Part shown: positions 1 through 64,000 of the stretch, piece by piece | How positions within the stretch are numbered: position 1 is the stretch's first letter | Layout of the letters: every line of letters starts with the position of its first letter | DNA from: an uncultured Nitrososphaerota archaeon | GTDB lineage: Archaea > Thermoproteota > EX4484-205 > JAAOZO01 | Direction: 5' to 3' | DNA: 64,000 nt | Assembly: GCA_964408285.1 (NCBI GenBank) | Contig: CAYOYV010000001.1 | Span: forward strand, 128,001 to 192,000 | Made by a program: the position numbers and the translations under genes | The notes under the pieces: model-generated | What the model saw: only the letters and a program-made list of their open reading frames with translations | Database searches by the model: none | What the model was told of the DNA's origin: nothing

Positions 1-1
1 G

Positions 2-842
2 ATGGAGCTTCTCAGAGCTCATTTGGAGTCGCTGAGACCTCCGCATTCTCTGCTGATGGGAGCGGTGGCAGTTGCTGGCATGATCCTTTCCCAGAATACG
101 ACAGCATCCCCCGTTCAATTGATGCTAACATTCGCCTCCGCCTTCCTCTTCCCCGCTTCATCGTTCAGTGTGAACGATCTCTTTGACATAGAGTTAGACA
201 AGGTGAACAAGCCAGGTAGGCCGCTACCTTGAGGGATAATCGATGCCAATTCGGCGCTCAGATTCGGTGCATTCCTGGCGATTCTTGTAGTTGTATGCTC
301 TATCCTTCTCGATCTAGGGGCTGCGATTGTAGCGACAGCTACGCTGGCTGTCTCGATAACCTATAGCATGCGTTACAAGATGGAGGGCCTGTTTGGGAAT
401 GTCATCATTGCCTGCTTGATATCCATAGGGCTTTTGTATGGCCCACTTGCCGTAAGGTCCCTGAATTCCACCGTAATCGTTCTATCTGCCCTTGCCTTTT
501 TCTCGAATCTTGGCAGGGAGATAACCCAGTCGATAGCTGATGCGGAAGGGGACAGAATCAGAGGTGTGAAAAGCGTTCCCTTGGTGCACTGCCCGAGAAT
601 CGCTGCTTCACTTTCATCGGTCCGCTATGTTCTTGTGGCATTCCCTGGCCGCATTTCTTTCAGCGCGCGCTAATCTTGATGCAGTCTGGGCCTTGCCAAT
701 AATAGCCCTGGAGGGTGGTTTCCTCGTATCGGCCCATCAATTGTTGAGGGATCCAAAGGCAAGCACTGCAAGGGAAGTGAAGGATCGCATGAATGCACTG
801 ATGCCGGCGCTCGTTTTCATAGTGGCGATTGCCGCCATCTGA
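2..842 (+). pseudogene. UbiA-family prenyltransferase (DGGGP synthase-like), disrupted
   Basis: NDLFDIELDKVNKPGRPLP and DAEGD Asp-rich motifs. In-frame TGA at 230-232, after which the frame stays open into ORF 368..673. Frameshift near 640-650 into the 627..842 frame. Confidence 0.8.
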
Positions 843-942
843 GAAGTAATTGCGTAAACATTGCTAGATTCCATCAGTCTCTTGGGGCGACAAAGACTTA
901 AAAAACATGGGGTTGGACCTGCCCCTTGGCTGGTGTAAGTGC

Positions 943-1137
943 ATGCCAAAGCAGGTGAGTTCTAAGGAGAAATTCCTCGAGGTTTCAAAAAGGGGCAAGG
1001 AGCTCAGACTGAAGAAGATCGGTGATTCGGTGAAGCTGAAGATCAGGACACCGAAGCATCTCTATGTTATGGTGCTGCCCGAAAAGCAAGGGGAGGATCT
1101 GGCCAAACAGACCGGCCTGACTATTGTCAGGCTTTAG
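943..1137 (+). CDS. rpl38e: 50S ribosomal protein L38e
   Basis: MPKQV...VKLKIRTPKHLY matches the L38e pattern. Start placed at ATG 943. Confidence 0.8.
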   Translation: MPKQVSSKEKFLEVSKRGKELRLKKIGDSVKLKIRTPKHLYVMVLPEKQGEDLAKQTGLTIVRL

Positions 1138-2416
1138 GTCCTGTAGAATATTCGATCCCGACCTTGGGCTTGATCACATGAGGGATGCCAATCTGTTCCA
1201 TTTCCTTGGACAGGAATTCTACATTTTGCCTGGTTCCATGAACTATGAAAGCATATTCTGGACTGATGGTCTTCGCAAACTTCACATAATCTTCCCTCCC
1301 GTTATGGGAAGAGAAGTCGAATTGCTTTATCCTCGCCCTGACTTTGACCAACTTGCCACCTAGCGGCAGAACCTTCTCCTTCAGGAGCATGGCTCCCGGA
1401 GTGCCTTCAACTTGGTAGCTAACGAGAAAGATGGCATCTTTTGGCCTCTTCGCTATCTCCTCAGAATAGAGAACAGAGGGCCCGCCCTTGAGCATTCCTG
1501 CTGGAGTGACTATGACTCCTGGTTGACCGAGTGCAGCTTGCCTATCGTTTCCTGACTGCATGATCGTGACGCTATTGACGGCCTTGGCAAACAGGTCTGG
1601 CTCATTCAGAGCGGGGAGATTGCTCATGAAAATGTCATTCACCGTCCTAGCCATTCCGTCAAGCATAACGGGATAGCGAAACCCATGAGCTTCCAACACA
1701 GCTATGATCTCTTGCGATCTTCCAACTCCGAAGGCTGGGACAAGGACTCTACCTCCTTCTTCGACAATCTGTTCCACCTCCTCTACAAACTGCTTCTCGA
1801 TTGTGTCTCTGCTCGGATGGTCAATTGAAGCGTATGTGCTCTCGGTAATGAGGACATCTATCTGATCGCGAAAATCTACGTCCGCAGGGGGAACTGTCCT
1901 TGTCGCATTCACATTCATGTCTCCGGTATAAAGCGTTCTAATACCATCTGCCTCAATCAAGACCTGTGAGGCCCCAATGACATGACCTGCATTGAACAAC
2001 TCAACGGAGATTCCTCCCGAGCCCACGCCGATCCGCTCTCTGTTCTGCACCGCGGAGGCTAAATCAAGGAGTCTTCTGACCTCTATCGTATCAAATGGGA
2101 GATACGTCTTCGCGATTTTCAGCATATCAAGAAGGAGAATTCTCGACAGAGTTCTCGTCATTGAAGTCATTATCGCCTTTGGATTGCCGCCTATGAAGAA
2201 CAACGGCGCAGAGCCAACATGATCGAGATGGCAATGGCTTATCGCAATGGCTGTGACATTGCTTGGTTGGACGTAGGCAGGAAACCTGACTGTATGATCC
2301 AGAGAGACACCGCTGTCTAGGAGAATGCCCTCGCCTCCAATGGATTCTAGGAATATTGAAGATCTTCCGACTTCTTCAACCCCACCAAGGAACCTTAGTT
2401 TTGGCAATTTCAACAC
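1127..2416 (-). CDS. MBL-fold beta-CASP ribonuclease (aCPSF2-like)
   Basis: GGVEEVGRS, SHCHLDH, AGHVIG, YTGD, ESTY, FSSH and VHG motifs. Confidence 0.9.
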   Translation of the reverse strand: MLKLPKLRFLGGVEEVGRSSIFLESIGGEGILLDSGVSLDHTVRFPAYVQPSNVTAIAISHCHLDHVGSAPLFFIGGNPKAIMTSMTRTLSRILLLDMLKIAKTYLPFDTIEVRRLLDLASAVQNRERIGVGSGGISVELFNAGHVIGASQVLIEADGIRTLYTGDMNVNATRTVPPADVDFRDQIDVLITESTYASIDHPSRDTIEKQFVEEVEQIVEEGGRVLVPAFGVGRSQEIIAVLEAHGFRYPVMLDGMARTVNDIFMSNLPALNEPDLFAKAVNSVTIMQSGNDRQAALGQPGVIVTPAGMLKGGPSVLYSEEIAKRPKDAIFLVSYQVEGTPGAMLLKEKVLPLGGKLVKVRARIKQFDFSSHNGREDYVKFAKTISPEYAFIVHGTRQNVEFLSKEMEQIGIPHVIKPKVGIEYSTGPKA

Positions 2417-3939
2417 TCTATTTTCAGAATCTTGAGCTTTCTAGAGGTCTTTTTTGACACCTCTATAAATGTTTTCAATTTCCTCGATCCCTTGCGTCCC
2501 ACTGCGACAACCTCCTTCACTCTGCTCAGTAAGGGTATGGCCAACCTTACACCAAGCCCATTCAGGTCCAGATTCTCCGATCCTCCCCAAACTACCTTAT
2601 CAAAAGGAGAGCTGTTCCTCAGAAAGAATGGGACTAGACCCAATACATCGTGGAGTACAAAGAGTGACTCCCATTCTCGAAATCCGCTCCCCTGTCCCTC
2701 TGCTATCGCTTTCGTCACAACGGCTTTGTCAAGGCTACGACCGCCCTCGGGGACTATGACAATCACTTTCTTCGCACGCCAACTCCTCTTCTGGATCTTT
2801 TCAGACATGATCGCTATCTCAGGCCTTGAAAGGCTTTTCTGATCATAAGCAAACAGACCTCTTGCCTTGGCTACTCGGCTATCCGGGAAAATCGCTCTTG
2901 ATCTGCTCGATAGTGCCAAGAATGCGCAATAGAGACCCGGATGGGCTCTTGCCCGCTGTTCCAACAACTCCCAGAGTTCTCCCCTTCTGATGTGCTCCTT
3001 GATGTTCTTCATTTCAGTATAGATCGAGTGCAGATTGTGACCCGCCAGAAGTCTGATCCTCTGAGAATCGCCGATCTCCCTCAATTCCTTTGGAGTATAT
3101 TTCGAACAGATTTGACATGAACAAGGCAGGTATTCAAGAGTGGCCAGATCGAGTGTGCCCTCAGCTGTCATGTATCTGCCATCATAGGCGTAGAGGGCGT
3201 AAGAGGCTGAGTCAAACATATCATACCCAATGGCCACCAACATTCCAAGCAGCATGGGGTGGCCAGCTCCAAAGAAATGGAACGGCTTCGATCTGGAAGC
3301 CCTTTCCTTAGCGGCAATTCCCATCTCTATTAGCCTGTGATATTCATAATTCTCCATGAGTTCTACAGGAGATCCAAGAGCGAGGATGTCGAATCCCATC
3401 TTTGAGATCCTCGTGGAGCATGAGCGCACGAGATCTTGGTGCAGGCCGCCTTGCACTGGCCCGACCCACAGTATGTCCTCCCTCGTTCTCGCGGCCAATG
3501 ATCGCTCGCAGTTTCTGATGGTCTTTCTCACGGTCTGAAGGGCCCTGGCTCTGCTTGCTTTCGCTCCAGTCGGATGATCCAAGACAGTGGCGATGTCAAC
3601 GTTCAATGCCTCCTGAACGGCAACGATTTCCTCAGGCCCAGCGGATACTGTGCCATATCTCAGAACTTGATACCCGCCGGAATCCGTTTGAACAATCCCC
3701 TTGTACTCCAATATCCTATGTATGTCTCTGTCTCCGTCATCAAGAAGATGTTTTCCTATCAGATATGCATTCGTCATTATGGCTCGAGATTCGAATTCCT
3801 TCTCCAATTCTCGAGGAGGGATAACTGGCCTGTTGATGCTGATCACTGGGAGAAAAGCGGGGGTCTCAAGCTGCCCGCTCTTAGTAGATATCCTGCCGAT
3901 TCTGGCATTCATATCAGTCTTTCTGATTTCAAAAGACAA
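2410..3939 (-). CDS. tgtA: Archaeosine tRNA-guanine(15) transglycosylase
   Basis: ETPAFLPV, DSGGYQ, HFFGAGHP, FDSASY and the CSCQIC...HNL Zn site. Confidence 0.92.
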   Translation of the reverse strand: MSFEIRKTDMNARIGRISTKSGQLETPAFLPVISINRPVIPPRELEKEFESRAIMTNAYLIGKHLLDDGDRDIHRILEYKGIVQTDSGGYQVLRYGTVSAGPEEIVAVQEALNVDIATVLDHPTGAKASRARALQTVRKTIRNCERSLAARTREDILWVGPVQGGLHQDLVRSCSTRISKMGFDILALGSPVELMENYEYHRLIEMGIAAKERASRSKPFHFFGAGHPMLLGMLVAIGYDMFDSASYALYAYDGRYMTAEGTLDLATLEYLPCSCQICSKYTPKELREIGDSQRIRLLAGHNLHSIYTEMKNIKEHIRRGELWELLEQRARAHPGLYCAFLALSSRSRAIFPDSRVAKARGLFAYDQKSLSRPEIAIMSEKIQKRSWRAKKVIVIVPEGGRSLDKAVVTKAIAEGQGSGFREWESLFVLHDVLGLVPFFLRNSSPFDKVVWGGSENLDLNGLGVRLAIPLLSRVKEVVAVGRKGSRKLKTFIEVSKKTSRKLKILKIEC

Positions 3940-3983
3940 ATCTCGACGCCTTTATTAATCTCGATGCCAAAGGCAAGATAAAG

Positions 3984-4640
3984 TTGTCGAGGAGCACGGA
4001 TGAGGTACTCAGTGTGAATACCGCTCCCCGGGAGCCATGGGCAGCTCTCTCAGGACTTCCAGGGCTGGGAGCGGTCGGGGCAGGTGCTGCGTCTCTATTT
4101 CTGGAGCGATCCAATTCGAAACCGCAGATACTGAAATACCTCTTTGCCCGTTCCTCCTACATGAATTTGATTGTCTCTGAGAATCAGGTTGCGTCCCCGG
4201 GTGGATTTACCCTTTTCTATTCAGAGATCGGGCAAAAGAATGTTCCCGTAATTGTTTTGGTCGGAGCTTTCCAGCCCGTGTCACCGTTGTACCAATTCGA
4301 CTTCGCGAAGCTGTTCCTCTCGGCAGCAAAGGAGATGGGTTCGATGTATACCTTCACGTTGGGGGGATATCATTCATCGGAAGCTGGAGCCGAGAGGAAA
4401 ATCTTTGTTCTACCAAATGACTTCCAGACCTACAAGGCCTCGCTTGCTCTTAATTTCATCCTAGCTTCTGGGCAGATCAGTGGGGCAGCTGGGGTGATAT
4501 CAGGAATGTCCAAATATTATGGCTTCAGAGGAGGATGTCTCCTCGCGGAGACAACGGGTGACATTCCCGACAAGTCCGCCTCCCTTGTGCTCTATGAGAA
4601 GACCCTTCTGCTTCTCGACAGCCTCTATCCAGGCAGCTAG
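3984..4640 (+). CDS. PAC2-family proteasome assembly chaperone-like protein
   Basis: GLPGLGAVG, TLGGY, ISGAAG and CLLAET motifs. Confidence 0.75.
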   Translation: MSRSTDEVLSVNTAPREPWAALSGLPGLGAVGAGAASLFLERSNSKPQILKYLFARSSYMNLIVSENQVASPGGFTLFYSEIGQKNVPVIVLVGAFQPVSPLYQFDFAKLFLSAAKEMGSMYTFTLGGYHSSEAGAERKIFVLPNDFQTYKASLALNFILASGQISGAAGVISGMSKYYGFRGGCLLAETTGDIPDKSASLVLYEKTLLLLDSLYPGS

Positions 4641-5059
4641 GGCGGCGTTTCAGATTCCTTCATGAAGTCATCATAGACCTTTCTAACGCGATCAGCGACT
4701 ATCCCTGTCCCCTCCATCACGCCGGTCTCATCAACTCTAACCTTGTCGAGAACGATTATCACTCCTGCTTCCTCGTTATAGCTGACGACCTTTCCGAATA
4801 TATGCTCCAACCTGTCAGCCAGCTTCCTCAGGTCCATGAAAGACTTCGGAATGAATATTGCCTTGACGGAGTTGCCGCTGAGAACTATCTGGAAGTACCT
4901 TTTCTCTCCTTCCTTCTGAACATCACTCATGATTAGCGATAGAGAAACGGGATCGAAGGCGGTCAAGGTCCCCGAAAAGCGGCTAGAGTCGGTTGTTTCC
5001 ACTATCACTGGCTTACCGACCATTTTCTTCAGCTGTGCCTCTAACGTCGCCCTAAGCAT
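4637..5059 (-). CDS. Lsm/SmAP3-type RNA-binding protein
   Basis: N-terminal Sm fold (GKPVIVET...GTLTAFD...L) plus a C-terminal extension typical of crenarchaeal SmAP3. Confidence 0.8.
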   Translation of the reverse strand: MLRATLEAQLKKMVGKPVIVETTDSSRFSGTLTAFDPVSLSLIMSDVQKEGEKRYFQIVLSGNSVKAIFIPKSFMDLRKLADRLEHIFGKVVSYNEEAGVIIVLDKVRVDETGVMEGTGIVADRVRKVYDDFMKESETPP

Positions 5060-5205
5060 CTTGCCTGGGAAATGCGCGGTCGATTATTATTGATTTCGCC
5101 CCACGAGACTGCTTATCGCTAGAAGTGAGCATTCTCCACATCCGACGGACTCCCCGAGTCAATTTCATGCGCCTGAGTTATCTGGAAGCGCCTCCTCAAA
5201 AGCTC

Positions 5206-6162
5206 ATGGAAAGACACCCTGAATCACCAGATGGAACAGCCTGTCCGGAATGCGGCGGAAAGATAATATGGACCGAGAACGAAGCCGCATGTAGAGGGTG
5301 CGGCTTGGTGATAGAGCCGTCCTTGTTGGATCGATCGGGAGGACAGAATCAGGCCGACTCCTTCGAGACAGACGGGCCATCAGGGCTTCAAGACATCAGA
5401 ATGGGCTCCCACTTGTTCTCCAATCATTCAAGTCCTAGAGGCCTTAGGAGACTCTCGTCTGTGAATCTATGGTCAAGAGGCGCCAGATATTGCCGGCTGA
5501 GCAGATTCTCACGATTAGCGTACATGCTTGGAGATAAGCTCGGAGTCTCCGATCTTACGTGCGAAGCAGCTCTTCTCCTCTTGGAGAGCGCTGCCCGAAA
5601 AGCAGAAGGAAAAAGGGCCAATGTCCTAGCACTGTTAGGCGCTGCATTCATAATAGCATCTCGCAAGCTCGAGGCAGGAAAAGTGGTTTGCGCAAGCGAT
5701 ATTCGGCGAAGTCTGGATTCCTTGGGATTCTCTATGAGGCCGGGGCATATCCTAGACAGTCTGAGCTCGTACAAGGACATCGGCCTATATGTGGCGTCGA
5801 CTCCCCCGATCGACTGTGTGGACGAGATCTTCTCGAGAATCGACTGGACATCACCAACGCATGGGCTCCCCCCCAGGGAAAGATATGAATTCCTAGAGGA
5901 ATTGAAAAGGAACGCAAGGAACCTGCTCTCATTGATCGACCTTCGGGAGATTGGGAGCAACCCTCGTGCTCTTGCCTCCTGCGCAATATACGTATCCTGG
6001 AGGATAGCAGCAAGATCAAGGCAACTTAGCAAGCGCGATATCTCACATGCCTTCATGGCAAGGATCTCTGGACTGGCAGAATATACTATCAGGGAGAATT
6101 ATGAACGCCACTTTCGGCAGCTTCTTGTGGCCGCTGAAATACGACCAAGAATCGATGAGTAG
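5206..6162 (+). CDS. Divergent TFB (TFIIB-family) paralog
   Basis: Zn ribbon CPECGG...CRGCGLVI, two cyclin-like repeats (AAFIIASRK; NPRALASCAIY) and a C-terminal HTH (ARISGLAEYTIRENY). Start uncertain (5125/5167/5206). Confidence 0.75.
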   Translation: MERHPESPDGTACPECGGKIIWTENEAACRGCGLVIEPSLLDRSGGQNQADSFETDGPSGLQDIRMGSHLFSNHSSPRGLRRLSSVNLWSRGARYCRLSRFSRLAYMLGDKLGVSDLTCEAALLLLESAARKAEGKRANVLALLGAAFIIASRKLEAGKVVCASDIRRSLDSLGFSMRPGHILDSLSSYKDIGLYVASTPPIDCVDEIFSRIDWTSPTHGLPPRERYEFLEELKRNARNLLSLIDLREIGSNPRALASCAIYVSWRIAARSRQLSKRDISHAFMARISGLAEYTIRENYERHFRQLLVAAEIRPRIDE

Positions 6163-6565
6163 CTTGGACGATCACGTCCCCTTGCATTGCCATGGTAGAG
6201 ATATGAAGTTTGACATAGTATGCCGTCGCATTCTCAAGCGCATACTCTGACAATTCCCACTTGCACATCAAACCGCGAGGACTATTCAGACCGGAAGCCA
6301 ACCTGTCAAGTCCTGTCTGAAGGGCGCGATCGATGACTTCCTCAGGAATGCCAGAATCGGAAAGGTAGGACTGATTCAATGCGGCCAAGGCTCCTGCTGA
6401 CTCTTGAAGGATTCTGTGTACATCCTCTTTCAGCAGGACGACATGGAGCCTGTTGTGCAGAGTCAGAGAGGCAGATTCCCTCAGTCGCGCCAGATCGACG
6501 ATTATCGGGAATGAAGTCAGAAGAATGACTAAGCTGACTCCCAAGAGAGGAGATGATAGTTTCAT
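6089..6565 (-). CDS. Pilin-like/membrane-anchored protein
   Basis: Single N-terminal hydrophobic helix. ATGA overlap with the upstream gene; last gene of the peptidase operon. Confidence 0.55.
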   Translation of the reverse strand: MKLSSPLLGVSLVILLTSFPIIVDLARLRESASLTLHNRLHVVLLKEDVHRILQESAGALAALNQSYLSDSGIPEEVIDRALQTGLDRLASGLNSPRGLMCKWELSEYALENATAYYVKLHISTMAMQGDVIVQATHRFLVVFQRPQEAAESGVHNSP

Positions 6566-6909
6566 TCGTCGAACGCCATGATGTAGCTTATGCCTTCTTC
6601 CCGGATCAAGATTGAAATCCTGGAATATAGCGTCTCGCCTGTTCTAACGTTGTCCACCAAACCGTAAGTGACAAGAATGAAATTCTGCTTCAGTCCTCTG
6701 TTCAGCCTGGGGAATCTATCAGGAGCTAGTTCCAGACCAAAGATCCTTGTGCGTCGGCTACCAAGAGACTCTGCGATGAGTCTCTCGAGATCTTCGATCG
6801 AACTCCCATTGTACGTTTTCAGCATCGGTTTTGCAAAGGTCGACAGGAGGACAAGACAGCCGATCCACACGCCCAGATTGGCCAGAATGCTGTCCACCTC
6901 GCTATTCAT
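6562..6909 (-). CDS. Pilin-like/membrane-anchored protein
   Basis: N-terminal hydrophobic helix (ILANLGVWIGCLVLL) and tight operon coupling. Confidence 0.55.
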   Translation of the reverse strand: MNSEVDSILANLGVWIGCLVLLSTFAKPMLKTYNGSSIEDLERLIAESLGSRRTRIFGLELAPDRFPRLNRGLKQNFILVTYGLVDNVRTGETLYSRISILIREEGISYIMAFDE

Positions 6910-6913
6910 GGGA

Positions 6914-7060
6914 TCAGATCCCCTCCAGCACCTTTATCAGCAATTCCATCTCTGAAAGATCGTGGATCATTATTTCGCCGAGCAATCTTATTCCCATGAT
7001 GAAAAGGCACAAACCGATGACCGCAATGCCGAATTCCATGAAAGCCCCTAGTTTTGTCAT
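6914..7060 (-). CDS. 48-aa pilin-like protein (not in ORF track)
   Basis: MTKLGAFMEFGIAVIGLCLFIMGIRLLGEIMIHDLSEMELLIKVLEGI. TGATG overlap with 7060..7407; fills the operon gap. Confidence 0.6.
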   Translation of the reverse strand: MTKLGAFMEFGIAVIGLCLFIMGIRLLGEIMIHDLSEMELLIKVLEGI

Positions 7061-7407
7061 CAATGCTTCTCCCATCTAATGGCAATTGCACCCGAGGGAT
7101 TACTAGTGATTTCAGCCTCAGGAGGAAGAACTACCGAAGTCCTGCGCCCATCTATTCCCAAGAGGCATATCTCCCTTGACCTCGTTACTGCTATTCTGAA
7201 CAGGCTCGTATTCGTCATGCTCAGAGAAATGGTGATTTGCTCGCCTTCTTCCAGTTTCGGCGCTCTCGTCGCATCCGTGAGAAGTCTCGCAGCGTCATCG
7301 TAGGTCCTTCCATAGACGCCGACTAGGAAGTTGAGATAGGGGATGAGAATCGACAGGGATATCAACAACCAAGCAGCTGTTTCACCAAGGTATTCTAGAT
7401 GTTCCAA
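7060..7407 (-). CDS. Pilin-like/membrane-anchored protein
   Basis: N-terminal hydrophobic helix followed by a beta-rich-looking tail; overlaps both neighbours. Confidence 0.55.
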   Translation of the reverse strand: MEHLEYLGETAAWLLISLSILIPYLNFLVGVYGRTYDDAARLLTDATRAPKLEEGEQITISLSMTNTSLFRIAVTRSREICLLGIDGRRTSVVLPPEAEITSNPSGAIAIRWEKH

Positions 7408-7604
7408 GTGGGAAACCCCTCGGGAAAAAAGCCCTCATAGAACGCACAGAAATGCAATGCCCTCACCTCACCGAATGTCTTCCCATATGCCTCTAGTATA
7501 GCTCTCAGTAGTGGGATCACGTCGTTGATGAAGACCAACAACGCACCTATTGAGAGGAAGATTGAAAGCGCGAAAATCAATGTCTTTTCAATTAACAAGC
7601 TCAT
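7395..7604 (-). CDS. Small pilin-like protein
   Basis: M-SLLIE followed by a hydrophobic helix (Glu at +5 after Met removal). Lies 2 bp after the peptidase stop. Confidence 0.55.
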   Translation of the reverse strand: MSLLIEKTLIFALSIFLSIGALLVFINDVIPLLRAILEAYGKTFGEVRALHFCAFYEGFFPEGFPTWNI

Positions 7605-7606
7605 TG

Positions 7607-8179
7607 CTAGATCAGTATCTGTCTGAATGCCAGCCCTATAAGCGCCCCTAATTGGAGATAAGGGATCAAAGGCGCTGAGACGATCTTCCGTTCAGGCTTG
7701 CCGCAAAAGAGAGACAAAGACCATAGGAAGGGCAAGAACGACGCCGCCAAGCAGACAACGCTCCTTCTGGAGATGGCTCGATCGAGGCCTTCTTTCCGAA
7801 GCAATATGGAGAAGGAGTTGATCATCATTACTTCAGCGATTGTGAGAGACAATGGTTCGCAAACGGAAACAATCACTGAGATGCCGCTAATCTCTATCGG
7901 CTTTGGGAAAACGAGCACAGTGCCAACTACATACAAGACATCCGCAAGCCCTGTCATCCCAAGAAGAATCATTCCTGACATCAGAAGGATTGGAATCAGG
8001 TTATTTGTAACCAATTCCAGAATATTCACCGGCTCATATGAAGCTAGCAAGAGGAATTGAATTAGGCACATGACAGAATAACCGACAATGAGAAGGATTG
8101 AGACTTCCTTGTGTAGAAGGTCCTCGATTGCGATAAGAAGAGAAATCGCTAGGAGCACGCAGTGCATCAGAGAAAGCAT
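7607..8179 (-). CDS. Prepilin peptidase (A24/TadV-PibD-like)
   Basis: Polytopic membrane protein with IEDLLHKEV (first Asp), GLAD (GxGD-like second Asp) and C-terminal PLIPYL. Confidence 0.75.
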   Translation of the reverse strand: MLSLMHCVLLAISLLIAIEDLLHKEVSILLIVGYSVMCLIQFLLLASYEPVNILELVTNNLIPILLMSGMILLGMTGLADVLYVVGTVLVFPKPIEISGISVIVSVCEPLSLTIAEVMMINSFSILLRKEGLDRAISRRSVVCLAASFLPFLWSLSLFCGKPERKIVSAPLIPYLQLGALIGLAFRQILI

Positions 8180-8233
8180 CAGTCATGTCATTCAATTGGT
8201 GCTCATAAGGGCCAATCATCCTTGTTTTCTGGT

Positions 8234-8389
8234 TTGTCCGAAAAGGATCCACTTCTCGAAGCAATAGTCGATGAACTCAGGAGGCTTAGATCAGAGATGA
8301 GCAAGATCAGATCGAAAATGGATGACATTCAGGAGAGGATTTTGGAACTAGAAAGGAAGTGCACAATCACGGAAATGGCGGACGGATAG
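8234..8389 (+). CDS. Small coiled-coil protein
   Basis: Heptad pattern IVDELRRLRSEMSKIRSKMDDIQERILELERK. TTG start assumed; ends 6 bp before the ATPase. Confidence 0.55.
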   Translation: MSEKDPLLEAIVDELRRLRSEMSKIRSKMDDIQERILELERKCTITEMADG

Positions 8390-8395
8390 AAGACC

Positions 8396-10228
8396 ATGGC
8401 CACAGCAGCAGTATCCTATCGTCCCGAGATCGGACTTCTCCATATCCAGGCATCTGAGATCGGAGATGATATTGAGCAGCCCAAGAGGTTGGCTTGCTTC
8501 TACCTCAGATTCGCGGGTAGGACCGAGAGATTGAAGGTGGAAACGCCTAGAGGAATTGAAGAAATCACGTCAGAGAAGACAATCAGGGGGCTAATGGAAA
8601 GATCGAAAGCTATCTCAAGGACAATCAGAGCGGCGTCCTTTGACAAGCAGTTTTCGAAGTCAGTAGAGCTCGCTGAACTCAGCGTATATCCCGCGATAGG
8701 CCTTGCGTATTCTCCTTCCCAAAGAATCCACAAGCCACGGCGGGTCACATACGCCTTCTATTCCGAGGATGAGGCTACAAGACTGAATGTTGGGGAAAAG
8801 AGCACCAACTTGACCAAACACCCGCCTATGTCTCATCTAAGGATCTCAATTGACGAGGATAGACATCTCTATTCCGTCCAATACCTAGCCGAGGCCTACA
8901 ATAGGCTGATTTTAGATGTCTCTTTCTTCATGAGGGGGCTGATCTGCAAAGAGTTTCTCGACAGAGGCAGGTTCTCGGAATTTGTCATATTCCGTCAATC
9001 CATAGGAAAGTCATACCTCAGGAATGTGTCCGGAGGACTAACTGAGGATCTGGAGTCTTCGATTATTCATCATTCTTCGTTTAGATCGATTGGACTCTCA
9101 AAGCTCTATCCACTTCTCGTTGACGAAAAGGTCCAAGAAATATACCTCGATCGCGTGGGAAAGAGAATATACGTGGATCACTCTCTTTCCGGCAGACTGC
9201 TGACGAACATCCGTCCCCGAAGACAGGACATTGAAGCTTTGGTGACAAATCTCCGGCGGAATTCAGGGAGGGAGCTTGACGCTCGTGTTCCGTCAATAAA
9301 GGGTGACCTCCAAACAGATCTCTTCATCTCCAGAGTGGCAATAGACTGCTATCCCTTGGTTGATTCCGAATACGCTTTTGACATCAGGAAATTGAGACCC
9401 CGCCCCTTCTCCTTGTTGGAACTAACTAGACAGGGCTCAATAGACGACGTACTAGCTGCAATCCTAATATCAGCTATTGTCTCTAAGATGAATATTTCAA
9501 TAGTGGGTGAGCCAGGAAGCGGAAAAACGACGCTTCTCTGTGCCCTAGACCTTGTGACTCCTCCTTGGTGGAGAAAAATATACATCGAGGATGCTGTCGA
9601 ATTGAGGTCCTACAGTGAGTCCAATTCAGCCCATTGTCTGAGGATAATAGTGGATCCGTTCGAAAGCTCAGAATCTTCTAGGAGGAAATCAGATGAGATA
9701 ATCAAGGTTCTCCATCGGAATCCTTCGTATGTTGTTCTAGGAGAGGTACAATTCAAGGATCACTTCAAAGCTCTGTTCCAAGCGATGGCAGCTGGAATAA
9801 AGCTCATCCACACTGCTCACGCTCCTTCAGGCAGGGGCTTCATCCAAAGAGTCGTCAACGTGTATGGAATTCCTTCAGAGCTCGTGTCGAACCTGGATGT
9901 GCTGGTTGAGATGGAGAAACTCGAATCTTTCCGAGACGTCAGAAGAGTCGTTTCAGGCGCATATTTCCTGACGGGCAATGACCCAAGTGGTAAGGAACAG
10001 GGGCAACAGAGCTCGCTGAGAGAGATTGGCAGATGTCCCCGCATTGAGGATGGCCATCGGATTCTTGAGGAACTCGAGACAAAGAACAGAAAGCACAGCG
10101 GATCAGTCGTCGCCTTGTTTGACCAAGTCTTGGATTCAATACATACAGCTCAGGAAAACGGATCGGAGATCCTAAGATTTCCTCTCCAACATCCCCGGAG
10201 GAACGACGGCTCAGGATCGACAGGGTGA
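8396..10228 (+). CDS. Type II/IV secretion ATPase (VirB11/TadA/CpaF family)
   Basis: Walker A GEPGSGKT, Asp box IEDAVEL, Walker B VVLGEV, His box HTAHA. Confidence 0.88.
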   Translation: MATAAVSYRPEIGLLHIQASEIGDDIEQPKRLACFYLRFAGRTERLKVETPRGIEEITSEKTIRGLMERSKAISRTIRAASFDKQFSKSVELAELSVYPAIGLAYSPSQRIHKPRRVTYAFYSEDEATRLNVGEKSTNLTKHPPMSHLRISIDEDRHLYSVQYLAEAYNRLILDVSFFMRGLICKEFLDRGRFSEFVIFRQSIGKSYLRNVSGGLTEDLESSIIHHSSFRSIGLSKLYPLLVDEKVQEIYLDRVGKRIYVDHSLSGRLLTNIRPRRQDIEALVTNLRRNSGRELDARVPSIKGDLQTDLFISRVAIDCYPLVDSEYAFDIRKLRPRPFSLLELTRQGSIDDVLAAILISAIVSKMNISIVGEPGSGKTTLLCALDLVTPPWWRKIYIEDAVELRSYSESNSAHCLRIIVDPFESSESSRRKSDEIIKVLHRNPSYVVLGEVQFKDHFKALFQAMAAGIKLIHTAHAPSGRGFIQRVVNVYGIPSELVSNLDVLVEMEKLESFRDVRRVVSGAYFLTGNDPSGKEQGQQSSLREIGRCPRIEDGHRILEELETKNRKHSGSVVALFDQVLDSIHTAQENGSEILRFPLQHPRRNDGSGSTG

Positions 10229-10238
10229 GCGCCAACAG

Positions 10239-10790
10239 ATGGATGGTTTGACGAAATCCCGAAACCGTGTAGCCTCACTCGCGAGAATCACCCGAAGGCG
10301 CTTCCTGCCCATGTCAAAGCGCAGTAGACCGGATTCCTATCTGTTTTTCCTATTCTTCTCCCTCAGGAAAGCCGGTCTGTCGTTTCCGGAGGTGTGGCAT
10401 CGGTTGGCAGAAATCGAGAACGAGCCCGCTCTGATTACCTCGATGGTCAACAGGCTGACCCAAAGGAATCGTTACAGAGGATCAAGTCTATCTGGCAAGC
10501 TACACCGTTGGGAAGGCTTGCTTAACATGAGAGATGGGGTCAGATCCAGACTTGTCTTGCTTGAGACAAGTATCAGAAATCGATTCAGAATAGGAGCTGC
10601 TAACATGCAGATGAAGCTCATAGTGCTGACATTCTTTCTTTTCGTTGTGCCTTTTTCAGCCTTAGTGTCATGGTCATACCTTCTCGGGGCTAGAACGGAT
10701 TTGCTGGTTCTTTTCGTCCTCATGTATCCTCCCTTCCTAAGTATAATTTCGGAATGGGCCACGAAGACCGATGAGGAACTGGTCTGCTGA
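10239..10790 (+). CDS. TadB/TadC-like membrane platform protein
   Basis: Helical cytoplasmic part (LRKAGLSFPEV) plus two C-terminal TM segments, directly after the ATPase. Confidence 0.55.
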   Translation: MDGLTKSRNRVASLARITRRRFLPMSKRSRPDSYLFFLFFSLRKAGLSFPEVWHRLAEIENEPALITSMVNRLTQRNRYRGSSLSGKLHRWEGLLNMRDGVRSRLVLLETSIRNRFRIGAANMQMKLIVLTFFLFVVPFSALVSWSYLLGARTDLLVLFVLMYPPFLSIISEWATKTDEELVC

Positions 10791-11574
10791 ATTGGGTGGT
10801 ATGCTTTGGCCAATATCTTGCGTGTTAGCATCAATCGTCATATCGACAGCGCCAATGGATGACGAGTTCAGGATAGCTCTGGCTTCAATGCTCTCCTTGT
10901 TGCTCGCCTTTGCGGCCTCACTTCACAGCGTCCAAAGAAAAAGGGAGATTCGCCAGAAAGAGCAGCTTCTCGATTTCTATTCAGGTCTTTCCGAGAATTT
11001 CTCAGCAGGATTGGGACAGGAAGCATCGTTCCTTATGCAGGCCAACTCGAGCGAGTTGCTCAGCAGACAAGGAAGATCTTGGATCATTCTTGAGTTGGCC
11101 GGGGGAATGAAACTCGAAAGGCTCCTTGAGAAAACGGCTGAAAAGGGGAGGGGGCTTGAGAGACAATTGCCTGAAGTCTTCGGACATCTGCTTCTGAGCG
11201 GCATGGCAAGGACAAGTGTGGCATCAGAGATCCTGAACCTCTGGACAGAGAATCTAGCCATATCGACAGAAACTGACCGCTTGTTGTCGGAGACCTCATC
11301 TAGGGCCCAATTCCTTTACTTTCTGAATTCGTTTGCTTTCGGCTTTCTCGCTTCCTCATTCAGTCTGATCCGAAAGATGGCCAATCCCTTTGATGCCTTG
11401 ACTCGCGTTTCGTCGAATCCGTTGGTTCCACTGGCCATTTTCGCGTTTCAGTCGACTATCTACCTGCTTGTGTGCAAGAGGTTCAGCTTCACAAGACAGC
11501 TGGAAAAATACGCGATATCCGCATTGATCTTCTGGGGGACCTTCTTGTGCTTCCAAGGCGTTCTGGATTATTGA
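10771..11574 (+). CDS. TadB/TadC-like (T2SSF-type) membrane platform protein
   Basis: N-terminal TMs, LLDFYSGLSENFSAG helical domain and three C-terminal TMs. Confidence 0.6.
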   Translation: MRNWSAELGGMLWPISCVLASIVISTAPMDDEFRIALASMLSLLLAFAASLHSVQRKREIRQKEQLLDFYSGLSENFSAGLGQEASFLMQANSSELLSRQGRSWIILELAGGMKLERLLEKTAEKGRGLERQLPEVFGHLLLSGMARTSVASEILNLWTENLAISTETDRLLSETSSRAQFLYFLNSFAFGFLASSFSLIRKMANPFDALTRVSSNPLVPLAIFAFQSTIYLLVCKRFSFTRQLEKYAISALIFWGTFLCFQGVLDY

Positions 11575-11585
11575 TTCATTGGGGA

Positions 11586-11593
11586 TTATATAC
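11586..11593 (+). promoter_or_regulatory. TATA box of the major pilin gene
   Basis: TTATATAC about 20 nt upstream of ATG 11614 (leaderless geometry). Confidence 0.55.
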
Positions 11594-11613
11594 GCTATAG
11601 CCCCTATCCGGCG

Positions 11614-11814
11614 ATGACTCAGAAAAAGAAAGCAAGGATAAAGGCTTCACAGCTGATAGAGGAGGGTCTGCTGATAGTGTTGGCTCTTGTGATGGTCGGC
11701 GCAGTATTCGGCGTCTCCAAGTCCTTGGTAACGGGCATAAGCGGCTTTTTCGATAATATAATAAAGGGAATAGGGGACATCGCATATAGTCTCTTCGGTT
11801 GGGTAATTCCATAG
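11614..11814 (+). CDS. Short class III signal-peptide pilin (Flp-like major pilin)
   Basis: Basic leader MTQKKKARIKA, then SQLIEEGLLIVLALV with Glu at +5 and a hydrophobic helix. Confidence 0.75.
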   Translation: MTQKKKARIKASQLIEEGLLIVLALVMVGAVFGVSKSLVTGISGFFDNIIKGIGDIAYSLFGWVIP

Positions 11815-11831
11815 CCTCTCCTTGATCTCAG

Positions 11832-13700
11832 ATGAACGAGAAGTCCGAGCGGGCCATATTCGTCAGCCTTGCAGCAATGTCATTGATCCTTTTCGGATTG
11901 AAACTTCTTTCTCGTGACCTTGTTTCGAATCAGCTGTCTTATCTGCTATTGACAGTGGCCAGCTGCTCTTGCATCTTCGCTTTGACATATTTCATCGGAA
12001 GGTCAGTTCGCGAGATATCAGTATCGTCATTTCTGGATGGCAGCCGTAGTGGCGACGTTGCGATATTGAAAGGAAAAAAGGATACCATACTCATCAAGGG
12101 GTTTGAGGTCATAGAGGGCCCTGACCCAGATCCAAAGTACTCGCAGTCGGAGAGCAGATCTCCACAGGCCCAAACGCCCCTTGAAGCATTGGTCAGGGTA
12201 GGAGTACAAGCAAGAATCATTACATCTGTTTCTACACCATCCAATATAATTTCCTCCTCGGCTGGCAATGATATCGAACGACAAGGGTTGATTAGAACTG
12301 TCGTCCTTGTCTTCGAGAAATGCGAATCCTCTGAGTCCGCAGAAGCTAGGAATATTCTCGATAGGCAGTGTGAGGTGGCGAAGTCTGCAATGCTGACGTC
12401 AACTAGGAATTGCCGAGTCAATCAACTGATTGGAGAAGCCCTGCTTGATTATCTCGAGGGGCTCTATCTTTACGATCATCGGAACCAGGGCGTTCGTCAA
12501 GCTGCGACTTTTCTCAGAAGCGTCTCCTTGGCTCATTTCCAGGATGGCAGGTTTATTGACATAGTCGGAGGCTCCTTCATTCCGCCTCCCCAGAACACCG
12601 AGAGAATCCATTTGGGCAACACTCTTTATGCAGGGGTCATGGGTCCAGATTGCACTATCCCACTATCCTCCTTATCTAGGCATGTGACAATATTCGGCTG
12701 TACTGGGGCAGGAAAATCGAATACGGCCAAGGCTTTGCTCATGACTCTTGTGAATAGGGACATACCCGTACTTGTTCTGGACTTCCACAATGAATACCTA
12801 GGCCTCATGGCTGCCATCGGCGGCCTAGCGATACGATTCGGGGGCGAATGCCATATTGATCTGCTGAACCCAGTCGATGCTGGCAATTTCATAGATCATG
12901 TCACAGTCGTTGCCGATGTCTTCGATCACGCCTATCACTTCACGGCCTCTCAGCAATTCGTCTTCAGAGAAGCACTGATGAGAACCTTCGCCTCCTGCAC
13001 ACTCGGCGGGAACCGCCCCACACTTGAGGATGTTGTGAATGAGATTGAGCGATATGAAACCAAGACCTTCTACGAACATGAGACGAAATTCGCCTTGCTG
13101 AGGAGGCTCAAACCATTGATCGAGGGAGAGGGCAGGAAGGCATTCGTCAATGGCAGACCGATGAACGTTCACGAACTGTCCAAGAGGCCTTGCGCACTCG
13201 CATTCGGAGACCTGAAGAATACCGGTCTAAGGAAACTGGCAGCAACAATGATCTTGGCCCTCCTCTACGAACTGAGACTATCCGAGGGGGCAAGTCCCAT
13301 CAGACATGCAACCATAATAGAGGAATCTCAGAATGTTCTGCCCTATAGGCTCAGAACAGAGGAAGCGACGATCATCGAGAGAATGTTCTTTGAGATGAGA
13401 AAGTATGGAGAATGCCTAGTTTTGCTGGCCCAATTCCCAACACAAATATTCCCGGACGTGACAAAATCTGCTGGGACAAAGTTGGTTCACAGACTGACGG
13501 AGGCTGGAGAGGCGGAGCTAATCATGGATGTGATGGGACTGGGGAGAAATCTGTATTCTCAGCTTAAGTACTTGCCGGAGGGACGGGCCATTGCCCTCAT
13601 TGAAGGTCTTAGCTACCCGATCACTATTCAGATCCCTCTTGCAGAGTCATATTCGCCACCTTCACGGCTTCAGCCAGTTCATTCGATTGATACAGCCTAG
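11832..13700 (+). CDS. Membrane-anchored HerA/VirB4-like (DUF87) ATPase
   Basis: Two N-terminal TMs, RHVTIFGCTGAGKS, LDFHNEY, Walker B IIEESQ, EMRKYG and AQ motifs. Confidence 0.85.
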   Translation: MNEKSERAIFVSLAAMSLILFGLKLLSRDLVSNQLSYLLLTVASCSCIFALTYFIGRSVREISVSSFLDGSRSGDVAILKGKKDTILIKGFEVIEGPDPDPKYSQSESRSPQAQTPLEALVRVGVQARIITSVSTPSNIISSSAGNDIERQGLIRTVVLVFEKCESSESAEARNILDRQCEVAKSAMLTSTRNCRVNQLIGEALLDYLEGLYLYDHRNQGVRQAATFLRSVSLAHFQDGRFIDIVGGSFIPPPQNTERIHLGNTLYAGVMGPDCTIPLSSLSRHVTIFGCTGAGKSNTAKALLMTLVNRDIPVLVLDFHNEYLGLMAAIGGLAIRFGGECHIDLLNPVDAGNFIDHVTVVADVFDHAYHFTASQQFVFREALMRTFASCTLGGNRPTLEDVVNEIERYETKTFYEHETKFALLRRLKPLIEGEGRKAFVNGRPMNVHELSKRPCALAFGDLKNTGLRKLAATMILALLYELRLSEGASPIRHATIIEESQNVLPYRLRTEEATIIERMFFEMRKYGECLVLLAQFPTQIFPDVTKSAGTKLVHRLTEAGEAELIMDVMGLGRNLYSQLKYLPEGRAIALIEGLSYPITIQIPLAESYSPPSRLQPVHSIDTA

Positions 13701-13836
13701 AACTGGATTTCTGCTTGGGTGCAATCCTGGCTCCACAATAGGGACATTGCCTCCGCTTTGTCCCGACCTTCATGCCGGTGTAGCGTCCACAATCGGAGCA
13801 TCTAACTAGAAGATACAGAGTCCTTGCCAAGTTCAA
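13624..13836 (-). CDS. Zn-ribbon protein (DUF1922-like)
   Basis: YLLVRCSDCG...CPYCG, downstream of AK6. Confidence 0.7.
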   Translation of the reverse strand: MNLARTLYLLVRCSDCGRYTGMKVGTKRRQCPYCGARIAPKQKSSSRLYQSNELAEAVKVANMTLQEGSE

Positions 13837-14401
13837 GAAACCTCCTGATCTCTTCTTCCTTCATCTTGAGAGTCCAATCTATGGAAGGTCTGCTGCCCAC
13901 GAATCCGGTCTCGATGAAGCGTCGGAGAGCTCTGCTGAGCTGGCAGATGGTCTTACCAGTTGAGTCTATTTCGAATACATGCGTCCTGTCCTTGAGCTCG
14001 GATGAGATCAGCCCTATGAACTCAGCAATCGAATTGTCCTTTGCTTTCTTGGCTCCGTAGCGCCTCTGCAATCTCCGATATAGCTGCGAGGGCTCCAATC
14101 TCATCAGGAAGATGCCAGCCTTCGACTCCTTAGGTACAACATGGTGCGAGAAAGAACCATCTAACAGAACAACACGGTCTCCCCTTTCACGGACGAGTTT
14201 CGCTATAGCTTTCTTGAGCCTTCCCATGTCCGCAACGTATGCCTCTCTGCCCCTGTCGTAGCTCCGATAGATGTGTTGTTTCCTGACAAGCTCACCTATT
14301 TCGATATATCCATAGCCGGATTCCCTTGTTGCGTGTCGGCATAAGGTTGTCTTGCCAACCCCCGGGGTGCCCGTTACTGCAATTACCCTTGCTCTCGTCA
14401 A
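13802..14401 (-). CDS. Adenylate kinase, AK6/Fap7 family
   Basis: VTGTPGVGKTT and RLQRRY...KAKDN motifs. Confidence 0.85.
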   Translation of the reverse strand: MTRARVIAVTGTPGVGKTTLCRHATRESGYGYIEIGELVRKQHIYRSYDRGREAYVADMGRLKKAIAKLVRERGDRVVLLDGSFSHHVVPKESKAGIFLMRLEPSQLYRRLQRRYGAKKAKDNSIAEFIGLISSELKDRTHVFEIDSTGKTICQLSRALRRFIETGFVGSRPSIDWTLKMKEEEIRRFLELGKDSVSSS

Positions 14402-14612
14402 TGCCTAAGTTAATGTGGGATCAGGTTATAATAACCTAATCTGAGTCGGTTGGCTGGAACCACCAGATATTGGGACGAAGGCTTTTGATTCAAGAAAATG
14501 CAGGGAATGCCACACGCGGACTCCCAGAAACGGATCGAAAAGGAGAAGCCCAAATATGAGTGATCTGAGATCTCCGCAATCTTAATCAATTGCTGAGAGA
14601 ACGGACAGAGAG

Positions 14613-14714
14613 GCTCCGGTGGTGTAGTCCGGTCAAGTTGGCCGATAGCATGCGAGCCTCTCGGTAATCTGAGGGGGAGAGCTCGCAACCCGGGTTCAAA
14701 TCCCGGCCGGAGCA
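14613..14714 (+). tRNA. tRNA-Glu(CTC) with two introns (14636-14646 in the D-loop; 14664-14679 at 37/38)
   Basis: Acceptor GCTCCGG/CCGGAGC, anticodon stem CGAGC/GCTCG, T-arm CCGGG TTCAAAT CCCGG. Removing both inserts gives a canonical cloverleaf. Confidence 0.9.
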
Positions 14715-14739
14715 CCTCGAATACTCGATGAGGGGAAAT

Positions 14740-16368
14740 TCACTCCTGTTGCTTTTTCTCTGGCATCTTCATCGAGAGCAACATGTCATCGATCCTAAGG
14801 AGTATTGATGCCAACTCCGTCGACGAATTCAGTATCGTCCTCACCGTTCTAAGTGGCTCCCATATTCCTCTCTTCTTTGCATCGGCTATCTCGCCCTTGA
14901 CCGAATCTATGCCGACATAAGTGCCCTTCTTGTTTGAGTGGGCGGCTCTGAGGTCGCCCAGAGCCTTTGTTACCTTCATCCCTGAATTGTCAGCTATGGC
15001 CTGAACGACATCCGTTAGGGAATCGGAGAAGGCCTCAATGACCATCGCCATCTCCCCCTTCTTATTGGTAGAATATCTTTTGGTTCGGATTGCCAGTTCA
15101 GCGAAATCGGATGCTCCGGTCGGAACGACCTTAGGCTCTGTGAATAGCATTTGGATCCCTGCTAGTGCCTTCTTGATGGCTCTCTCGTTCTCCTTCATGA
15201 GTTCCTTGTTGACTCCCCTAAGAAGGATGGACACCGATCTTGACTTGAGACCGCCTTCGATCATGACGGCCTTTTCGTTTTCTAGCTTCCTCTCCTCCAC
15301 TACAGAGGCGCTTCCAAGGATTGCAGGCGTAACGTCCAGATAGTAGCTCACGATTTTGCCTCCTGTGGCTCTCGCCAATTTCTCTATGTCCGATCTCTTG
15401 ACATTCTTGATGGCCAGAATCCCTGCCTTGGCCAAAGAAGAGCTCGAGGTATCGTCGATACCCTTCTGGCATATCAGCACATTCGCCCCGCTGTCCAAAA
15501 CCTTCTTGATCTTGTCTGTCACAGACTTCCTTTCTTCGGCCTTTAGCTTCATATAGGACTGCGGATCCGTGAATTCCAGTTCAGACGATATCTCTGTTTT
15601 CTTAACTTCCAATGGGAAGTCTATTATTGCGATCCTTGCTCCAAGTATCCTGTCTGGCATGTTGGGGTGAACTATCTCCTTCTCGATTATCAGTCCCTTG
15701 ACCAGTGACGATGAAGAAACATCTCCCCCGGCCTTACTGATTATTGCCACATTATCTGAGTCAAGCTTCATCTGCCCGTCAATCTGCTCAGAGACGCTGT
15801 CGACTGCCTCCATGATTAGATCGGTGAACTTGTCTGACGCCTGTAAGTCGCTTCTGCTAAGCGTAGGAAGTAGTATGGTCCTCACCACGTTCCTTACCCC
15901 TTCCTTACTCGATGGAGGAGCATTCATGGCCATTCTCCCCAGAATTGCAGTACAGAACTTGAGCGCGTCGGCGTATCCTTGGGCTACTATTGCAGGGTGA
16001 ATGCCCTTCTCATACAGATCTGCACCATGCCTAACTAGCCTTGAGGTCAGGAAGATAGCCCTAGATGAGCCATCACCTTCATTCTTATCTAATGTCTTTG
16101 CCGCTTCTACATATAGCTTCCCGACTGGGTGCTCTATGTTGGCCTCAGAGAGAATCGTGATGCCACTCTTGCTGTAAGTCACATCCCCGAAGCTCCCGAC
16201 GAGCATCTTGTTCAATCCTCGGGGACCAATGGATGTCCTGACGACCTCGCCGACTATGGAGCTAACAGACAGAATGTTGGACAGTGCGTCTTCCCCACTC
16301 GTCCTAGCCACGTTCTCTTTCATTATGTACACAGGTTGACCCCGAATTTGAGCCGGAATGGCTTCCAA
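14740..16368 (-). CDS. Group II chaperonin (thermosome) subunit, divergent
   Basis: GPRG.NKML, QKGIDD and LLRIDD motifs. ATP motifs are altered (GDGSSR, SKSG). Confidence 0.9.
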   Translation of the reverse strand: MEAIPAQIRGQPVYIMKENVARTSGEDALSNILSVSSIVGEVVRTSIGPRGLNKMLVGSFGDVTYSKSGITILSEANIEHPVGKLYVEAAKTLDKNEGDGSSRAIFLTSRLVRHGADLYEKGIHPAIVAQGYADALKFCTAILGRMAMNAPPSSKEGVRNVVRTILLPTLSRSDLQASDKFTDLIMEAVDSVSEQIDGQMKLDSDNVAIISKAGGDVSSSSLVKGLIIEKEIVHPNMPDRILGARIAIIDFPLEVKKTEISSELEFTDPQSYMKLKAEERKSVTDKIKKVLDSGANVLICQKGIDDTSSSSLAKAGILAIKNVKRSDIEKLARATGGKIVSYYLDVTPAILGSASVVEERKLENEKAVMIEGGLKSRSVSILLRGVNKELMKENERAIKKALAGIQMLFTEPKVVPTGASDFAELAIRTKRYSTNKKGEMAMVIEAFSDSLTDVVQAIADNSGMKVTKALGDLRAAHSNKKGTYVGIDSVKGEIADAKKRGIWEPLRTVRTILNSSTELASILLRIDDMLLSMKMPEKKQQE

Positions 16369-16466
16369 ACAGAATCACCAAGAAGCTGACGCGGAATGCC
16401 TGATAAAAAGGTTTTTGTCTTAATCCTTAAATAACTGTGGCAGTTCTCGACCGAGGAACGGATCGA

Positions 16467-16757
16467 TTGGGGAGAATCTACGACGCACGCATCAAGAAGT
16501 TGGGCGATGAAATACTGAACAAGTACCAAAATCAGTTAACAACCGAATTCCACGAGAACAAGAGGATTATTTCAGGGAAAATGAATACACGTTCCAAATT
16601 CATTATCAACAAAGTCACAGGATATGTGACATCCAAGGTCCACAAAATGCGAAGTGTGACTGAAGAACCCGGCACTGAATCAACTGGGACAGCAGAAGGG
16701 GAAGAGCTGAAACAAGAGGAGGCGACCACTGAGACGAATGAACCTGCTGATAACTGA
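16467..16757 (+). CDS. rps17e: 30S ribosomal protein S17e
   Basis: GRI...IKK...F.ENK...SK...NKVTGYVT. TTG start; acidic C-terminal tail. Confidence 0.88.
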   Translation: MGRIYDARIKKLGDEILNKYQNQLTTEFHENKRIISGKMNTRSKFIINKVTGYVTSKVHKMRSVTEEPGTESTGTAEGEELKQEEATTETNEPADN

Positions 16758-17106
16758 GGAATCATATGGGTGGGCCCGGAGAAAGGTAACCGAAGCAAAG
16801 ATGGCTCTTTCAAGTTATCTAGCCGAGTCAGGAAATGATGGTAACGCCATTCTGGTTAGCTCACTTGAGGACATCAAACAAGCGCTACTCTACATTGACT
16901 GCGGGGATTCAGGTATCGGATTGGAAGCTATTCAAGGAAGAGGTTCAGCATATTACAAACTGATAGAATATATCGACGGGGCAATAGCGGCTACCAACCT
17001 GCTTGATGATAGGTCGGCATTTCTGTACAACTTCGCTTTCAATCTAGTGACCATGGCAGAGCAACTGCTTGGGCAAGTAGAGCAAATATGGGGATTCAAT
17101 CGCTAG
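16738..17106 (+). CDS. Hypothetical helical protein
   Basis: 122-aa ORF overlapping the rps17e stop; no recognised motif. Confidence 0.55.
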   Translation: MNLLITEESYGWARRKVTEAKMALSSYLAESGNDGNAILVSSLEDIKQALLYIDCGDSGIGLEAIQGRGSAYYKLIEYIDGAIAATNLLDDRSAFLYNFAFNLVTMAEQLLGQVEQIWGFNR

Positions 17107-17714
17107 CTGTGGATTGAATGGATGTTTTTCCTTCTCCTACCAAGAGACCTCAAGACCCTATCTACTATGTATGGCTCCATCCCTATCTGAATGAATTTCT
17201 CCCTGATCTCTCGCGAACTCTTGCCTCTCCACTTGTTTAGCAACAACAGACTTGTCTCTCTTCCCTCGTAAGGGAATATGACCCACTTGCGAGTCCTTCT
17301 CACCCAGAAGTCCGGCCTGACCTCGCTCCAAGGCTTATAGAAGACGGTGGCGATTCTGAATGATTTCACATTCTCGCTTGCCAGATAGTCCCTGAGTCTC
17401 CTCAAGCTTTTCCCCGTATCCGCTACGTCATCGACGACTAGTACTTCTCTGCCGGCAACTGGTTCAGAGGGAGGCTGTGTTATTGTGGGATTCTGCGCTG
17501 TCTTAGCTATTCCCACATAAAATTCGATTTTCACTGTCGCGATATTTGGGTTGTCAAGCTCATCGGACAAGACTCTTAAGGGAACAAGGCCGCCTCTGTT
17601 TATGCCAAGCAACAGATCGAATTTCCTCCCAGAATTCTTCACTCTGTCTGCGAGCTCCAGACACAGTCTATAGAAGGGCCCCCACCCAACAACTTCAAAG
17701 TCCCTTACGGTCAT
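17103..17714 (-). CDS. Purine phosphoribosyltransferase
   Basis: RGGLVP, VLVVDDVADTGKS and WVIFPYE motifs. Confidence 0.9.
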   Translation of the reverse strand: MTVRDFEVVGWGPFYRLCLELADRVKNSGRKFDLLLGINRGGLVPLRVLSDELDNPNIATVKIEFYVGIAKTAQNPTITQPPSEPVAGREVLVVDDVADTGKSLRRLRDYLASENVKSFRIATVFYKPWSEVRPDFWVRRTRKWVIFPYEGRETSLLLLNKWRGKSSREIREKFIQIGMEPYIVDRVLRSLGRRRKNIHSIHS

Positions 17715-17775
17715 GAGCTTTGGCCTGACGACCTGAAGAAGCGATATAAATCATATCCATCAGCATCACGCGTAC

Positions 17776-18306
17776 TTGCTTGTGAGGAAAATAGGAAAGG
17801 GGTATGCCGGGGTCTCAGTTCTCCGCGGATTTCGAGAAGAATGGATCGATCTAATGATGCAAACGAGATCACGGTTTGCCAATGCCTACATTCAAGCGAT
17901 CACAATAGATCGCATCCTTGATGAGAACCACGTTTTCCTTTGCCTCTACAATGTCGTGAGCGCACATGAACACGGCTATGGGAAAATGAAGCGGATAGAC
18001 GCCGAGTTGCTATTGAACATTTCTGGTCTTAACCGATTCGAGGATGCCTTGGCGGAAACCAAACCAAGAGAGGGGAATCCGGCATTCATAGTCTCATATG
18101 CAGACGACCAGACGGCTGCTGTTGGGATTCTGAATTCATTCCTGAGTTCGGCTAGCTCTTGCCAGGAGTGTCCGAGAACGGATTGGGAAAAGCCAGGAAG
18201 CCTTGCAAAATCCAGCGGAATCAAACGAAAGGGAGGGCTCTCCAAGAAAGAGGCGCTAGACGTTCTCGCTGAGTCCTCTGCGATGTTCTATGTTCGGTAC
18301 AGATAG
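17776..18306 (+). CDS. KEOPS complex subunit Cgi121-like
   Basis: IQA...H...ELLLNISG...EDAL pattern. Confidence 0.65.
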   Translation: MLVRKIGKGYAGVSVLRGFREEWIDLMMQTRSRFANAYIQAITIDRILDENHVFLCLYNVVSAHEHGYGKMKRIDAELLLNISGLNRFEDALAETKPREGNPAFIVSYADDQTAAVGILNSFLSSASSCQECPRTDWEKPGSLAKSSGIKRKGGLSKKEALDVLAESSAMFYVRYR

Positions 18307-18795
18307 TGGCAATGCTGGGTCCATAAGGAAATAGTCTCCGAAGAAGAAAAATCCCACTAGAATATTCGGGTTATCCAGGTCCACATTGATGCGAATTCCT
18401 TCTAGGATCTTTGAGATCACGTCCTTTTCGAAATGGCCCGTAAGTCCTATACCTTGGATCGAGATGGCAATCTTTGCATCATCTGCGAGGACATTGAGGT
18501 CGGATCTCAGCTTCTCTATCATTTCCGGCAGCTCGTCGCTCTTTGCGATCATAGAGTAAGCCTTGGCTTTTTTCAGGTATCTGAAGGAATTCTTTCTGGC
18601 CATCATCTCGTCGATGAATCGCCGAACGTCAATACACATAGGGGAATGCAGGGTCAGCAACGCTCTTCCCTCTCCTATGATTCCGAACAGCTCGGCCTTG
18701 ACTGACCTTTCCGAGCAAGCTGCGAACACCTCAAGGAATGCGTCGATTTCGTAATCTCTGTTCGAGGAAACAAGCAGATAATAGTAGGCCGGCAA
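18256..18795 (-). CDS. THUMP-domain protein
   Basis: C-terminal VDLDNPNILV THUMP signature. Confidence 0.6.
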   Translation of the reverse strand: MPAYYYLLVSSNRDYEIDAFLEVFAACSERSVKAELFGIIGEGRALLTLHSPMCIDVRRFIDEMMARKNSFRYLKKAKAYSMIAKSDELPEMIEKLRSDLNVLADDAKIAISIQGIGLTGHFEKDVISKILEGIRINVDLDNPNILVGFFFFGDYFLMDPALPLSVPNIEHRRGLSENV

Positions 18796-18863
18796 CTAGC
18801 TATCATAGCCAGCGCCGTCTAAAAGCTTTTTATCTCTAGAGAGCTCTCGGCCACCGAGGAAGG

Positions 18864-19589
18864 TTGAGTACTATAGTAGTCAATGTACTTGATCTGTATA
18901 AGGATTATTTCCTAAGGGGAGGTGTCGTGCACGCACTCAGGGGCATCAATCTCAGCGTATCCAAGGGGGAATACATTTCGATAATGGGCCCAAGCGGATC
19001 TGGAAAGACAACCCTGTTCAATATGATTGGTGGGCTGGACAAGCCCACCAAAGGAGCAATCAGAATAGATGAGGATGATCTTTCCCTGATGGATAGCAGT
19101 CATCTCGCATATGTTAGGAGCAGGAAGATAGGATACATATTTCAGACATTCAACCTGATACCTGTTCTCTCCGCACTCGGAAATGTGACCCTTCCTATGG
19201 TGTTCACAGGTCTTAGCAAAGAGGAGAGGGAGAAAAGAGGAGCGGAACTTCTGAAGATGGTCGGTTTGGCAGACAGAATGGGCCATAGGCCTAGTGAACT
19301 GAGCGGAGGCCAACAGCAAAGGACCGCCATCGCTAGATCCTTGGCAAATGATCCCTCAATTATCTTGGCAGATGAGCCCACAGGTAATCTTGATCTTTCA
19401 ACTGGGTTGCAGATTGTCCAGCTCCTATATAGGTTGAAGGTAGAAAGGAACACGACCGTCATCTGTGCGACCCACGATCTGAAAATGGTGGACGTAAGTG
19501 ATAGACTCGCCTGGATCAGGGACGGGGAGATAGAAAGGATAGAGGAAAGGTCATCCGTAACTTTGACGGCCGAAGAGCTGACTACATAG
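18864..19589 (+). CDS. ABC transporter ATP-binding protein (LolD/MacB-like)
   Basis: GPSGSGKT, LSGGQQQR and LADEPTGNLD motifs. Confidence 0.92.
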   Translation: MSTIVVNVLDLYKDYFLRGGVVHALRGINLSVSKGEYISIMGPSGSGKTTLFNMIGGLDKPTKGAIRIDEDDLSLMDSSHLAYVRSRKIGYIFQTFNLIPVLSALGNVTLPMVFTGLSKEEREKRGAELLKMVGLADRMGHRPSELSGGQQQRTAIARSLANDPSIILADEPTGNLDLSTGLQIVQLLYRLKVERNTTVICATHDLKMVDVSDRLAWIRDGEIERIEERSSVTLTAEELTT

Positions 19590-19634
19590 CTACTTCAGAT
19601 TCCGAGACCGCTTTAGAGGACAGACTACAGTCTG

Positions 19635-21413
19635 GTGGGCGGCTTGAACAGGATTGCAGTAATCGACCGGGACTCATGCAGGGCAAAGGATTGCGGACAT
19701 CCTTGCAGAAAGAGCTGTCCGGTTGTCAGAACTGGCAATGAAGCGATTTACTTCCTCGATGACAATCAACCACCTGTAATAGACGAAAGGGTGTGCATAG
19801 GTTGTGGGATATGCGTGAAGAGGTGCCCCTTTGAGGCAATAGAAGTTGTCAATCTTCCAGAGGAATTGCAGATAGATGCATTTCATCGATACGCGGCCAA
19901 CGCATTCGAGCTATTCAGATTCCCCGAGATAAGACCGAACGAGATAACAGCGATAATAGGAGAGAACGCCACAGGAAAATCGACGATATTGAGGATACTC
20001 GCAGGTCAGATAAGGCCGAATTTGGGGAATCCCGATTCGAGCCCTGAAAAAGAGGACATACTAGATAGGCTGAGGGGTACGACAACATCCTCACTTCTGG
20101 GGAGGATCCTTGAGGGAAAGGAGAAAATCGTGTACAAGCCCCAATATGTTGATGAGATCCCGAATGTTGTCATGGGATCGGTATCAAACATCCTGCTCAG
20201 ATTCGGCAGCGAGGACCAAGTCGCAGATGTAATACGGTCTTTGGATCTCGGTGGAATAAGAGATCGGCAGGTAAAAATGCTGAGTGGAGGAGAACTGCAG
20301 AGATTCGCCATTGCGGCTGCATTGATGAGGGACGGAGATACGTTCATTATAGATGAGCCATCAAGCTATCTCGACGTAGCCCAAAGGATATCAGTGGCTA
20401 GAGTCCTTCGAGAACTGAAGGACAAAGGCAAGACGGTGGTCGTGGTCGAACACGATCTGGGTCTGCTCGACTATCTTTCAGACTACGTCTGCGTTCTGTA
20501 TGGGGAACCAGGTGTTTTCGGGATTGTCTCGAAACTGATGGCTTCGCGGATCGGGGTGAACTCGTACCTTGAGGGACGCCTGAAGGCAGACAACGTAAGG
20601 ATAAGGAGTCAACCGATAACCTTCTCAGTAAGGCCACCACCATCTGACAAAGAAGCGACTGAATCTCTCAGATGGCAGAATTCCAAGGTCTCGCTGGATG
20701 GATTCGAGCTTCGGATAGATGCTGGCAGTGTGTCCAGAGCCCAGGTCGTCGGAGTGGTGGGTTCGAATGGCATAGGCAAAAGCACATTCATAAGGAAGAT
20801 AATCACTGATTACTTCGGAGAGGACAATTCTGGCGTAAGCTACAAGCCCCAATATCTATCGGGCAAATTCAGCGGCTTGGTCTCCTCTGTTATCCATCAA
20901 GCTATCGGTGGGCCGGATATTCCCTCATGGATAGAAACTGAGCTGATCAGGCCATTGAGGCTTCACAAGATAATGGAGCGGGATGTGGAGACGTTAAGCG
21001 GGGGCGAGCTGCAGTCACTGGCTGTGGCCTCATGTCTCTCAAGAGATTCGCAATTTCTCTTCTTGGACGAACCTTGTTCGTATCTTGACATAGAACAGAG
21101 GATGTCGGCTCAAAGGGCAATAAGAAGAATCACAGAGGCAAGGGCGACCACAACATTTGTGGTTGAACACGACATCCTCTTCGTTGATTTCGTTTCCGAC
21201 AGACTCATCGTAGTAGATGGCGAGCCCGGGAAGAAGGGGCATGTACATCAGCCATCGAGCATGAGAAAGGGTATGAACCAAGTTCTCTCCGGACTTTCGA
21301 TAACCTTCAGGAGGGATGTTGACACAGTCAGGCCGAGGATAAACAAGCTTGGTTCGAGAGCTGACATCGAACAGAAGGCAGCCGGAGAGTACTACTACTC
21401 AGATAGCAGTTGA
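19635..21413 (+). CDS. rli: Ribosome recycling ATPase ABCE1/RLI
   Basis: N-terminal Fe-S domain (CIGCGICVKRCP) and two ABC domains with LSGGELQ. Confidence 0.95.
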   Translation: MGGLNRIAVIDRDSCRAKDCGHPCRKSCPVVRTGNEAIYFLDDNQPPVIDERVCIGCGICVKRCPFEAIEVVNLPEELQIDAFHRYAANAFELFRFPEIRPNEITAIIGENATGKSTILRILAGQIRPNLGNPDSSPEKEDILDRLRGTTTSSLLGRILEGKEKIVYKPQYVDEIPNVVMGSVSNILLRFGSEDQVADVIRSLDLGGIRDRQVKMLSGGELQRFAIAAALMRDGDTFIIDEPSSYLDVAQRISVARVLRELKDKGKTVVVVEHDLGLLDYLSDYVCVLYGEPGVFGIVSKLMASRIGVNSYLEGRLKADNVRIRSQPITFSVRPPPSDKEATESLRWQNSKVSLDGFELRIDAGSVSRAQVVGVVGSNGIGKSTFIRKIITDYFGEDNSGVSYKPQYLSGKFSGLVSSVIHQAIGGPDIPSWIETELIRPLRLHKIMERDVETLSGGELQSLAVASCLSRDSQFLFLDEPCSYLDIEQRMSAQRAIRRITEARATTTFVVEHDILFVDFVSDRLIVVDGEPGKKGHVHQPSSMRKGMNQVLSGLSITFRRDVDTVRPRINKLGSRADIEQKAAGEYYYSDSS

Positions 21414-21507
21414 TTCGACATATTGTGCCCTCCTCCACGACAATATCGGAATGCAGCCTACGCCGTTCAGAAAAATATTTGAACTCAGAATCCCAACGGA
21501 ATGCCGT

Positions 21508-22188
21508 ATGAAGACGCCGGTTATTGTCATCAATTTCAAGGCCTATTCCGAATCCTTGGGCATGCATGCGATCAGGTTGGCCAGAATGGCCGAGGACATA
21601 TCAAAGGAGACCGGGGTAAACTTCTGCGTTGCACCTCAATGGGTCGATCTCCGATCTGTGGCGAGCCAAGTGCAGATCCCAGTATTTGCGCAAGCAGTCG
21701 ATTCAGCCGTATCGGGATCGTTCACGGGATCAAACACAATTGAGGCGGCAAAGGATGCACTCGCCGATGGCATGCTGGTCAATCACTCCGAGAGAAGGAT
21801 CACCCTTTCTCTTATGAGCGAGATCGTATCGGCGGCGAAGACGTCAGGTCTCGTCTCCATCGTGTGCGCTGACACACCGGAGGCAACGGCTGCTGCGTGT
21901 GCGCTGAATCCGGATTTTGTGGCGATAGAGCCTCCCGAGCTGATAGGGACGGGGATACCAGTCTCAAAGGCAAAGCCGGAAGTAGTTACCAAAGCCATTG
22001 AGAAGGTGAAGTCATTGAACTCCCTGTCGAAGGTCATATGCGGAGCTGGGATCTCAACTGAAGAGGATGTCGCTGCGGCACTCAGGCTTGGAACCGTTGG
22101 TGTTCTTTTGGCAAGCGGTGTGGTGAGGGCAAAGGATCCTCAATCGGTTATGCTAAGAATGGCAATCGCTACCGGTGCCAAGGAGTAG
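21508..22188 (+). CDS. tpiA: Triosephosphate isomerase (archaeal type)
   Basis: INFKAY, NHSERR, IEPPELIGTG, GAGI and LLASG motifs. Confidence 0.95.
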   Translation: MKTPVIVINFKAYSESLGMHAIRLARMAEDISKETGVNFCVAPQWVDLRSVASQVQIPVFAQAVDSAVSGSFTGSNTIEAAKDALADGMLVNHSERRITLSLMSEIVSAAKTSGLVSIVCADTPEATAAACALNPDFVAIEPPELIGTGIPVSKAKPEVVTKAIEKVKSLNSLSKVICGAGISTEEDVAAALRLGTVGVLLASGVVRAKDPQSVMLRMAIATGAKE

Positions 22189-22227
22189 CCTCCTCAAGCT
22201 CCCATGCTGAATTGGTCTAGAAAATCA

Positions 22228-22267
22228 CGGGCCCGAGGGGATTTGAACGCCTGATCTTGGGCTTCGG
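22228..22267 (-). other. Orphan 3' half of a tRNA-Arg-like gene
   Basis: Minus strand reads CCG AA GCCCA AGATC AGGCG TTCAAAT CCCCT CGGGCCC G. No 5' half upstream. Confidence 0.7.
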
Positions 22268-22483
22268 TTACTTAGTGCGCACACACAGCTGACCATTGTG
22301 AACGATGTCACAAATGTATCCCAAATCATAACAGAAGCCTGATTCTCATTCTGTTCAACGGCTAGTTCGCCAGGAAAAGAGACCCTCGGGATCGAATCAT
22401 TGCTATCATTGGCTTTGCCAGATCGACTTGCCCTCAAAATGCGTGCCATAGATTGACGACTTGAACTACATGGCGAGAAAGCA

Positions 22484-22491
22484 TTTATAAT
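22484..22491 (+). promoter_or_regulatory. TATA box upstream of tRNA-Arg(CCG)
   Basis: TTTATAAT preceded by purine-rich GAGAAAG (BRE-like). Confidence 0.55.
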
Positions 22492-22533
22492 TGATGTGGT
22501 CGACGCTCTTTTCAGAAATTCTCTCAATAACGT

Positions 22534-22624
22534 GGGCCCGTGGTCTAGCAGGAGAAGACGCCGGCCTCCGGACAATCGCGAAGATAGCCGGACAGCCTGG
22601 GTTCGAATCCCAGCGGGCTCGCCA
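22534..22624 (+). tRNA. tRNA-Arg(CCG) with a 14-nt intron (22572-22585) and encoded CCA
   Basis: GGGCCCG/CGGGCTC acceptor, CCGGC/GCCGG anticodon stem, CTGGG TTCGAAT CCCAG. Confidence 0.92.
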
Positions 22625-23028
22625 TGTTCTACGATGCTGGTTGCATGGATTTCAGGGCGAAGTTTGAAGTAAGAGACATGGCTGATGATGAGTTACTGAG
22701 GGCGATCGAGAAAAGGTTCAGAGCGTACAGCGCGATAAGTCGCAAGCTTCTGGATTGGTGGGGCCCAAGATTCGTAAATTCCCTTGAGAGACAGGCGTTC
22801 ATCGATAAAGGCGTTCGTGTACCCGAGCTGATTGGTCGCTAACGAAGAAAAGGCCTCTTGGTCCTACATTGGCCTCCGACCAGTCGGAAACCGGAGTACG
22901 ATGCAAAGACAACGGCAGATGTCAGGGAGTATTTGGAAAACAACTGGGCTGAAGTCTTTGCTCCGGAAGGAAGACTGAAACTAGCGAACCGAGAAATAGT
23001 TCTGGTGAAGCCAAAGAGGAAGACATGA
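22624..23028 (+). pseudogene. Hypothetical protein interrupted by an in-frame TAA
   Basis: After TAA 22840-22842 the same frame reads RRKGLLVLHWPP...VKPKRKT to TGA 23026-23028. Confidence 0.55.
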
Positions 23029-23109
23029 ATAGCGTTCAACTTCAATAGGCGCGGTTCTTTCCGCTGAACTCGCCGATAGCCCACATCTCGGTGATCTACA
23101 AACGCATTA

Positions 23110-25026
23110 TCACATTCGCTCAAGTGGAGGCACCCCAAGAAGCTCTAGTACTGTCCCAAAGACCCAAGAGAATCCCTCAACCAGGGCAAGACGGCATGAT
23201 CTGAGCTCCTCAGTCTCCGCAGTGAGGACTGGACATCTCTCATAGAATATGTTGAATCTGTCTGCTAACGCCCTCGCATAGTGGGCAAGAACCTTAGGCT
23301 GCAGATCTCTTGCTGCAGCATCTACAAAGTAGGAGAGTTTCGAGAGCTGTGCTATAAGATCCCACTCTGGTTCAGACCATTGCAGATCCGTTTTCGTCTG
23401 TGTCCTTCGGAACGGCCGTGCCTTCTCCAATATTCCGTGGGCTCTTGCATAAGTGTATTGAAGACGCGACCCTGTGTCTCCTTCCAGATTCAGGGATTCC
23501 TCAACATCGAACACAACAAGGCTTTTCAGGTCCAGTTTCACCAGAGCGTACCTCAGGGATCCGATTGCGATCTCGTTGGCGATAGTCTCAAGCCATTCCT
23601 CCCTCGCATCAGGATTCCTTTTCTTGCTTTCGTCGCGCGCCCTTCTGCTCAATTCGTCTAGGATATCTTCAGCATTCACAACCAGGCCTTTTCTTCCAGA
23701 CATGTGGACGACCTTTCTTTGGAGGAATGCTTTCTCCCCGGTCAGCGAGGTGGCTGTCCTGCCTGATATGGCGACCACTTCATACAGATAAGGTAGATAC
23801 TTGCGTGCAGACTCCTCGCTGAGGAATCCAAGGGCGGCTCTCACGACCCTCTGAGGGTAGTCTTGCCTTGCGTCTACGATCGTAATGGCAAGTTCAGCCA
23901 TGGAATACTGCCTTTCCGATTTCCCTCCCCTCGAGCTATCTGTAGTCCAGAGAGTCTTGCCATTGGGCTGATCAATGAAGGTCCTGTACTTGAAATCCGT
24001 TCCCGGTCTGCCAACCTTCCACCAGGCATACGCGATATCCTTTCCCGGATACGTCGCCGTCGAATCAGAACGCATGATTACTTCATCCGGTTGCTCTAGG
24101 TGGGCGAATTCATCAATATCTGAGAGTCTCAACAGAAGTGCTCCGGCATTTCTTGGCTCCACTCCGATGTACGCCCTTCCTTTCTGCCTCAGCATCCCTA
24201 TGACTTGGTCAAGGAGCCCTGATCTCACAACATCGCTTTCCCAATTCAGCAAATCGAAAAAAGCGCCGAGTCTCCAGCAGGTTCGTAATTGATTGACCAT
24301 CACCTTTTCAGAGAAATCCCGGGCAAACGCTGAGACTTCGTTTCCTCCTCTTTCGATCTCGCTTATGATCTTGCTTCTCTTCTTCTTTAGATCTTCGTCA
24401 AGCTCTATCTTCGAGTGGATATGCGAGTAGACTCTTCCGGCGTAGTAATCGAATCTCTCTCCGCTTGATTCCAATGGATATCCGAGATGCAGGTGGGCGA
24501 CCAGATTGTCAGCGACTTGAGCGCCGCTGTCATCAATGTAATTAAGAACAATGGTTTCGTTCCCCACGAATCTGAGGATCCTCTGCAGGCAATCTCCAAG
24601 AATGGTATTCCTGATCGTGCCGATGTGGAGAGGCTTGTTCGGGTTTGAATTCGTGTGTTCAATGAGTATTCTCCTCGAAACTTCCATAGGTGGCTTTCCA
24701 TAGTTGCTCTTCCTTGTGTTTATCTCCTGAAGAACAAGTTCCGACCATTTTGCCTGGTCAAGCCTGAAATTGATGTATCCATCCTTCGCCTCAATCGATT
24801 TGAAGATGCCTTCTTCTGGCCTTTCGATGTTCGCCACGATGCGCTCCGCTAGCGTATCTGCATCTTCCCCAAGCATGTTTGCCATCTCATGAGCGATGGG
24901 TGAAGAAATGTCGCCGTACATTGGATCGGAGGACTCCCTAACGATTGGCTCGGCCCGCAACTGGCATTTGCTAAGGGAGTTCTGGAGTTGCTCTCTTGCA
25001 GATCTTGCGGCTTCTATAAAAGACAA
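23110..25026 (-). CDS. argS: Arginyl-tRNA synthetase
   Basis: EHTNSNPNKPLHIG, MSGRKG, LQYTYAR and C-terminal ERM. Confidence 0.95.
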   Translation of the reverse strand: MSFIEAARSAREQLQNSLSKCQLRAEPIVRESSDPMYGDISSPIAHEMANMLGEDADTLAERIVANIERPEEGIFKSIEAKDGYINFRLDQAKWSELVLQEINTRKSNYGKPPMEVSRRILIEHTNSNPNKPLHIGTIRNTILGDCLQRILRFVGNETIVLNYIDDSGAQVADNLVAHLHLGYPLESSGERFDYYAGRVYSHIHSKIELDEDLKKKRSKIISEIERGGNEVSAFARDFSEKVMVNQLRTCWRLGAFFDLLNWESDVVRSGLLDQVIGMLRQKGRAYIGVEPRNAGALLLRLSDIDEFAHLEQPDEVIMRSDSTATYPGKDIAYAWWKVGRPGTDFKYRTFIDQPNGKTLWTTDSSRGGKSERQYSMAELAITIVDARQDYPQRVVRAALGFLSEESARKYLPYLYEVVAISGRTATSLTGEKAFLQRKVVHMSGRKGLVVNAEDILDELSRRARDESKKRNPDAREEWLETIANEIAIGSLRYALVKLDLKSLVVFDVEESLNLEGDTGSRLQYTYARAHGILEKARPFRRTQTKTDLQWSEPEWDLIAQLSKLSYFVDAAARDLQPKVLAHYARALADRFNIFYERCPVLTAETEELRSCRLALVEGFSWVFGTVLELLGVPPLERM

Positions 25027-25081
25027 ATCCCCGATTGGGGTTACTGAAGAGGGGATTAAAGATTATGGCTATTTGCGAGCT

Positions 25082-25185
25082 AGGGAGTTCGCGATTGAGG
25101 GGGATTCCTCGATAAGGAATCAGGACCTCCTTGGGCCCAGGCAAGCCGGTCTTAGGGGGTGGCCTCTCAATTCCGAACTGTTTCT
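25082..25185 (+). ncRNA. Putative structured RNA (three-way junction)
   Basis: Nested helices AGTTCG/CGAACT, ATTGAGGGG/CCTCTCAAT, GATTCCT/AGGAATC and AGGACC/GGTCTT. G-U pairs favour the + strand. Confidence 0.4.
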
Positions 25186-25189
25186 CTGA

Positions 25190-28012
25190 CTACACTCTCC
25201 GTCTTCTGCCGGCGATGAATTTGCCTATCTCTAGCAAGCCGAATACTATAGCGGTGGATAGCATCGCATATGCCCAATCAATGGGCTCAGGTGAAGTGAC
25301 TCCGAATATTCCCTGGATCCCCGGGGTGTAGAGGACAAGCATTTGAAGGCCGAATGACGCAAGTATCGCGTACCATAGGAACCTGTTCTTGAACAGTCCT
25401 ACGTTGATGACTGGATATTGCAGCGATCTAGCCGAAATCGCGTTTGCCAATTCCATTAAGATCATCGCTGTAAGCAATTGCGTTCGTGCTTCGGTCAGTT
25501 GGGCTTTTCCTAGCCATGGCTGATACATGAAATAGCCAGAGAGCAAAAGAGCACTCATGATGAGGGGGACAATGGTCAAATAAAGCTTGACATCAGTTGT
25601 CCACACGCTTTCATTAGGGTCTCTAGGCTTCTTCTCCATCAGATCAGGATCCCCAGGGTCTACCCCTAGGGCCAACGCAGGCAAACCATCCGTGGTTAGG
25701 TTGACCCATAGAAGCTGTATTGCCGTGAGAGCTACAACTGAATCTGCCTCAATCTGATGTGTACCTGCCAAATACGGAACACCTAGCATCGCGACGAACA
25801 TCACGATGATTTCCGTGACGTTGCAGCGCAGTAGATAGGTCAGATATTTCTTGATGTTGCCGTATATTTCTCGGCCTTCCTTGACGGCCTTTACGATTGA
25901 AGCGAAGTTGTCATCGGTTAGAACCATGTCTGATGCTTCTTTGGCGACTTCTGTTCCTGTCACTCCCATAGCAACGCCTATGTCGGCTAGCTTGAGGGCT
26001 GGTGCGTCATTGACTCCATCACCTGTCATGGCAGCAACATGCCCTTTGGCTTTCCAAGCCTCAACGATTCTGACCTTGTGGTTCGGCGAAACCCTGGCGT
26101 AGATCGCGATCTTCTCAACCCTTTCGCCCAATTCTTCGTCGCTCATCTTGTCCAGTTCGGTTCCTGTAAGTACCATGCCTTCCGTTTCATTATCGCCTAG
26201 CAGGTTGAGTTCCCTAGCCACTGCGGCGGCCGTGAGTCTATGGTCGCCTGTGACCATCACAACCTTTATTCCGGCTTTCCTGCAGAGGTAAATGGCTTCC
26301 TTGACTTCTTCGCGTGGGGGATCGATCATTCCCACCATGCCCACGAAAATCATGTCTTTCTCGACTTCTTCGTCGAATGCTGCCATGGATTCCGGCAGTT
26401 CCCTAAACGCGAAACCCAAGTTCCTCAGCGCTTGCAGTGCCATTGCTTCGTTCACTCTCAGCAATTCCATTCTGTCTTCTTCGACCATTTCTCGGATCTC
26501 GCCATTTGAATAGAGCTTTGTGCATCTGTTGAGGACTATTTCAGGAGCGCCCTTCATGAAGGCTATTTTCTTTCTGCCTGAAACTAGATGAATCGTCGTC
26601 ATGCATTTCCTTTCCGATGAGAATGGTATCTCGCCTATTCTTGGCGCGTCCGCCTCTAATTCCTCCTTCCATAGTCCTGCCTTGGCTGCAGCAACGATTA
26701 GGGCTCCTTCAGTCGGATCGCCCTTGACTATCCATCGTTCGGTTTCGGTTTCCTTTTCGAGTTTTGCATCAGTGCACAAGGCAGCGACTCTCAGAAGTGT
26801 TCGAGGAGATCCATCCTTCTCGTCGATTTTCTTGCCTCCCAAGAAGAAATCTCCTTCAGGTTCGTAACCGACTCCTGAAATCCTGATTATTTGGCGATTG
26901 AAGTAGACTCTTTGAACGGTCATCTCACCTTTAGTCATTGTGCCTGTCTTGTCGGAGCATATGACGCTCGTGCACCCTAGGGTCTCAACAGCTGGGAGTC
27001 TCCTGACAATTGTGTTCACCTTGGCCATACGGTACATGCCAACGGAAAGCGCCCCTGTCACAATGGCAGGCAGGGCCTCTGGAACAGCTGCAACTGCCAA
27101 GCTTATTCCCCACATAACCATGCTGAGAATATTGCGCCCTTCGATGATCCCAATTACGGCCACAACTAGACAGACACCAATTGACAGCATGCCGATCCAT
27201 TTGCCAACAGATTCCATTCTCTTCTCGAGGGGGGTCTGTTCTTCTTCTGTGACCTGAACCATCCGAGCTATCTTGCCGAACTCGGTGTTCATTCCCGTAG
27301 AAATCGCGATCGCTTTTCCACGTCCGTAAACAACAACAGTTCCAGTGAAAAGCATGTTTTGCCTATCACTTAGGGCCGTTTCTTCTGGCACTGCAACTAT
27401 GTTCTTGCTAACTGGGGCGGATTCACCCGTCAAGGAAGCTTCATCTGTCTTCAGGTTGAATGCTTCGATGAGTCGGGCGTCAGCCGCAACTTTGTCGCCA
27501 GTGTATAGTAGCATGACATCGCCCGGGACGATCTCCCTTGTCTGAATCTTGACTTCTTTTCCGTCACGCAGAACCATCGCAGAGGGAGAGGTCATTTTTC
27601 TCAGGGCATCGATGGCTTTCTCGGATCGGTACTCCTCGACGAAACCCAGAACAGCACAAGCCAAGACTATGGCAAAGATTACAATTGCGCCATAGATCTC
27701 TTCTGTTGTTCCCTGATAGATAGCGCTGCCTATGGAAAGAAACATCGCAATCAATAGTATTATGATGAGTATGTTGGAGAATTGCTCAAGAAATATCCTT
27801 ACTGGTGATATCCCCTTTTCCTTCTGCAATTCGTTGGGTCCATATTGCTGAAGGCGCTTCAGAACCTCGCTCTGGGTTAGGCCAGCTTTCGTAGCATCCA
27901 GAGCCTCAAGGGTTGCTTGGATTTCCATTGCATGCCAAGCCCTTGCTGCAGTGCTCTCGCGATTCTCATTCGCCTTTTGTTCATCTCTCTCGGCAGATCG
28001 CGTCGTAGCCAT
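25190..28012 (-). CDS. Cation-transporting P-type ATPase (P-IIA, Ca2+/Mn2+-like)
   Basis: TGES, PEAL, DKTGT, KGAPE, TGD and GDGVND motifs. Confidence 0.95.
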   Translation of the reverse strand: MATTRSAERDEQKANENRESTAARAWHAMEIQATLEALDATKAGLTQSEVLKRLQQYGPNELQKEKGISPVRIFLEQFSNILIIILLIAMFLSIGSAIYQGTTEEIYGAIVIFAIVLACAVLGFVEEYRSEKAIDALRKMTSPSAMVLRDGKEVKIQTREIVPGDVMLLYTGDKVAADARLIEAFNLKTDEASLTGESAPVSKNIVAVPEETALSDRQNMLFTGTVVVYGRGKAIAISTGMNTEFGKIARMVQVTEEEQTPLEKRMESVGKWIGMLSIGVCLVVAVIGIIEGRNILSMVMWGISLAVAAVPEALPAIVTGALSVGMYRMAKVNTIVRRLPAVETLGCTSVICSDKTGTMTKGEMTVQRVYFNRQIIRISGVGYEPEGDFFLGGKKIDEKDGSPRTLLRVAALCTDAKLEKETETERWIVKGDPTEGALIVAAAKAGLWKEELEADAPRIGEIPFSSERKCMTTIHLVSGRKKIAFMKGAPEIVLNRCTKLYSNGEIREMVEEDRMELLRVNEAMALQALRNLGFAFRELPESMAAFDEEVEKDMIFVGMVGMIDPPREEVKEAIYLCRKAGIKVVMVTGDHRLTAAAVARELNLLGDNETEGMVLTGTELDKMSDEELGERVEKIAIYARVSPNHKVRIVEAWKAKGHVAAMTGDGVNDAPALKLADIGVAMGVTGTEVAKEASDMVLTDDNFASIVKAVKEGREIYGNIKKYLTYLLRCNVTEIIVMFVAMLGVPYLAGTHQIEADSVVALTAIQLLWVNLTTDGLPALALGVDPGDPDLMEKKPRDPNESVWTTDVKLYLTIVPLIMSALLLSGYFMYQPWLGKAQLTEARTQLLTAMILMELANAISARSLQYPVINVGLFKNRFLWYAILASFGLQMLVLYTPGIQGIFGVTSPEPIDWAYAMLSTAIVFGLLEIGKFIAGRRRRV

Positions 28013-28271
28013 CAGACGTCAGCTCTGGGGGCGGCCTGACTGGGGCAGGCCCTCCCGCCACATCCTTGTGACGTGCACAATTCTCACAGGCCTCAGTTTA
28101 TTGCAGGATTCCAAGGTATGGCGCGCAGTCTGTCAATCGTTGCGGTATAAGAATATCGGTGCCCAAAGCACATGAGGGTTGTTATTGAGTGCGAAGTGGG
28201 CCTTGCCTGCACCATAGGCGATTTCTGTGAAACCTATGGGCTCTTCGGCCTCGGTTAGTGGGAGCCGCAAA

Positions 28272-28577
28272 TCAGAATAGGCAATCCGCTATGGCTCTTT
28301 TTGCGTCATCTGAACTGATCGTCTTCCTCTTCTCTCTCTCACAATACTCCAATGCCCTTCTTGCGATTCGTCTCCCTTCTTTAAGCAAAGCATCGTGCAA
28401 AACAATGAGAGCTTCCCCTGAAATCCTCTCAACATTCCTGGATTCCTTCATCTCTAGTTCGAATATCCTTCTCATTGCTTGGCCGGGAAAGACCTTGATT
28501 GAGGGCTCCAATCTCTTTATCTCGGCCTTCTTTTCAACACTCTCTTCTGGCGTGATTCCTCGCGATTTCTCTTCCAT
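28272..28577 (-). CDS. Histone-fold protein with N-terminal extension
   Basis: FP...MRRI...ERISGEA...EKRKTISSDDAKRA aligns by eye to the HMf/NF-YB fold. Confidence 0.85.
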   Translation of the reverse strand: MEEKSRGITPEESVEKKAEIKRLEPSIKVFPGQAMRRIFELEMKESRNVERISGEALIVLHDALLKEGRRIARRALEYCEREKRKTISSDDAKRAIADCLF

Positions 28578-28606
28578 TGCCTACGCAAACATCGCCCAAG
28601 AATTCC

Positions 28607-29149
28607 TTAAAGCTTTTCCCATCCCGATCCCCCACCCATTTTTTCCTTCATTCCCCACTTCCCAACAAGATACCCATAGTTCGGGAAGGCTTTTTTCAGA
28701 TATGGGGTATATCTGGCTATCTCTCTCGGACTCATGTACTGGAATTGGTATTCTCCCTCGTATGGCGCAATATCTCCAGCTCTCGTTAGGAACTCAATAT
28801 GCATGAACGGCTCACCTTTGCCTATTGCTATTGGCTTACGGTCGTTGTTGAGATTCACTACCTCCAGGGCAAGTCTTCCCAAGAACCCGCTATGTACCTT
28901 CGCAGCATTGAGGAAGGACAGCCCTGCCCTGCCGAATCTGCTCTTTGCTGTCAGGTGGGCAACTAGAGTTGGCGGCAGGAAGACAATCTCACGAGAAATC
29001 AGGTTTCTATGTTCCATGTAGTTCAGTTCAGTCCTTTTGCCAACCGTCAAGATGTATGAATCGCCATCAAGCAGATCCATGTCAAACGGGTGGATCATAT
29101 GATATGTCTTCTGAAAGGCCAATATCTGGCTCTTCCCAAGTACACTCAT
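28607..29149 (-). CDS. dCTP deaminase/dUTPase-superfamily protein
   Basis: AKSRFGRAGL and VHSGFLGRLALEVVN motifs. Confidence 0.75.
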   Translation of the reverse strand: MSVLGKSQILAFQKTYHMIHPFDMDLLDGDSYILTVGKRTELNYMEHRNLISREIVFLPPTLVAHLTAKSRFGRAGLSFLNAAKVHSGFLGRLALEVVNLNNDRKPIAIGKGEPFMHIEFLTRAGDIAPYEGEYQFQYMSPREIARYTPYLKKAFPNYGYLVGKWGMKEKMGGGSGWEKL

Positions 29150-29201
29150 GTCACGGCATTGTGCAGTGCTGCATTTTTAACCTAATCGCATGACTGCACC
29201 A

Positions 29202-29329
29202 AAGACACTCCCGAGCTCAACCACCTCGCGGGCTTATCGAGACTGTCCGGGTTCCTGGTAACGGAGATGCTATCTCACCCAATTCCTTTCCTTCCTGGAT
29301 AGGCAGAGGTTGGGCTTTCGCGGGCTCTT
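29202..29329 (+). ncRNA. Putative structured RNA between dcd-like and dinB
   Basis: AGCTCAACC/GGTTGGGCT, CTGTCCGGG/CCTGGATAG, CTCG/CGAG and GAGAT/ATCTC helices. TTTTTAA lies about 25 nt upstream. Confidence 0.45.
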
Positions 29330-29417
29330 AGCCCAGTAAGGGCTTTTCAGTTTCTCGATTCGGGTTTGCCAAGAAACATAAATAGCGTGAAGGTTGTGAT
29401 GTCCCAGGCAACCGCTT

Positions 29418-30527
29418 TTGCAGGACAGGATTGTCATGTTGGCGGATCTGGATTACTTCTATGCCCAATGCGAAGAAGTCAGAAATCCCGCCCTTAGAAA
29501 AAAGCCCGTTGTCATATGCGTGTATTCTGGGCGAACCGAGGACAGTGGAGTGGTCAGCACCGCGAACTACATTGCTAGAAGCTATGGAGTTGGACCTGGC
29601 ATTCCAATCTATGCCGCAAAAAGGAAGCTTAAGGAAAAGGATGCCGTCTTTCTTCCCGTTGATCACATCTTCTATTCACTCGTATCTGAGAGGGTCATGA
29701 CAATATTGAAGGGCCACACTGATCTCTTCGAGCAGGTCGGCATCGATGAGGCCTACCTGGAGGTAAGTAACAAAGTGATGGGGGAACTGGACCATGCTGT
29801 CGAGTTGGCCAAGATGATAAAGACGGAGATCCGAAGTCGCGAAGGCCTCACCTGCTCAATTGGGATCGGTCCGAACAAGCTCATCGCGAAAATGGCAGCT
29901 GACTTCACGAAGCCAGATGGTCTAACACTAGTAGGTCTTGGGCAAGTCCAGCAGTTCCTTTTTCCTCTCGAAATCAGTAGGCTCATTGGCGTTGGCAAGA
30001 GAACCTCAGAGAAGATGCAGACTTTGGGGATATCCACTATTGGCGATCTGGCTAGGTATGATCTGGGCCAGCTCATGAACGTGTTTGGAAGGCGGCTCGG
30101 AAGGTACTTCCACGATGCCTCAAACGGAATAGACTATAGACCGGTCAAGGCGAAGGAGCAGTTACAGTCGATATCCAGAATTTCGACCCTAAAAGAGGAC
30201 ACGCGTGACTTAGAGACCATCGAAGAGAAGATAGAAGGATTGTGTGACCAAATCGGAGATATGGTTCTTCGAGAGGATCTGCTGTTTAGGTCGATCGGTA
30301 TAACATTTGTTGCGAATGACCTGAGCATCCACAGCAGATCAAGGACCCTTCAGGCGCCAACAAATCAATTGAGAGTTCTAAAAAAGATCGCGAGGGATCT
30401 TATCAGGAGATTCCTCAATGAATCAGAGATCATACCGAGAAGGGTCGGAGTGAGAGTGGCTAATCTGAAAAGGAGGCACGGGATCCAAGTGAGGTTGATG
30501 GATCCGGAAAGCAACAGAGCAGGCTAA
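29418..30527 (+). CDS. dinB: Y-family DNA polymerase IV
   Basis: DLDYFYAQCE, STANYIAR, GIDEAY and NKLIAK...KPDG motifs. Confidence 0.95.
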   Translation: MQDRIVMLADLDYFYAQCEEVRNPALRKKPVVICVYSGRTEDSGVVSTANYIARSYGVGPGIPIYAAKRKLKEKDAVFLPVDHIFYSLVSERVMTILKGHTDLFEQVGIDEAYLEVSNKVMGELDHAVELAKMIKTEIRSREGLTCSIGIGPNKLIAKMAADFTKPDGLTLVGLGQVQQFLFPLEISRLIGVGKRTSEKMQTLGISTIGDLARYDLGQLMNVFGRRLGRYFHDASNGIDYRPVKAKEQLQSISRISTLKEDTRDLETIEEKIEGLCDQIGDMVLREDLLFRSIGITFVANDLSIHSRSRTLQAPTNQLRVLKKIARDLIRRFLNESEIIPRRVGVRVANLKRRHGIQVRLMDPESNRAG

Positions 30528-30533
30528 AAGCGG

Positions 30534-30680
30534 ATGGGAAGGCGCCATTGCCTGAATGAGCGTTGCCGCAATTCGACTCCGTCGGTTTATTGCGAATCCT
30601 GCAATGACCGGATAGTCAATGAGATCAGTGCCGATGCTGTGTCTAGAGCTGTTGGGGAGGACGGGCCCGATGGGATTTGA
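30534..30680 (+). CDS. 48-aa Cys4 Zn-finger microprotein (not in ORF track)
   Basis: MGRRHCLNERCRNSTPSVYCESCNDRI..., starting 6 bp after the dinB stop. Confidence 0.5.
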   Translation: MGRRHCLNERCRNSTPSVYCESCNDRIVNEISADAVSRAVGEDGPDGI

Positions 30681-30737
30681 ACCCATGCTCTCCGGCTCCG
30701 CAGGCCGACGCCTTGATCCGTACTTGGCCACGGGCCC
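30662..30737 (-). tRNA. tRNA-Arg(GCG), no intron
   Basis: GGGCCCG/CGGGCCC acceptor, TCGGC CT GCG GA GCCGG, ATGGG TTCAAAT CCCAT. Confidence 0.93.
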
Positions 30738-30925
30738 ATCAGACGCCTTATTCGGTAAGTGGTGTTAGTGCCAGTATTAATACTCTCAACTATTCGAGGC
30801 TTCGGGAGGATTCCAAACAATCGCTCAAAGCGAATCGTTCAATTGGTCGTGGGCGCGCGGGTCATGGACCCACGGCTGCTAGATGCCTGATGGTTGAAAT
30901 ATCATCCGATGCCATTCGTTCCATT

Positions 30926-31294
30926 TCAAAGCAGGTCCTTCCCTTCCTCGACAAGAGAATACCCGCTTTTTTCGACTTGACCAAGGTAGTACCCTAAAAG
31001 GGTGCCATCTCGTTTCGATGCTTTTCTCTTGTGGTGAGGAATCACTCTGATGTTACCTCTTCCGAAATTGACAATGACTAGTACCTGGAATCCTGTGATC
31101 TTGTCCGGGATATCTTCCTTGAAATACATGGAACTAGCCTTGCAGCTCTTGACCTGAACTAGACGCACGACTCCATCCTTCATGCAAACAAGGTCGACCG
31201 GGCCCAAGCTGCCGCCTGACCGAACCACGACCCATCCATGCTTTCTGAACATATCTCTTACGAGATACTCCGATCTGGTTCCTCTCCTTTTCAA
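30926..31294 (-). CDS. Hjc-like Holliday junction resolvase (PD-(D/E)xK)
   Basis: G..SE..V.D.F...GW.VVRSGGS...VDL...VQVK. TTG start at 31294 assumed. Confidence 0.75.
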   Translation of the reverse strand: MKRRGTRSEYLVRDMFRKHGWVVVRSGGSLGPVDLVCMKDGVVRLVQVKSCKASSMYFKEDIPDKITGFQVLVIVNFGRGNIRVIPHHKRKASKRDGTLLGYYLGQVEKSGYSLVEEGKDLL

Positions 31295-31334
31295 TTGGTG
31301 TCGGACGACCAATGCCCGGGATCTCCTCGGATCA

Positions 31335-32927
31335 TCACCCTCTTGAATCTGCTTTGAATGAGATCGGCCTATCGACGAAACGAAATGCTTGCTCTTTTTT
31401 CCGATTGGGCATAGCTGAGAGCGAACGAATGGCAAACTCAATGGAAAATGGATCAGGACTGTGCGTCGCAATGTAAGCTCTAGGGGGAGGCAATCTGCGG
31501 ATATCGTAGGGACTGTTTATCGCGATCACCATCGTGTTGGGGAGATTCTTTATCAGCTTACCCAAGAATTCTGCCTGCAATTGCTTCTTGTGCAGATCAA
31601 TCGAAAAGGCTACGAAAGCATCGAAATCGATGGATCTAGAAAGCAGAGCACTCTCCCTGAAATTGGGATCTAATTGCTCGAATATCCGCTTGTCTATCCC
31701 GGCAAAATGCTTCGATATAGCCTCCTTGATCATTTGCGAATAGGCCGAAACGTCGCTTGGGATCACGAAGCAGATTCTGCTGTTCGCTCTTAGAGCGAGG
31801 GCTCCTTGATTCCACACTGTCGACACCGATCTCTCAACTATCCTTTGGATTTCCTTATAGTGGGACTGACAACCTATCACGGATGTCGTAGGCTTTCTGA
31901 AATTCCCTAACTTCGTGTCCTTCAGGTGCAATATCCTTCTCACGCTGCTCTTCAATCGCCTGAGAAATGAGCTGTCCTTCCTTGCCCTCCTCACAATGGC
32001 TGTCCGTACATCAAGTGCCTTATCCAGCGAGCTGCACCCGAGTATCATATCGTTCCCAGCCTCGATTGCCTTCGTGCTGGCTTCCTCGATGTCGTACTCG
32101 TCTGATACTGCTTTCATGCCCAAGCTGTCTGTTATGATCAATCCTTGGAAAGCCGCCCTGTTCCTCAAGATCCCAGAGACCACTTTCTCAGAGAGCGAAG
32201 AGGGAAGGCCGGATGGATCCACGGAAGGGACAGCCACATGAGAGACCATGATACCATCGACATCGTGTTTGATAGCCGAGTAGAACGGTTTCATCTCAAC
32301 CGACTCGAGCCTCTCTAAGCCATGCTCCACGATGGGTAGAGCTGAGTGCGAATCAATGCTGGTGTCTCCATGTCCGGGAAAATGCTTCGCCACCGATAGG
32401 ATTTTCCCTTGCTTGAGGCCCTCAATGTACTTCGAGCCAAACTTCGTCACGAGCTCAGGATTCTCGCCGAAGGACCTAGTGCCGATGACCGGATTGTCTG
32501 GGTTTGTGTTGATGTCGAGGACAGGAGCGAAGTTCATGTTCATTCCTATGGCCCTGAGTTCGATGGAGACTATCAGCGCGACCCTGAAAGCATTCAAAGG
32601 ATCTCTCGTTGCACCAATCGCCATCATGCTTGGTATGTGGCTGGCCGGTCTGGGCAGTCTTATTACTTGGCCTCCTTCTTGGTCCACTGCTATAAAGGGT
32701 CTTCTTCCTCTTCCGGATAGGACGATTGATGTCAATTCCTCACAAAAACTCCTAGCATTTCCCATATTGACCAGATTGTGGGAGAACAGCACGAATCCTC
32801 CCGGTTTCAGTATCCCCACCAGTTCCCTTTCCTTTTCGGTGAGCTTTTCGTCCTGTACGGAGGCGAAAATAGTCTCACCTGCGAGATCCTCGATCTTCAT
32901 GTCGTCCGTTTTCTCGATTCCAGTCAT
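31335..32927 (-). CDS. nagZ: GH3 beta-N-acetylhexosaminidase (NagZ)
   Basis: DQEGG, APVLD, the KHFPGHGDTSIDSH NagZ signature and ITDSL.M. Confidence 0.9.
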   Translation of the reverse strand: MTGIEKTDDMKIEDLAGETIFASVQDEKLTEKERELVGILKPGGFVLFSHNLVNMGNARSFCEELTSIVLSGRGRRPFIAVDQEGGQVIRLPRPASHIPSMMAIGATRDPLNAFRVALIVSIELRAIGMNMNFAPVLDINTNPDNPVIGTRSFGENPELVTKFGSKYIEGLKQGKILSVAKHFPGHGDTSIDSHSALPIVEHGLERLESVEMKPFYSAIKHDVDGIMVSHVAVPSVDPSGLPSSLSEKVVSGILRNRAAFQGLIITDSLGMKAVSDEYDIEEASTKAIEAGNDMILGCSSLDKALDVRTAIVRRARKDSSFLRRLKSSVRRILHLKDTKLGNFRKPTTSVIGCQSHYKEIQRIVERSVSTVWNQGALALRANSRICFVIPSDVSAYSQMIKEAISKHFAGIDKRIFEQLDPNFRESALLSRSIDFDAFVAFSIDLHKKQLQAEFLGKLIKNLPNTMVIAINSPYDIRRLPPPRAYIATHSPDPFSIEFAIRSLSAMPNRKKEQAFRFVDRPISFKADSRG

Positions 32928-32931
32928 CCTG

Positions 32932-34002
32932 TCAATGAGCCCTCTTGGACAGCTCTATCGCCAATTCAAAGAGGCGCCTTCTATATTCGTTTATGCTCTT
33001 CTCCCTTCTTTTCGGATGGACCGCGTTCGTGAGTAGAATGCATATCGCTTCGTTTTTTCTGTCAATCTCAATACAGGTACCAGTGAAGCCGGTGTGCCCA
33101 AAGGACTCTGGAGAGCAATTATCTGGAAAGATGCTGTCCGGCTTTCTTGTTACCCATCCGTACCCGTAGTGTCCTCCCACGCTCTCATTCATATTGGAGG
33201 TCATCAACAGCGCGCTATGCTCCTCCAAAAGCTTGACACCGTTGTGTTTTCCGAAATCGAACATCATCTGGGCAAATGCAAGCAAATCCATTGCAGTGCC
33301 GAACAACCCGGCATGGCCGCTTATTCCCCCCATTGCCCTTGCATTCTCATCGTGGACGATACCGACCAGAGGGCTCCCATCCTCAGAGAATTCCGTCGTT
33401 GCAGCCCTTGCCGCAAGCTCGGGAGAAGGGAGGTAACACGTTTCAGACATGCCAAGTCGGGAGAATATCATCTCATGCGACAGATGATTGAGCTCCCCGA
33501 GGAACAGCCTTTCGACCGCGGCTCCAAGAATCATGTAACCCAAATCGCTGTAGACTTCCGACTTCCTTGGTTCTGATTCGGGCCTTACTTGAAACAATCT
33601 CGCGAACATCTCTTCCTTTGAAGAGGCTGACTTGTACAACGGGAGCCACGAGGGCAAACCAGACCTATGAACCAACAGGTCCGATATTGTAACCGAGCCA
33701 AGCAGGCGAGCTTCAGGAAGGATCGAAGTAATTCTGTCTTCTTCGTGAAGCACCCCCTTCTCGATAGCCCTCATGATCAGCGTTGCAGTGACGATCGGCT
33801 TGGTTAGCGAAGCAAGATCGAACACACATCGTTCGTTCATTGGAAGCTTCTGAGGCACCAATTGCCTATGCCCGCCAGCCGACATCCACAGGATTCGATG
33901 TCGATTGGCAGCTAGACACACATAACCGGGGAAATCTCCGGCTTCAAGTCCAGATTGGCATGTTGCAGCGAGCCGCTCTCTGACGTTCGCAGGTGCTGAC
34001 AT
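32932..34002 (-). CDS. Beta-lactamase-fold serine hydrolase (AmiE-like)
   Basis: FDLASLTK, YSDLGY, GIVHDENA, SGHAGLF and FGHTGFTGT motifs. Confidence 0.85.
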   Translation of the reverse strand: MSAPANVRERLAATCQSGLEAGDFPGYVCLAANRHRILWMSAGGHRQLVPQKLPMNERCVFDLASLTKPIVTATLIMRAIEKGVLHEEDRITSILPEARLLGSVTISDLLVHRSGLPSWLPLYKSASSKEEMFARLFQVRPESEPRKSEVYSDLGYMILGAAVERLFLGELNHLSHEMIFSRLGMSETCYLPSPELAARAATTEFSEDGSPLVGIVHDENARAMGGISGHAGLFGTAMDLLAFAQMMFDFGKHNGVKLLEEHSALLMTSNMNESVGGHYGYGWVTRKPDSIFPDNCSPESFGHTGFTGTCIEIDRKNEAICILLTNAVHPKRREKSINEYRRRLFELAIELSKRAH

Positions 34003-34135
34003 CAGGAGTTGCAGGAATCGGGGCTATTAGTATAAGCTTTTCTTCAATTCGTCACCATCTGGTTCTTTTCGACGGAAAATCTTCTATTGCAAGCGAAAGA
34101 GCAACGACATCCTGACCTAGCAGGTAGTCCCTTGG

Positions 34136-35929
34136 GTGCTTTACCCCAAGGATTTTATTTTACCGATAACGTCCGACATGGAGGAAATGCTGAGGCTGAG
34201 AATCACTTCATCAAAGAGTGGGTCCTTGGCGTACGCAATTCGAACGGTCAATGACCTTCTGTTGATGGGCATCGAGGTCAGACGTGTGACCATGGTCAGG
34301 GGATCTAGGGCTGTTTCGGTTGGGGATTTTCTGATCAGAGATGATCTGACTGGCCTGGATAGGTACCTCAAGGCTCGAGGTGCCAAGGGGGCGTTCAAAA
34401 TCACAAAGTGCGCCGTATCTGATCCCAACGTCTTTCCCCGTATCAGAACGCCGATAGTGGGCCTTTATTGCGGTGCTGGAGTCTCGCCGTCCTTTCTCGT
34501 AAGATTGGTGAAAGTTCTGAATGAGATGGGTTTTCTTCTGATTTCTTTCGCAAATTCTGACACACTAAGTGCATCTCTCGAGAATGTGGACGCTATGATC
34601 TTCCCAGCTGGTGACAGCACTGAGATGGCCATTTCGATTGGAGTAGAGAACGCAAAGGCAATAAGAGCATTTGTCGATAGGGGTGGCTCTTTCATCGGGA
34701 TCTGTGCTGGCGCCTTCCTGGGCATCAGACCGAAAGAGGGCAATATTGGCCCTACAAGTGATGATTTCAGGAAGGTCCAGGACGAGATAGCTGCAGTGGA
34801 GGGTGAGGTACTGAACGATGCGACAGAGCTTCCACCAGCTCTTGCATGGTCGTACAAGAAGCTCGATCGGATCTACAGGGTCTACCCTTTCGAAGGGCTC
34901 TTCAGATTCAGGACGAGAACTTCAAGGCATCCGATCTCCCTTGGATTGCCAAGAGAGATGCACCTATGGATGCAGGGGCCTATCATGGTATTGAAGGACA
35001 AAGAGGCGAGATCAATAGTGGAATTTCATGGACCGTTGGCAGATTCTGGCTTTGGGATTGATGCAGACTACGCAGTAGGGACATTTGGTCGTTTCTCCGC
35101 ATTGGCAACCAAAAAGGTCGGAAAAGGAAACTACATACTATCCTCGCCACATGTGGATTCCCCGAGGCATCCGGCCGGCTGGCTCTTACTCGCAAATTCG
35201 CTGTTCTATGCCACATTGGACTCGCCCCTGATGCTCCTTCCTCCTGCATCAGTGCCATTGTCAGCGAAGCAGTCTGCAGTACTTGCAGCGTCACTGATGG
35301 ATCAGTCAGAGGAACTCAACAGATCAACGCAGAGGCTTAGGAGATCATTTCTGAATCTGGTCCCAATATCCATGAATTCGGTCTCATCAAGGTTAGGAGA
35401 GGACCTTATCGACATACAGAATTGCCTTCCAATGCTCTCGAGAATCTGTGCGAGCATATGCACGAATACGCTCTCCATTATTCATGAAGGTTTGAAGCTC
35501 GACAAACTGAGGGAATCCGCCATAAATGGCAACATTTCTCAGTCTGAATATGCTGAGAAGATCGATTGGCTAGGGGGTGTTCTTTCTAAAGTTATGGTGG
35601 AGAAGGAACAAATGCTTGTGACTGCCGGTAGGGCCATGCCAGCGCTTACGATGATGTCATTGAAACTGGAGAAGGAATCGGCTGAGGTATTCTCGAAGAT
35701 CACCAAAGGAGAACCACGGGACTTCTATGACCAGATCGCGGCTTTGATCAGACAAGTCATAGGGGACAAGTACTTCTACATACCTTGGTACGACGGCAAG
35801 AGCGGGATTGTCAAGGTGGAGGAGAAGAGCAAAGACGAGGGAATTATTCCGCCCTTGCTCGGGATCTACGTCAAAACCCAGTATATCCGTAGATTATCTG
35901 AATCCACAAGAACTCTCGCTGTGAGTTAA
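34136..35929 (+). CDS. BPL-N/class I glutamine-amidotransferase-like domain protein
   Basis: IFPAG, FVDRGGSFIGICAGAF nucleophile elbow and SPH; helical C-terminus. Confidence 0.7.
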   Translation: MLYPKDFILPITSDMEEMLRLRITSSKSGSLAYAIRTVNDLLLMGIEVRRVTMVRGSRAVSVGDFLIRDDLTGLDRYLKARGAKGAFKITKCAVSDPNVFPRIRTPIVGLYCGAGVSPSFLVRLVKVLNEMGFLLISFANSDTLSASLENVDAMIFPAGDSTEMAISIGVENAKAIRAFVDRGGSFIGICAGAFLGIRPKEGNIGPTSDDFRKVQDEIAAVEGEVLNDATELPPALAWSYKKLDRIYRVYPFEGLFRFRTRTSRHPISLGLPREMHLWMQGPIMVLKDKEARSIVEFHGPLADSGFGIDADYAVGTFGRFSALATKKVGKGNYILSSPHVDSPRHPAGWLLLANSLFYATLDSPLMLLPPASVPLSAKQSAVLAASLMDQSEELNRSTQRLRRSFLNLVPISMNSVSSRLGEDLIDIQNCLPMLSRICASICTNTLSIIHEGLKLDKLRESAINGNISQSEYAEKIDWLGGVLSKVMVEKEQMLVTAGRAMPALTMMSLKLEKESAEVFSKITKGEPRDFYDQIAALIRQVIGDKYFYIPWYDGKSGIVKVEEKSKDEGIIPPLLGIYVKTQYIRRLSESTRTLAVS

Positions 35930-35985
35930 GGGCAGCAATTTCCACCGAAAAGGCTTAATTCCCTTCCTCCAATGTTATTCGAAGG

Positions 35986-36909
35986 ATGTCGGAAGTAGTG
36001 CAGCTGACCGAAGATCTAATTCCCAGGGTCACCAGGCTTGTCAATTCCGTATATCTATACGACTCTATAAACGATTGGTCAATTGTCAGGTCAAGCTTCC
36101 TTGATCCCAACTTTGATCCGGCCTTGACATATGTCGGCATCGAGGACGGAGTCCCTAGGGGCGTAGTCGTCGGAGCAGCAAGAACAAAGGAACCAAAGGA
36201 ACTAGTCAGCGCAGAGCATTCCTGGCTGAAGATGATAGCCGTCACTCCAGACTTCCTTGAAAGAGGTCTCGGGGATGAGCTCCTTGACAAGGCAGAGGCA
36301 AGCCTAAGAGACATGGGATTCAAGGACATAAGAGCCACGGATTTCGCTGGTTGGCAGATTTTCCCCGGTATAAACGTGAAATCAGAAGTAATGCTTCAAT
36401 TCCTCCTCAGGAAGGGATACAAGAAGGCATCTGAGACTGCAAACTATACCGTCGACCTAGGCGGATTTAGGATCCCGAGAATGGCTCGCGACATCGAGCA
36501 AGCTCTTAGAGAAAATGGGCTATCCTTCAGAATACCCAACACGGAGGAGAAGGAGAAGATCGCTGCTTGGGTGATTGAGAATTTTGGTCCCATATACAGC
36601 TATGAGGTTACGATGGCATTCCGCCACATAGTGCCGGGGATGATCTTGGCTGAAAAGGAGAACGATTCGGTTGGATTCTGCACTATGAGTGCTCTTGAAC
36701 TAGACTGGTTGGGACCCTTGGGAGTTATAGACCAGGAAAGGAAAAATGAAATAGGTACAGTTCTGCTCCATAGAGCCCTTTGGGAAATGAAGCTAAGGGG
36801 ACAAAGGACGGCATCAATAACATCCGAATCCTCCCTTTCGTCATTCTCGCTTTTTCCTAATGTGGCAAATGTCAACAAGTACTGGATACTGCACAAGAAG
36901 ATATCCTAG
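35986..36909 (+). CDS. Tandem-domain GNAT N-acetyltransferase
   Basis: Two motif A copies (VTPDFLERGLGDELL; GPLGV...RKNEIGTVLL). Confidence 0.85.
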   Translation: MSEVVQLTEDLIPRVTRLVNSVYLYDSINDWSIVRSSFLDPNFDPALTYVGIEDGVPRGVVVGAARTKEPKELVSAEHSWLKMIAVTPDFLERGLGDELLDKAEASLRDMGFKDIRATDFAGWQIFPGINVKSEVMLQFLLRKGYKKASETANYTVDLGGFRIPRMARDIEQALRENGLSFRIPNTEEKEKIAAWVIENFGPIYSYEVTMAFRHIVPGMILAEKENDSVGFCTMSALELDWLGPLGVIDQERKNEIGTVLLHRALWEMKLRGQRTASITSESSLSSFSLFPNVANVNKYWILHKKIS

Positions 36910-37925
36910 TCGCTGCGTATCCTGACAGTCCTTCGCTTTCTAGCTGATTCATATGCACTGAGGGCAACCGCTAGCGACAGGGATCCCTCCTTTCCTCCGG
37001 GGTAATTTGCATTCTTCCCCGTGATTGCGTCAACGAAGCACCTCATCTCATTCTGGTATGGGCTTCCCCAGTGAGCATCGACCTCATTCCAACCCTTGGG
37101 ATATTTGCCCCTTTTCTCCTTGACATAGAGGAAGACAGTATCTCTGCCATAGTCCACGAGCATCGATCCATCAGTTCCATAGATCTCGATGCCGCCTATG
37201 TATGACTGGGATGTCCAGCTCACGTCTATGGTTCCGATTATTCCTTCATCTGTTCTGAAGAGCAGAGTTGCGTTGTCCTCAACTTCTATAGGCTTTATCA
37301 ACGTGCCAACATAGGCATGTAGATGTTCGATCTTTCCGAAGAGGCTCATCACCAGGTCCAAGGCGTGGATTCCCATATCTAGCAAAGCACCTCCTGCCGC
37401 CTTCTTCTTGTCAAAGAACCAGTCTGAGACAGCGGGCCAAGAAACGTATGGCCCTTCGTGCGCAAACCTGACCCTTGTACTGAAGATTCGACCGAGGATG
37501 CTCTGGCCAATGACCTCCTCGATCAATGTGTAGAATCCGGTGTATCTGTGTGTGAATCCGACCATCAGCACCTTCCTCTGCTTTCGTGCGAAATTCTGCA
37601 TTCTTCTGGCATCCACCATGTTGGTTGCCATTGGCTTCTCACACAGAACATGCTTCCCAGCCTTCAGCGCGTCAATTGCCATTCTCGCGTGCAGGTAATT
37701 CGGGGTGCAAATCACGACTGCATCGACGTCTCTCAAGCGGATCGCATCGTTGTAGTCAGAAAAGAATAGGCATGATCCCATACTCGAGGCTGCATGTCTT
37801 GCCCTCTCCAGATCAATGTCCGCAACGGCCTTGAGCTCAAGCTCTGGCATTTTCATTATGCTGGGAAGATGAGCATTAGTGGCTATCGCGCCCGCTCCAA
37901 TGACAACTACACCGAACTTAGCCAT
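36906..37925 (-). CDS. Gfo/Idh/MocA oxidoreductase
   Basis: IGAGAIA, CEKPMA and GGALLDMGIH motifs. Confidence 0.9.
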   Translation of the reverse strand: MAKFGVVVIGAGAIATNAHLPSIMKMPELELKAVADIDLERARHAASSMGSCLFFSDYNDAIRLRDVDAVVICTPNYLHARMAIDALKAGKHVLCEKPMATNMVDARRMQNFARKQRKVLMVGFTHRYTGFYTLIEEVIGQSILGRIFSTRVRFAHEGPYVSWPAVSDWFFDKKKAAGGALLDMGIHALDLVMSLFGKIEHLHAYVGTLIKPIEVEDNATLLFRTDEGIIGTIDVSWTSQSYIGGIEIYGTDGSMLVDYGRDTVFLYVKEKRGKYPKGWNEVDAHWGSPYQNEMRCFVDAITGKNANYPGGKEGSLSLAVALSAYESARKRRTVRIRSD

Positions 37926-37978
37926 GTGCGGTCGAAGGCTGAAAACGATTTAAAACTTCAATCCAATGGACGAATCCA

Positions 37979-39328
37979 ATGCAGAGAGATCTTATAGTCA
38001 CCTCATCGGGACTAAGGATTAGGGATTCCATCGAGTCCACGAGGGAATTGTTCCATGGCCTGGGAGTGGCCCTTGCTCGAAAATGCGGCGGGGAATTCAT
38101 TGTAGGCACGGATCCACGACCTTCGTCCCTTGGTGCACTTGGGGGATTCATATCTGGAATTGAGGAAGGAGGAGGGATATGCGGTTTCTTGGGAATCTGT
38201 CCCGTGTCGGCTGTGTCATATCTCGTATCTCGGAAACCAAGACTACATGGGGCGATGGTGACTGCTTCGCACAACCCTCCTGAATGGACCGGACTGAAGG
38301 TCTTCAGTGGAGACGGTATCATATGGGAAGAGCGCGCTCTGGAAGACCTAATTCGAGAGGCGACAGCATATCCGGCAACGCCCAATTGGAGAGTTCCAAG
38401 CCCTGACGAAGCCAGCCTGAAGGAATATGTGCATTGCGCAGCAGGAGAGCTGATAGCTCTTGGGGTTTCCGGGGATGGTCTTAGGATTGTTGTGGATACG
38501 GGCAATGGCTCTCTCTCCGGGATCTCCAGAACCTTCCTCGAATCGCTCGGAGCCGAGGTCAAGGAGATAAACGCAGAGACTGATGGGCTTTTCAGAAGAC
38601 CAATCGAACCGCTTCCGGAGAATCTTAGTATGCTCAGACGTGAGGTCCTAAGTGAGAAAGCGGACTTCGGCATTGCTCATGATGCGGATGGAAACAGGGC
38701 CGCCCTAGTAGACGAAAGAGGCAATGTGCTAAGGGAGGACATGACTCTCGCGGCCAGCCTACTTGTGCTGCTGGAGAAGGTGAAGTCTCCCTTGGTAGTG
38801 AATTTTGCGTCATCGTCCCTGTTCGAGAGTCTTGCATTGAAGAAAGAGGCTCATATCTTCTTCTCCGAAGTTGGAGAGAGAAATGTCTTGCTCAAGATGA
38901 GAGAAGTCGGTTCGATTGTAGGAGGCGAAGGCAGTTGCGGCGGAGTAGTCTACACCAAGGTTTCACATACCAGGGATGGTCTTCTGGCGTCTGGGCTGGT
39001 GGCTCACCTTGTCAAAGAAGAGGGTTTCCTCTCGAAGGCTTTGTCAGACTATCTGGATTTCTTCGTCTCGAAGATGGCTTTTGAATACGATCCAAGCGCC
39101 CTTCCATTCGCAGAATTGGTTAGATCGCTTAAGGACCAGATGCCCGGCATAAGGTATGTAGAAATGGGAGACGTGAAATTCATTGAGGAAAGCGGCTGGG
39201 TATTGATTAGGGCTTCCAGAACCCAACCGGTGCTGAGAATTGTTGCAGAGGCACGTGACCAGAGGATAGCTGATCGCCTTCTGCTCCGCTACGCTTCTCT
39301 GATAAGAAAACAGCTGAAGGCAGACTAG
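37979..39328 (+). CDS. Phosphohexomutase (GlmM/PMM-PGM family)
   Basis: TASHNP, DADGNR (variant of DxDxDR), GGEGS and RAS.T.P..R motifs. Confidence 0.88.
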   Translation: MQRDLIVTSSGLRIRDSIESTRELFHGLGVALARKCGGEFIVGTDPRPSSLGALGGFISGIEEGGGICGFLGICPVSAVSYLVSRKPRLHGAMVTASHNPPEWTGLKVFSGDGIIWEERALEDLIREATAYPATPNWRVPSPDEASLKEYVHCAAGELIALGVSGDGLRIVVDTGNGSLSGISRTFLESLGAEVKEINAETDGLFRRPIEPLPENLSMLRREVLSEKADFGIAHDADGNRAALVDERGNVLREDMTLAASLLVLLEKVKSPLVVNFASSSLFESLALKKEAHIFFSEVGERNVLLKMREVGSIVGGEGSCGGVVYTKVSHTRDGLLASGLVAHLVKEEGFLSKALSDYLDFFVSKMAFEYDPSALPFAELVRSLKDQMPGIRYVEMGDVKFIEESGWVLIRASRTQPVLRIVAEARDQRIADRLLLRYASLIRKQLKAD

Positions 39329-39771
39329 ATGCCCATGGTCTCGGACATGGCCTTGAGAAGCTCGATCCTTCGTCTAGCCAGAGCCCTTCGAGATGCCTCG
39401 AGGTCCTCTATTCGCTGCTCAGTCAAGGTGAGTTCATCAAGAAGAGCTCTTTTCCTCGGCTTCCAGGATCTTCTTGGTCTCCCAATCCTTTTCTCTTTCA
39501 CCTCTCCCCTTATCCCACTAGGGTCTATGTCAAGAACGACTCTGACGCCCTTCGCCAGAGAGTAATACTTGCGCCTCGATCGACGGTCCTTCCATGACTC
39601 CAGAAATCCAGAATCTTCAAGTAGCTTGAGATGCCGAATCACTGCTTGGGGATTTGCATCTAGCTCTTTGACTAGATCCAAGAGATAGCTGGGCCCGTCA
39701 CAAACCCGTTCTATTATCCTCATCCTTGTCTGATTGGCAAGAACACCAAGCATCTCACCAATCTGAGCCAT
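39325..39771 (-). CDS. ArsR-family HTH regulator with coiled-coil tail
   Basis: LANQTRMRII...AVIRHLKLLEDSG...RKYY; divergent from cdc48. Confidence 0.85.
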   Translation of the reverse strand: MAQIGEMLGVLANQTRMRIIERVCDGPSYLLDLVKELDANPQAVIRHLKLLEDSGFLESWKDRRSRRKYYSLAKGVRVVLDIDPSGIRGEVKEKRIGRPRRSWKPRKRALLDELTLTEQRIEDLEASRRALARRRIELLKAMSETMGI

Positions 39772-39785
39772 GGGAGATTGCCGGC

Positions 39786-39833
39786 GTGAGAATATTTAAA
39801 TATTACTCACTAATAATGATTCACATCGTGTGA
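39786..39833. promoter_or_regulatory. Palindromic divergent promoter/operator
   Basis: GTGAG-AATATTTAAATATT-A-CTCAC and TCACA-TCG-TGTGA inverted repeats. Confidence 0.5.
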
Positions 39834-40048
39834 CTGAAGATGGATACTCTGTTGGATCAGAATGACACTTGTGACTGGCCGAGGTTGATATCTGAACGAA
39901 TGGGTGGGGCGATTAGCGGGAGCACCGGAGTTCGTTGCGAGGAAGACTTCACGGTCACTACGGAGATGGCGAAAACAAGAAAGTAGAATTTAAAAGTGGG
40001 GAGAGGCTAAGGTGTTCGATATTTCGGAGAGGAGGCGTTGAGAGGGGA

Positions 40049-42310
40049 TTGAGCAGGGAACCACCGGGTTCTGAAAGAGAACAGAAAAAGCAGAATAACA
40101 GCTATCTTCGCGTAGCGGAGGCTCTGTCAACCGACGTCGGAAGAGGAATCGCAAGGGTCGATCCAGAGCTCGTCGAGCAATTGAGTCTTCAGACAGGCGA
40201 TGCAATAGAGATAATGGGGAAGAAAAGAACATTCGCTTTGATCTGGCCGGCCCATCCAAGGGATACGGGCAGGGGCCTCATAAGGATAGACGGATACACC
40301 AGAGAGAATGCAGGTGTCAGCATAGATGATAGGGTCAAGGTCAGAAAGATCACTGCCAAATATTCAGAGACACTCAAGCTTGCGCCAACAGAACCCCTGA
40401 AAATCATGGGAGGAGAAGAGTATGTGAAGAATCAGCTAATAGGGAGAATCGTATCGAAGAGGGATGTACTTCCGGTTAGGATTATGAGCAGACCCATAAA
40501 CCTGATAGTGACTGGATTCACGCCTGCGGCGGACGCGGTTATCATAAATGATTACACGCAAGTCATGATCAGCGAGAGACCTCAGCCTCCGCCAAGAGAC
40601 ATAGAGCGCATCACTTACGAAGATATCGGAGGGCTGGACTATGCGATCCAGAAGATCAGGGAGATGGTGGAGCTGCCTTTGAGGCACCCCGAGCTTTTCG
40701 AGAAGCTGGGCATCGAAGCTCCGAAGGGCGTTCTCCTCCATGGTCCGCCAGGCACAGGCAAGACTCTACTGGCAAAGGCAGTTGCCAACGAGACGAATGC
40801 AAACTTCATGAGTATAAGCGGACCTGAAATAATGAGCAAGTACTACGGAGAAAGCGAGCAGCGCCTAAGGGAGATCTTCAAGGAGGCCCAAGACAACGCT
40901 CCTAGCATTATCTTCATTGATGAGATCGATTCGATCGCTCCAAAGAGAGAAGAAGTGACTGGAGAAGTTGAGAAAAGGGTGGTTGCACAGCTACTTTCCT
41001 TGATGGACGGGCTCAAGTCCAGGGGGAGGGTAGTCGTGATTGGAGCGACGAATAGGGTCAATGCAGTCGATCCTGCCCTTAGGAGACCAGGCAGATTTGA
41101 CAGGGAGATAGAGATAGGTGTTCCCGATAAGGCGGCCAGGCTGGAGATTTTGCAGATCCACTGTAGAGGCATGCCTTTGCTTGAGGACGTAGATCTGAAG
41201 AGCCTGTCCGACGTTACCCATGGATTTGTGGGAGCGGATCTGTCTGCTCTCGCAAAGGAGGCCGCCCTGAGATCGCTGAGAAGGTTGCTTCCTCAGATCG
41301 ATCTGGAGGCAGAGGAAATCCCAATGGAGATCCTGAACAGCATTAAGGTGACAATGCAGGATTTCAAAGATGCCCTCAAGGAAGTCGAGCCGTCAGCGAT
41401 GAGGGAGGTCATGATCGAAACTCCAAACGTTCATTGGGAAGACATAGGAGGCCTTGAGGAAGTGAAGAGAGAGCTCAACATGTCGATAGAATGGCCATTT
41501 AAATACCCTGATCTCTTCTCTCATATGGGGATTAAGCAACCAAAAGGGATTCTGCTCTACGGACCTCCCGGAACGGGAAAGACATTGCTGGCAAAAGCAT
41601 TGGCAGCCGAATCAGAGGCCAACTTCATATCTGTGAAAGGACCCGAACTCATGTCAAAGTGGGTAGGTGAGAGCGAGAAGGGGATTAGGGAGATATTCAG
41701 GAAAGCCAGACAAGCTGCACCCTGCATAATTTTCTTTGACGAAATGGACGCGATAGCCCCAGTCAGAGGGGCTTCGATCGGCGATTCAATGGTAACAGAA
41801 CGGATGATAAGCCAACTATTGACGGAAATGGACGGACTTGAGGAACTAAGGGATGTCGTTGTGGTCGGAGCCACAAACAGACCGGATATGCTGGATCCAG
41901 CCCTGCTTAGGGCTGGCCGTTTCGACAAACTAGTCAAGCTTGCATGGCCCGATGCTGAAGCCAGAGGGCCAATTTTCGAGGTCCACTTCAGGGGAAAGCC
42001 CATAGGGCCAGACATGAACGTATCCGAACTTGTTGATCTCACCGAGGGATTCACCGGTGCAGACATTGCATACGTGATGAACGAGGCTGGATTCTTGGCG
42101 TTAAAGGAGGCAATACACTCAATGAATGGAGGGGAGCAACTCACGGTCACGATCCAGAAAGCTATGATATATATGAGGCATTTGGTGGAGGCAATCAGCA
42201 AAGTGAGAGTACCCTCGAAGGAAGAAAGAGCCGTATATGACCAGGCAATGGAACGATTCTCAAGATCAGGGAAGTCTGAGCTGGGCGCTCTGCAACGTCT
42301 GGTGACCTAG
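40049..42310 (+). CDS. cdc48: CDC48/VAT AAA+ ATPase
   Basis: Two AAA modules ([22 protein letters not shown]). TTG start at 40049 assumed. Confidence 0.95.
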
Positions 42311-42409
42311 ACCAGAGAACCCTGGCTTACATCTGCTATTAGGGAGCTCTAAAGAGAAACTGTCAGATGGGAACTAGATAGCGAATCTGCCAGAGGCTTC
42401 TCTTCCAAG

Positions 42410-42688
42410 CTAGACGGAATTCTCCAATTGAGCTATCGGTTCCAGAAGGTTGACATAGAGGATGTTGTTGCCTCTAATTATGACATGACCTAAGTTGCTG
42501 ATTTGCTTGTCTCCGTCATATTCCACAGCATCGGTCAAGATCAGGTTCATCTGCATATCAATTTTGTCTAGGACTCCGGAATAGGAAAGGTCGCTCTTTA
42601 GCTTGACATAGATATGCTTGCCGATTAATTTCTTCAGGACCTGCAGTGGCTTCTTGTTGAGAGCTTCTTTTGTCCTGTCCGCGTCCAA
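42410..42688 (-). CDS. Lsm/SmAP small RNA-binding protein
   Basis: P...L...IG...VKLK...G.L...D..MNL.L...IRGNNI Sm motifs. Confidence 0.9.
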   Translation of the reverse strand: MDADRTKEALNKKPLQVLKKLIGKHIYVKLKSDLSYSGVLDKIDMQMNLILTDAVEYDGDKQISNLGHVIIRGNNILYVNLLEPIAQLENSV

Positions 42689-42810
42689 CTCTGCGTTTTG
42701 CGGGGAATCGTAGCAGTATTAAACGTTTTGCGCGCGGATACCTTCATCTCGGCCCATTTTGGAAAGCATACTCTTTTATACCGATTATCAGGGCCTTCGG
42801 CCGAAAAAGA

Positions 42811-45207
42811 ATGGGTCAGAAAGAAGATGCGCTAGTGCTTTGGTTCAATGACATAGGAATGGAGGACGTCCCGGTCGTTGGGGGGAAATCGGCCAGCCTT
42901 GGTGAAATGATAAGAAGAACGAATGTGCCAGTGCCGTCAGGATTCGCTACGACGGCCAAGGCATACAGGCTCTTCGTGCAAGAAAACAATCTTAGGGAGA
43001 AAATGGAAGCAATACTGTCTGAGCTGAGGGATCCAAACGACACGGCCAAGCTTGCCGAGATTGGAAAAAAGGTCCGTGAGCTTATCGTTCAGTCAAGAAT
43101 GCCTAAGGAATTGGAGGAACAGATTGGTAGGTTCTACAGAAAGTTATCAGAGGCGGCAGGGGGTAAGGACCCATTTGTAGCCGTAAGATCATCGGCGACC
43201 GCCGAGGACCTTCCAGACGCAAGTTTCGCAGGCCAGCAAGATACTTACCTGAATGTTCAGGGCCCAGAACAGGTGGCCATGAGCATCAGGAAATGCTATG
43301 CTAGTCTATTCACCGATAGAGCGATATTCTACAGGATACAGAAGGGCTTTGACCATCTTTCTATCGCTCTTTCTGCGGCAGTCCAATATATGGTGTTCTC
43401 CAGGGCATCAGGCGTTACATTCACCTTGGACGTGTCCAACGGCGACAGAACACTTGTCCTGATAGAAGGAAGCTACGGACTCGGGGAGTACATAGTTCAG
43501 GGAAAGATCACTCCCGACGAATTCTATGTCCGGAAAAGCGATCTGCAAATCGTGAAGAGAAGTATCAATCCAAAGAAAATCATGCTAGTCAGATCTGAAA
43601 GCGGCGGAACCGTTGAGAGGGAAGTCCCGACTGCGATTAGGGACCAGCCTGTTCTCACGGATGATCAAGTGAAGCTCTTGGCCAAATACTCAATAGCCAT
43701 CGAGGATCACTACAGAAAGCCCATGGACATAGAGTGGGCTCTTGACGAAAGGGACGGCAAACTGTACATCGTTCAAGCGAGACCTGAAACGGTCTGGTCG
43801 CTCAAGGCAGAGGAAAAGCCAGTTGAGGGAGCGATCGAAGTCACAACGGCGAAAGAGGTGCTTGTACAAGGGCTTCCAGCATCACCGGGCCTTGCAGTGG
43901 GCAAAGCCCACATCATAGTTGATGTCGAGAAGCTTGAGGAGTTCCAGAAGGGAGAGATATTGGTGACAGAGATGACGGCCCCCGAGTGGGTTCCTGCGAT
44001 GAGAAAGGCAGCGGCGATAGTCACGAACAGTGGTGGCATGACTTCACATGCAGCAATAGTGAGCAGGGAGCTTGGAATACCCTGCATAGTTGGCACTGCG
44101 AGCAGGGGAAAGCCAGCAACAGAGGCGTTGCCTGATGGTGGACTCATAACAGTTGATTCGAAACTTGGCGTCGTCTACAGAGGTGCACTCGAGGAAGCGA
44201 TGGCAAAGAAGGAAGAGAAGAAGGGAGAAGGAGTTCAGGCTGTTGCAGAGTCCTATCCTGTAACCGGCACCAAGGTCTATGTGAATCTCGGTGAGCCCGA
44301 ATTGGCTGAGAAAGTGTCGGCATTGCCAGTCGATGGCGTGGGTCTCATGAGGGAGGAATTCATCTGGGCAGCGGAGATAGGTGAGCATCCCTTGTATCTG
44401 ATCGAGACAGGGCAGGCCCAGAAAGTGATCGATAAGCTCGCGGAAGGGATCAGAAGAGTGTGTGCAGCATTCTATCCGCGCCCCGTTGTGCTAAGGCTGA
44501 CAGACTTCAAATCGAGCGAGTACAGGGACTTGAAGGGAGGCGACAAGTATGAGCCAGTCGAACCGAGCGCACTTCTGGGTTGGAGAGGTGCATCGCGCTA
44601 CTACGATCCAAAGTACGTGGCAGGATTCACGCTGGAGCTGAAAGCCATTAGAAAGGTTAGAGACGAGTTCGCGCTGAGGAACTTGTGGGTGATGATACCT
44701 TTCTGCAGGACCATTGGCGAGATTGAGAAGGTGACGTCCATCATGAAGGAAGAAGGTCTCGAGAGAGGTCCTGACTTCAAGCTGTGGGTGATGGCTGAGA
44801 TACCCAGCAATGTCATAATAGCCGATAAGTTCAACGAGTACATAGATGGTTACTCAATTGGTTCGAACGACCTGACGATGTTGATCCTTGGGGCAGATCG
44901 GGACAACGAAACAATAGCGAAGGTCTTCGATGAAAGGGACCTGGCCGTGAAGAGGGCCATAAGATATCTCATAAAGATAGCACAGAAGGAAGGAAAGACC
45001 GTGTCAATATGTGGCCAAGCTCCCAGTGTCTATCCAGAATTCACAGAATTCCTCGTGAGGGTGGGAATTAATTCAATCTCAATCAATCCAGATGCGGCCG
45101 TGTTTACTAGGAAGCTAGTCGCAAGCACCGAGCAAAGGGTAATGCTAGAAAAGGCACTTGGGATGGTGCAGGTCGATTCGGATTGGGAACTGCCAGATCC
45201 GGAATAG
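42811..45207 (+). CDS. ppsA: Phosphoenolpyruvate synthase
   Basis: GGKSASLGE, VRSSATAED, GGMTSHAAIVSRE and SIGSNDL motifs. Confidence 0.95.
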   Translation: MGQKEDALVLWFNDIGMEDVPVVGGKSASLGEMIRRTNVPVPSGFATTAKAYRLFVQENNLREKMEAILSELRDPNDTAKLAEIGKKVRELIVQSRMPKELEEQIGRFYRKLSEAAGGKDPFVAVRSSATAEDLPDASFAGQQDTYLNVQGPEQVAMSIRKCYASLFTDRAIFYRIQKGFDHLSIALSAAVQYMVFSRASGVTFTLDVSNGDRTLVLIEGSYGLGEYIVQGKITPDEFYVRKSDLQIVKRSINPKKIMLVRSESGGTVEREVPTAIRDQPVLTDDQVKLLAKYSIAIEDHYRKPMDIEWALDERDGKLYIVQARPETVWSLKAEEKPVEGAIEVTTAKEVLVQGLPASPGLAVGKAHIIVDVEKLEEFQKGEILVTEMTAPEWVPAMRKAAAIVTNSGGMTSHAAIVSRELGIPCIVGTASRGKPATEALPDGGLITVDSKLGVVYRGALEEAMAKKEEKKGEGVQAVAESYPVTGTKVYVNLGEPELAEKVSALPVDGVGLMREEFIWAAEIGEHPLYLIETGQAQKVIDKLAEGIRRVCAAFYPRPVVLRLTDFKSSEYRDLKGGDKYEPVEPSALLGWRGASRYYDPKYVAGFTLELKAIRKVRDEFALRNLWVMIPFCRTIGEIEKVTSIMKEEGLERGPDFKLWVMAEIPSNVIIADKFNEYIDGYSIGSNDLTMLILGADRDNETIAKVFDERDLAVKRAIRYLIKIAQKEGKTVSICGQAPSVYPEFTEFLVRVGINSISINPDAAVFTRKLVASTEQRVMLEKALGMVQVDSDWELPDPE

Positions 45208-45374
45208 GCCAAAGGAAAGCTGACAACAAACATATCCCCCCAAATGCGATAGAGCCGTCATCTTACCTTCCCGGATAAGACTTCATGAGTATCAGCATCC
45301 CTAGGCCAACTGGGCAGCATTCCAGATGTCTGCCCCTTCCAGGCATTAGGGCTAGAAAGGACGGGAGTGCGCTC

Positions 45375-45758
45375 TCATAGGTATGTTTTGTCCGTATAGC
45401 AATAGTATCTCTGGTATTGCGGTATCCACGTTCCCGGTTTTCCGCACTTTGGACAGACCGGGGCAGCGGCCGCTTGCTGCGTGACTGGGGTTGGCGTTGT
45501 TGCAGCTGACGTGGCGGTCACGACCTTGACCTCAGGCATCTCAACAGCTTTCGACAGTATGACGATATCTCCCACTGCTCCAACTTCGCTCCATGCAACC
45601 TCTAGGGTTGTGCCTGCGATCGTCTTCACGAGTAGGTTTATTGCACTCTCGCCCGGAATCAACCCGATGTCAGACACCGTGCCGACTTGTTTACCATTGG
45701 GATTGTACACGGGCTTGCCAATGATCTTACTTTGCGCTATGCTCTTCTCTCCTGACAT
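45375..45758 (-). CDS. PRC-barrel protein with C-terminal Zn-ribbon-like domain
   Basis: IIGKPVYNPNGKQVGTVSDI...AVGDIVIL, a Thr/Ala linker, then CPKCG..WIPQYQRYYCYTD. Confidence 0.8.
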   Translation of the reverse strand: MSGEKSIAQSKIIGKPVYNPNGKQVGTVSDIGLIPGESAINLLVKTIAGTTLEVAWSEVGAVGDIVILSKAVEMPEVKVVTATSAATTPTPVTQQAAAAPVCPKCGKPGTWIPQYQRYYCYTDKTYL

Positions 45759-45911
45759 GTTCTGCAGGCCCGTCATATACATTTAAGACTTTTCACGGTT
45801 TCCAAGTGTCATTTAATCCAGAAAATAATAGCTGTCTTGGTTTGATTTCGTGTCAATCGGCATTTTGCAGCCCAGGGATGAGCGATGCGCTATCCCCTCT
45901 GATAGAGCACA

Positions 45912-47129
45912 TCAAGAATTGGTGCGTGATCCGGAAACGGATTCGTCGAGAAGCCTGATGAACGCTTCTTCCGATCCTCTTGGGATAACGCCTGAGGCTG
46001 CATAAGCATGCCCGTCCGCGAATCCTCCAACTTCTTCCGCTGCCATCATCATGATGTTGGATATTTCTTGTCTCTCTCCGCGGTTGATCAAAGCTTCCAG
46101 ACTTGGAGGGACTCTTCCTGACACCTTGGTCCAGGTTCCCTTGAGCATGCCAAGTCCAGGCACGGTTGGCTCTAGCTCCATGAAACCAAGCAGGTACTTC
46201 CATGGATTCACGACCTTGCTGTACTTCAGAATCGAGAGGAATGTGCCTATCACTTTGCTTCCCATCCCTTTGAAGGATGAACCTACCTCAACCCATTGCA
46301 GGTTTCCTGATTTCATCAGTCCCTTTTTCCTAATTGTGCTAAGCATACTATCGAACGCCGCCTTGCGCTGTAATTCCATTTTCTGCGCCAGTTGAACTGT
46401 GGCCTCCGAAAGACCCGTGAGAAGAGAGGAAGTTGCAAGTAAGGGGCCATCTCTGTAATAACCAACGGATCCCAACGCTGTCAGGATCGAGGATGCCTTG
46501 TGTCTGTTTATCCAAGACTCTCCTAGCCTTATCTGGATCGACTTCCCCCTTCCGCTCTTGCTCAGCTTGGCGAGATCGTGCTTGATGGCCTCCTTGAAGA
46601 CTTCGAGGTTGATTCCGACCAGATCGCCCGGTAATTCCGCCGATCCAATTAATGCGATTGCAGAGAATCTCTGTGCAGAAGCCTCTATTTGCCTCGAGAT
46701 GACATAGGCCATTGTCGAGCCGGACGCTTCTGATTCGCCGCTGAGACCATATAGCTCAGGATTGAAGTTCATTATGGAAGTGTCTTCCGTTTCTTCAGAA
46801 TCGTGGTGATCTATGACCAAAACAGGCTTCTTTTTTGGATTCGCCTCAGATATCCTGTTCACGTGGGGACTTCCGAGATCAACATATGAGACCAGATCAT
46901 TTTCCCCTGAGTGTATCTCGCGGAGTACTTCCGGAAACAGCTTCTCGAGGCAGACTAGGCGCGGCTGGCAACCAATCTTTTCGAGTGTTGTGCCTAGTAT
47001 GGCAGCCCCACAGAGTCCGTCAGCATCACCATGATGAACAATGAGAGATCTGGAAGGGCTGAGGTTTCTTATTCTAATCGCGAACTGCTTCGCGCTCTCT
47101 TTCAGCCTGCCAGGAGCCACAGCACGCAA
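45912..47129 (-). CDS. DHH-family phosphoesterase (RecJ-like)
   Basis: HGDADG, DLGS, IDHH and DGH..AASG motifs. Confidence 0.85.
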   Translation of the reverse strand: MRAVAPGRLKESAKQFAIRIRNLSPSRSLIVHHGDADGLCGAAILGTTLEKIGCQPRLVCLEKLFPEVLREIHSGENDLVSYVDLGSPHVNRISEANPKKKPVLVIDHHDSEETEDTSIMNFNPELYGLSGESEASGSTMAYVISRQIEASAQRFSAIALIGSAELPGDLVGINLEVFKEAIKHDLAKLSKSGRGKSIQIRLGESWINRHKASSILTALGSVGYYRDGPLLATSSLLTGLSEATVQLAQKMELQRKAAFDSMLSTIRKKGLMKSGNLQWVEVGSSFKGMGSKVIGTFLSILKYSKVVNPWKYLLGFMELEPTVPGLGMLKGTWTKVSGRVPPSLEALINRGERQEISNIMMMAAEEVGGFADGHAYAASGVIPRGSEEAFIRLLDESVSGSRTNS

Positions 47130-47200
47130 GATAAAATCGTCAGATGTGATCTCGGGTTTTAAGATTTGAGGGCGGAGACAGGAGGCTGATTACGGGCCTA

Positions 47201-47707
47201 TCAGCCCTTCGCAACCATCTCCTGCTCATACTGCTCCCACATTCTGAGTATCAACTGCCAGTCAACCCTTGGGGCATTTCCGACGCCAGGACAATTCCCA
47301 TGATACGACATATAGTAGCCTGCGCCATTTCTTTCAGATCTCACCTTCACGGCATCCGGGATGGGCCCGACAGCTCTTTCTATCACTCCAGACGGAACTG
47401 GGAAGAATGGATACATCTTGCATAGCAGAGGCTTTGAATCATGTATTGAACAGGAACGACCCTCCAGGAAAAGGCATTCGCTCTTTCCGTTTTCCTTTGT
47501 GATGAGCGATGATCGGCTTCCTTCCAGCGTCATTGATTTTGTCATCAAGAAGCCAGTTGGATGTGCGCCGGATGTGTGGGATTCCATCCGTTTGATGTCG
47601 TCATGCGTGAACAGGACCTCATATTGGCAACAGCGGCCGCACCTTCTGCATTCGAATCCTGATCTCTCAGATGCAAGAGACAACTCGGAAGCCGATGTGA
47701 CAGGCAT
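47201..47707 (-). CDS. YkgJ-family Cys-cluster protein
   Basis: CRRCGRCC...CLFL...CSIH..KP..C..YPF. Confidence 0.85.
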   Translation of the reverse strand: MPVTSASELSLASERSGFECRRCGRCCQYEVLFTHDDIKRMESHTSGAHPTGFLMTKSMTLEGSRSSLITKENGKSECLFLEGRSCSIHDSKPLLCKMYPFFPVPSGVIERAVGPIPDAVKVRSERNGAGYYMSYHGNCPGVGNAPRVDWQLILRMWEQYEQEMVAKG

Positions 47708-47720
47708 TCACTGGATGACC

Positions 47721-47864
47721 TCAAATCTCGATTTCAAAGTGCTTCTTACAATTCTTGCATGCGATTATGTATTTCACGGTTCCGTCCGGGTATTCCTCAG
47801 TCTTCTCGATAAAGACCTCGTGAGTTCGACCAGCTTCGCATTTTTGCGATGAGACCTCAGTCAT
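47721..47864 (-). CDS. 47-aa Zn-ribbon-like microprotein (not in ORF track)
   Basis: MTEVSSQKCEAGRTHEVFIEKTEEYPDGTVKYIIACKNCKKHFEIEI; co-oriented between two minus-strand genes. Confidence 0.6.
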   Translation of the reverse strand: MTEVSSQKCEAGRTHEVFIEKTEEYPDGTVKYIIACKNCKKHFEIEI

Positions 47865-47900
47865 CTTGGAATTCAGACTAGGCTGCATTACACTCGACCT

Positions 47901-48956
47901 CTAGTAACTCACCTTCTCCCACTTGCCACTCTTCATTGATGAATAGCCCGCATCGAGAATTGCATTCACTACGTAGCCATCTTCTATGTTCTCCTTTGGC
48001 ATCTCACCCTTTGCGAAGCATTCAAGAAAGTGCCTCAATTCAAAGAGGTATCCGAGGGTTTCATGCTCTCTCCATGTGGGAAACATCCATCCTCTCTTTG
48101 CCTCGGCCTTCTCAACGATATATCCCATCTTGTCCTCCGAAGCAACCGTGAACATTCTCACACCACTTTCTCTCGTCACATCAACAAAGATCGCACCTTC
48201 AGTACCATAGACTTCGAATCTTATGTCCAGTCCCCCGTGTGCAGTCCAGCTGTTTTCAGAATGGCCAACTCGCCCCAATTCATATCTGACTATTATCAGG
48301 CTGCTATCTTCAGCCTTTGTCTGATGGTAGAGTGTAGCACCCCAACAGAAGACTTCGATCGGCTTCCTTTCTATAACCTTCCTCGCGACCTCTACGCTAT
48401 GGCAACCCATGTCCATTAGCACTCCTCCGCCAGACAACTCAGGGTCCCAAAACCAAGCTGAATGAGGGCCGAAGTGAGCCTCCCTGCTTCTGACCCACAG
48501 GATCTCCCCAATCGCTCCCCTTTTTATGAATTCCATAGCCCTCTCGGCATGTGGGGTAAAAAGCTGATCTTCTGCATAGCCATGAAGGACTCCATGCTTT
48601 TCAACTGAATTGAGCATCTCTTTCGCTTCTTTCATGTTTCTTGCTAGGGGTTTCTCAACTATCACATTCTTGCCGTTCTCCGCACCTATCGCTACGGCGT
48701 CCTTGTGAAGATAGTTAGGGAGGATGATGTCAATTGCTTCGACGTCAGGATCTGACGCTATTCTCTGAATGGCATCGTCTCCGAAGTAAGTCCTTTTTAT
48801 CCCGAATCTTTTTGCGAATCTCTCTGCATGGAGTTGAGTCTTGGAACCGACTGCCACGAGTTCGGCGCCAGCTATCTCCTTCAAGGCCATGGCATGGAAA
48901 TTGGCGGCGAAACCTGAACCGAGGATTCCGACTCCAATGGTCCTCATTTTCGGCAA
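47901..48956 (-). CDS. Gfo/Idh/MocA oxidoreductase
   Basis: GSGFAA, VEKPL and GGGVLMDMGCH motifs. Confidence 0.9.
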   Translation of the reverse strand: MPKMRTIGVGILGSGFAANFHAMALKEIAGAELVAVGSKTQLHAERFAKRFGIKRTYFGDDAIQRIASDPDVEAIDIILPNYLHKDAVAIGAENGKNVIVEKPLARNMKEAKEMLNSVEKHGVLHGYAEDQLFTPHAERAMEFIKRGAIGEILWVRSREAHFGPHSAWFWDPELSGGGVLMDMGCHSVEVARKVIERKPIEVFCWGATLYHQTKAEDSSLIIVRYELGRVGHSENSWTAHGGLDIRFEVYGTEGAIFVDVTRESGVRMFTVASEDKMGYIVEKAEAKRGWMFPTWREHETLGYLFELRHFLECFAKGEMPKENIEDGYVVNAILDAGYSSMKSGKWEKVSY

Positions 48957-49056
48957 GTCGAATTATGATTGATGAGGCATTTAACGCTTTCATTCGAAAC
49001 TTGTTGTCGTGCGCGTCGATGGGACGATTCGCAATCTTTCTCCCGAGTACTCATAT

Positions 49057-49770
49057 CTAAGATTGCCCTGACCGAGTGTTGGGCTTGCCCCCTAGAAGCC
49101 TTTCTGCTTCACGGAGATCCTTCACAGTGTCTATAGGAATCCACATTTCTCGGGTCATGTAGACGGATATCTCCCCTGATAGCTTGGGGAAAACCTCAGT
49201 CTCAAGGTCTCCCACTTCGGGAAGGTATTCACTTATTTTTCTTGAGAATATGTATATCCCTCCATTGATCCAGTTGGGCAATTCGGGTTTTTCGATGAAG
49301 CTTTCCAGAAGGCCATTGAAAACCGTCACTATGCCGTAGGGCAATCTCAGCGGCGTCGCAATGATGCTGGCAATCTTGCCCATTGTCAAGTAGTAGCTTC
49401 GGAACTTGCTGAGGTCGACTTTCGAAATTATGTCACCATTCAACACAAAGAAATCCTTGCCTGATGTCCTAGGAAGTGCCAAACGCAGGGCCCCCGCGGT
49501 ACCCAATCTGGCCTTTTCGATGCTCAGCTCCGTGCTCAATCCCAGATTCGTATCCGATAGATAGTACTTTATTCTCTCACTCAGGTGTCCGCAAGCGACC
49601 ACAACTCTTTTGACGCCATGTAATCTGAGCCAGTCAATCTGCCATTGGAGTATAGGTTTGCCCGCAATATCAATGAGGATTTTCGGGGTGGTTAATGTCA
49701 TCGGCCTCAGTCTCTCGCCCAAGCCGCCACCCAGTATGATTGCCTCATCAATCTCTCTCAATCTCGGCAC
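49057..49770 (-). CDS. Sugar-phosphate nucleotidyltransferase
   Basis: ILGGGLGERLRP.T..PK, LGTAG, NGD, FIEKP and INGGIY motifs. Confidence 0.9.
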   Translation of the reverse strand: MPRLREIDEAIILGGGLGERLRPMTLTTPKILIDIAGKPILQWQIDWLRLHGVKRVVVACGHLSERIKYYLSDTNLGLSTELSIEKARLGTAGALRLALPRTSGKDFFVLNGDIISKVDLSKFRSYYLTMGKIASIIATPLRLPYGIVTVFNGLLESFIEKPELPNWINGGIYIFSRKISEYLPEVGDLETEVFPKLSGEISVYMTREMWIPIDTVKDLREAERLLGGKPNTRSGQS

Positions 49771-49838
49771 CAGGCATCAGTGTTCTGTTTGAGGGTATAT
49801 AGTCATTCCCTCTGGGGAGGCGTGCGTCTATCCTCTAC

Positions 49839-50855
49839 CTATTGAAACCTATGCCCACATTTCAAACAGAACTTGGAATCTCCGGGAACATCACTATTGC
49901 ACTCAGGACATCTCTTCGTTCGTTCCGAAGTTTGTTCTTTGCCCGTACTTGGGAGCTGGGATCCGCAGAACATACAGAATTTCGAATCAGGAGGATTGAT
50001 CCTATTGCACTTCGGACAGACTATCTGACCGGATGAGATTCCCGTGTCTGGAGGTGGCGGAGGAGCAGCGGGAGGAGTCATGACTTGCGGTATCAGGACC
50101 ATGCCGGTTCCAAGTGCAGCGCCTGGAGACTTGCCGAGTTCTTTTGCTACTTCCTTTGCAGTATCCATCCTCAGGACCTCGCCTGCAGCTTGGGACTTGG
50201 CCATCTGTTTTATGAAGAACAACCTGTCTCTGTACGCCGGTTCAGTGTCAATGCCCTCGAACTTCAGATCGACTAGTCTGAGTCCGAGTCTTTCTAGTTG
50301 GGTAGCAACAGTTGCTCTGACCTCCAGCGATGTGTCGTCAAGCTTGGTGAAGACTCCTTCAAGGTCATATTTCGAGATTGAGTCTATGGATTTCTCGTTG
50401 ATATATCCTCTCACGAAGTCTGCCACTGATGCCGTGCTGAACGACACGCCGCTTCCTGACAGTTGTGTGATGAAAAGTATCGGATCCGAGACCTTGAACC
50501 AGTAAGACCCATGGGCCATCAGAGGTGCAAGGTCAGTCGTCTGGGCTCTGAAGCCGAATTTGCCCACAAGCTCCTTTGTCGAGACAAATATGACGTTTGC
50601 TTTGAACGGCATTCTATCATAACCGACTATCTTCACCAGAATTCCAGTGATGAGGGGCAATACCATGGTCGTGAGCACATGCCTTCCAGGGCCAAGAACA
50701 TCGTAAGCCTTGCCATCCCGGAAGAAGACAGCGGATTCGTCCTCATGGACTACGAGAACGGATCCCCACTCTATTTCGTCGGCGGGAAATGGATAGATTA
50801 CGGCTTCGGGCGTTTTGCTCAACCACTCTATGACGATAGGCATTCCATCAGACAC
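49839..50855 (-). CDS. SPFH-domain protein with C-terminal double Zn ribbon (YdjI-like)
   Basis: GSVLVVHEDESAVFFRDG...GPGRH.L.T, a Pro-rich linker and two CPxC...KFCxxCG repeats. Confidence 0.85.
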   Translation of the reverse strand: MSDGMPIVIEWLSKTPEAVIYPFPADEIEWGSVLVVHEDESAVFFRDGKAYDVLGPGRHVLTTMVLPLITGILVKIVGYDRMPFKANVIFVSTKELVGKFGFRAQTTDLAPLMAHGSYWFKVSDPILFITQLSGSGVSFSTASVADFVRGYINEKSIDSISKYDLEGVFTKLDDTSLEVRATVATQLERLGLRLVDLKFEGIDTEPAYRDRLFFIKQMAKSQAAGEVLRMDTAKEVAKELGKSPGAALGTGMVLIPQVMTPPAAPPPPPDTGISSGQIVCPKCNRINPPDSKFCMFCGSQLPSTGKEQTSERTKRCPECNSDVPGDSKFCLKCGHRFQ

Positions 50856-51399
50856 CTCTGAGCAATACTTCCCTAGCTGTCAATTTCTGTTCCATCTGCG
50901 AAAGAAGACCAGAGATCTCATCCAGCGCCTTGGATAAACCATCGAAATCGCCCCTGAGAGCACATTCCAGTATCTCTTTCCCTTTTCTGTCAACTTCCTC
51001 CGCAATCGAAATGAGGACCTGGTCATTATCGATCAACATATCTATGTCCTCCTCCTTCACTTTGACTGCATCGAACAATCCAGAATAACCTAGCGCAGAC
51101 TTCGTTGTTCTGTTATTTATGTAGTTCAGTTGGAACATAATTCTATTGATTACTCTAGATTTGTCTGGTCCGAACTTCTCTATCGCCGACACGAGAGTCC
51201 TGTCCATGTTTTTTGTTGCTGATTCAAGGAAGGTCGCGGCCTTGTTCCTGACAAGCCTGTCGGTCTCTCTCCTTATCTCTTTCTCCTTGTATCCCCCGTA
51301 GCCGGGTATGTACATCAGCAGTTTCTCTACGCCAGAAAGCTCTCTCATCACAACATCCTTTGGGGCGCCTTCAGACATCGGTATCTCTAGTCGATTCAT
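50848..51399 (-). CDS. Helical hypothetical protein coupled to the SPFH gene
   Basis: IPGYGGY.EKE.RRE.D motif; 8-bp overlap with the SPFH gene. Confidence 0.75.
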   Translation of the reverse strand: MNRLEIPMSEGAPKDVVMRELSGVEKLLMYIPGYGGYKEKEIRRETDRLVRNKAATFLESATKNMDRTLVSAIEKFGPDKSRVINRIMFQLNYINNRTTKSALGYSGLFDAVKVKEEDIDMLIDNDQVLISIAEEVDRKGKEILECALRGDFDGLSKALDEISGLLSQMEQKLTAREVLLRGV

Positions 51400-51627
51400 C
51401 GTTCCTTATTTAACTCTTTTAAGGAGTTTGTTGAACAAGGTGGATCCAGGTTAGCAGGAAGCCAGAGCCAGACATCGATCTGGCTTTGTCAGTGCATGAT
51501 CCCAGAATAGAATATTGATTATCCTCAAGAAAGAAAGCCACACATAAGTACAGTGGTAGTCCAGGTAGGGCGGAAATCAAACTCCAGACAAGAAAATTTA
51601 AAAACGTACGAGGCGAAAGACGGGCAA

Positions 51628-52014
51628 ATGGCAAAGACGGCGTTGGGCTTGGAAGAGAACGTGGAGGGGGCGCTGGCCTATCTTCTAGGGTTTTTCACGG
51701 GAATAGCTCTGATTCTAATGGAGAAGGATAACGATTTCGTAAAATTCCATGCATGGCAATCCACTATAACGTACGGTGTGCTGTTCGTTCTCTCAATTGG
51801 TCTGGTGTTCCTAGGTTTCATTCCAGTGATCGGATGGATCGTCTCAATAGTCGGAATTCTCTTGTCCCTCATAATAGCACCGATTGCTCTGATTCTCTGG
51901 CTCGTCTTCATGTTGAAAGCATATCAGGGACAGAAATGGAAGTTCCCCGTGATAGGGAATCTTGCAGAAAAACAGGCAATGGGAGGGGCTGAACTACCAC
52001 CTCCGCCTCCATAG
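51628..52014 (+). CDS. DUF4870-like membrane protein
   Basis: GLEENV.GALAY...FVKFHAWQS...IP..G...KAYQG..KFP.IG. Confidence 0.8.
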   Translation: MAKTALGLEENVEGALAYLLGFFTGIALILMEKDNDFVKFHAWQSTITYGVLFVLSIGLVFLGFIPVIGWIVSIVGILLSLIIAPIALILWLVFMLKAYQGQKWKFPVIGNLAEKQAMGGAELPPPPP

Positions 52015-52196
52015 TAGCATCCAGAACTTGTTCGCGGCCGGCCTGGGGTGAAGCAGATTAGGGTCAATCACAGCGCATATGAGGGCAATTCGGCATCTCT
52101 CTATCGCGGCTTTATTGAAACTGAAGTTGGTTCCGCATTCGGAGTGGGGATTGGACCGCGCAACGATTCCGAAGTGAGTCTAGAGATGGAACGCAT

Positions 52197-53954
52197 CTAT
52201 CCCGGGATCTTCTTCAGCTTGGTCTGATAGAATTCAATCAATTCCTTTTCAGTTGTCGCATCCTCTGCTTCCTTGTCTATCCTGTATTTGCCAGTGAACC
52301 TAGGAAATCTTATGGCGAGTCCAGTATGCTTCTTGATGGCAGCCATGGCTGCGGTATGGATCGGGCTAATCGTTACTTCAGCTCCGATCACCTCGAGTAC
52401 GAGTCTTGGCTTGAACCAGAAGTCTGGCTCGATCTTGCTGTCAACTCTGGCTGGCTTCTCCGGGGCCAAGTCGTTCTCAAGCATTTCACCCAATTTCCCT
52501 AGGTCCTGCTCTGTGAAACCAGTTCCAACCCTCGTCGTTGATTTGAACATATCCGATTCAGGATCATATATCGCCATCAGGAACGAGCCATATTTGAACT
52601 GCGCCCTCTTTCCCATGCCTCGATACGCTCCTATTATGACCAGATCGAGGGTGTCTTCCATTTCTGCCTTGTATTCCCTCTTTAGCTTCACCCACCTGAA
52701 GGATCTGGCACCGGCCTCATATTCGGAATCCAGCATCTTTACCATCACTCCTTCCATGCCATCCGAGATGGCCTCCTCGAAAAATCTCTCTATGTCTTCA
52801 GATGACTTGGCCAGAATCATTTTAGACAGTTGGACTCTATCGTCTTTCTTTACCATTTTCTCAAGAACTGCTCTTCTTTCTTTGTAGGGTGAGTCCATGA
52901 GATCTCTTCTGTCAATGAATAGTACATCGAATAGCTTCAGATTGACTGGTATTTCACGCATAACTCTCTCTATCTCGTATTTTCTCCTCCTCTGCATCAA
53001 ATCCTGGAAGGGTCTGATCTCCCCCGTATCGGCTTCCACTGCAATGCACTCCATCTCGAATATTGCATCTCCGGTCTTGATCGTTCCACGAAGCAATTCC
53101 ACCACATCAGGATATTGATGGCTTATGTCCTCTAGCCGTCTTGAGAACAATTTCACTTCCGCTCCTCTCTTGTGTGCTTGTATCCGTTCTCCATCATACT
53201 TGTATTCGATGGCACATGGCAATCCCACTTTCTGAGCGATCTCCTGCGGGCTTCCAAGTCTTTCAGCCAACTGCATCCTAATCGGTATTCCAATCTCTAT
53301 CCTGATCTTCCGGAGCCCTTCCAAACCCTGTCGCCGAATCGTTAGAGCTATTTGACCAATATCAGGCCTTATGTTGTAGATACTCTCTACCTCTTGTCTG
53401 GCCTCCTTGCTCCCGGCGAATGCTTCGGAGAGTGCATCGAGAAGCGTCATCTCGGCAAGTCCAAGCCTCAGTTCCCCAGTCACGTATCTCACCAAATACT
53501 TTCCTTCCTGGGGCGACATGTCTGCCAGTACCGAAGCCAGACCATCGATCTTCTGCATGGTGGATTTCTTTCCAGCAAGCTTTGACAGAGCGATTATTGA
53601 ATTGAAGGTATCAGAGACTGTGAGTTCTCTGCTGACCAGTTTGCGCATTTTCCTGTTCGTCAGCAATTCAAAGGCCGCCTGACCTAAGTCGCCTATTTCC
53701 TTGAGCTTCTGTTCGACCTTGAGTTCGGTGATCCCTGTAGCCTTTGCTATGCTTCTCAAGATAAGTTTCTCGGCCATCCCAATCTCGGTCCCGGCGTAAT
53801 CTGGACCCAGGGCCCCGAGGAGAATGTAGCATATGATGCCCACCTCATTCTCTTCTGCCTCAAGAAACAACTGCCTAGTTGTCTGGATCATTTCGAGTCT
53901 CTTTGTTGTTGACTCGATCTTTTGCATGTATTTAGCAAGAGTTGAGAAATCCAC
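52197..53954 (-). CDS. lig: ATP-dependent DNA ligase
   Basis: EYKYDGERIQ, EGVMVK, WVKLK and AIRFPRF motifs. Confidence 0.95.
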   Translation of the reverse strand: MDFSTLAKYMQKIESTTKRLEMIQTTRQLFLEAEENEVGIICYILLGALGPDYAGTEIGMAEKLILRSIAKATGITELKVEQKLKEIGDLGQAAFELLTNRKMRKLVSRELTVSDTFNSIIALSKLAGKKSTMQKIDGLASVLADMSPQEGKYLVRYVTGELRLGLAEMTLLDALSEAFAGSKEARQEVESIYNIRPDIGQIALTIRRQGLEGLRKIRIEIGIPIRMQLAERLGSPQEIAQKVGLPCAIEYKYDGERIQAHKRGAEVKLFSRRLEDISHQYPDVVELLRGTIKTGDAIFEMECIAVEADTGEIRPFQDLMQRRRKYEIERVMREIPVNLKLFDVLFIDRRDLMDSPYKERRAVLEKMVKKDDRVQLSKMILAKSSEDIERFFEEAISDGMEGVMVKMLDSEYEAGARSFRWVKLKREYKAEMEDTLDLVIIGAYRGMGKRAQFKYGSFLMAIYDPESDMFKSTTRVGTGFTEQDLGKLGEMLENDLAPEKPARVDSKIEPDFWFKPRLVLEVIGAEVTISPIHTAAMAAIKKHTGLAIRFPRFTGKYRIDKEAEDATTEKELIEFYQTKLKKIPG

Positions 53955-53960
53955 TGGAAT

Positions 53961-54494
53961 TCACCACGCCTTACCGTAGCCGTCCAGATATACCCTGCGC
54001 TGCAATGAAGGGGGCGGTCTGAATCTGCCCGAGTCCAGCGGATATCCGAGAGTCACAATCGTCACTGGCCTGTAGGCATCAGGAGGTGAAATCACCGCTC
54101 GAACCTTACGTTCATCAAACGCTCCTATCCAGCACGTCCCAAGTCCCATCTCAGTTGCCTTCAACATCAGATTCTCAACTGCGGCACCAATGTCTAGGAG
54201 ACTGTAGAGGCCGATCCCCCTGTTCCCGTATGAATCAAGGGCTGCGACCTCATTGACTAGGAACACAAGATCGACGGGGGCCTCCGAGACGAACTGCTCG
54301 TTGTAACAAGCCATAGCCAATTCCTTCCTTTTCGTCTGTTGAAGAACCACTACCACCTCATAGGGGTGAACATCGCCCGCCGACGGGGCCATGAACGCTG
54401 CTTCAAGCAGGGATTGGATCTGCTGCTTGCTGATCTCCCTTCCCTCATAGTGCCTGATGCTTCTCCTTCTGGCTATTGCATCGGTCACCTTCAT
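53961..54494 (-). CDS. Nitroreductase-family protein
   Basis: RRSIR.Y, APSA and GLGTCWIG motifs. Confidence 0.9.
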   Translation of the reverse strand: MKVTDAIARRRSIRHYEGREISKQQIQSLLEAAFMAPSAGDVHPYEVVVVLQQTKRKELAMACYNEQFVSEAPVDLVFLVNEVAALDSYGNRGIGLYSLLDIGAAVENLMLKATEMGLGTCWIGAFDERKVRAVISPPDAYRPVTIVTLGYPLDSGRFRPPPSLQRRVYLDGYGKAW

Positions 54495-54542
54495 ACATAG
54501 AAACCGATGGGGCTGGGCTAAAAAAGTTGAGGATTGTCCGCA

Positions 54543-54860
54543 CTAGATGATCATGATGGAGCTTCTTTCGAATCCATTTCTTCTCAAGTAGTCCTCTGCT
54601 TTTGACCTCTGGTCTCCCTGCAGGAAGATCTTACCATCCTTTACAGTACCACCGCAAGCACATCGAGACTTCAGGTTTTTCGCTAGACTCTCAACTGAAT
54701 CCTCTTTTTCGCTTATTCCTTCTATTATTGTCATGGGTTTGTTGAACTTCCTCATCTCCAGCCTTATGGTTATCTTCTGTTCTTCTCTGAAAGCTTCCTC
54801 AAGAGCCCCCTCTGTACCGAAGACATCGAAATCCTCGTCTTTCGTGTTCTTCACCATCAC
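54543..54860 (-). CDS. Translation initiation factor aIF1 (SUI1)
   Basis: T.IEG...LK...ACGGTVK...LQGD motif. Confidence 0.92.
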   Translation of the reverse strand: MMVKNTKDEDFDVFGTEGALEEAFREEQKITIRLEMRKFNKPMTIIEGISEKEDSVESLAKNLKSRCACGGTVKDGKIFLQGDQRSKAEDYLRRNGFERSSIMII

Positions 54861-54967
54861 CTTTGTCTTGTGCTAGGACATCGACGTCCGATATTTAAGA
54901 TTAAAGCTGTTCGGGACGCCAATTCAATAGAGATATATTCTCTCCAAGGAGGCAGACGTATCTAGAT

Positions 54968-55720
54968 TTGGCGGAAGAAAGGCGCTATGACGAGCTTACA
55001 GGATACATAAAGGATCTAACTGCAAGGAAGATAATTGGTGATATAATTCTGAGTGAGGATTCGGGAAAGGCATTCAAGAAGTGGAGGTTGCTTTTCCAGA
55101 TACCTCAGAAGGAGCTTTCCCAACAGATGGGAATTTCCCCCTCAGTGCTTAGTGACTATGAAAGGGGTAGAAGAAAGAATCCTGGAACGAAGTTCATGAG
55201 GACTTTCGTCGAAGCCCTGATCGAGCTTGACCTGACGAAGGGAAGCAGGAAATTGTCTGAGTTATCAAGAACTGAATTACCTCCACCGGGGGTGATACTC
55301 GCGATTAAGGAATTCTCGATACCTGTCAAAGTAAAGACGATCTTCGCAATCACGAGTTCAGTTTCAATCTTGGAGGACAGGGACCTTGAGGAGACCCTAT
55401 TCGGCTACACTGTTCTAGATAGCATTAAGTCAATTCTCTATTTCAAGGGAGACGAATTCATCAGAATATTCGGGGCAACTGCAAAGAGAGCCCTGGTATT
55501 CACAAACGTTATTCACGGTCGATCTCCAATGGTCGCAGTGAGAGTGTTTCCTTTCAAGCCTTCCGCTGTGATAATACATGGTCCCGCGGCAATCGACGAT
55601 GTGGCAGTCGAAATAGCGAAACGCGAGAACATACCGCTTGGTCTCTCAAGGATGCCAAGCGTGAACGATTTGTTGTCTGCCCTTGAGGATGTCGAGATTG
55701 TTGAGAAAACAAAGGCGTGA
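54968..55720 (+). CDS. XRE-type HTH transcriptional regulator (archaeal family)
   Basis: KKWR...Q.EL...ISPSVLSDYE.GRRK.PG and ALVFT.V..GRSPMVA motifs. Confidence 0.85.
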   Translation: MAEERRYDELTGYIKDLTARKIIGDIILSEDSGKAFKKWRLLFQIPQKELSQQMGISPSVLSDYERGRRKNPGTKFMRTFVEALIELDLTKGSRKLSELSRTELPPPGVILAIKEFSIPVKVKTIFAITSSVSILEDRDLEETLFGYTVLDSIKSILYFKGDEFIRIFGATAKRALVFTNVIHGRSPMVAVRVFPFKPSAVIIHGPAAIDDVAVEIAKRENIPLGLSRMPSVNDLLSALEDVEIVEKTKA

Positions 55721-55901
55721 GCCATTCAGCTTGTCACTATACCGGTAATGGATTTGGAGATGTGCTCACGGATCTCGGCAGGGGTCTTGAGTATATGAGT
55801 AGCCGCTCATCATGACTACGTAAGCAGAATTGCAGAGATCACAGATCATAGGACGAAAAATAGGAGATGAAGAACCCACTCTCAGTCCATCGACAGGGGT
55901 T

Positions 55902-55949
55902 CTACTTCTTCTTCTTTTTCTTTTTCTTTGATTTGCATGTTCCTGGCAT
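55902..55949 (-). CDS. Putative 15-aa poly-lysine peptide MPGTCKSKKKKKKKK
   Basis: Mixed AAA/AAG codons ending in TAG. TTATATAG lies about 30 nt upstream. Confidence 0.4.
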   Translation of the reverse strand: MPGTCKSKKKKKKKK

Positions 55950-55978
55950 TTTCTTACAAATATCATAATCGCTCGATA

Positions 55979-56545
55979 CTATATAAGCTTGACTTTTTTC
56001 TTATCAAGCTTTGACAATTCTGCGACCAAGACAACGCCGAGGACATTGATGGCGACGAACGATCCAAAGAATATCGCCAAGAGATTGAGAAGCAGCGGGT
56101 GCAGCCCAATCTCATATAGAGCTTCTGGCAGAGGGGCAGATATCAGCCACAGGTAAGATCCTATCATTATTGTTATGACGAGGTTCTGAAGCAATGCGAT
56201 GAAGAAGAACCGTTTCGGATTGTCCGAACCTTTTCCGAATATCTGTCCGATTGAAGCCGCGAACAGATTTGCGAATGCCCCGACAATAATATCGGTAAGT
56301 CCAAAGGGACTGAGGAAATTGCCGAATACAACCCCGAGCGTAACGCCAATTGTTGCCGGCCACCCGTAAATTATCGAGGTGGGAATAAGCATGTCTGCGA
56401 CCCTGACCTGTATGGGCAGGAAACTGAGGGATTGGAAAAGAAAGAGCAGGACAACATACAGAGCAGCCAGCAGCGAACACAGCGAGATCGCCCTCAATCT
56501 CCCGCTTATGAGCATCAGACGACTCGGAATTGCAGAGCGATTCAT
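55979..56545 (-). CDS. QueT-family preQ0/preQ1 transporter
   Basis: AALYVVL...SF.PIQVRVAD...GVTLG...N..SPFG..D...G pattern. Start uncertain. Confidence 0.75.
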   Translation of the reverse strand: MNRSAIPSRLMLISGRLRAISLCSLLAALYVVLLFLFQSLSFLPIQVRVADMLIPTSIIYGWPATIGVTLGVVFGNFLSPFGLTDIIVGAFANLFAASIGQIFGKGSDNPKRFFFIALLQNLVITIMIGSYLWLISAPLPEALYEIGLHPLLLNLLAIFFGSFVAINVLGVVLVAELSKLDKKKVKLI

Positions 56546-56709
56546 AAGTCTTTCAACTCGTTGTTGACACGCCGGTGCTGCTTGAAGGCAGATGCCGATC
56601 GGAACTTGCGAAAGATTGAAAAGTACAGTATCGTTCTCTCTGGAAAGTGGATGATTGCCCCCGTTGATGGACGCCAAGTGCTATTAGTCAGAGGAGGTGA
56701 CTCAGACTA

Positions 56710-57969
56710 ACGGTTCGAGAGGACTTTCTGGAAGAAGCCAGGGCTTATCTTCAGAAGAGGCCTGATTTCATTTCGTCAGCTCCAGCTCGAGCGGACCTCT
56801 TCAATACACATCAGGATTACAAGATGCTTCCTGTAGTCCCCGTTGCCCTAAATCTGAGGTTCTACTTCTTCGGAATGCCGATTGAAGATACCAGGATAAT
56901 ATTGCGTCCTGCTGATGTGCGAAGATCTGGAAAGCAGGAGGACCTCCAGATAGATCTGACAGACCCTTCTGAATCATCGCATGACACGGCGGGATACCTG
57001 TCAGCTATATTACGCATTCTCAAGAGATTCCAAAGGGGATTCAGGGCGAAGGGCCTGAAGCTATATGCCAGAAGTGAAATCCCAATAGGTGCCGGGATGG
57101 GATCCAGTGGCGCACTTGAAGTCGCATTTCTGACGGCCCTAAATCGGTTTTTCTCCCTTGGGCTGACAAATGACTCAATTGCAGAATATTCATACCTAGC
57201 AGAAAGCTTCGATCTCGGGATTCCCTGTGGGAGACTCGATCAATACGCTGCGACTTTCGGCGGCGCAATCGTCCTCCACCAACGGCCGATTATATCAGTA
57301 GAAAGGCTGAAACTTCCACCTTTCAGCATGGTCGTCATTGATTCAGGAGAGCAGCACAGAACGGAGGCAATCCACTCTGTGAGGCAAGCAGAGATCGATG
57401 AGGGGCTGGCGGCTTGCCAGTCCTCATCAATGGTGCCAAAAAGTTTCAAGAATAGGCTTGGTCGAACTCACTTCGAGACAGACTGGGAAAACATCAACAG
57501 GGATGAACTCGCTCGCTTTCTGTTCATGGTTCCAGAGAAGTCTGGGAAGAGAATTCTGTTCACCATGCGGATGAACGATTCCACAAAGCTCATCGTTGAT
57601 TTCCTGAAGGCTGGGAAAATAGAAAGAAAGACAGCACTTGAGGTCCTTGGCGAAAGGAGATTCAAGATTCTGGATTCATCAAACTGGGCAGTTCTGGAAA
57701 CTATCGGGGAAACGATGAACCTCCAACACGAGTTGCTACGAGATCTGTATGATGTTAGCACCGACAAGCTGGAAATCCTCAGGGATCTGTCCTTGATGAG
57801 TGGGGGCCTCGGGGTGAAGATAAGCGGGGCCGGTCTTGGCGGCTGCCTGATTGCGCTCGTGAGGGACAAGGATTCCGGCAGATCTGTCAGAGATGCAGTC
57901 ATGGATGGAGGCGCCAAAGATGCTTGGATCTTGGATATTGATCATGGGGCAGAGTATCTGAGTGGATGA
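56710..57969 (+). CDS. GHMP-family sugar kinase (galactokinase-like); start uncertain
   Basis: SAPARADLFNTHQDY lies upstream of the first ATG. IPIGAGMGSSGA, CGRLDQ and KISGAGLGG motifs. Confidence 0.8.
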   Translation, partial: TVREDFLEEARAYLQKRPDFISSAPARADLFNTHQDYKMLPVVPVALNLRFYFFGMPIEDTRIILRPADVRRSGKQEDLQIDLTDPSESSHDTAGYLSAILRILKRFQRGFRAKGLKLYARSEIPIGAGMGSSGALEVAFLTALNRFFSLGLTNDSIAEYSYLAESFDLGIPCGRLDQYAATFGGAIVLHQRPIISVERLKLPPFSMVVIDSGEQHRTEAIHSVRQAEIDEGLAACQSSSMVPKSFKNRLGRTHFETDWENINRDELARFLFMVPEKSGKRILFTMRMNDSTKLIVDFLKAGKIERKTALEVLGERRFKILDSSNWAVLETIGETMNLQHELLRDLYDVSTDKLEILRDLSLMSGGLGVKISGAGLGGCLIALVRDKDSGRSVRDAVMDGGAKDAWILDIDHGAEYLSG

Positions 57970-57972
57970 ACA

Positions 57973-58869
57973 GTGTCAGATCTTAACGTATTGGTCATTG
58001 GGGGACTTACCAAGGACCTCATAAAGAGAAAGAGCGTTCAGAGTCGTCCCGGAGGAGGGGCGTTCTATTGCTCCATTGCCGCAGCCAGAATGGGAGCAAG
58101 TGTGGAGCTTTGGACAGTAGTAGGTGATGAATTCCCGAAGGAGGGGATAGTCCAAATCGAAAGTGAGGGCGTGAGGGTGGTCCAACTTAGGTCGACCAGT
58201 TCCATTGGATTTGTGAACGAAATAGACGAGGTCGGGCATAGAAGACAATGGGTGTCTTCCGTTGCAGATAGGATGATCAATGTTCCGCTCGGACCCCTGA
58301 ATAGGTTCGACTATGTCCAAATCACACCAGTTCTTGGGGAAGTCGATCCGAAGGTCATATCGGCAGTTCCCCCGGGATTAACCGGCGTCGAGATGCAAGG
58401 CTTCCTGAGGAAAAGGGAGATAGGGCCTGTGAGGATGATTCATCCGTCCGAGATGGACGAATTGTTGAAAATGAGACTGCTCGTTCATCTGTCAGAGGAC
58501 GAACTGCTCTATTTCACTGACTCTACGATCTCCGAAGAGCTTCAAAGGCATTCAATAGGGGCGATTGCCCTTACTAGATCCGCAAAGGGATCATTCATCT
58601 TCTCGCGGACAAGTTCATATTTCGTGCCCGCGCCAAGAATAAGGCTCATTGATGATGTTGGTTGTGGCGATGTGTACTCCGTGACAATGGGAATTTCACT
58701 GGCAGATGGAAGACCCCCCCTTGAGGCCGCGATCACGGCTACAAGCGCAGCCACTCTGCTAGCAGAAAGCACCAGAATGGAAAGGCTGAGAAGGGGCGAG
58801 GATTTCGAGAAGCGCGTGTCATTGGTAAGGGACGTCTACCAGAAGTATGGGTTAGCTTCGAAGATCTGA
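57973..58869 (+). CDS. PfkB-family carbohydrate kinase
   Basis: PGGGA...A..G and D.VGCGD motifs. Confidence 0.85.
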   Translation: MSDLNVLVIGGLTKDLIKRKSVQSRPGGGAFYCSIAAARMGASVELWTVVGDEFPKEGIVQIESEGVRVVQLRSTSSIGFVNEIDEVGHRRQWVSSVADRMINVPLGPLNRFDYVQITPVLGEVDPKVISAVPPGLTGVEMQGFLRKREIGPVRMIHPSEMDELLKMRLLVHLSEDELLYFTDSTISEELQRHSIGAIALTRSAKGSFIFSRTSSYFVPAPRIRLIDDVGCGDVYSVTMGISLADGRPPLEAAITATSAATLLAESTRMERLRRGEDFEKRVSLVRDVYQKYGLASKI

Positions 58870-59646
58870 AGGCACCCTCAGGAATACCCCGCCGATTCGT
58901 TTCAACATGGCTCCAAGCTTTGCTCTGGCCTCCTCGACTTTTTGGCGGGCGTTCTTGCCCGTGTAGCTCAGATGAATTCTGATCGGGATTTTCCTAGTCG
59001 TGGAATAGGCCACATGTGTCTTGACATATATTCCTTTGATCTCCTTTCTGACTACTTGAACAATCGGGGCTGCATTGGCTTCCGGTATGCCGCATACGTA
59101 GAGATCGGATTCGGCCGTCATCCTCGGGCCGAGACGTTTCCTAATTCTGGGAATGACCTCGTGTTCCACTATTCCGGCGAATTCCTCGGGCACGCCTGGT
59201 AGTGAGATCAGAATGGTATGGCCTTCCTTAATCAGCACGCCCGGTGCTACTCCAATCCTGTTCCGCAGAGGTGTGGCTCCTTCAGGAAGACGTGCCATCT
59301 TGAGTCTCTCCGGTGTCATCTTGCCCTTGACTGCCCTGCTTGTCCATTCCCTTGCCAACCCATTGACTTTCAATCTTCGACCCAGGGCCTCTGCAATGCC
59401 CTGCAATGTGATGTCATCCCAAGTTGGCCCAAGCCCCCCACATGTTACCACGAACAGCGGGTCCTCCTCAAGTATGGCTTTCAGAACGAGTTGGATCTCA
59501 TCAAGATCGTCCCTGACCGTGTAGCTCCTCGAAATCTCAAATCCAAGAATCTTCAGCCGCCTCCCAAACCAGGTCAAGTTCGTGTCGGCCACTCTTCCAT
59601 CCAACAATTCATTTCCGACAGCGATTACTATAATCTCAGGTCGCAT
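58852..59646 (-). CDS. CinA-N/molybdopterin-binding domain protein
   Basis: GNELLDG...DTN, GGLGPT.DD.T, G.APG and LPGVP.E motifs. Confidence 0.88.
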   Translation of the reverse strand: MRPEIIVIAVGNELLDGRVADTNLTWFGRRLKILGFEISRSYTVRDDLDEIQLVLKAILEEDPLFVVTCGGLGPTWDDITLQGIAEALGRRLKVNGLAREWTSRAVKGKMTPERLKMARLPEGATPLRNRIGVAPGVLIKEGHTILISLPGVPEEFAGIVEHEVIPRIRKRLGPRMTAESDLYVCGIPEANAAPIVQVVRKEIKGIYVKTHVAYSTTRKIPIRIHLSYTGKNARQKVEEARAKLGAMLKRIGGVFLRVPSDLRS

Positions 59647-59700
59647 CCCTATGTCACAGCGGATGAACGGATAAAAGGAGCTTTAAGGTTGTTATCATGA

Positions 59701-60495
59701 ATGACTTCGAGAGCAGAAGAACCTCCTGCATTGTTCATAGTGGGAACAGCTGGAAGCGGAAAGACGAGTCTGGCATCTTCACTTACAGATTGGCTGAACA
59801 GGAGAGGAATATCAACAGAGGCCGTGAATCTGGATCCTGGCGCTGATTTCCTTCCATATGAACCCATTCTCGATGCCAGAGATTTCGTCAACGTCTACGA
59901 GGTAATGGGCGAGAGGGGCCTAGGTCCGAATTCCTCGCTGATCTTGGCTGCCGACATACTTGCGGATCAAGTTGATGAGATGCGGAAGACACTGGCGGAC
60001 TCCACCGCGGACCTCTTCCTGGTTGACACCTCCGGGCAGATAGAGTTGTTCGCTTTCAGATCCAGTGGAACCTATCTGGCAAAGGAGCTGTTCTGGGGGA
60101 GCAAGGCAATCGGCTTTCTGGTCGATGCTCCTTTCTCAATCGACCCGATGAATTTCCTAGCCAACATGTTCTTGCAAAGTGCGGTCTACTCTAGGCTGCT
60201 TCTACCATTGATCACAATTGTGACGAAGGAGGATCTCGTGCGCTCTGAGGACATATCAAGAATATTCAACTGGTCCAGAGATCGAGAGCTTCTTATCTCT
60301 CAGGCACGCGAAGAATATCCTGCACAGAAGTTCATCCACATCGAGTCCGTATTGCGGTCTATACCCGGATTGCCCTTCCTGAGCCGTCCCCTCGTTGTTT
60401 CATCGAATACACTATCTGGCTTCACGGAGCTTTATGCCGAGGTCTCCAGACTGTTCTTCGCTGGCGAGGAAACTGCCACAGGTCCTCCTCATTGA
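59701..60495 (+). CDS. GPN-loop GTPase
   Basis: GTAGSGKT, NLDPG, LGPN and D..GQIE.F motifs. Confidence 0.9.
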   Translation: MTSRAEEPPALFIVGTAGSGKTSLASSLTDWLNRRGISTEAVNLDPGADFLPYEPILDARDFVNVYEVMGERGLGPNSSLILAADILADQVDEMRKTLADSTADLFLVDTSGQIELFAFRSSGTYLAKELFWGSKAIGFLVDAPFSIDPMNFLANMFLQSAVYSRLLLPLITIVTKEDLVRSEDISRIFNWSRDRELLISQAREEYPAQKFIHIESVLRSIPGLPFLSRPLVVSSNTLSGFTELYAEVSRLFFAGEETATGPPH

Positions 60496-60524
60496 GGTAA
60501 ACCATTGAACAAAAGTTTTTAATC

Positions 60525-61424
60525 ATGTTCAGAACGGCTCTTCCAAAGGATTTGAGTCTCATCTCGGAGCTTGGTCTCATACGACAGGAAGCCAGGGAAC
60601 TCGAAAAAGAACTGGAGAAGACAAAGCAGGACCTCAAGGACAAAATACAACGAAAGAACGAATTGCTTGACAAGATAAGGACTCTCAATCAGCAGATAGA
60701 CGAGAATCAGCTGAAGCGGGATCAACTTAACACTCAGGTCAAGGAGACCAAGTCTGAATCCGAGAAGATGCTCGTTGATCTGGATAAGCTCAGAAACGAG
60801 GTTAGGACCAGAGAATCCTTGGTAGACCAATATAGGGCGAAATACAGGATAGGTGAGGGGGAGGCGAGAAAGAGATTATCAGATTTGGAGTGGAGACTTG
60901 TGACTGAGCATCACAATCCCAAAATGGAGTCTTCAATAGTCGCAGAGATAGAAAGGCTTAGGTCGATCCTGTCAAGCTACGAGAGGGCCAAGGCAATGGA
61001 CAAGACTGCAGAAGAATACAGGAAGAAGATGGCTGAGTTCAAGAACGCCATCAACGAAATGAGGAATAGAAGAAGTATGCTTGTGCAACAATCTGACCAA
61101 TATCATAGGCTCTATGTCGATTCGAAGGAAGCGAAGAAGGTGGCTGTAGGTGAATTGGAGGAAGCAAGGTCTGAGATCCAGCAATTGTTTGAGAGGAAGA
61201 ACGAGTTGTTCATGAAGCTGATAGAGCATGATGCCAAGGCGCATCTCATAGTCTCCTCCCTTAGGACCTCACAGCAGTTCGTCCGGAGAGAAAAAGAGAA
61301 GGAGCTGTACCAGGTAAAGGAGCAGATAGCAGAGCAAGTCGACCAGAAGCTGAAGGAGAGAAAGTCTCTTTCACTAGACGAATTAAAGATTTACTATGAG
61401 GTCAAGAAATCGACTTCTGCCTGA
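60525..61424 (+). CDS. Archaeal coiled-coil protein
   Basis: Continuous heptads, LEW...T...E..IV..I and C-terminal LSLDEL. Confidence 0.75.
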   Translation: MFRTALPKDLSLISELGLIRQEARELEKELEKTKQDLKDKIQRKNELLDKIRTLNQQIDENQLKRDQLNTQVKETKSESEKMLVDLDKLRNEVRTRESLVDQYRAKYRIGEGEARKRLSDLEWRLVTEHHNPKMESSIVAEIERLRSILSSYERAKAMDKTAEEYRKKMAEFKNAINEMRNRRSMLVQQSDQYHRLYVDSKEAKKVAVGELEEARSEIQQLFERKNELFMKLIEHDAKAHLIVSSLRTSQQFVRREKEKELYQVKEQIAEQVDQKLKERKSLSLDELKIYYEVKKSTSA

Positions 61425-61489
61425 AAACAGCGCCTTGGGCTTGAGGGAAAACCTTTTCTTAGCGCAATTGGTTGCCCTAATATAAGGCA

Positions 61490-62632
61490 TTGGCTTCCAC
61501 CAAGGAAAAACAGGTGCTTGTGCTTTGTGTGGACCTAGATGACGACATAGGCCAAAAGACCGGCGTAGCCTCTCCTATCGTAGGCAGGGACAACGTTCTC
61601 TCAGCTGGCATAAAGCTAAGCCTTGCGGATCCGGAGGAGTCAGATGCCAATGCGATATTCGCGTCAATCAGGGTCTTTGATAGGATCAGGTCTCAGGGAC
61701 TCAATGGTCAGATCGCCGTTGTTACTGGATCTGCAGACGGCGAGCCGTTTGCCTCTTCAAAGATCATGAGCGAGATATCCAAGATCACTGAAGGTTCCAC
61801 GCCTACCGATGTCTACGTAGTTACGGATGGCTTCGGAGACGAAGATGTCATGCCCGTGATGCAATCGAAGCTGCCGCTTTCTGGCGTCGTGAGGGTGGTT
61901 GTCAAGCACAGCAGGTCAGTTGAGGAATCCTATGTAGTGATAGGGAGATATCTTAAGATGCTAATAGCGGATGAACGGTTCAAGAAATACAGTTTGGGAT
62001 TGACGGGATTCTCAATTCTCCTTTTTAGTGTGTTCGCTCTTGCCAATCTACTAGACCGAGCAATAACAGTGTTCACCCTGCTATTGGGAATTCTGATGCT
62101 CGTGAAGGGTTTCAACCTCGATGTAAGAGCCAAGCATCTTATGAGAAGCATTTTCATGTTGCCGCTGCCCACACCCCTTTTCGCGCTAAGGGTCGGATCA
62201 TTTCTAGTGGGTTACGGCCTGCTTCTTACCGGACTCATAGTCGGCGGATTCGGGGCATATGACACATTGCAGAAACACAATGTACCCTTCGAGCAAATCC
62301 TCTTCAATCTCAACTTGGGCTTCGGCGGTTTTCTGAAAAGTGCCTCGATCTATCTGCTTGCTTCTGCAATCTTCATCCAACTTGCTCGAATAGTCTCATT
62401 CTTCCTAGGTGACTTCGCCGAGTCGAGAAACACCATGATTTCGATAGCGGTGATGGCGTCTCTATATCCTATGGCCATGTGGATGGGAGACTTCCTCATC
62501 TCACCTAGCCTTTTCCTCCAAGCGTTACTCAATGCTGCATTGACGAGCCTTGCCTTGTCGATAGTATCAGTTCTTGCCATAACTGGAATATACAGAGTTG
62601 TATGGGCAAGAAGGAGAGAACAGGAGAGTTGA
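61490..62632 (+). CDS. DUF373-family membrane protein
   Basis: VLCVD.DDD.G.KTG..SP..GR, DPEESD.N and V.DG..DE motifs plus TM segments. Confidence 0.85.
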   Translation: MASTKEKQVLVLCVDLDDDIGQKTGVASPIVGRDNVLSAGIKLSLADPEESDANAIFASIRVFDRIRSQGLNGQIAVVTGSADGEPFASSKIMSEISKITEGSTPTDVYVVTDGFGDEDVMPVMQSKLPLSGVVRVVVKHSRSVEESYVVIGRYLKMLIADERFKKYSLGLTGFSILLFSVFALANLLDRAITVFTLLLGILMLVKGFNLDVRAKHLMRSIFMLPLPTPLFALRVGSFLVGYGLLLTGLIVGGFGAYDTLQKHNVPFEQILFNLNLGFGGFLKSASIYLLASAIFIQLARIVSFFLGDFAESRNTMISIAVMASLYPMAMWMGDFLISPSLFLQALLNAALTSLALSIVSVLAITGIYRVVWARRREQES

Positions 62633-63432
62633 GGTCTTCTATTCTTTCCCTGGTTAGAAGCATAGCCGACATTGGGCCCATACGTAAGCTGTATGAGGAA
62701 ACGCTTCTCAATCAGGTGTCTAAGGGGCCAATGCCGTCCCATGTTGCATTCATATTGGATGGAAACAGACGCTGGGCAAAAGAAAGGGATCTGCCCATAG
62801 CCGCGGGCCACGCACAAGGAGCGAAGAAGCTTGGCGAGGTCCTCTCTTGGCTGTTCGACCTTGACATAAAAACAATAACGGTGTATGCGTTGTCAATCGA
62901 AAACCTGAACAGGCCTTCTGAAGAGATACGGGCGCTCATTGAGATAATGGATACTTACCTAGCGGAAGTTCTAGGGAATGCAAGACTAGAGAAGAGTGGC
63001 GTAAGAGTGAAACTGATAGGCAATTTGGGCTTCCTTCCGGAAAGGACGCGGACACTTGTGCACCAATTGGAGCAGAGGACAGCCAATAACTCGGAATACT
63101 ACTTCAACGTCGCCATAGGGTATGGGGGGAGACAAGAGATAGTCGAGGCCATGAGGAAACTCGCGCAGCTGGTTCAACAGGGGAAAATCGGGATCTCGCA
63201 GATAGATGAGAAAGCTGTCTCCGATCTGCTCTACACTTCGCATCTGCCAAATCCAGAACCGGATATGGTGATTAGGACCTCCGGGGAGTTTCGAACGAGT
63301 AATTTTCTGCTATGGCAAAGCGCATACAGCGAATTCCTTATCCTTGATGTCTATTGGCCGGATTTCAGGAGAATAGATCTCCTCAGGGCAATCAGATCCT
63401 ATCAGAGCAGGGAAAGGCGCTTCGGAACATAG
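62602..63432 (+). CDS. uppS: cis-prenyltransferase (polyprenyl diphosphate synthase)
   Basis: HVAFILDGNRRWA, S.EN..R and IRTSGE.R.SNFLLWQ motifs. Confidence 0.95.
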   Translation: MGKKERTGELRSSILSLVRSIADIGPIRKLYEETLLNQVSKGPMPSHVAFILDGNRRWAKERDLPIAAGHAQGAKKLGEVLSWLFDLDIKTITVYALSIENLNRPSEEIRALIEIMDTYLAEVLGNARLEKSGVRVKLIGNLGFLPERTRTLVHQLEQRTANNSEYYFNVAIGYGGRQEIVEAMRKLAQLVQQGKIGISQIDEKAVSDLLYTSHLPNPEPDMVIRTSGEFRTSNFLLWQSAYSEFLILDVYWPDFRRIDLLRAIRSYQSRERRFGT

Positions 63433-63434
63433 CA

Positions 63435-64000
63435 TCACGTTACGCTCACATATCCGTCCTTCGTAACTATCACGGTGTCTTCACGCCTTGCGCCTCCAGC
63501 ATTCCTAAAGTAGATGCCTGGCTCAACTGTCACGACTGCATTCTCCTTCAGCTTTGCCTCGCTGTTTGAAACGAGGGAGGGCTCCTCATGGATGTCAAGT
63601 CCGACTCCATGACCTAGGCCGTGCAGGATTCCCTCGCGAAAACCATACCTGACAAGGACTTCCTCGGAGGCCAAAACAGATTCGGCGATATTCGCCCCAG
63701 CGACGATCTTGCTGAGAGCGGCCCTTTGTGATTCGGAGACTGCCTTCAACATTGCTTCCATCCGTTCTTCGGCTTTTCCAAATGCCATTGTTCTTGTCAT
63801 ATCCGTCCTATAGCCCCTATACATACTTCCCAGATCCATGACGACGAGATCCCCCTCCCCTATCTTTCTTTCGGTTGGTCGGGCATGGGCAAAACTCGAA
63901 CGGGGCCCAGATCCGACGACCGTCTCAAATCCTTCTCGATCGGCGCCTTGTCTAATCATCTCGATCTGCGCTTGTCTGGCAATCTCGCTTTCCGTCACAC
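63435..64000 (-). CDS. Xaa-Pro aminopeptidase (M24), 5' end beyond window
   Basis: D.G...Y.TD.TRT, HGLGHGVGLDIHE and TVEPGIY...R.ED motifs. Confidence 0.9.
   Translation of the reverse strand, partial: VTESEIARQAQIEMIRQGADREGFETVVGSGPRSSFAHARPTERKIGEGDLVVMDLGSMYRGYRTDMTRTMAFGKAEERMEAMLKAVSESQRAALSKIVAGANIAESVLASEEVLVRYGFREGILHGLGHGVGLDIHEEPSLVSNSEAKLKENAVVTVEPGIYFRNAGGARREDTVIVTKDGYVSVT

Follow-up and report, generated by a model that had tools for sequence, protein, structure and literature searches.

We propose that positions 5206 to 13700 of the window, the 64,000-nucleotide stretch of archaeal DNA analysed here, hold an old, vertically inherited chromosomal module of the Thermoproteota in which a dedicated TFB paralog and a small Flp/Tad-like pilus are combined with a CedD-type translocase that ends the pilus operon, a reading we hold with about even confidence. 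By analogy with the Sulfolobales system, the module would serve DNA uptake or exchange. The TFB paralog would turn on both divergent operons, possibly upon DNA damage or other stress as with TFB3. The pilins would then be trimmed by the peptidase and built into a short pilus by the pilus ATPase together with the TadB- and TadC-like platform proteins, and this pilus may establish cell-cell contact or bind DNA. Presumed to be a hexamer with 12 transmembrane (TM) helices anchoring it in the membrane, the CedD-like ATPase would move DNA across the membrane, most likely inward as with CedD. If this inference holds, the pilus and the CedD-like ATPase would form a complete motor set, CedB and VirB4 having been looked for in the genome and not found, and the cluster suggests how the DNA exchange machinery of these archaea was first organised.

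In the ORF list of the window, every gene lies where the original prediction had placed it, with a divergent TFB paralog and two opposed operons bounded by housekeeping genes. One flank has TGT, PAC2 and LSm, the other a DUF1922 Zn-ribbon protein, a Fap7-like kinase and the thermosome. The minus-strand operon (6089-8179) contains a 190-aa prepilin-peptidase-like protein (7607-8179) and five small ORFs, each with one N-terminal hydrophobic segment. The former has six hydrophobic segments and gave no match in its own Pfam scan; two of the three orthologs scanned gave weak, near full-length matches to Peptidase_A24 that fall below the cut-off (E 0.0069 and 0.0021). Among the small proteins are one of 69 aa whose N-terminus is kept in relatives (7395-7604), a 115-aa TadE-like pseudopilin candidate with an LEY motif at its N-terminus, as judged by eye (7060-7407), and a 53-aa candidate for a second, minor Flp-like pilin (6914-7075), the leader of which, likewise read by eye, ends in KLG and is followed by AFMEFG. 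The remaining two are a further 115-aa protein, a candidate minor pilin with a single weak ortholog match (6562-6909), and a 158-aa candidate minor pilin or pilus accessory (6089-6565) for which searches with family models returned no match.

The plus-strand genes are packed as an operon, with intergenic gaps of 6, 10, -20, 39 and 17 nt. It begins with a small coiled-coil protein (8222-8389), listed from a GTG at 8162 with the TTG at 8222 being the likelier start, which sits before the ATPase in every lineage inspected. The type IV pilus assembly ATPase of the T2SSE/VirB11 family (8396-10228; PF00437, E 6.7e-17; FlaI model, 86.8 bits) falls in a 'module' clade that an SH-aLRT support of 100 sets off from FlaI, BasE-like and further pilus ATPases, and groups with none of the seven pilus ATPases from the two Sulfolobales-type (f21) genomes sampled. 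A TadB-like platform candidate (10239-10790) is proposed from its position and its two C-terminal TM segments, profile searches that included solved structures having returned no match. It is followed by a TadC-like platform protein (10771-11574), which has one T2SSF-type domain, look-alikes in the Atlas (feature score 0.92-0.93, TM 0.64 to T2SSF clusters) and orthologs with weak PF00482 matches (E 0.005-0.12). The 66-aa Flp-like major pilin (11614-11814) has a leader ending in K-A, followed by SQLIEEGLLIVLALVM, with Glu at +5, and is 56-71% identical across the order, above every other gene compared for the same loci (thermosome, 41-54%). The pilus machine is thus made up of the peptidase-like gene, the minor pilin candidates, the coiled-coil protein, the ATPase, a split platform and the major pilin. 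A TATA-like TTATATA (11586-11592, plus strand), some 22-28 nt 5' of the pilin ATG, is a possible internal promoter for a transcript of the pilin and the CedD-like gene. The latter gene (11832-13700, plus strand, 622 aa) starts 17 nt after the pilin stop, as originally noted, leaving no space for a terminator between the two, and in relatives its start overlaps or abuts the pilin stop. The gene-for-gene recurrence of this arrangement in relatives places it far beyond chance.

The TFB/TFIIB paralog (5206-6162, plus strand; ATG at 5206 within an ORF of 5125-6162) is divergent, with a Zn ribbon and two degenerate cyclin repeats. Alone, it matches the TFIIB Zn-ribbon model below threshold (24.6 bits against a cut-off of 29), and a profile of 14 orthologs matches TFIIB structures (E 1.3e-11) and aligns with the two canonical TFBs of the genome over 258 columns (hhalign probability 99.1, E 4.4e-19). 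Its place on the chromosomal backbone is the one taken by tfb3 (reported as saci_0665 / SiRe_1717) in Sulfolobales-type genomes. There TFB3 is truncated (166-195 aa in the loci inspected), whereas the paralog described here is full length, and the Zn ribbon is the only part of the two that aligns by sequence. As TFB3 is reported to switch on the ups and ced genes in Sulfolobales, we presume by analogy that the TFB paralog is a dedicated activator of the module.

The ATPase that closes the operon (DUF87, E 1.7e-14) has two TM helices (residues 8-26 and 38-56, in agreement with the original prediction), an N-terminal domain (NTD) and a motor domain of the VirB4/HerA/TrwB type. The original comparison with the Ced system stands inasmuch as the ATPase is Ced-related; its nearest characterised relative is CedD and not CedB. 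When nine module ATPases were compared with five proteins passing the CedD cut-off, the alignment spanned 465 columns and took in the NTD (hhalign E 1.3e-63), whereas the alignments with CedB (E 2.3e-14) and repair HerA (E 3.2e-24) covered the ATPase domain only. The NTD by itself matched that of CedD (probability 83, E 8.9e-6) against an E of 0.5 for the NTDs of CedB and HerA. On these profiles the ATPase is a distant, full-length homolog of CedD, which is also the best NCBIfam model, with a score of 138.6 bits against an equivalog cut-off of 600 and an identity of about 26% to proteins that pass it. Identity with the NurA-associated repair HerA was ruled out by its 100/100 separation in a maximum-likelihood tree and by E-values favouring CedD by about 40 orders of magnitude; the same tree does not settle the branching among the CedD-like clade, CedD, CedB and other DUF87 ATPases. 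In the predicted structure (mean pLDDT 75.8) the motor domain is modelled with the fold of the hexameric DNA and type IV secretion system (T4SS) ATPases VirB4, HerA and TrwB (Z 31.8 for the VirB4 C-terminal domain, 28.5 for HerA and 26.6 for TrwB, behind a top match of 33.4 for the DndH C-domain), and 21 family members show no variation at the Walker A, Walker B and Arg/Lys positions.

At least two named lineages keep the arrangement in full, those of the Brockarchaeota-titled and the Methanosuratincola/Methanomethylicota-titled records. In the Brockarchaeota-type lineage, to which this genome belongs, all 23 pilins are preceded by the module ATPase and followed by the CedD-like gene, and the TFB-like gene is present at 22 of these loci, the exception being cut off by a contig end; the TFB-pilus-CedD-like order recurs in 10/10 loci of the Methanosuratincola-type family f11. 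The TGT-LSm...Fap7-Ths backbone on which the module stands is itself conserved across the Thermoproteota, and proteins passing the CedD cut-off adjoin the thermosome gene on a TGT-LSm-RpoG backbone in 5/5 inspected loci of the Sulfolobales-type family f21, in which a short TFB-like gene lies on the opposite side of the thermosome gene. The CedD-like gene here adjoins the thermosome gene in the same manner as bona fide CedD and is its positional ortholog. This raises the rather unlikely explanation that pilus and ATPase are neighbours by inheritance, the CedD-like gene being a backbone gene that has stood beside Fap7 and the thermosome since the early Thermoproteota and works alone, importing DNA with other partners or performing another membrane-linked DNA task, and the upstream pilus being an ordinary adhesion pilus. 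Consistent with this, the CedD-like gene stays in place without the pilus module in f7 (5/5 loci), f16, f20 and f21 (5/5 loci), the TFB, ATPase, platform and pilin genes are kept in f27 and f36, where the CedD-like gene is absent and Fap7 and the thermosome immediately follow the pilin, and in genome G177 the two parts lie on separate contigs. This separability implies that the ATPase is not required for the pilus and that the two may be adjacent in part through inheritance of the gene order. Against the explanation by inheritance stand the tight same-strand junction of pilin and ATPase described above, the retention of the CedD-like gene within 5 kb downstream of a module-type ATPase in 38 of 48 genomes from several families, and the trees of the two ATPases, which agree, wherever they are resolved, in how they group the lineages (own order together; f11 with f38). 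Moreover, TFB3, the Ups type IV pilus and the Ced genes, cedD included, are reported to form one regulon in Sulfolobales. Our preferred reading of pilus, translocase and regulator as one module agrees with the original prediction and departs from it in that the arrangement has the look of an ancestral state and not of a recent fusion, and in that its parts are separable.

An improbable explanation is that the CedD-like ATPase serves the pilus and not DNA, as a retraction or pilin-extraction motor or as the engine of protein secretion. A second motor would make sense in archaea, which lack PilT. The gene closes the pilus operon, with the major pilin gene just before it, the two TM helices could contact the platform or the pilin, and VirB4, which is reported to energise T4SS pilus biogenesis, is the top structural match among secretion and DNA-transfer motors. 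The full pilus module of f27 and f36 nevertheless persists without this ATPase, and we know of no HerA-clade ATPase that acts as a type IV pilus motor. CedD is, moreover, reported to be needed for DNA import and not for cell aggregation. A mobile element, whether conjugative or integrative, and an anti-phage system based on HerA are both disfavoured as very improbable. In their favour are weak matches to families of conjugation ATPases (TrwB_AAD_bind, E 1.7e-5; TraC; TraD) and to the PADLOC HerA/mad8 models (at most 58 bits); those from PADLOC are, however, all generic and weaker than the match to CedD. Throughout the phylum the locus occupies one chromosomal position, flanked by the same housekeeping genes, its GC content is level with the flanks, VirB4 was not found in the genome, and the 19 ORFs scanned (2410-16368) gave no match to integrase, relaxase, Sir2 or DUF4297 families, which bears out the original view that the locus does not look conjugative.

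The module is most readily compared with CedD, reported in 2025 as a second Ced ATPase (saci_0667 / SiRe_1715) and as essential to the import of DNA by S. acidocaldarius and Sa. islandicus. Its partners in Sulfolobales are CedA/CedB and a VirB2-like pilus instead of a type IV pilus. Orthologs are reported from Sulfolobales, Desulfurococcales and Acidilobales; Thermofilales are likewise reported to have CedD and Thermoproteales TedD, other lineages going unnamed in the accessible text. Both proteins share full-length homology including the NTD, two N-terminal TM helices and an FtsK/HerA-superfamily motor, and both are encoded next to the thermosome gene on the TGT-LSm backbone, but CedD stands alone whereas the ATPase here closes a type IV pilus operon in a genome where CedB was not found. 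The Ups/TFB3/Ced regulon likewise unites a TFB paralog, a type IV pilus and a CedD-type ATPase, with tfb3 and cedD on the same backbone as their counterparts here; its parts, however, are scattered and joined by regulation only, whereas here they form one locus with a 66-aa Flp-type pilin. Bacterial Tad/Flp and archaeal Epd-like pili resemble the pilus in that the pilin is short, of Flp type and has Glu at +5, the platform is divided between two genes of one domain each, and the system has a peptidase of its own. They differ in that the present locus lacks a TadZ/FlaH-type second ATPase, has components that, the ATPase excepted, fall below Pfam cut-offs, and carries a CedD-type ATPase after the pilin. 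Bacterial competence pili, whose DNA motor is cytoplasmic, and Thermus transjugation, in which uptake by a type IV pilus is combined with the HerA-like TdtA/HepA, share the working principle only, in that a type IV filament goes together with a hexameric DNA motor. Within the locus, neither a channel nor a receptor of the ComEC/ComEA type was recognised, and the Thermus HerA-like proteins are reported to act in export, outside the pilus operon.

We found no earlier account linking a type IV pilus, a TFB and a CedD-type ATPase in the accessible literature, and the gene set was not found among the archaeal type IV pilus clades in the accessible text of Makarova et al. 2016 and Denise et al. 2019. 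The accessible text of the former describes a subclade 4D (Thermoproteales) with a type IV pilus-like ATPase, a protein of 4-5 TM segments, a TFIIB homolog and RPB8 (RpoG), without pilins or any secreted protein and with no mention of a HerA-like ATPase. A TFIIB homolog in a pilus-ATPase locus beside RpoG is the feature it shares with loci of f29 and f36, where RpoG adjoins the TFB-like gene. In f29, an XPD-type DNA helicase lies directly after the CedD-like gene.

The locus described here is conserved and vertically inherited: the last gene of its Flp-type pilus operon encodes a CedD-type motor, and a TFB paralog is dedicated to it. The gene map originally predicted for window 5206-13700 is borne out by the ORF listing and family scans, with the genes where it had placed them. 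The left flank holds an archaeosine tRNA-guanine transglycosylase (TGT, 2410-3939, minus strand), a PAC2 proteasome chaperone (3984-4640) and an LSm protein (4637-5059, minus strand), followed by the TFB-like gene (ORF 5125-6162, ATG at 5206), identified by family scan and profiles, and by a minus-strand operon (6089-8179) in which five small ORFs have a single hydrophobic segment apiece, at the N-terminus, and a further gene encodes a 190-aa protein with six. The plus-strand operon opens with a coiled-coil ORF, taken from the ORF listing, and continues with a T2SSE ATPase (8396-10228; PF00437, E 6.7e-17, 61.6 bits against a cut-off of 24.9), an assembly ATPase of the kind that serves archaeal type IV pili (Tad/Epd-like), two membrane proteins, a 66-aa pilin (11614-11814) and a 622-aa ATPase, DUF87 by family scan, with two TM segments (11832-13700), separated by gaps of 6, 10, -20, 39 and 17 nt. 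A Fap7-like kinase and then a thermosome subunit, both from family scans, form the right flank, and the GC content of the locus is even with its flanks.

The window copies of the two membrane proteins, presumptive platform proteins, have no Pfam match, and profile searches of solved structures returned no match for either. The first (10239-10790, plus strand) is a TadB-like candidate on position and topology only, and the second (10771-11574, plus strand) is TadC-like on the weak PF00482 matches of its orthologs together with Atlas look-alikes (feature score 0.92-0.93, TM 0.64 against T2SSF clusters). A weak case can be made that the 190-aa protein may be the prepilin peptidase: the window protein has no Peptidase_A24 match, and two of the three scanned orthologs match at E 0.0069 and 0.0021, below cut-off and near full length.

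The window pilin has no Pfam match and was recognised by motif, as a class III signal peptide together with a hydrophobic helix that has Glu near +5. The major pilin leader ends K-A and is followed by SQLIEEGLLIVLALVM, the core of which is invariant across 16 aligned sequences; in the window SQLIEEGLL follows the leader, placing Glu at +5, and in relatives the leader ends in K/R then A/G. The variant of the Methanosuratincola-type family, from records that bear the titles Candidatus Methanosuratincola or Methanomethylicota, ends its leader in R/K-G and continues with SPLVEEGLLLG. Within the order (loci L013-L032) pilin identity is 56-71%, the highest of the genes compared for the same loci (thermosome 41-54%, LSm 41-61% with one locus lacking LSm, pilus ATPase 37-45%, terminal ATPase 29-44%). 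Since pilins usually evolve fast, such conservation is unusual and hints that the pilin may have a conserved binding partner. A TATA-like TTATATA at window 11586-11592, about 22-28 nt upstream of the pilin start, suggests that a separate strong promoter inside the operon may drive a transcript of the pilin and the CedD-like gene. The 3′ end of the latter is overlapped antiparallel, by 77 nt, by a DUF1922 Zn-ribbon ORF (13624-13836, minus strand), which also shares 35 nt with the Fap7-like gene on the strand common to both and was recovered by tblastn in the same place in 8 of 23 loci from the source genome's lineage.

CedD was reported in 2025 as a membrane-bound FtsK/HerA-superfamily ATPase that both S. 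acidocaldarius (saci_0667) and Sa. islandicus (SiRe_1715) require for DNA import, and it is read as VirD4-like in one paper and as half of a split VirB4 in the other. In the parts of these two papers covered here, orthologs are placed in Sulfolobales, Desulfurococcales and Acidilobales, and Thermofilales are listed with CedD and Thermoproteales with TedD; CedD is reported there from hyperthermophilic Crenarchaeota only. The CedD model (NCBIfam NF053655, equivalog cut-off 600 bits, taken as the threshold of membership) is the best NCBIfam model for the terminal ATPase, yet at 138.6 bits over model positions 208-525 the score lies below that cut-off. Seven of 201 Thermoproteota genomes scanned pass it, all of the Sulfolobales-type family f21, as does the S. 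acidocaldarius control genome, and many other families score 138-270 bits. Repair HerA models give 42.5 and 40.9 bits, the CedB model has no match in the NCBIfam scan, and VirB4_CagE has none at E <=0.01; against the sequences of solved structures the family profile matches HerA best (E 3e-25) and VirB4 weakly. A search for related ATPase loci by the Walker A pattern only led mostly to unrelated bacterial loci.

Of these comparisons, profile against profile gives the clearest result. A profile of nine module-linked terminal ATPases aligns by hhalign to five proteins above the CedD cut-off at E 1.3e-63 over 465 columns (query 76-600, CedD 60-534), with the N-terminal domain (NTD) included, whereas CedB (E 2.3e-14, 323 columns) and repair HerA (E 3.2e-24, 339 columns) align over the ATPase domain only. 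The NTD alone matches the CedD NTD moderately (prob 83, E 8.9e-6) and the CedB and HerA NTDs at E 0.5, and homology to CedD therefore extends over the full length, including its specific N-terminal domain. As in CedD, there is an N-terminal membrane anchor (TM segments 8-26 and 38-56; model helices 3-29 and 34-60) and an intact P-loop motor, with Walker A (G289-K295), Walker B E498 and R523/K524 invariant in the family. When 31 sequences are placed in a maximum-likelihood tree, the ATPases linked to the module group as one clade with 99/99 support, which stands in a polytomy with CedD, CedB and the other DUF87 ATPases of the genome.

The grouping with repair HerA that the original prediction had named as its counter-case does not appear: HerA is split off at 100/100 and only its ATPase domain aligns. 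With a pilin and the Zn-ribbon and Fap7 genes as neighbours, we reject an identity as the HerA of a HerA-NurA-Mre11-Rad50 system. Membership in a VirB4/T4SS conjugation machinery is likewise rejected, there being no family-level VirB4 score and no VirB2, VirB6 or relaxase partner at the locus; none of the 19 ORFs scanned (2410-16368) matched a relaxase or VirB2/VirB6 family, in keeping with the original expectation. The AlphaFold model has a mean pLDDT of 75.8, with most of the motor domain above 85 and the NTD at 35-87. Over residues 113-610, which the fold comparison covers, the motor domain matches the DndH C-domain (Z 33.4, rmsd 2.9 Å, 331 residues aligned), the VirB4 C-terminal domain (Z 31.8, 3.1 Å, 340), S. 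solfataricus HerA (Z 28.5, 3.5 Å, 325), the TrwB coupling protein (Z 26.6, 3.2 Å, 334) and FtsK (Z 17.8, 4.7 Å, 245), and the predicted fold would put the protein among hexameric DNA and T4SS motors without choosing among them.

The terminal ATPase is present in 24 of 25 other genomes of the order, the exception being a 70%-complete genome. A pilin-profile scan of species-representative genomes gave 23 loci from the same lineage, 8 in records titled Candidatus Brockarchaeota and the remainder in records titled Thermoproteota, Nitrososphaerota, Thaumarchaeota, Crenarchaeota or 'uncultured archaeon'. The synteny of TFB and HerA-like ATPase with the pilus genes on which the original prediction depended holds in these relatives: the module ATPase lies upstream of the pilin, and the CedD-like gene and Fap7 downstream, in 23/23, and a TFB-like gene is seen in 22, the remaining locus ending at a contig end. 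In the Methanosuratincola-type family (f11) the ATPase, pilin and CedD-like genes follow in order in 10/10 loci, nine of them with a TFB-like gene and the tenth cut. The start of the terminal ATPase overlaps or abuts the pilin stop in several relatives. Genome G004, a bin 57% complete, holds two diverged copies of the whole locus on contigs C12 and C17 (L013/L015 and L002), which may represent a mixture of two strains.

Across the wider sample, a profile of the module ATPase found 48 of 201 genomes at E <=1e-60, and 38 of these have a CedD-like gene on the same contig, no more than 5 kb downstream (37 by coordinate comparison of the two scans and one, L199, by inspection). Three loci (L198, L200 and L201, of families f36 and f27) carry a complete TFB/ATPase/platform/pilin module followed directly by Fap7, leaving the usual CedD-like slot empty. 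Of the others, a first genome carries the two genes on separate contigs; in a second the CedD-like gene is on another contig, away from any pilus genes; a third is interrupted by a contig break, a fourth has its ATPase at the end of a contig and a fifth gave a weak ATPase match, which leaves two uninspected. In L199 (11333-15185; genome G130, family f29) the pilin is followed on one strand by a CedD-like gene of 419 aa that lacks TM segments, then by an XPD/Rad3-type helicase (DEAD_2, HBB and Helicase_C_2 domains) and Fap7. Among pilus ATPases, those of the module fall into a separate clade (100 SH-aLRT) that excludes FlaI, BasE-like and other pilus ATPases from four genomes as well as the source genome's second pilus ATPase, on contig C9; set against the pilus ATPases of two Sulfolobales-type genomes in a tree, the clade again stands alone. 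The trees of the module ATPase and the CedD-like gene agree where resolved, with the order together and f11 with f38.

A common backbone, TGT, LSm, (RpoG), ..., CedD or CedD-like, (Fap7), thermosome, surrounds these genes. Bona fide CedD adjoins a thermosome gene in 7/7 short and 5/5 long loci, and the terminal ATPase takes the same position as cedD on the TGT-LSm backbone, with Fap7 between it and the thermosome gene; we therefore read it as the positional ortholog of CedD. In f21 the order is TGT-LSm-RpoG-...-short TFB-like gene-thermosome-CedD (5/5 loci), and in f7 it is thermosome-CedD-like-x-RpoG-LSm-TGT (5/5), with no pilus or TFB match and with x, in the two loci with ORF calls, a 116-124-aa ORF without family match. 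The CedD-like gene lies between RpoG and Fap7-thermosome in two of five f16 loci, the backbone being less complete in the other three, and in one f20 locus with no LSm match. A TFB-like gene and the pilus module stand between LSm and the CedD-like gene in all 23 loci of the order and all 10 of f11, and upstream of the CedD-like gene in one locus each of f10, f34, f38, f37 and f29, where the backbone is partly visible.

The TFB paralog by itself gives a sub-threshold Zn-ribbon match only; a profile of 14 orthologs matches TFIIB and Brf structures (best E 1.3e-11) and can be aligned across 258 columns to both canonical TFBs of the genome (hhalign prob 99.1), and PF00382 is matched by five of the 14 orthologs and not by the window protein. 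A Zn ribbon and two cyclin repeats are thus present, and the protein is a full-length, strongly diverged TFB paralog. Against the truncated DNA-damage TFB3 of Sulfolobales the alignment is confined to 28 columns of the Zn ribbon (E 1.5e-8). The common backbone position is suggestive only, and the paralog may be regarded as a positional counterpart of tfb3, a correspondence that the sequence comparison does not support. The published tfb3 genes (saci_0665 and SiRe_1717) lie two genes away from cedD, a spacing that fits the f21 gene order. RpoG (RPB8-like, PF16992) adjoins the TFB-like gene in L198 (14395-15888) and L199 (5832-7299), a pairing also described for Thermoproteales subclade 4D loci (Makarova et al. 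2016).

In the source genome, 93.7% complete, the CedB model has 0 matches at E <=0.001, so that the terminal ATPase does not co-occur with CedB there, and all that VirB4_CagE yields away from the locus is a fragment of 18.5 bits. Contig C9 (about 800-9300; L040, L049, L055) carries another type IV pilus locus, a canonical one, which encodes a 703-aa T2SSF protein with two domains, a canonical Peptidase_A24, an ATPase of 576 aa that scores 342 bits with the FlaI model, and a pilin of 216 aa whose leader is class III-like. Three more DUF87 ATPases without TM segments are found at C2:64058-65518, C22:7500-8963 and C18:8238-9710 (L034, L036, L037), the C22 and C18 copies grouping together in the tree. 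The C2 copy is preceded by a 958-aa helicase-like ORF and followed by a 399-aa ORF, and this may be a pair of the HerA-NurA type.

That the parts of the locus act together in DNA uptake or exchange is a reading for which we see about equal weight on either side. It draws on what CedD is known to do, on the regulon that joins TFB3, Ups and Ced in Sulfolobales, on the packing of the operon and, in one lineage, on the XPD-type helicase after the CedD-like gene; counted against it are the separability of the parts, an adjacency that is perhaps partly inherited, the lack of an identified channel protein and the absence of CedB and VirB4 matches in the source genome. The pilus module and the CedD-like ATPase could instead be independent neighbours, as each occurs without the other and some of the adjacency may be inherited order; set beside the operon packing and the Sulfolobales regulon, this strikes us as unlikely, though it is the account to be taken most seriously after joint function. 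Separability in both directions also implies that the ATPase is not a core pilus component, which weighs against its being a motor directed at the pilus. We consider that account rather improbable; should the ATPase act on the pilus and not on DNA, type IV pilus motors of this kind would be new. A defence-system identity is rejected, the PADLOC HerA/mad8 matches being generic (<=58 bits), and a mobile or defence element of any sort is very improbable.

A wider evolutionary model can also be put forward, which we hold to be possible yet doubtful as a whole. The DNA-exchange apparatus of ancestral Thermoproteota (TACK) would have been one locus, comprising a TFB3-type activator, an Flp-type type IV pilus and a CedD translocase between LSm/RpoG and Fap7/thermosome. 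The scattered TFB3-Ups-Ced regulon of Sulfolobales would be its dispersed descendant, and the pilin-less TFIIB-ATPase '4D' loci of Thermoproteales would be its remnants. Brockarchaeota- and Methanosuratincola-type archaea would still run the original version, in which a pilus and CedD, without CedA/CedB or VirB2-like pili, would make up a complete machine for natural competence or cell-to-cell DNA import.

To our knowledge archaeal DNA exchange is understood only in Sulfolobales, where the genes for Ups, Ced and TFB3 lie at separate places. Our results extend the CedD family to Brockarchaeota- and Methanosuratincola-type archaea, one of which lineages includes cultured methanogens, where a CedD-type gene closes a type IV pilus operon that has a TFB paralog to itself. 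They offer, for lineages with no such system described, a concrete candidate for natural competence or DNA exchange, as well as a possible evolutionary account of the co-regulation of TFB3, type IV pilus and cedD in Sulfolobales, and a suggested origin for the puzzling TFIIB-linked, pilin-less pilus loci of Thermoproteales. Makarova et al. 2016 describe TFIIB homologs in many archaeal pilus loci and a pilin-less subclade 4D (Thermoproteales) with ATPase, membrane protein, TFIIB and RPB8; outside its supplementary tables, the parts of that paper covered here use 'HerA' only as a superfamily name, and no HerA-like partner is seen in the corresponding parts of Denise et al. 2019. The literature searched, supplements of Makarova 2016, Recalde 2025 and Wu 2025 aside, did not connect CedD, Ced or any HerA-like ATPase either with type IV pilus operons or with Brockarchaeota, Methanomethylicia or Bathyarchaeia, nor did it connect pili with Methanosuratincola.

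Inspection of the f21 and f7 loci identified a conserved 116-132-aa ORF without family match directly upstream of cedD or the CedD-like gene and on the same strand (L091:10842-11240, L092:10804-11196, L104:9188-9544, L093:10888-11238, L094:10127-10501), which is possibly an unrecognised partner of CedD.
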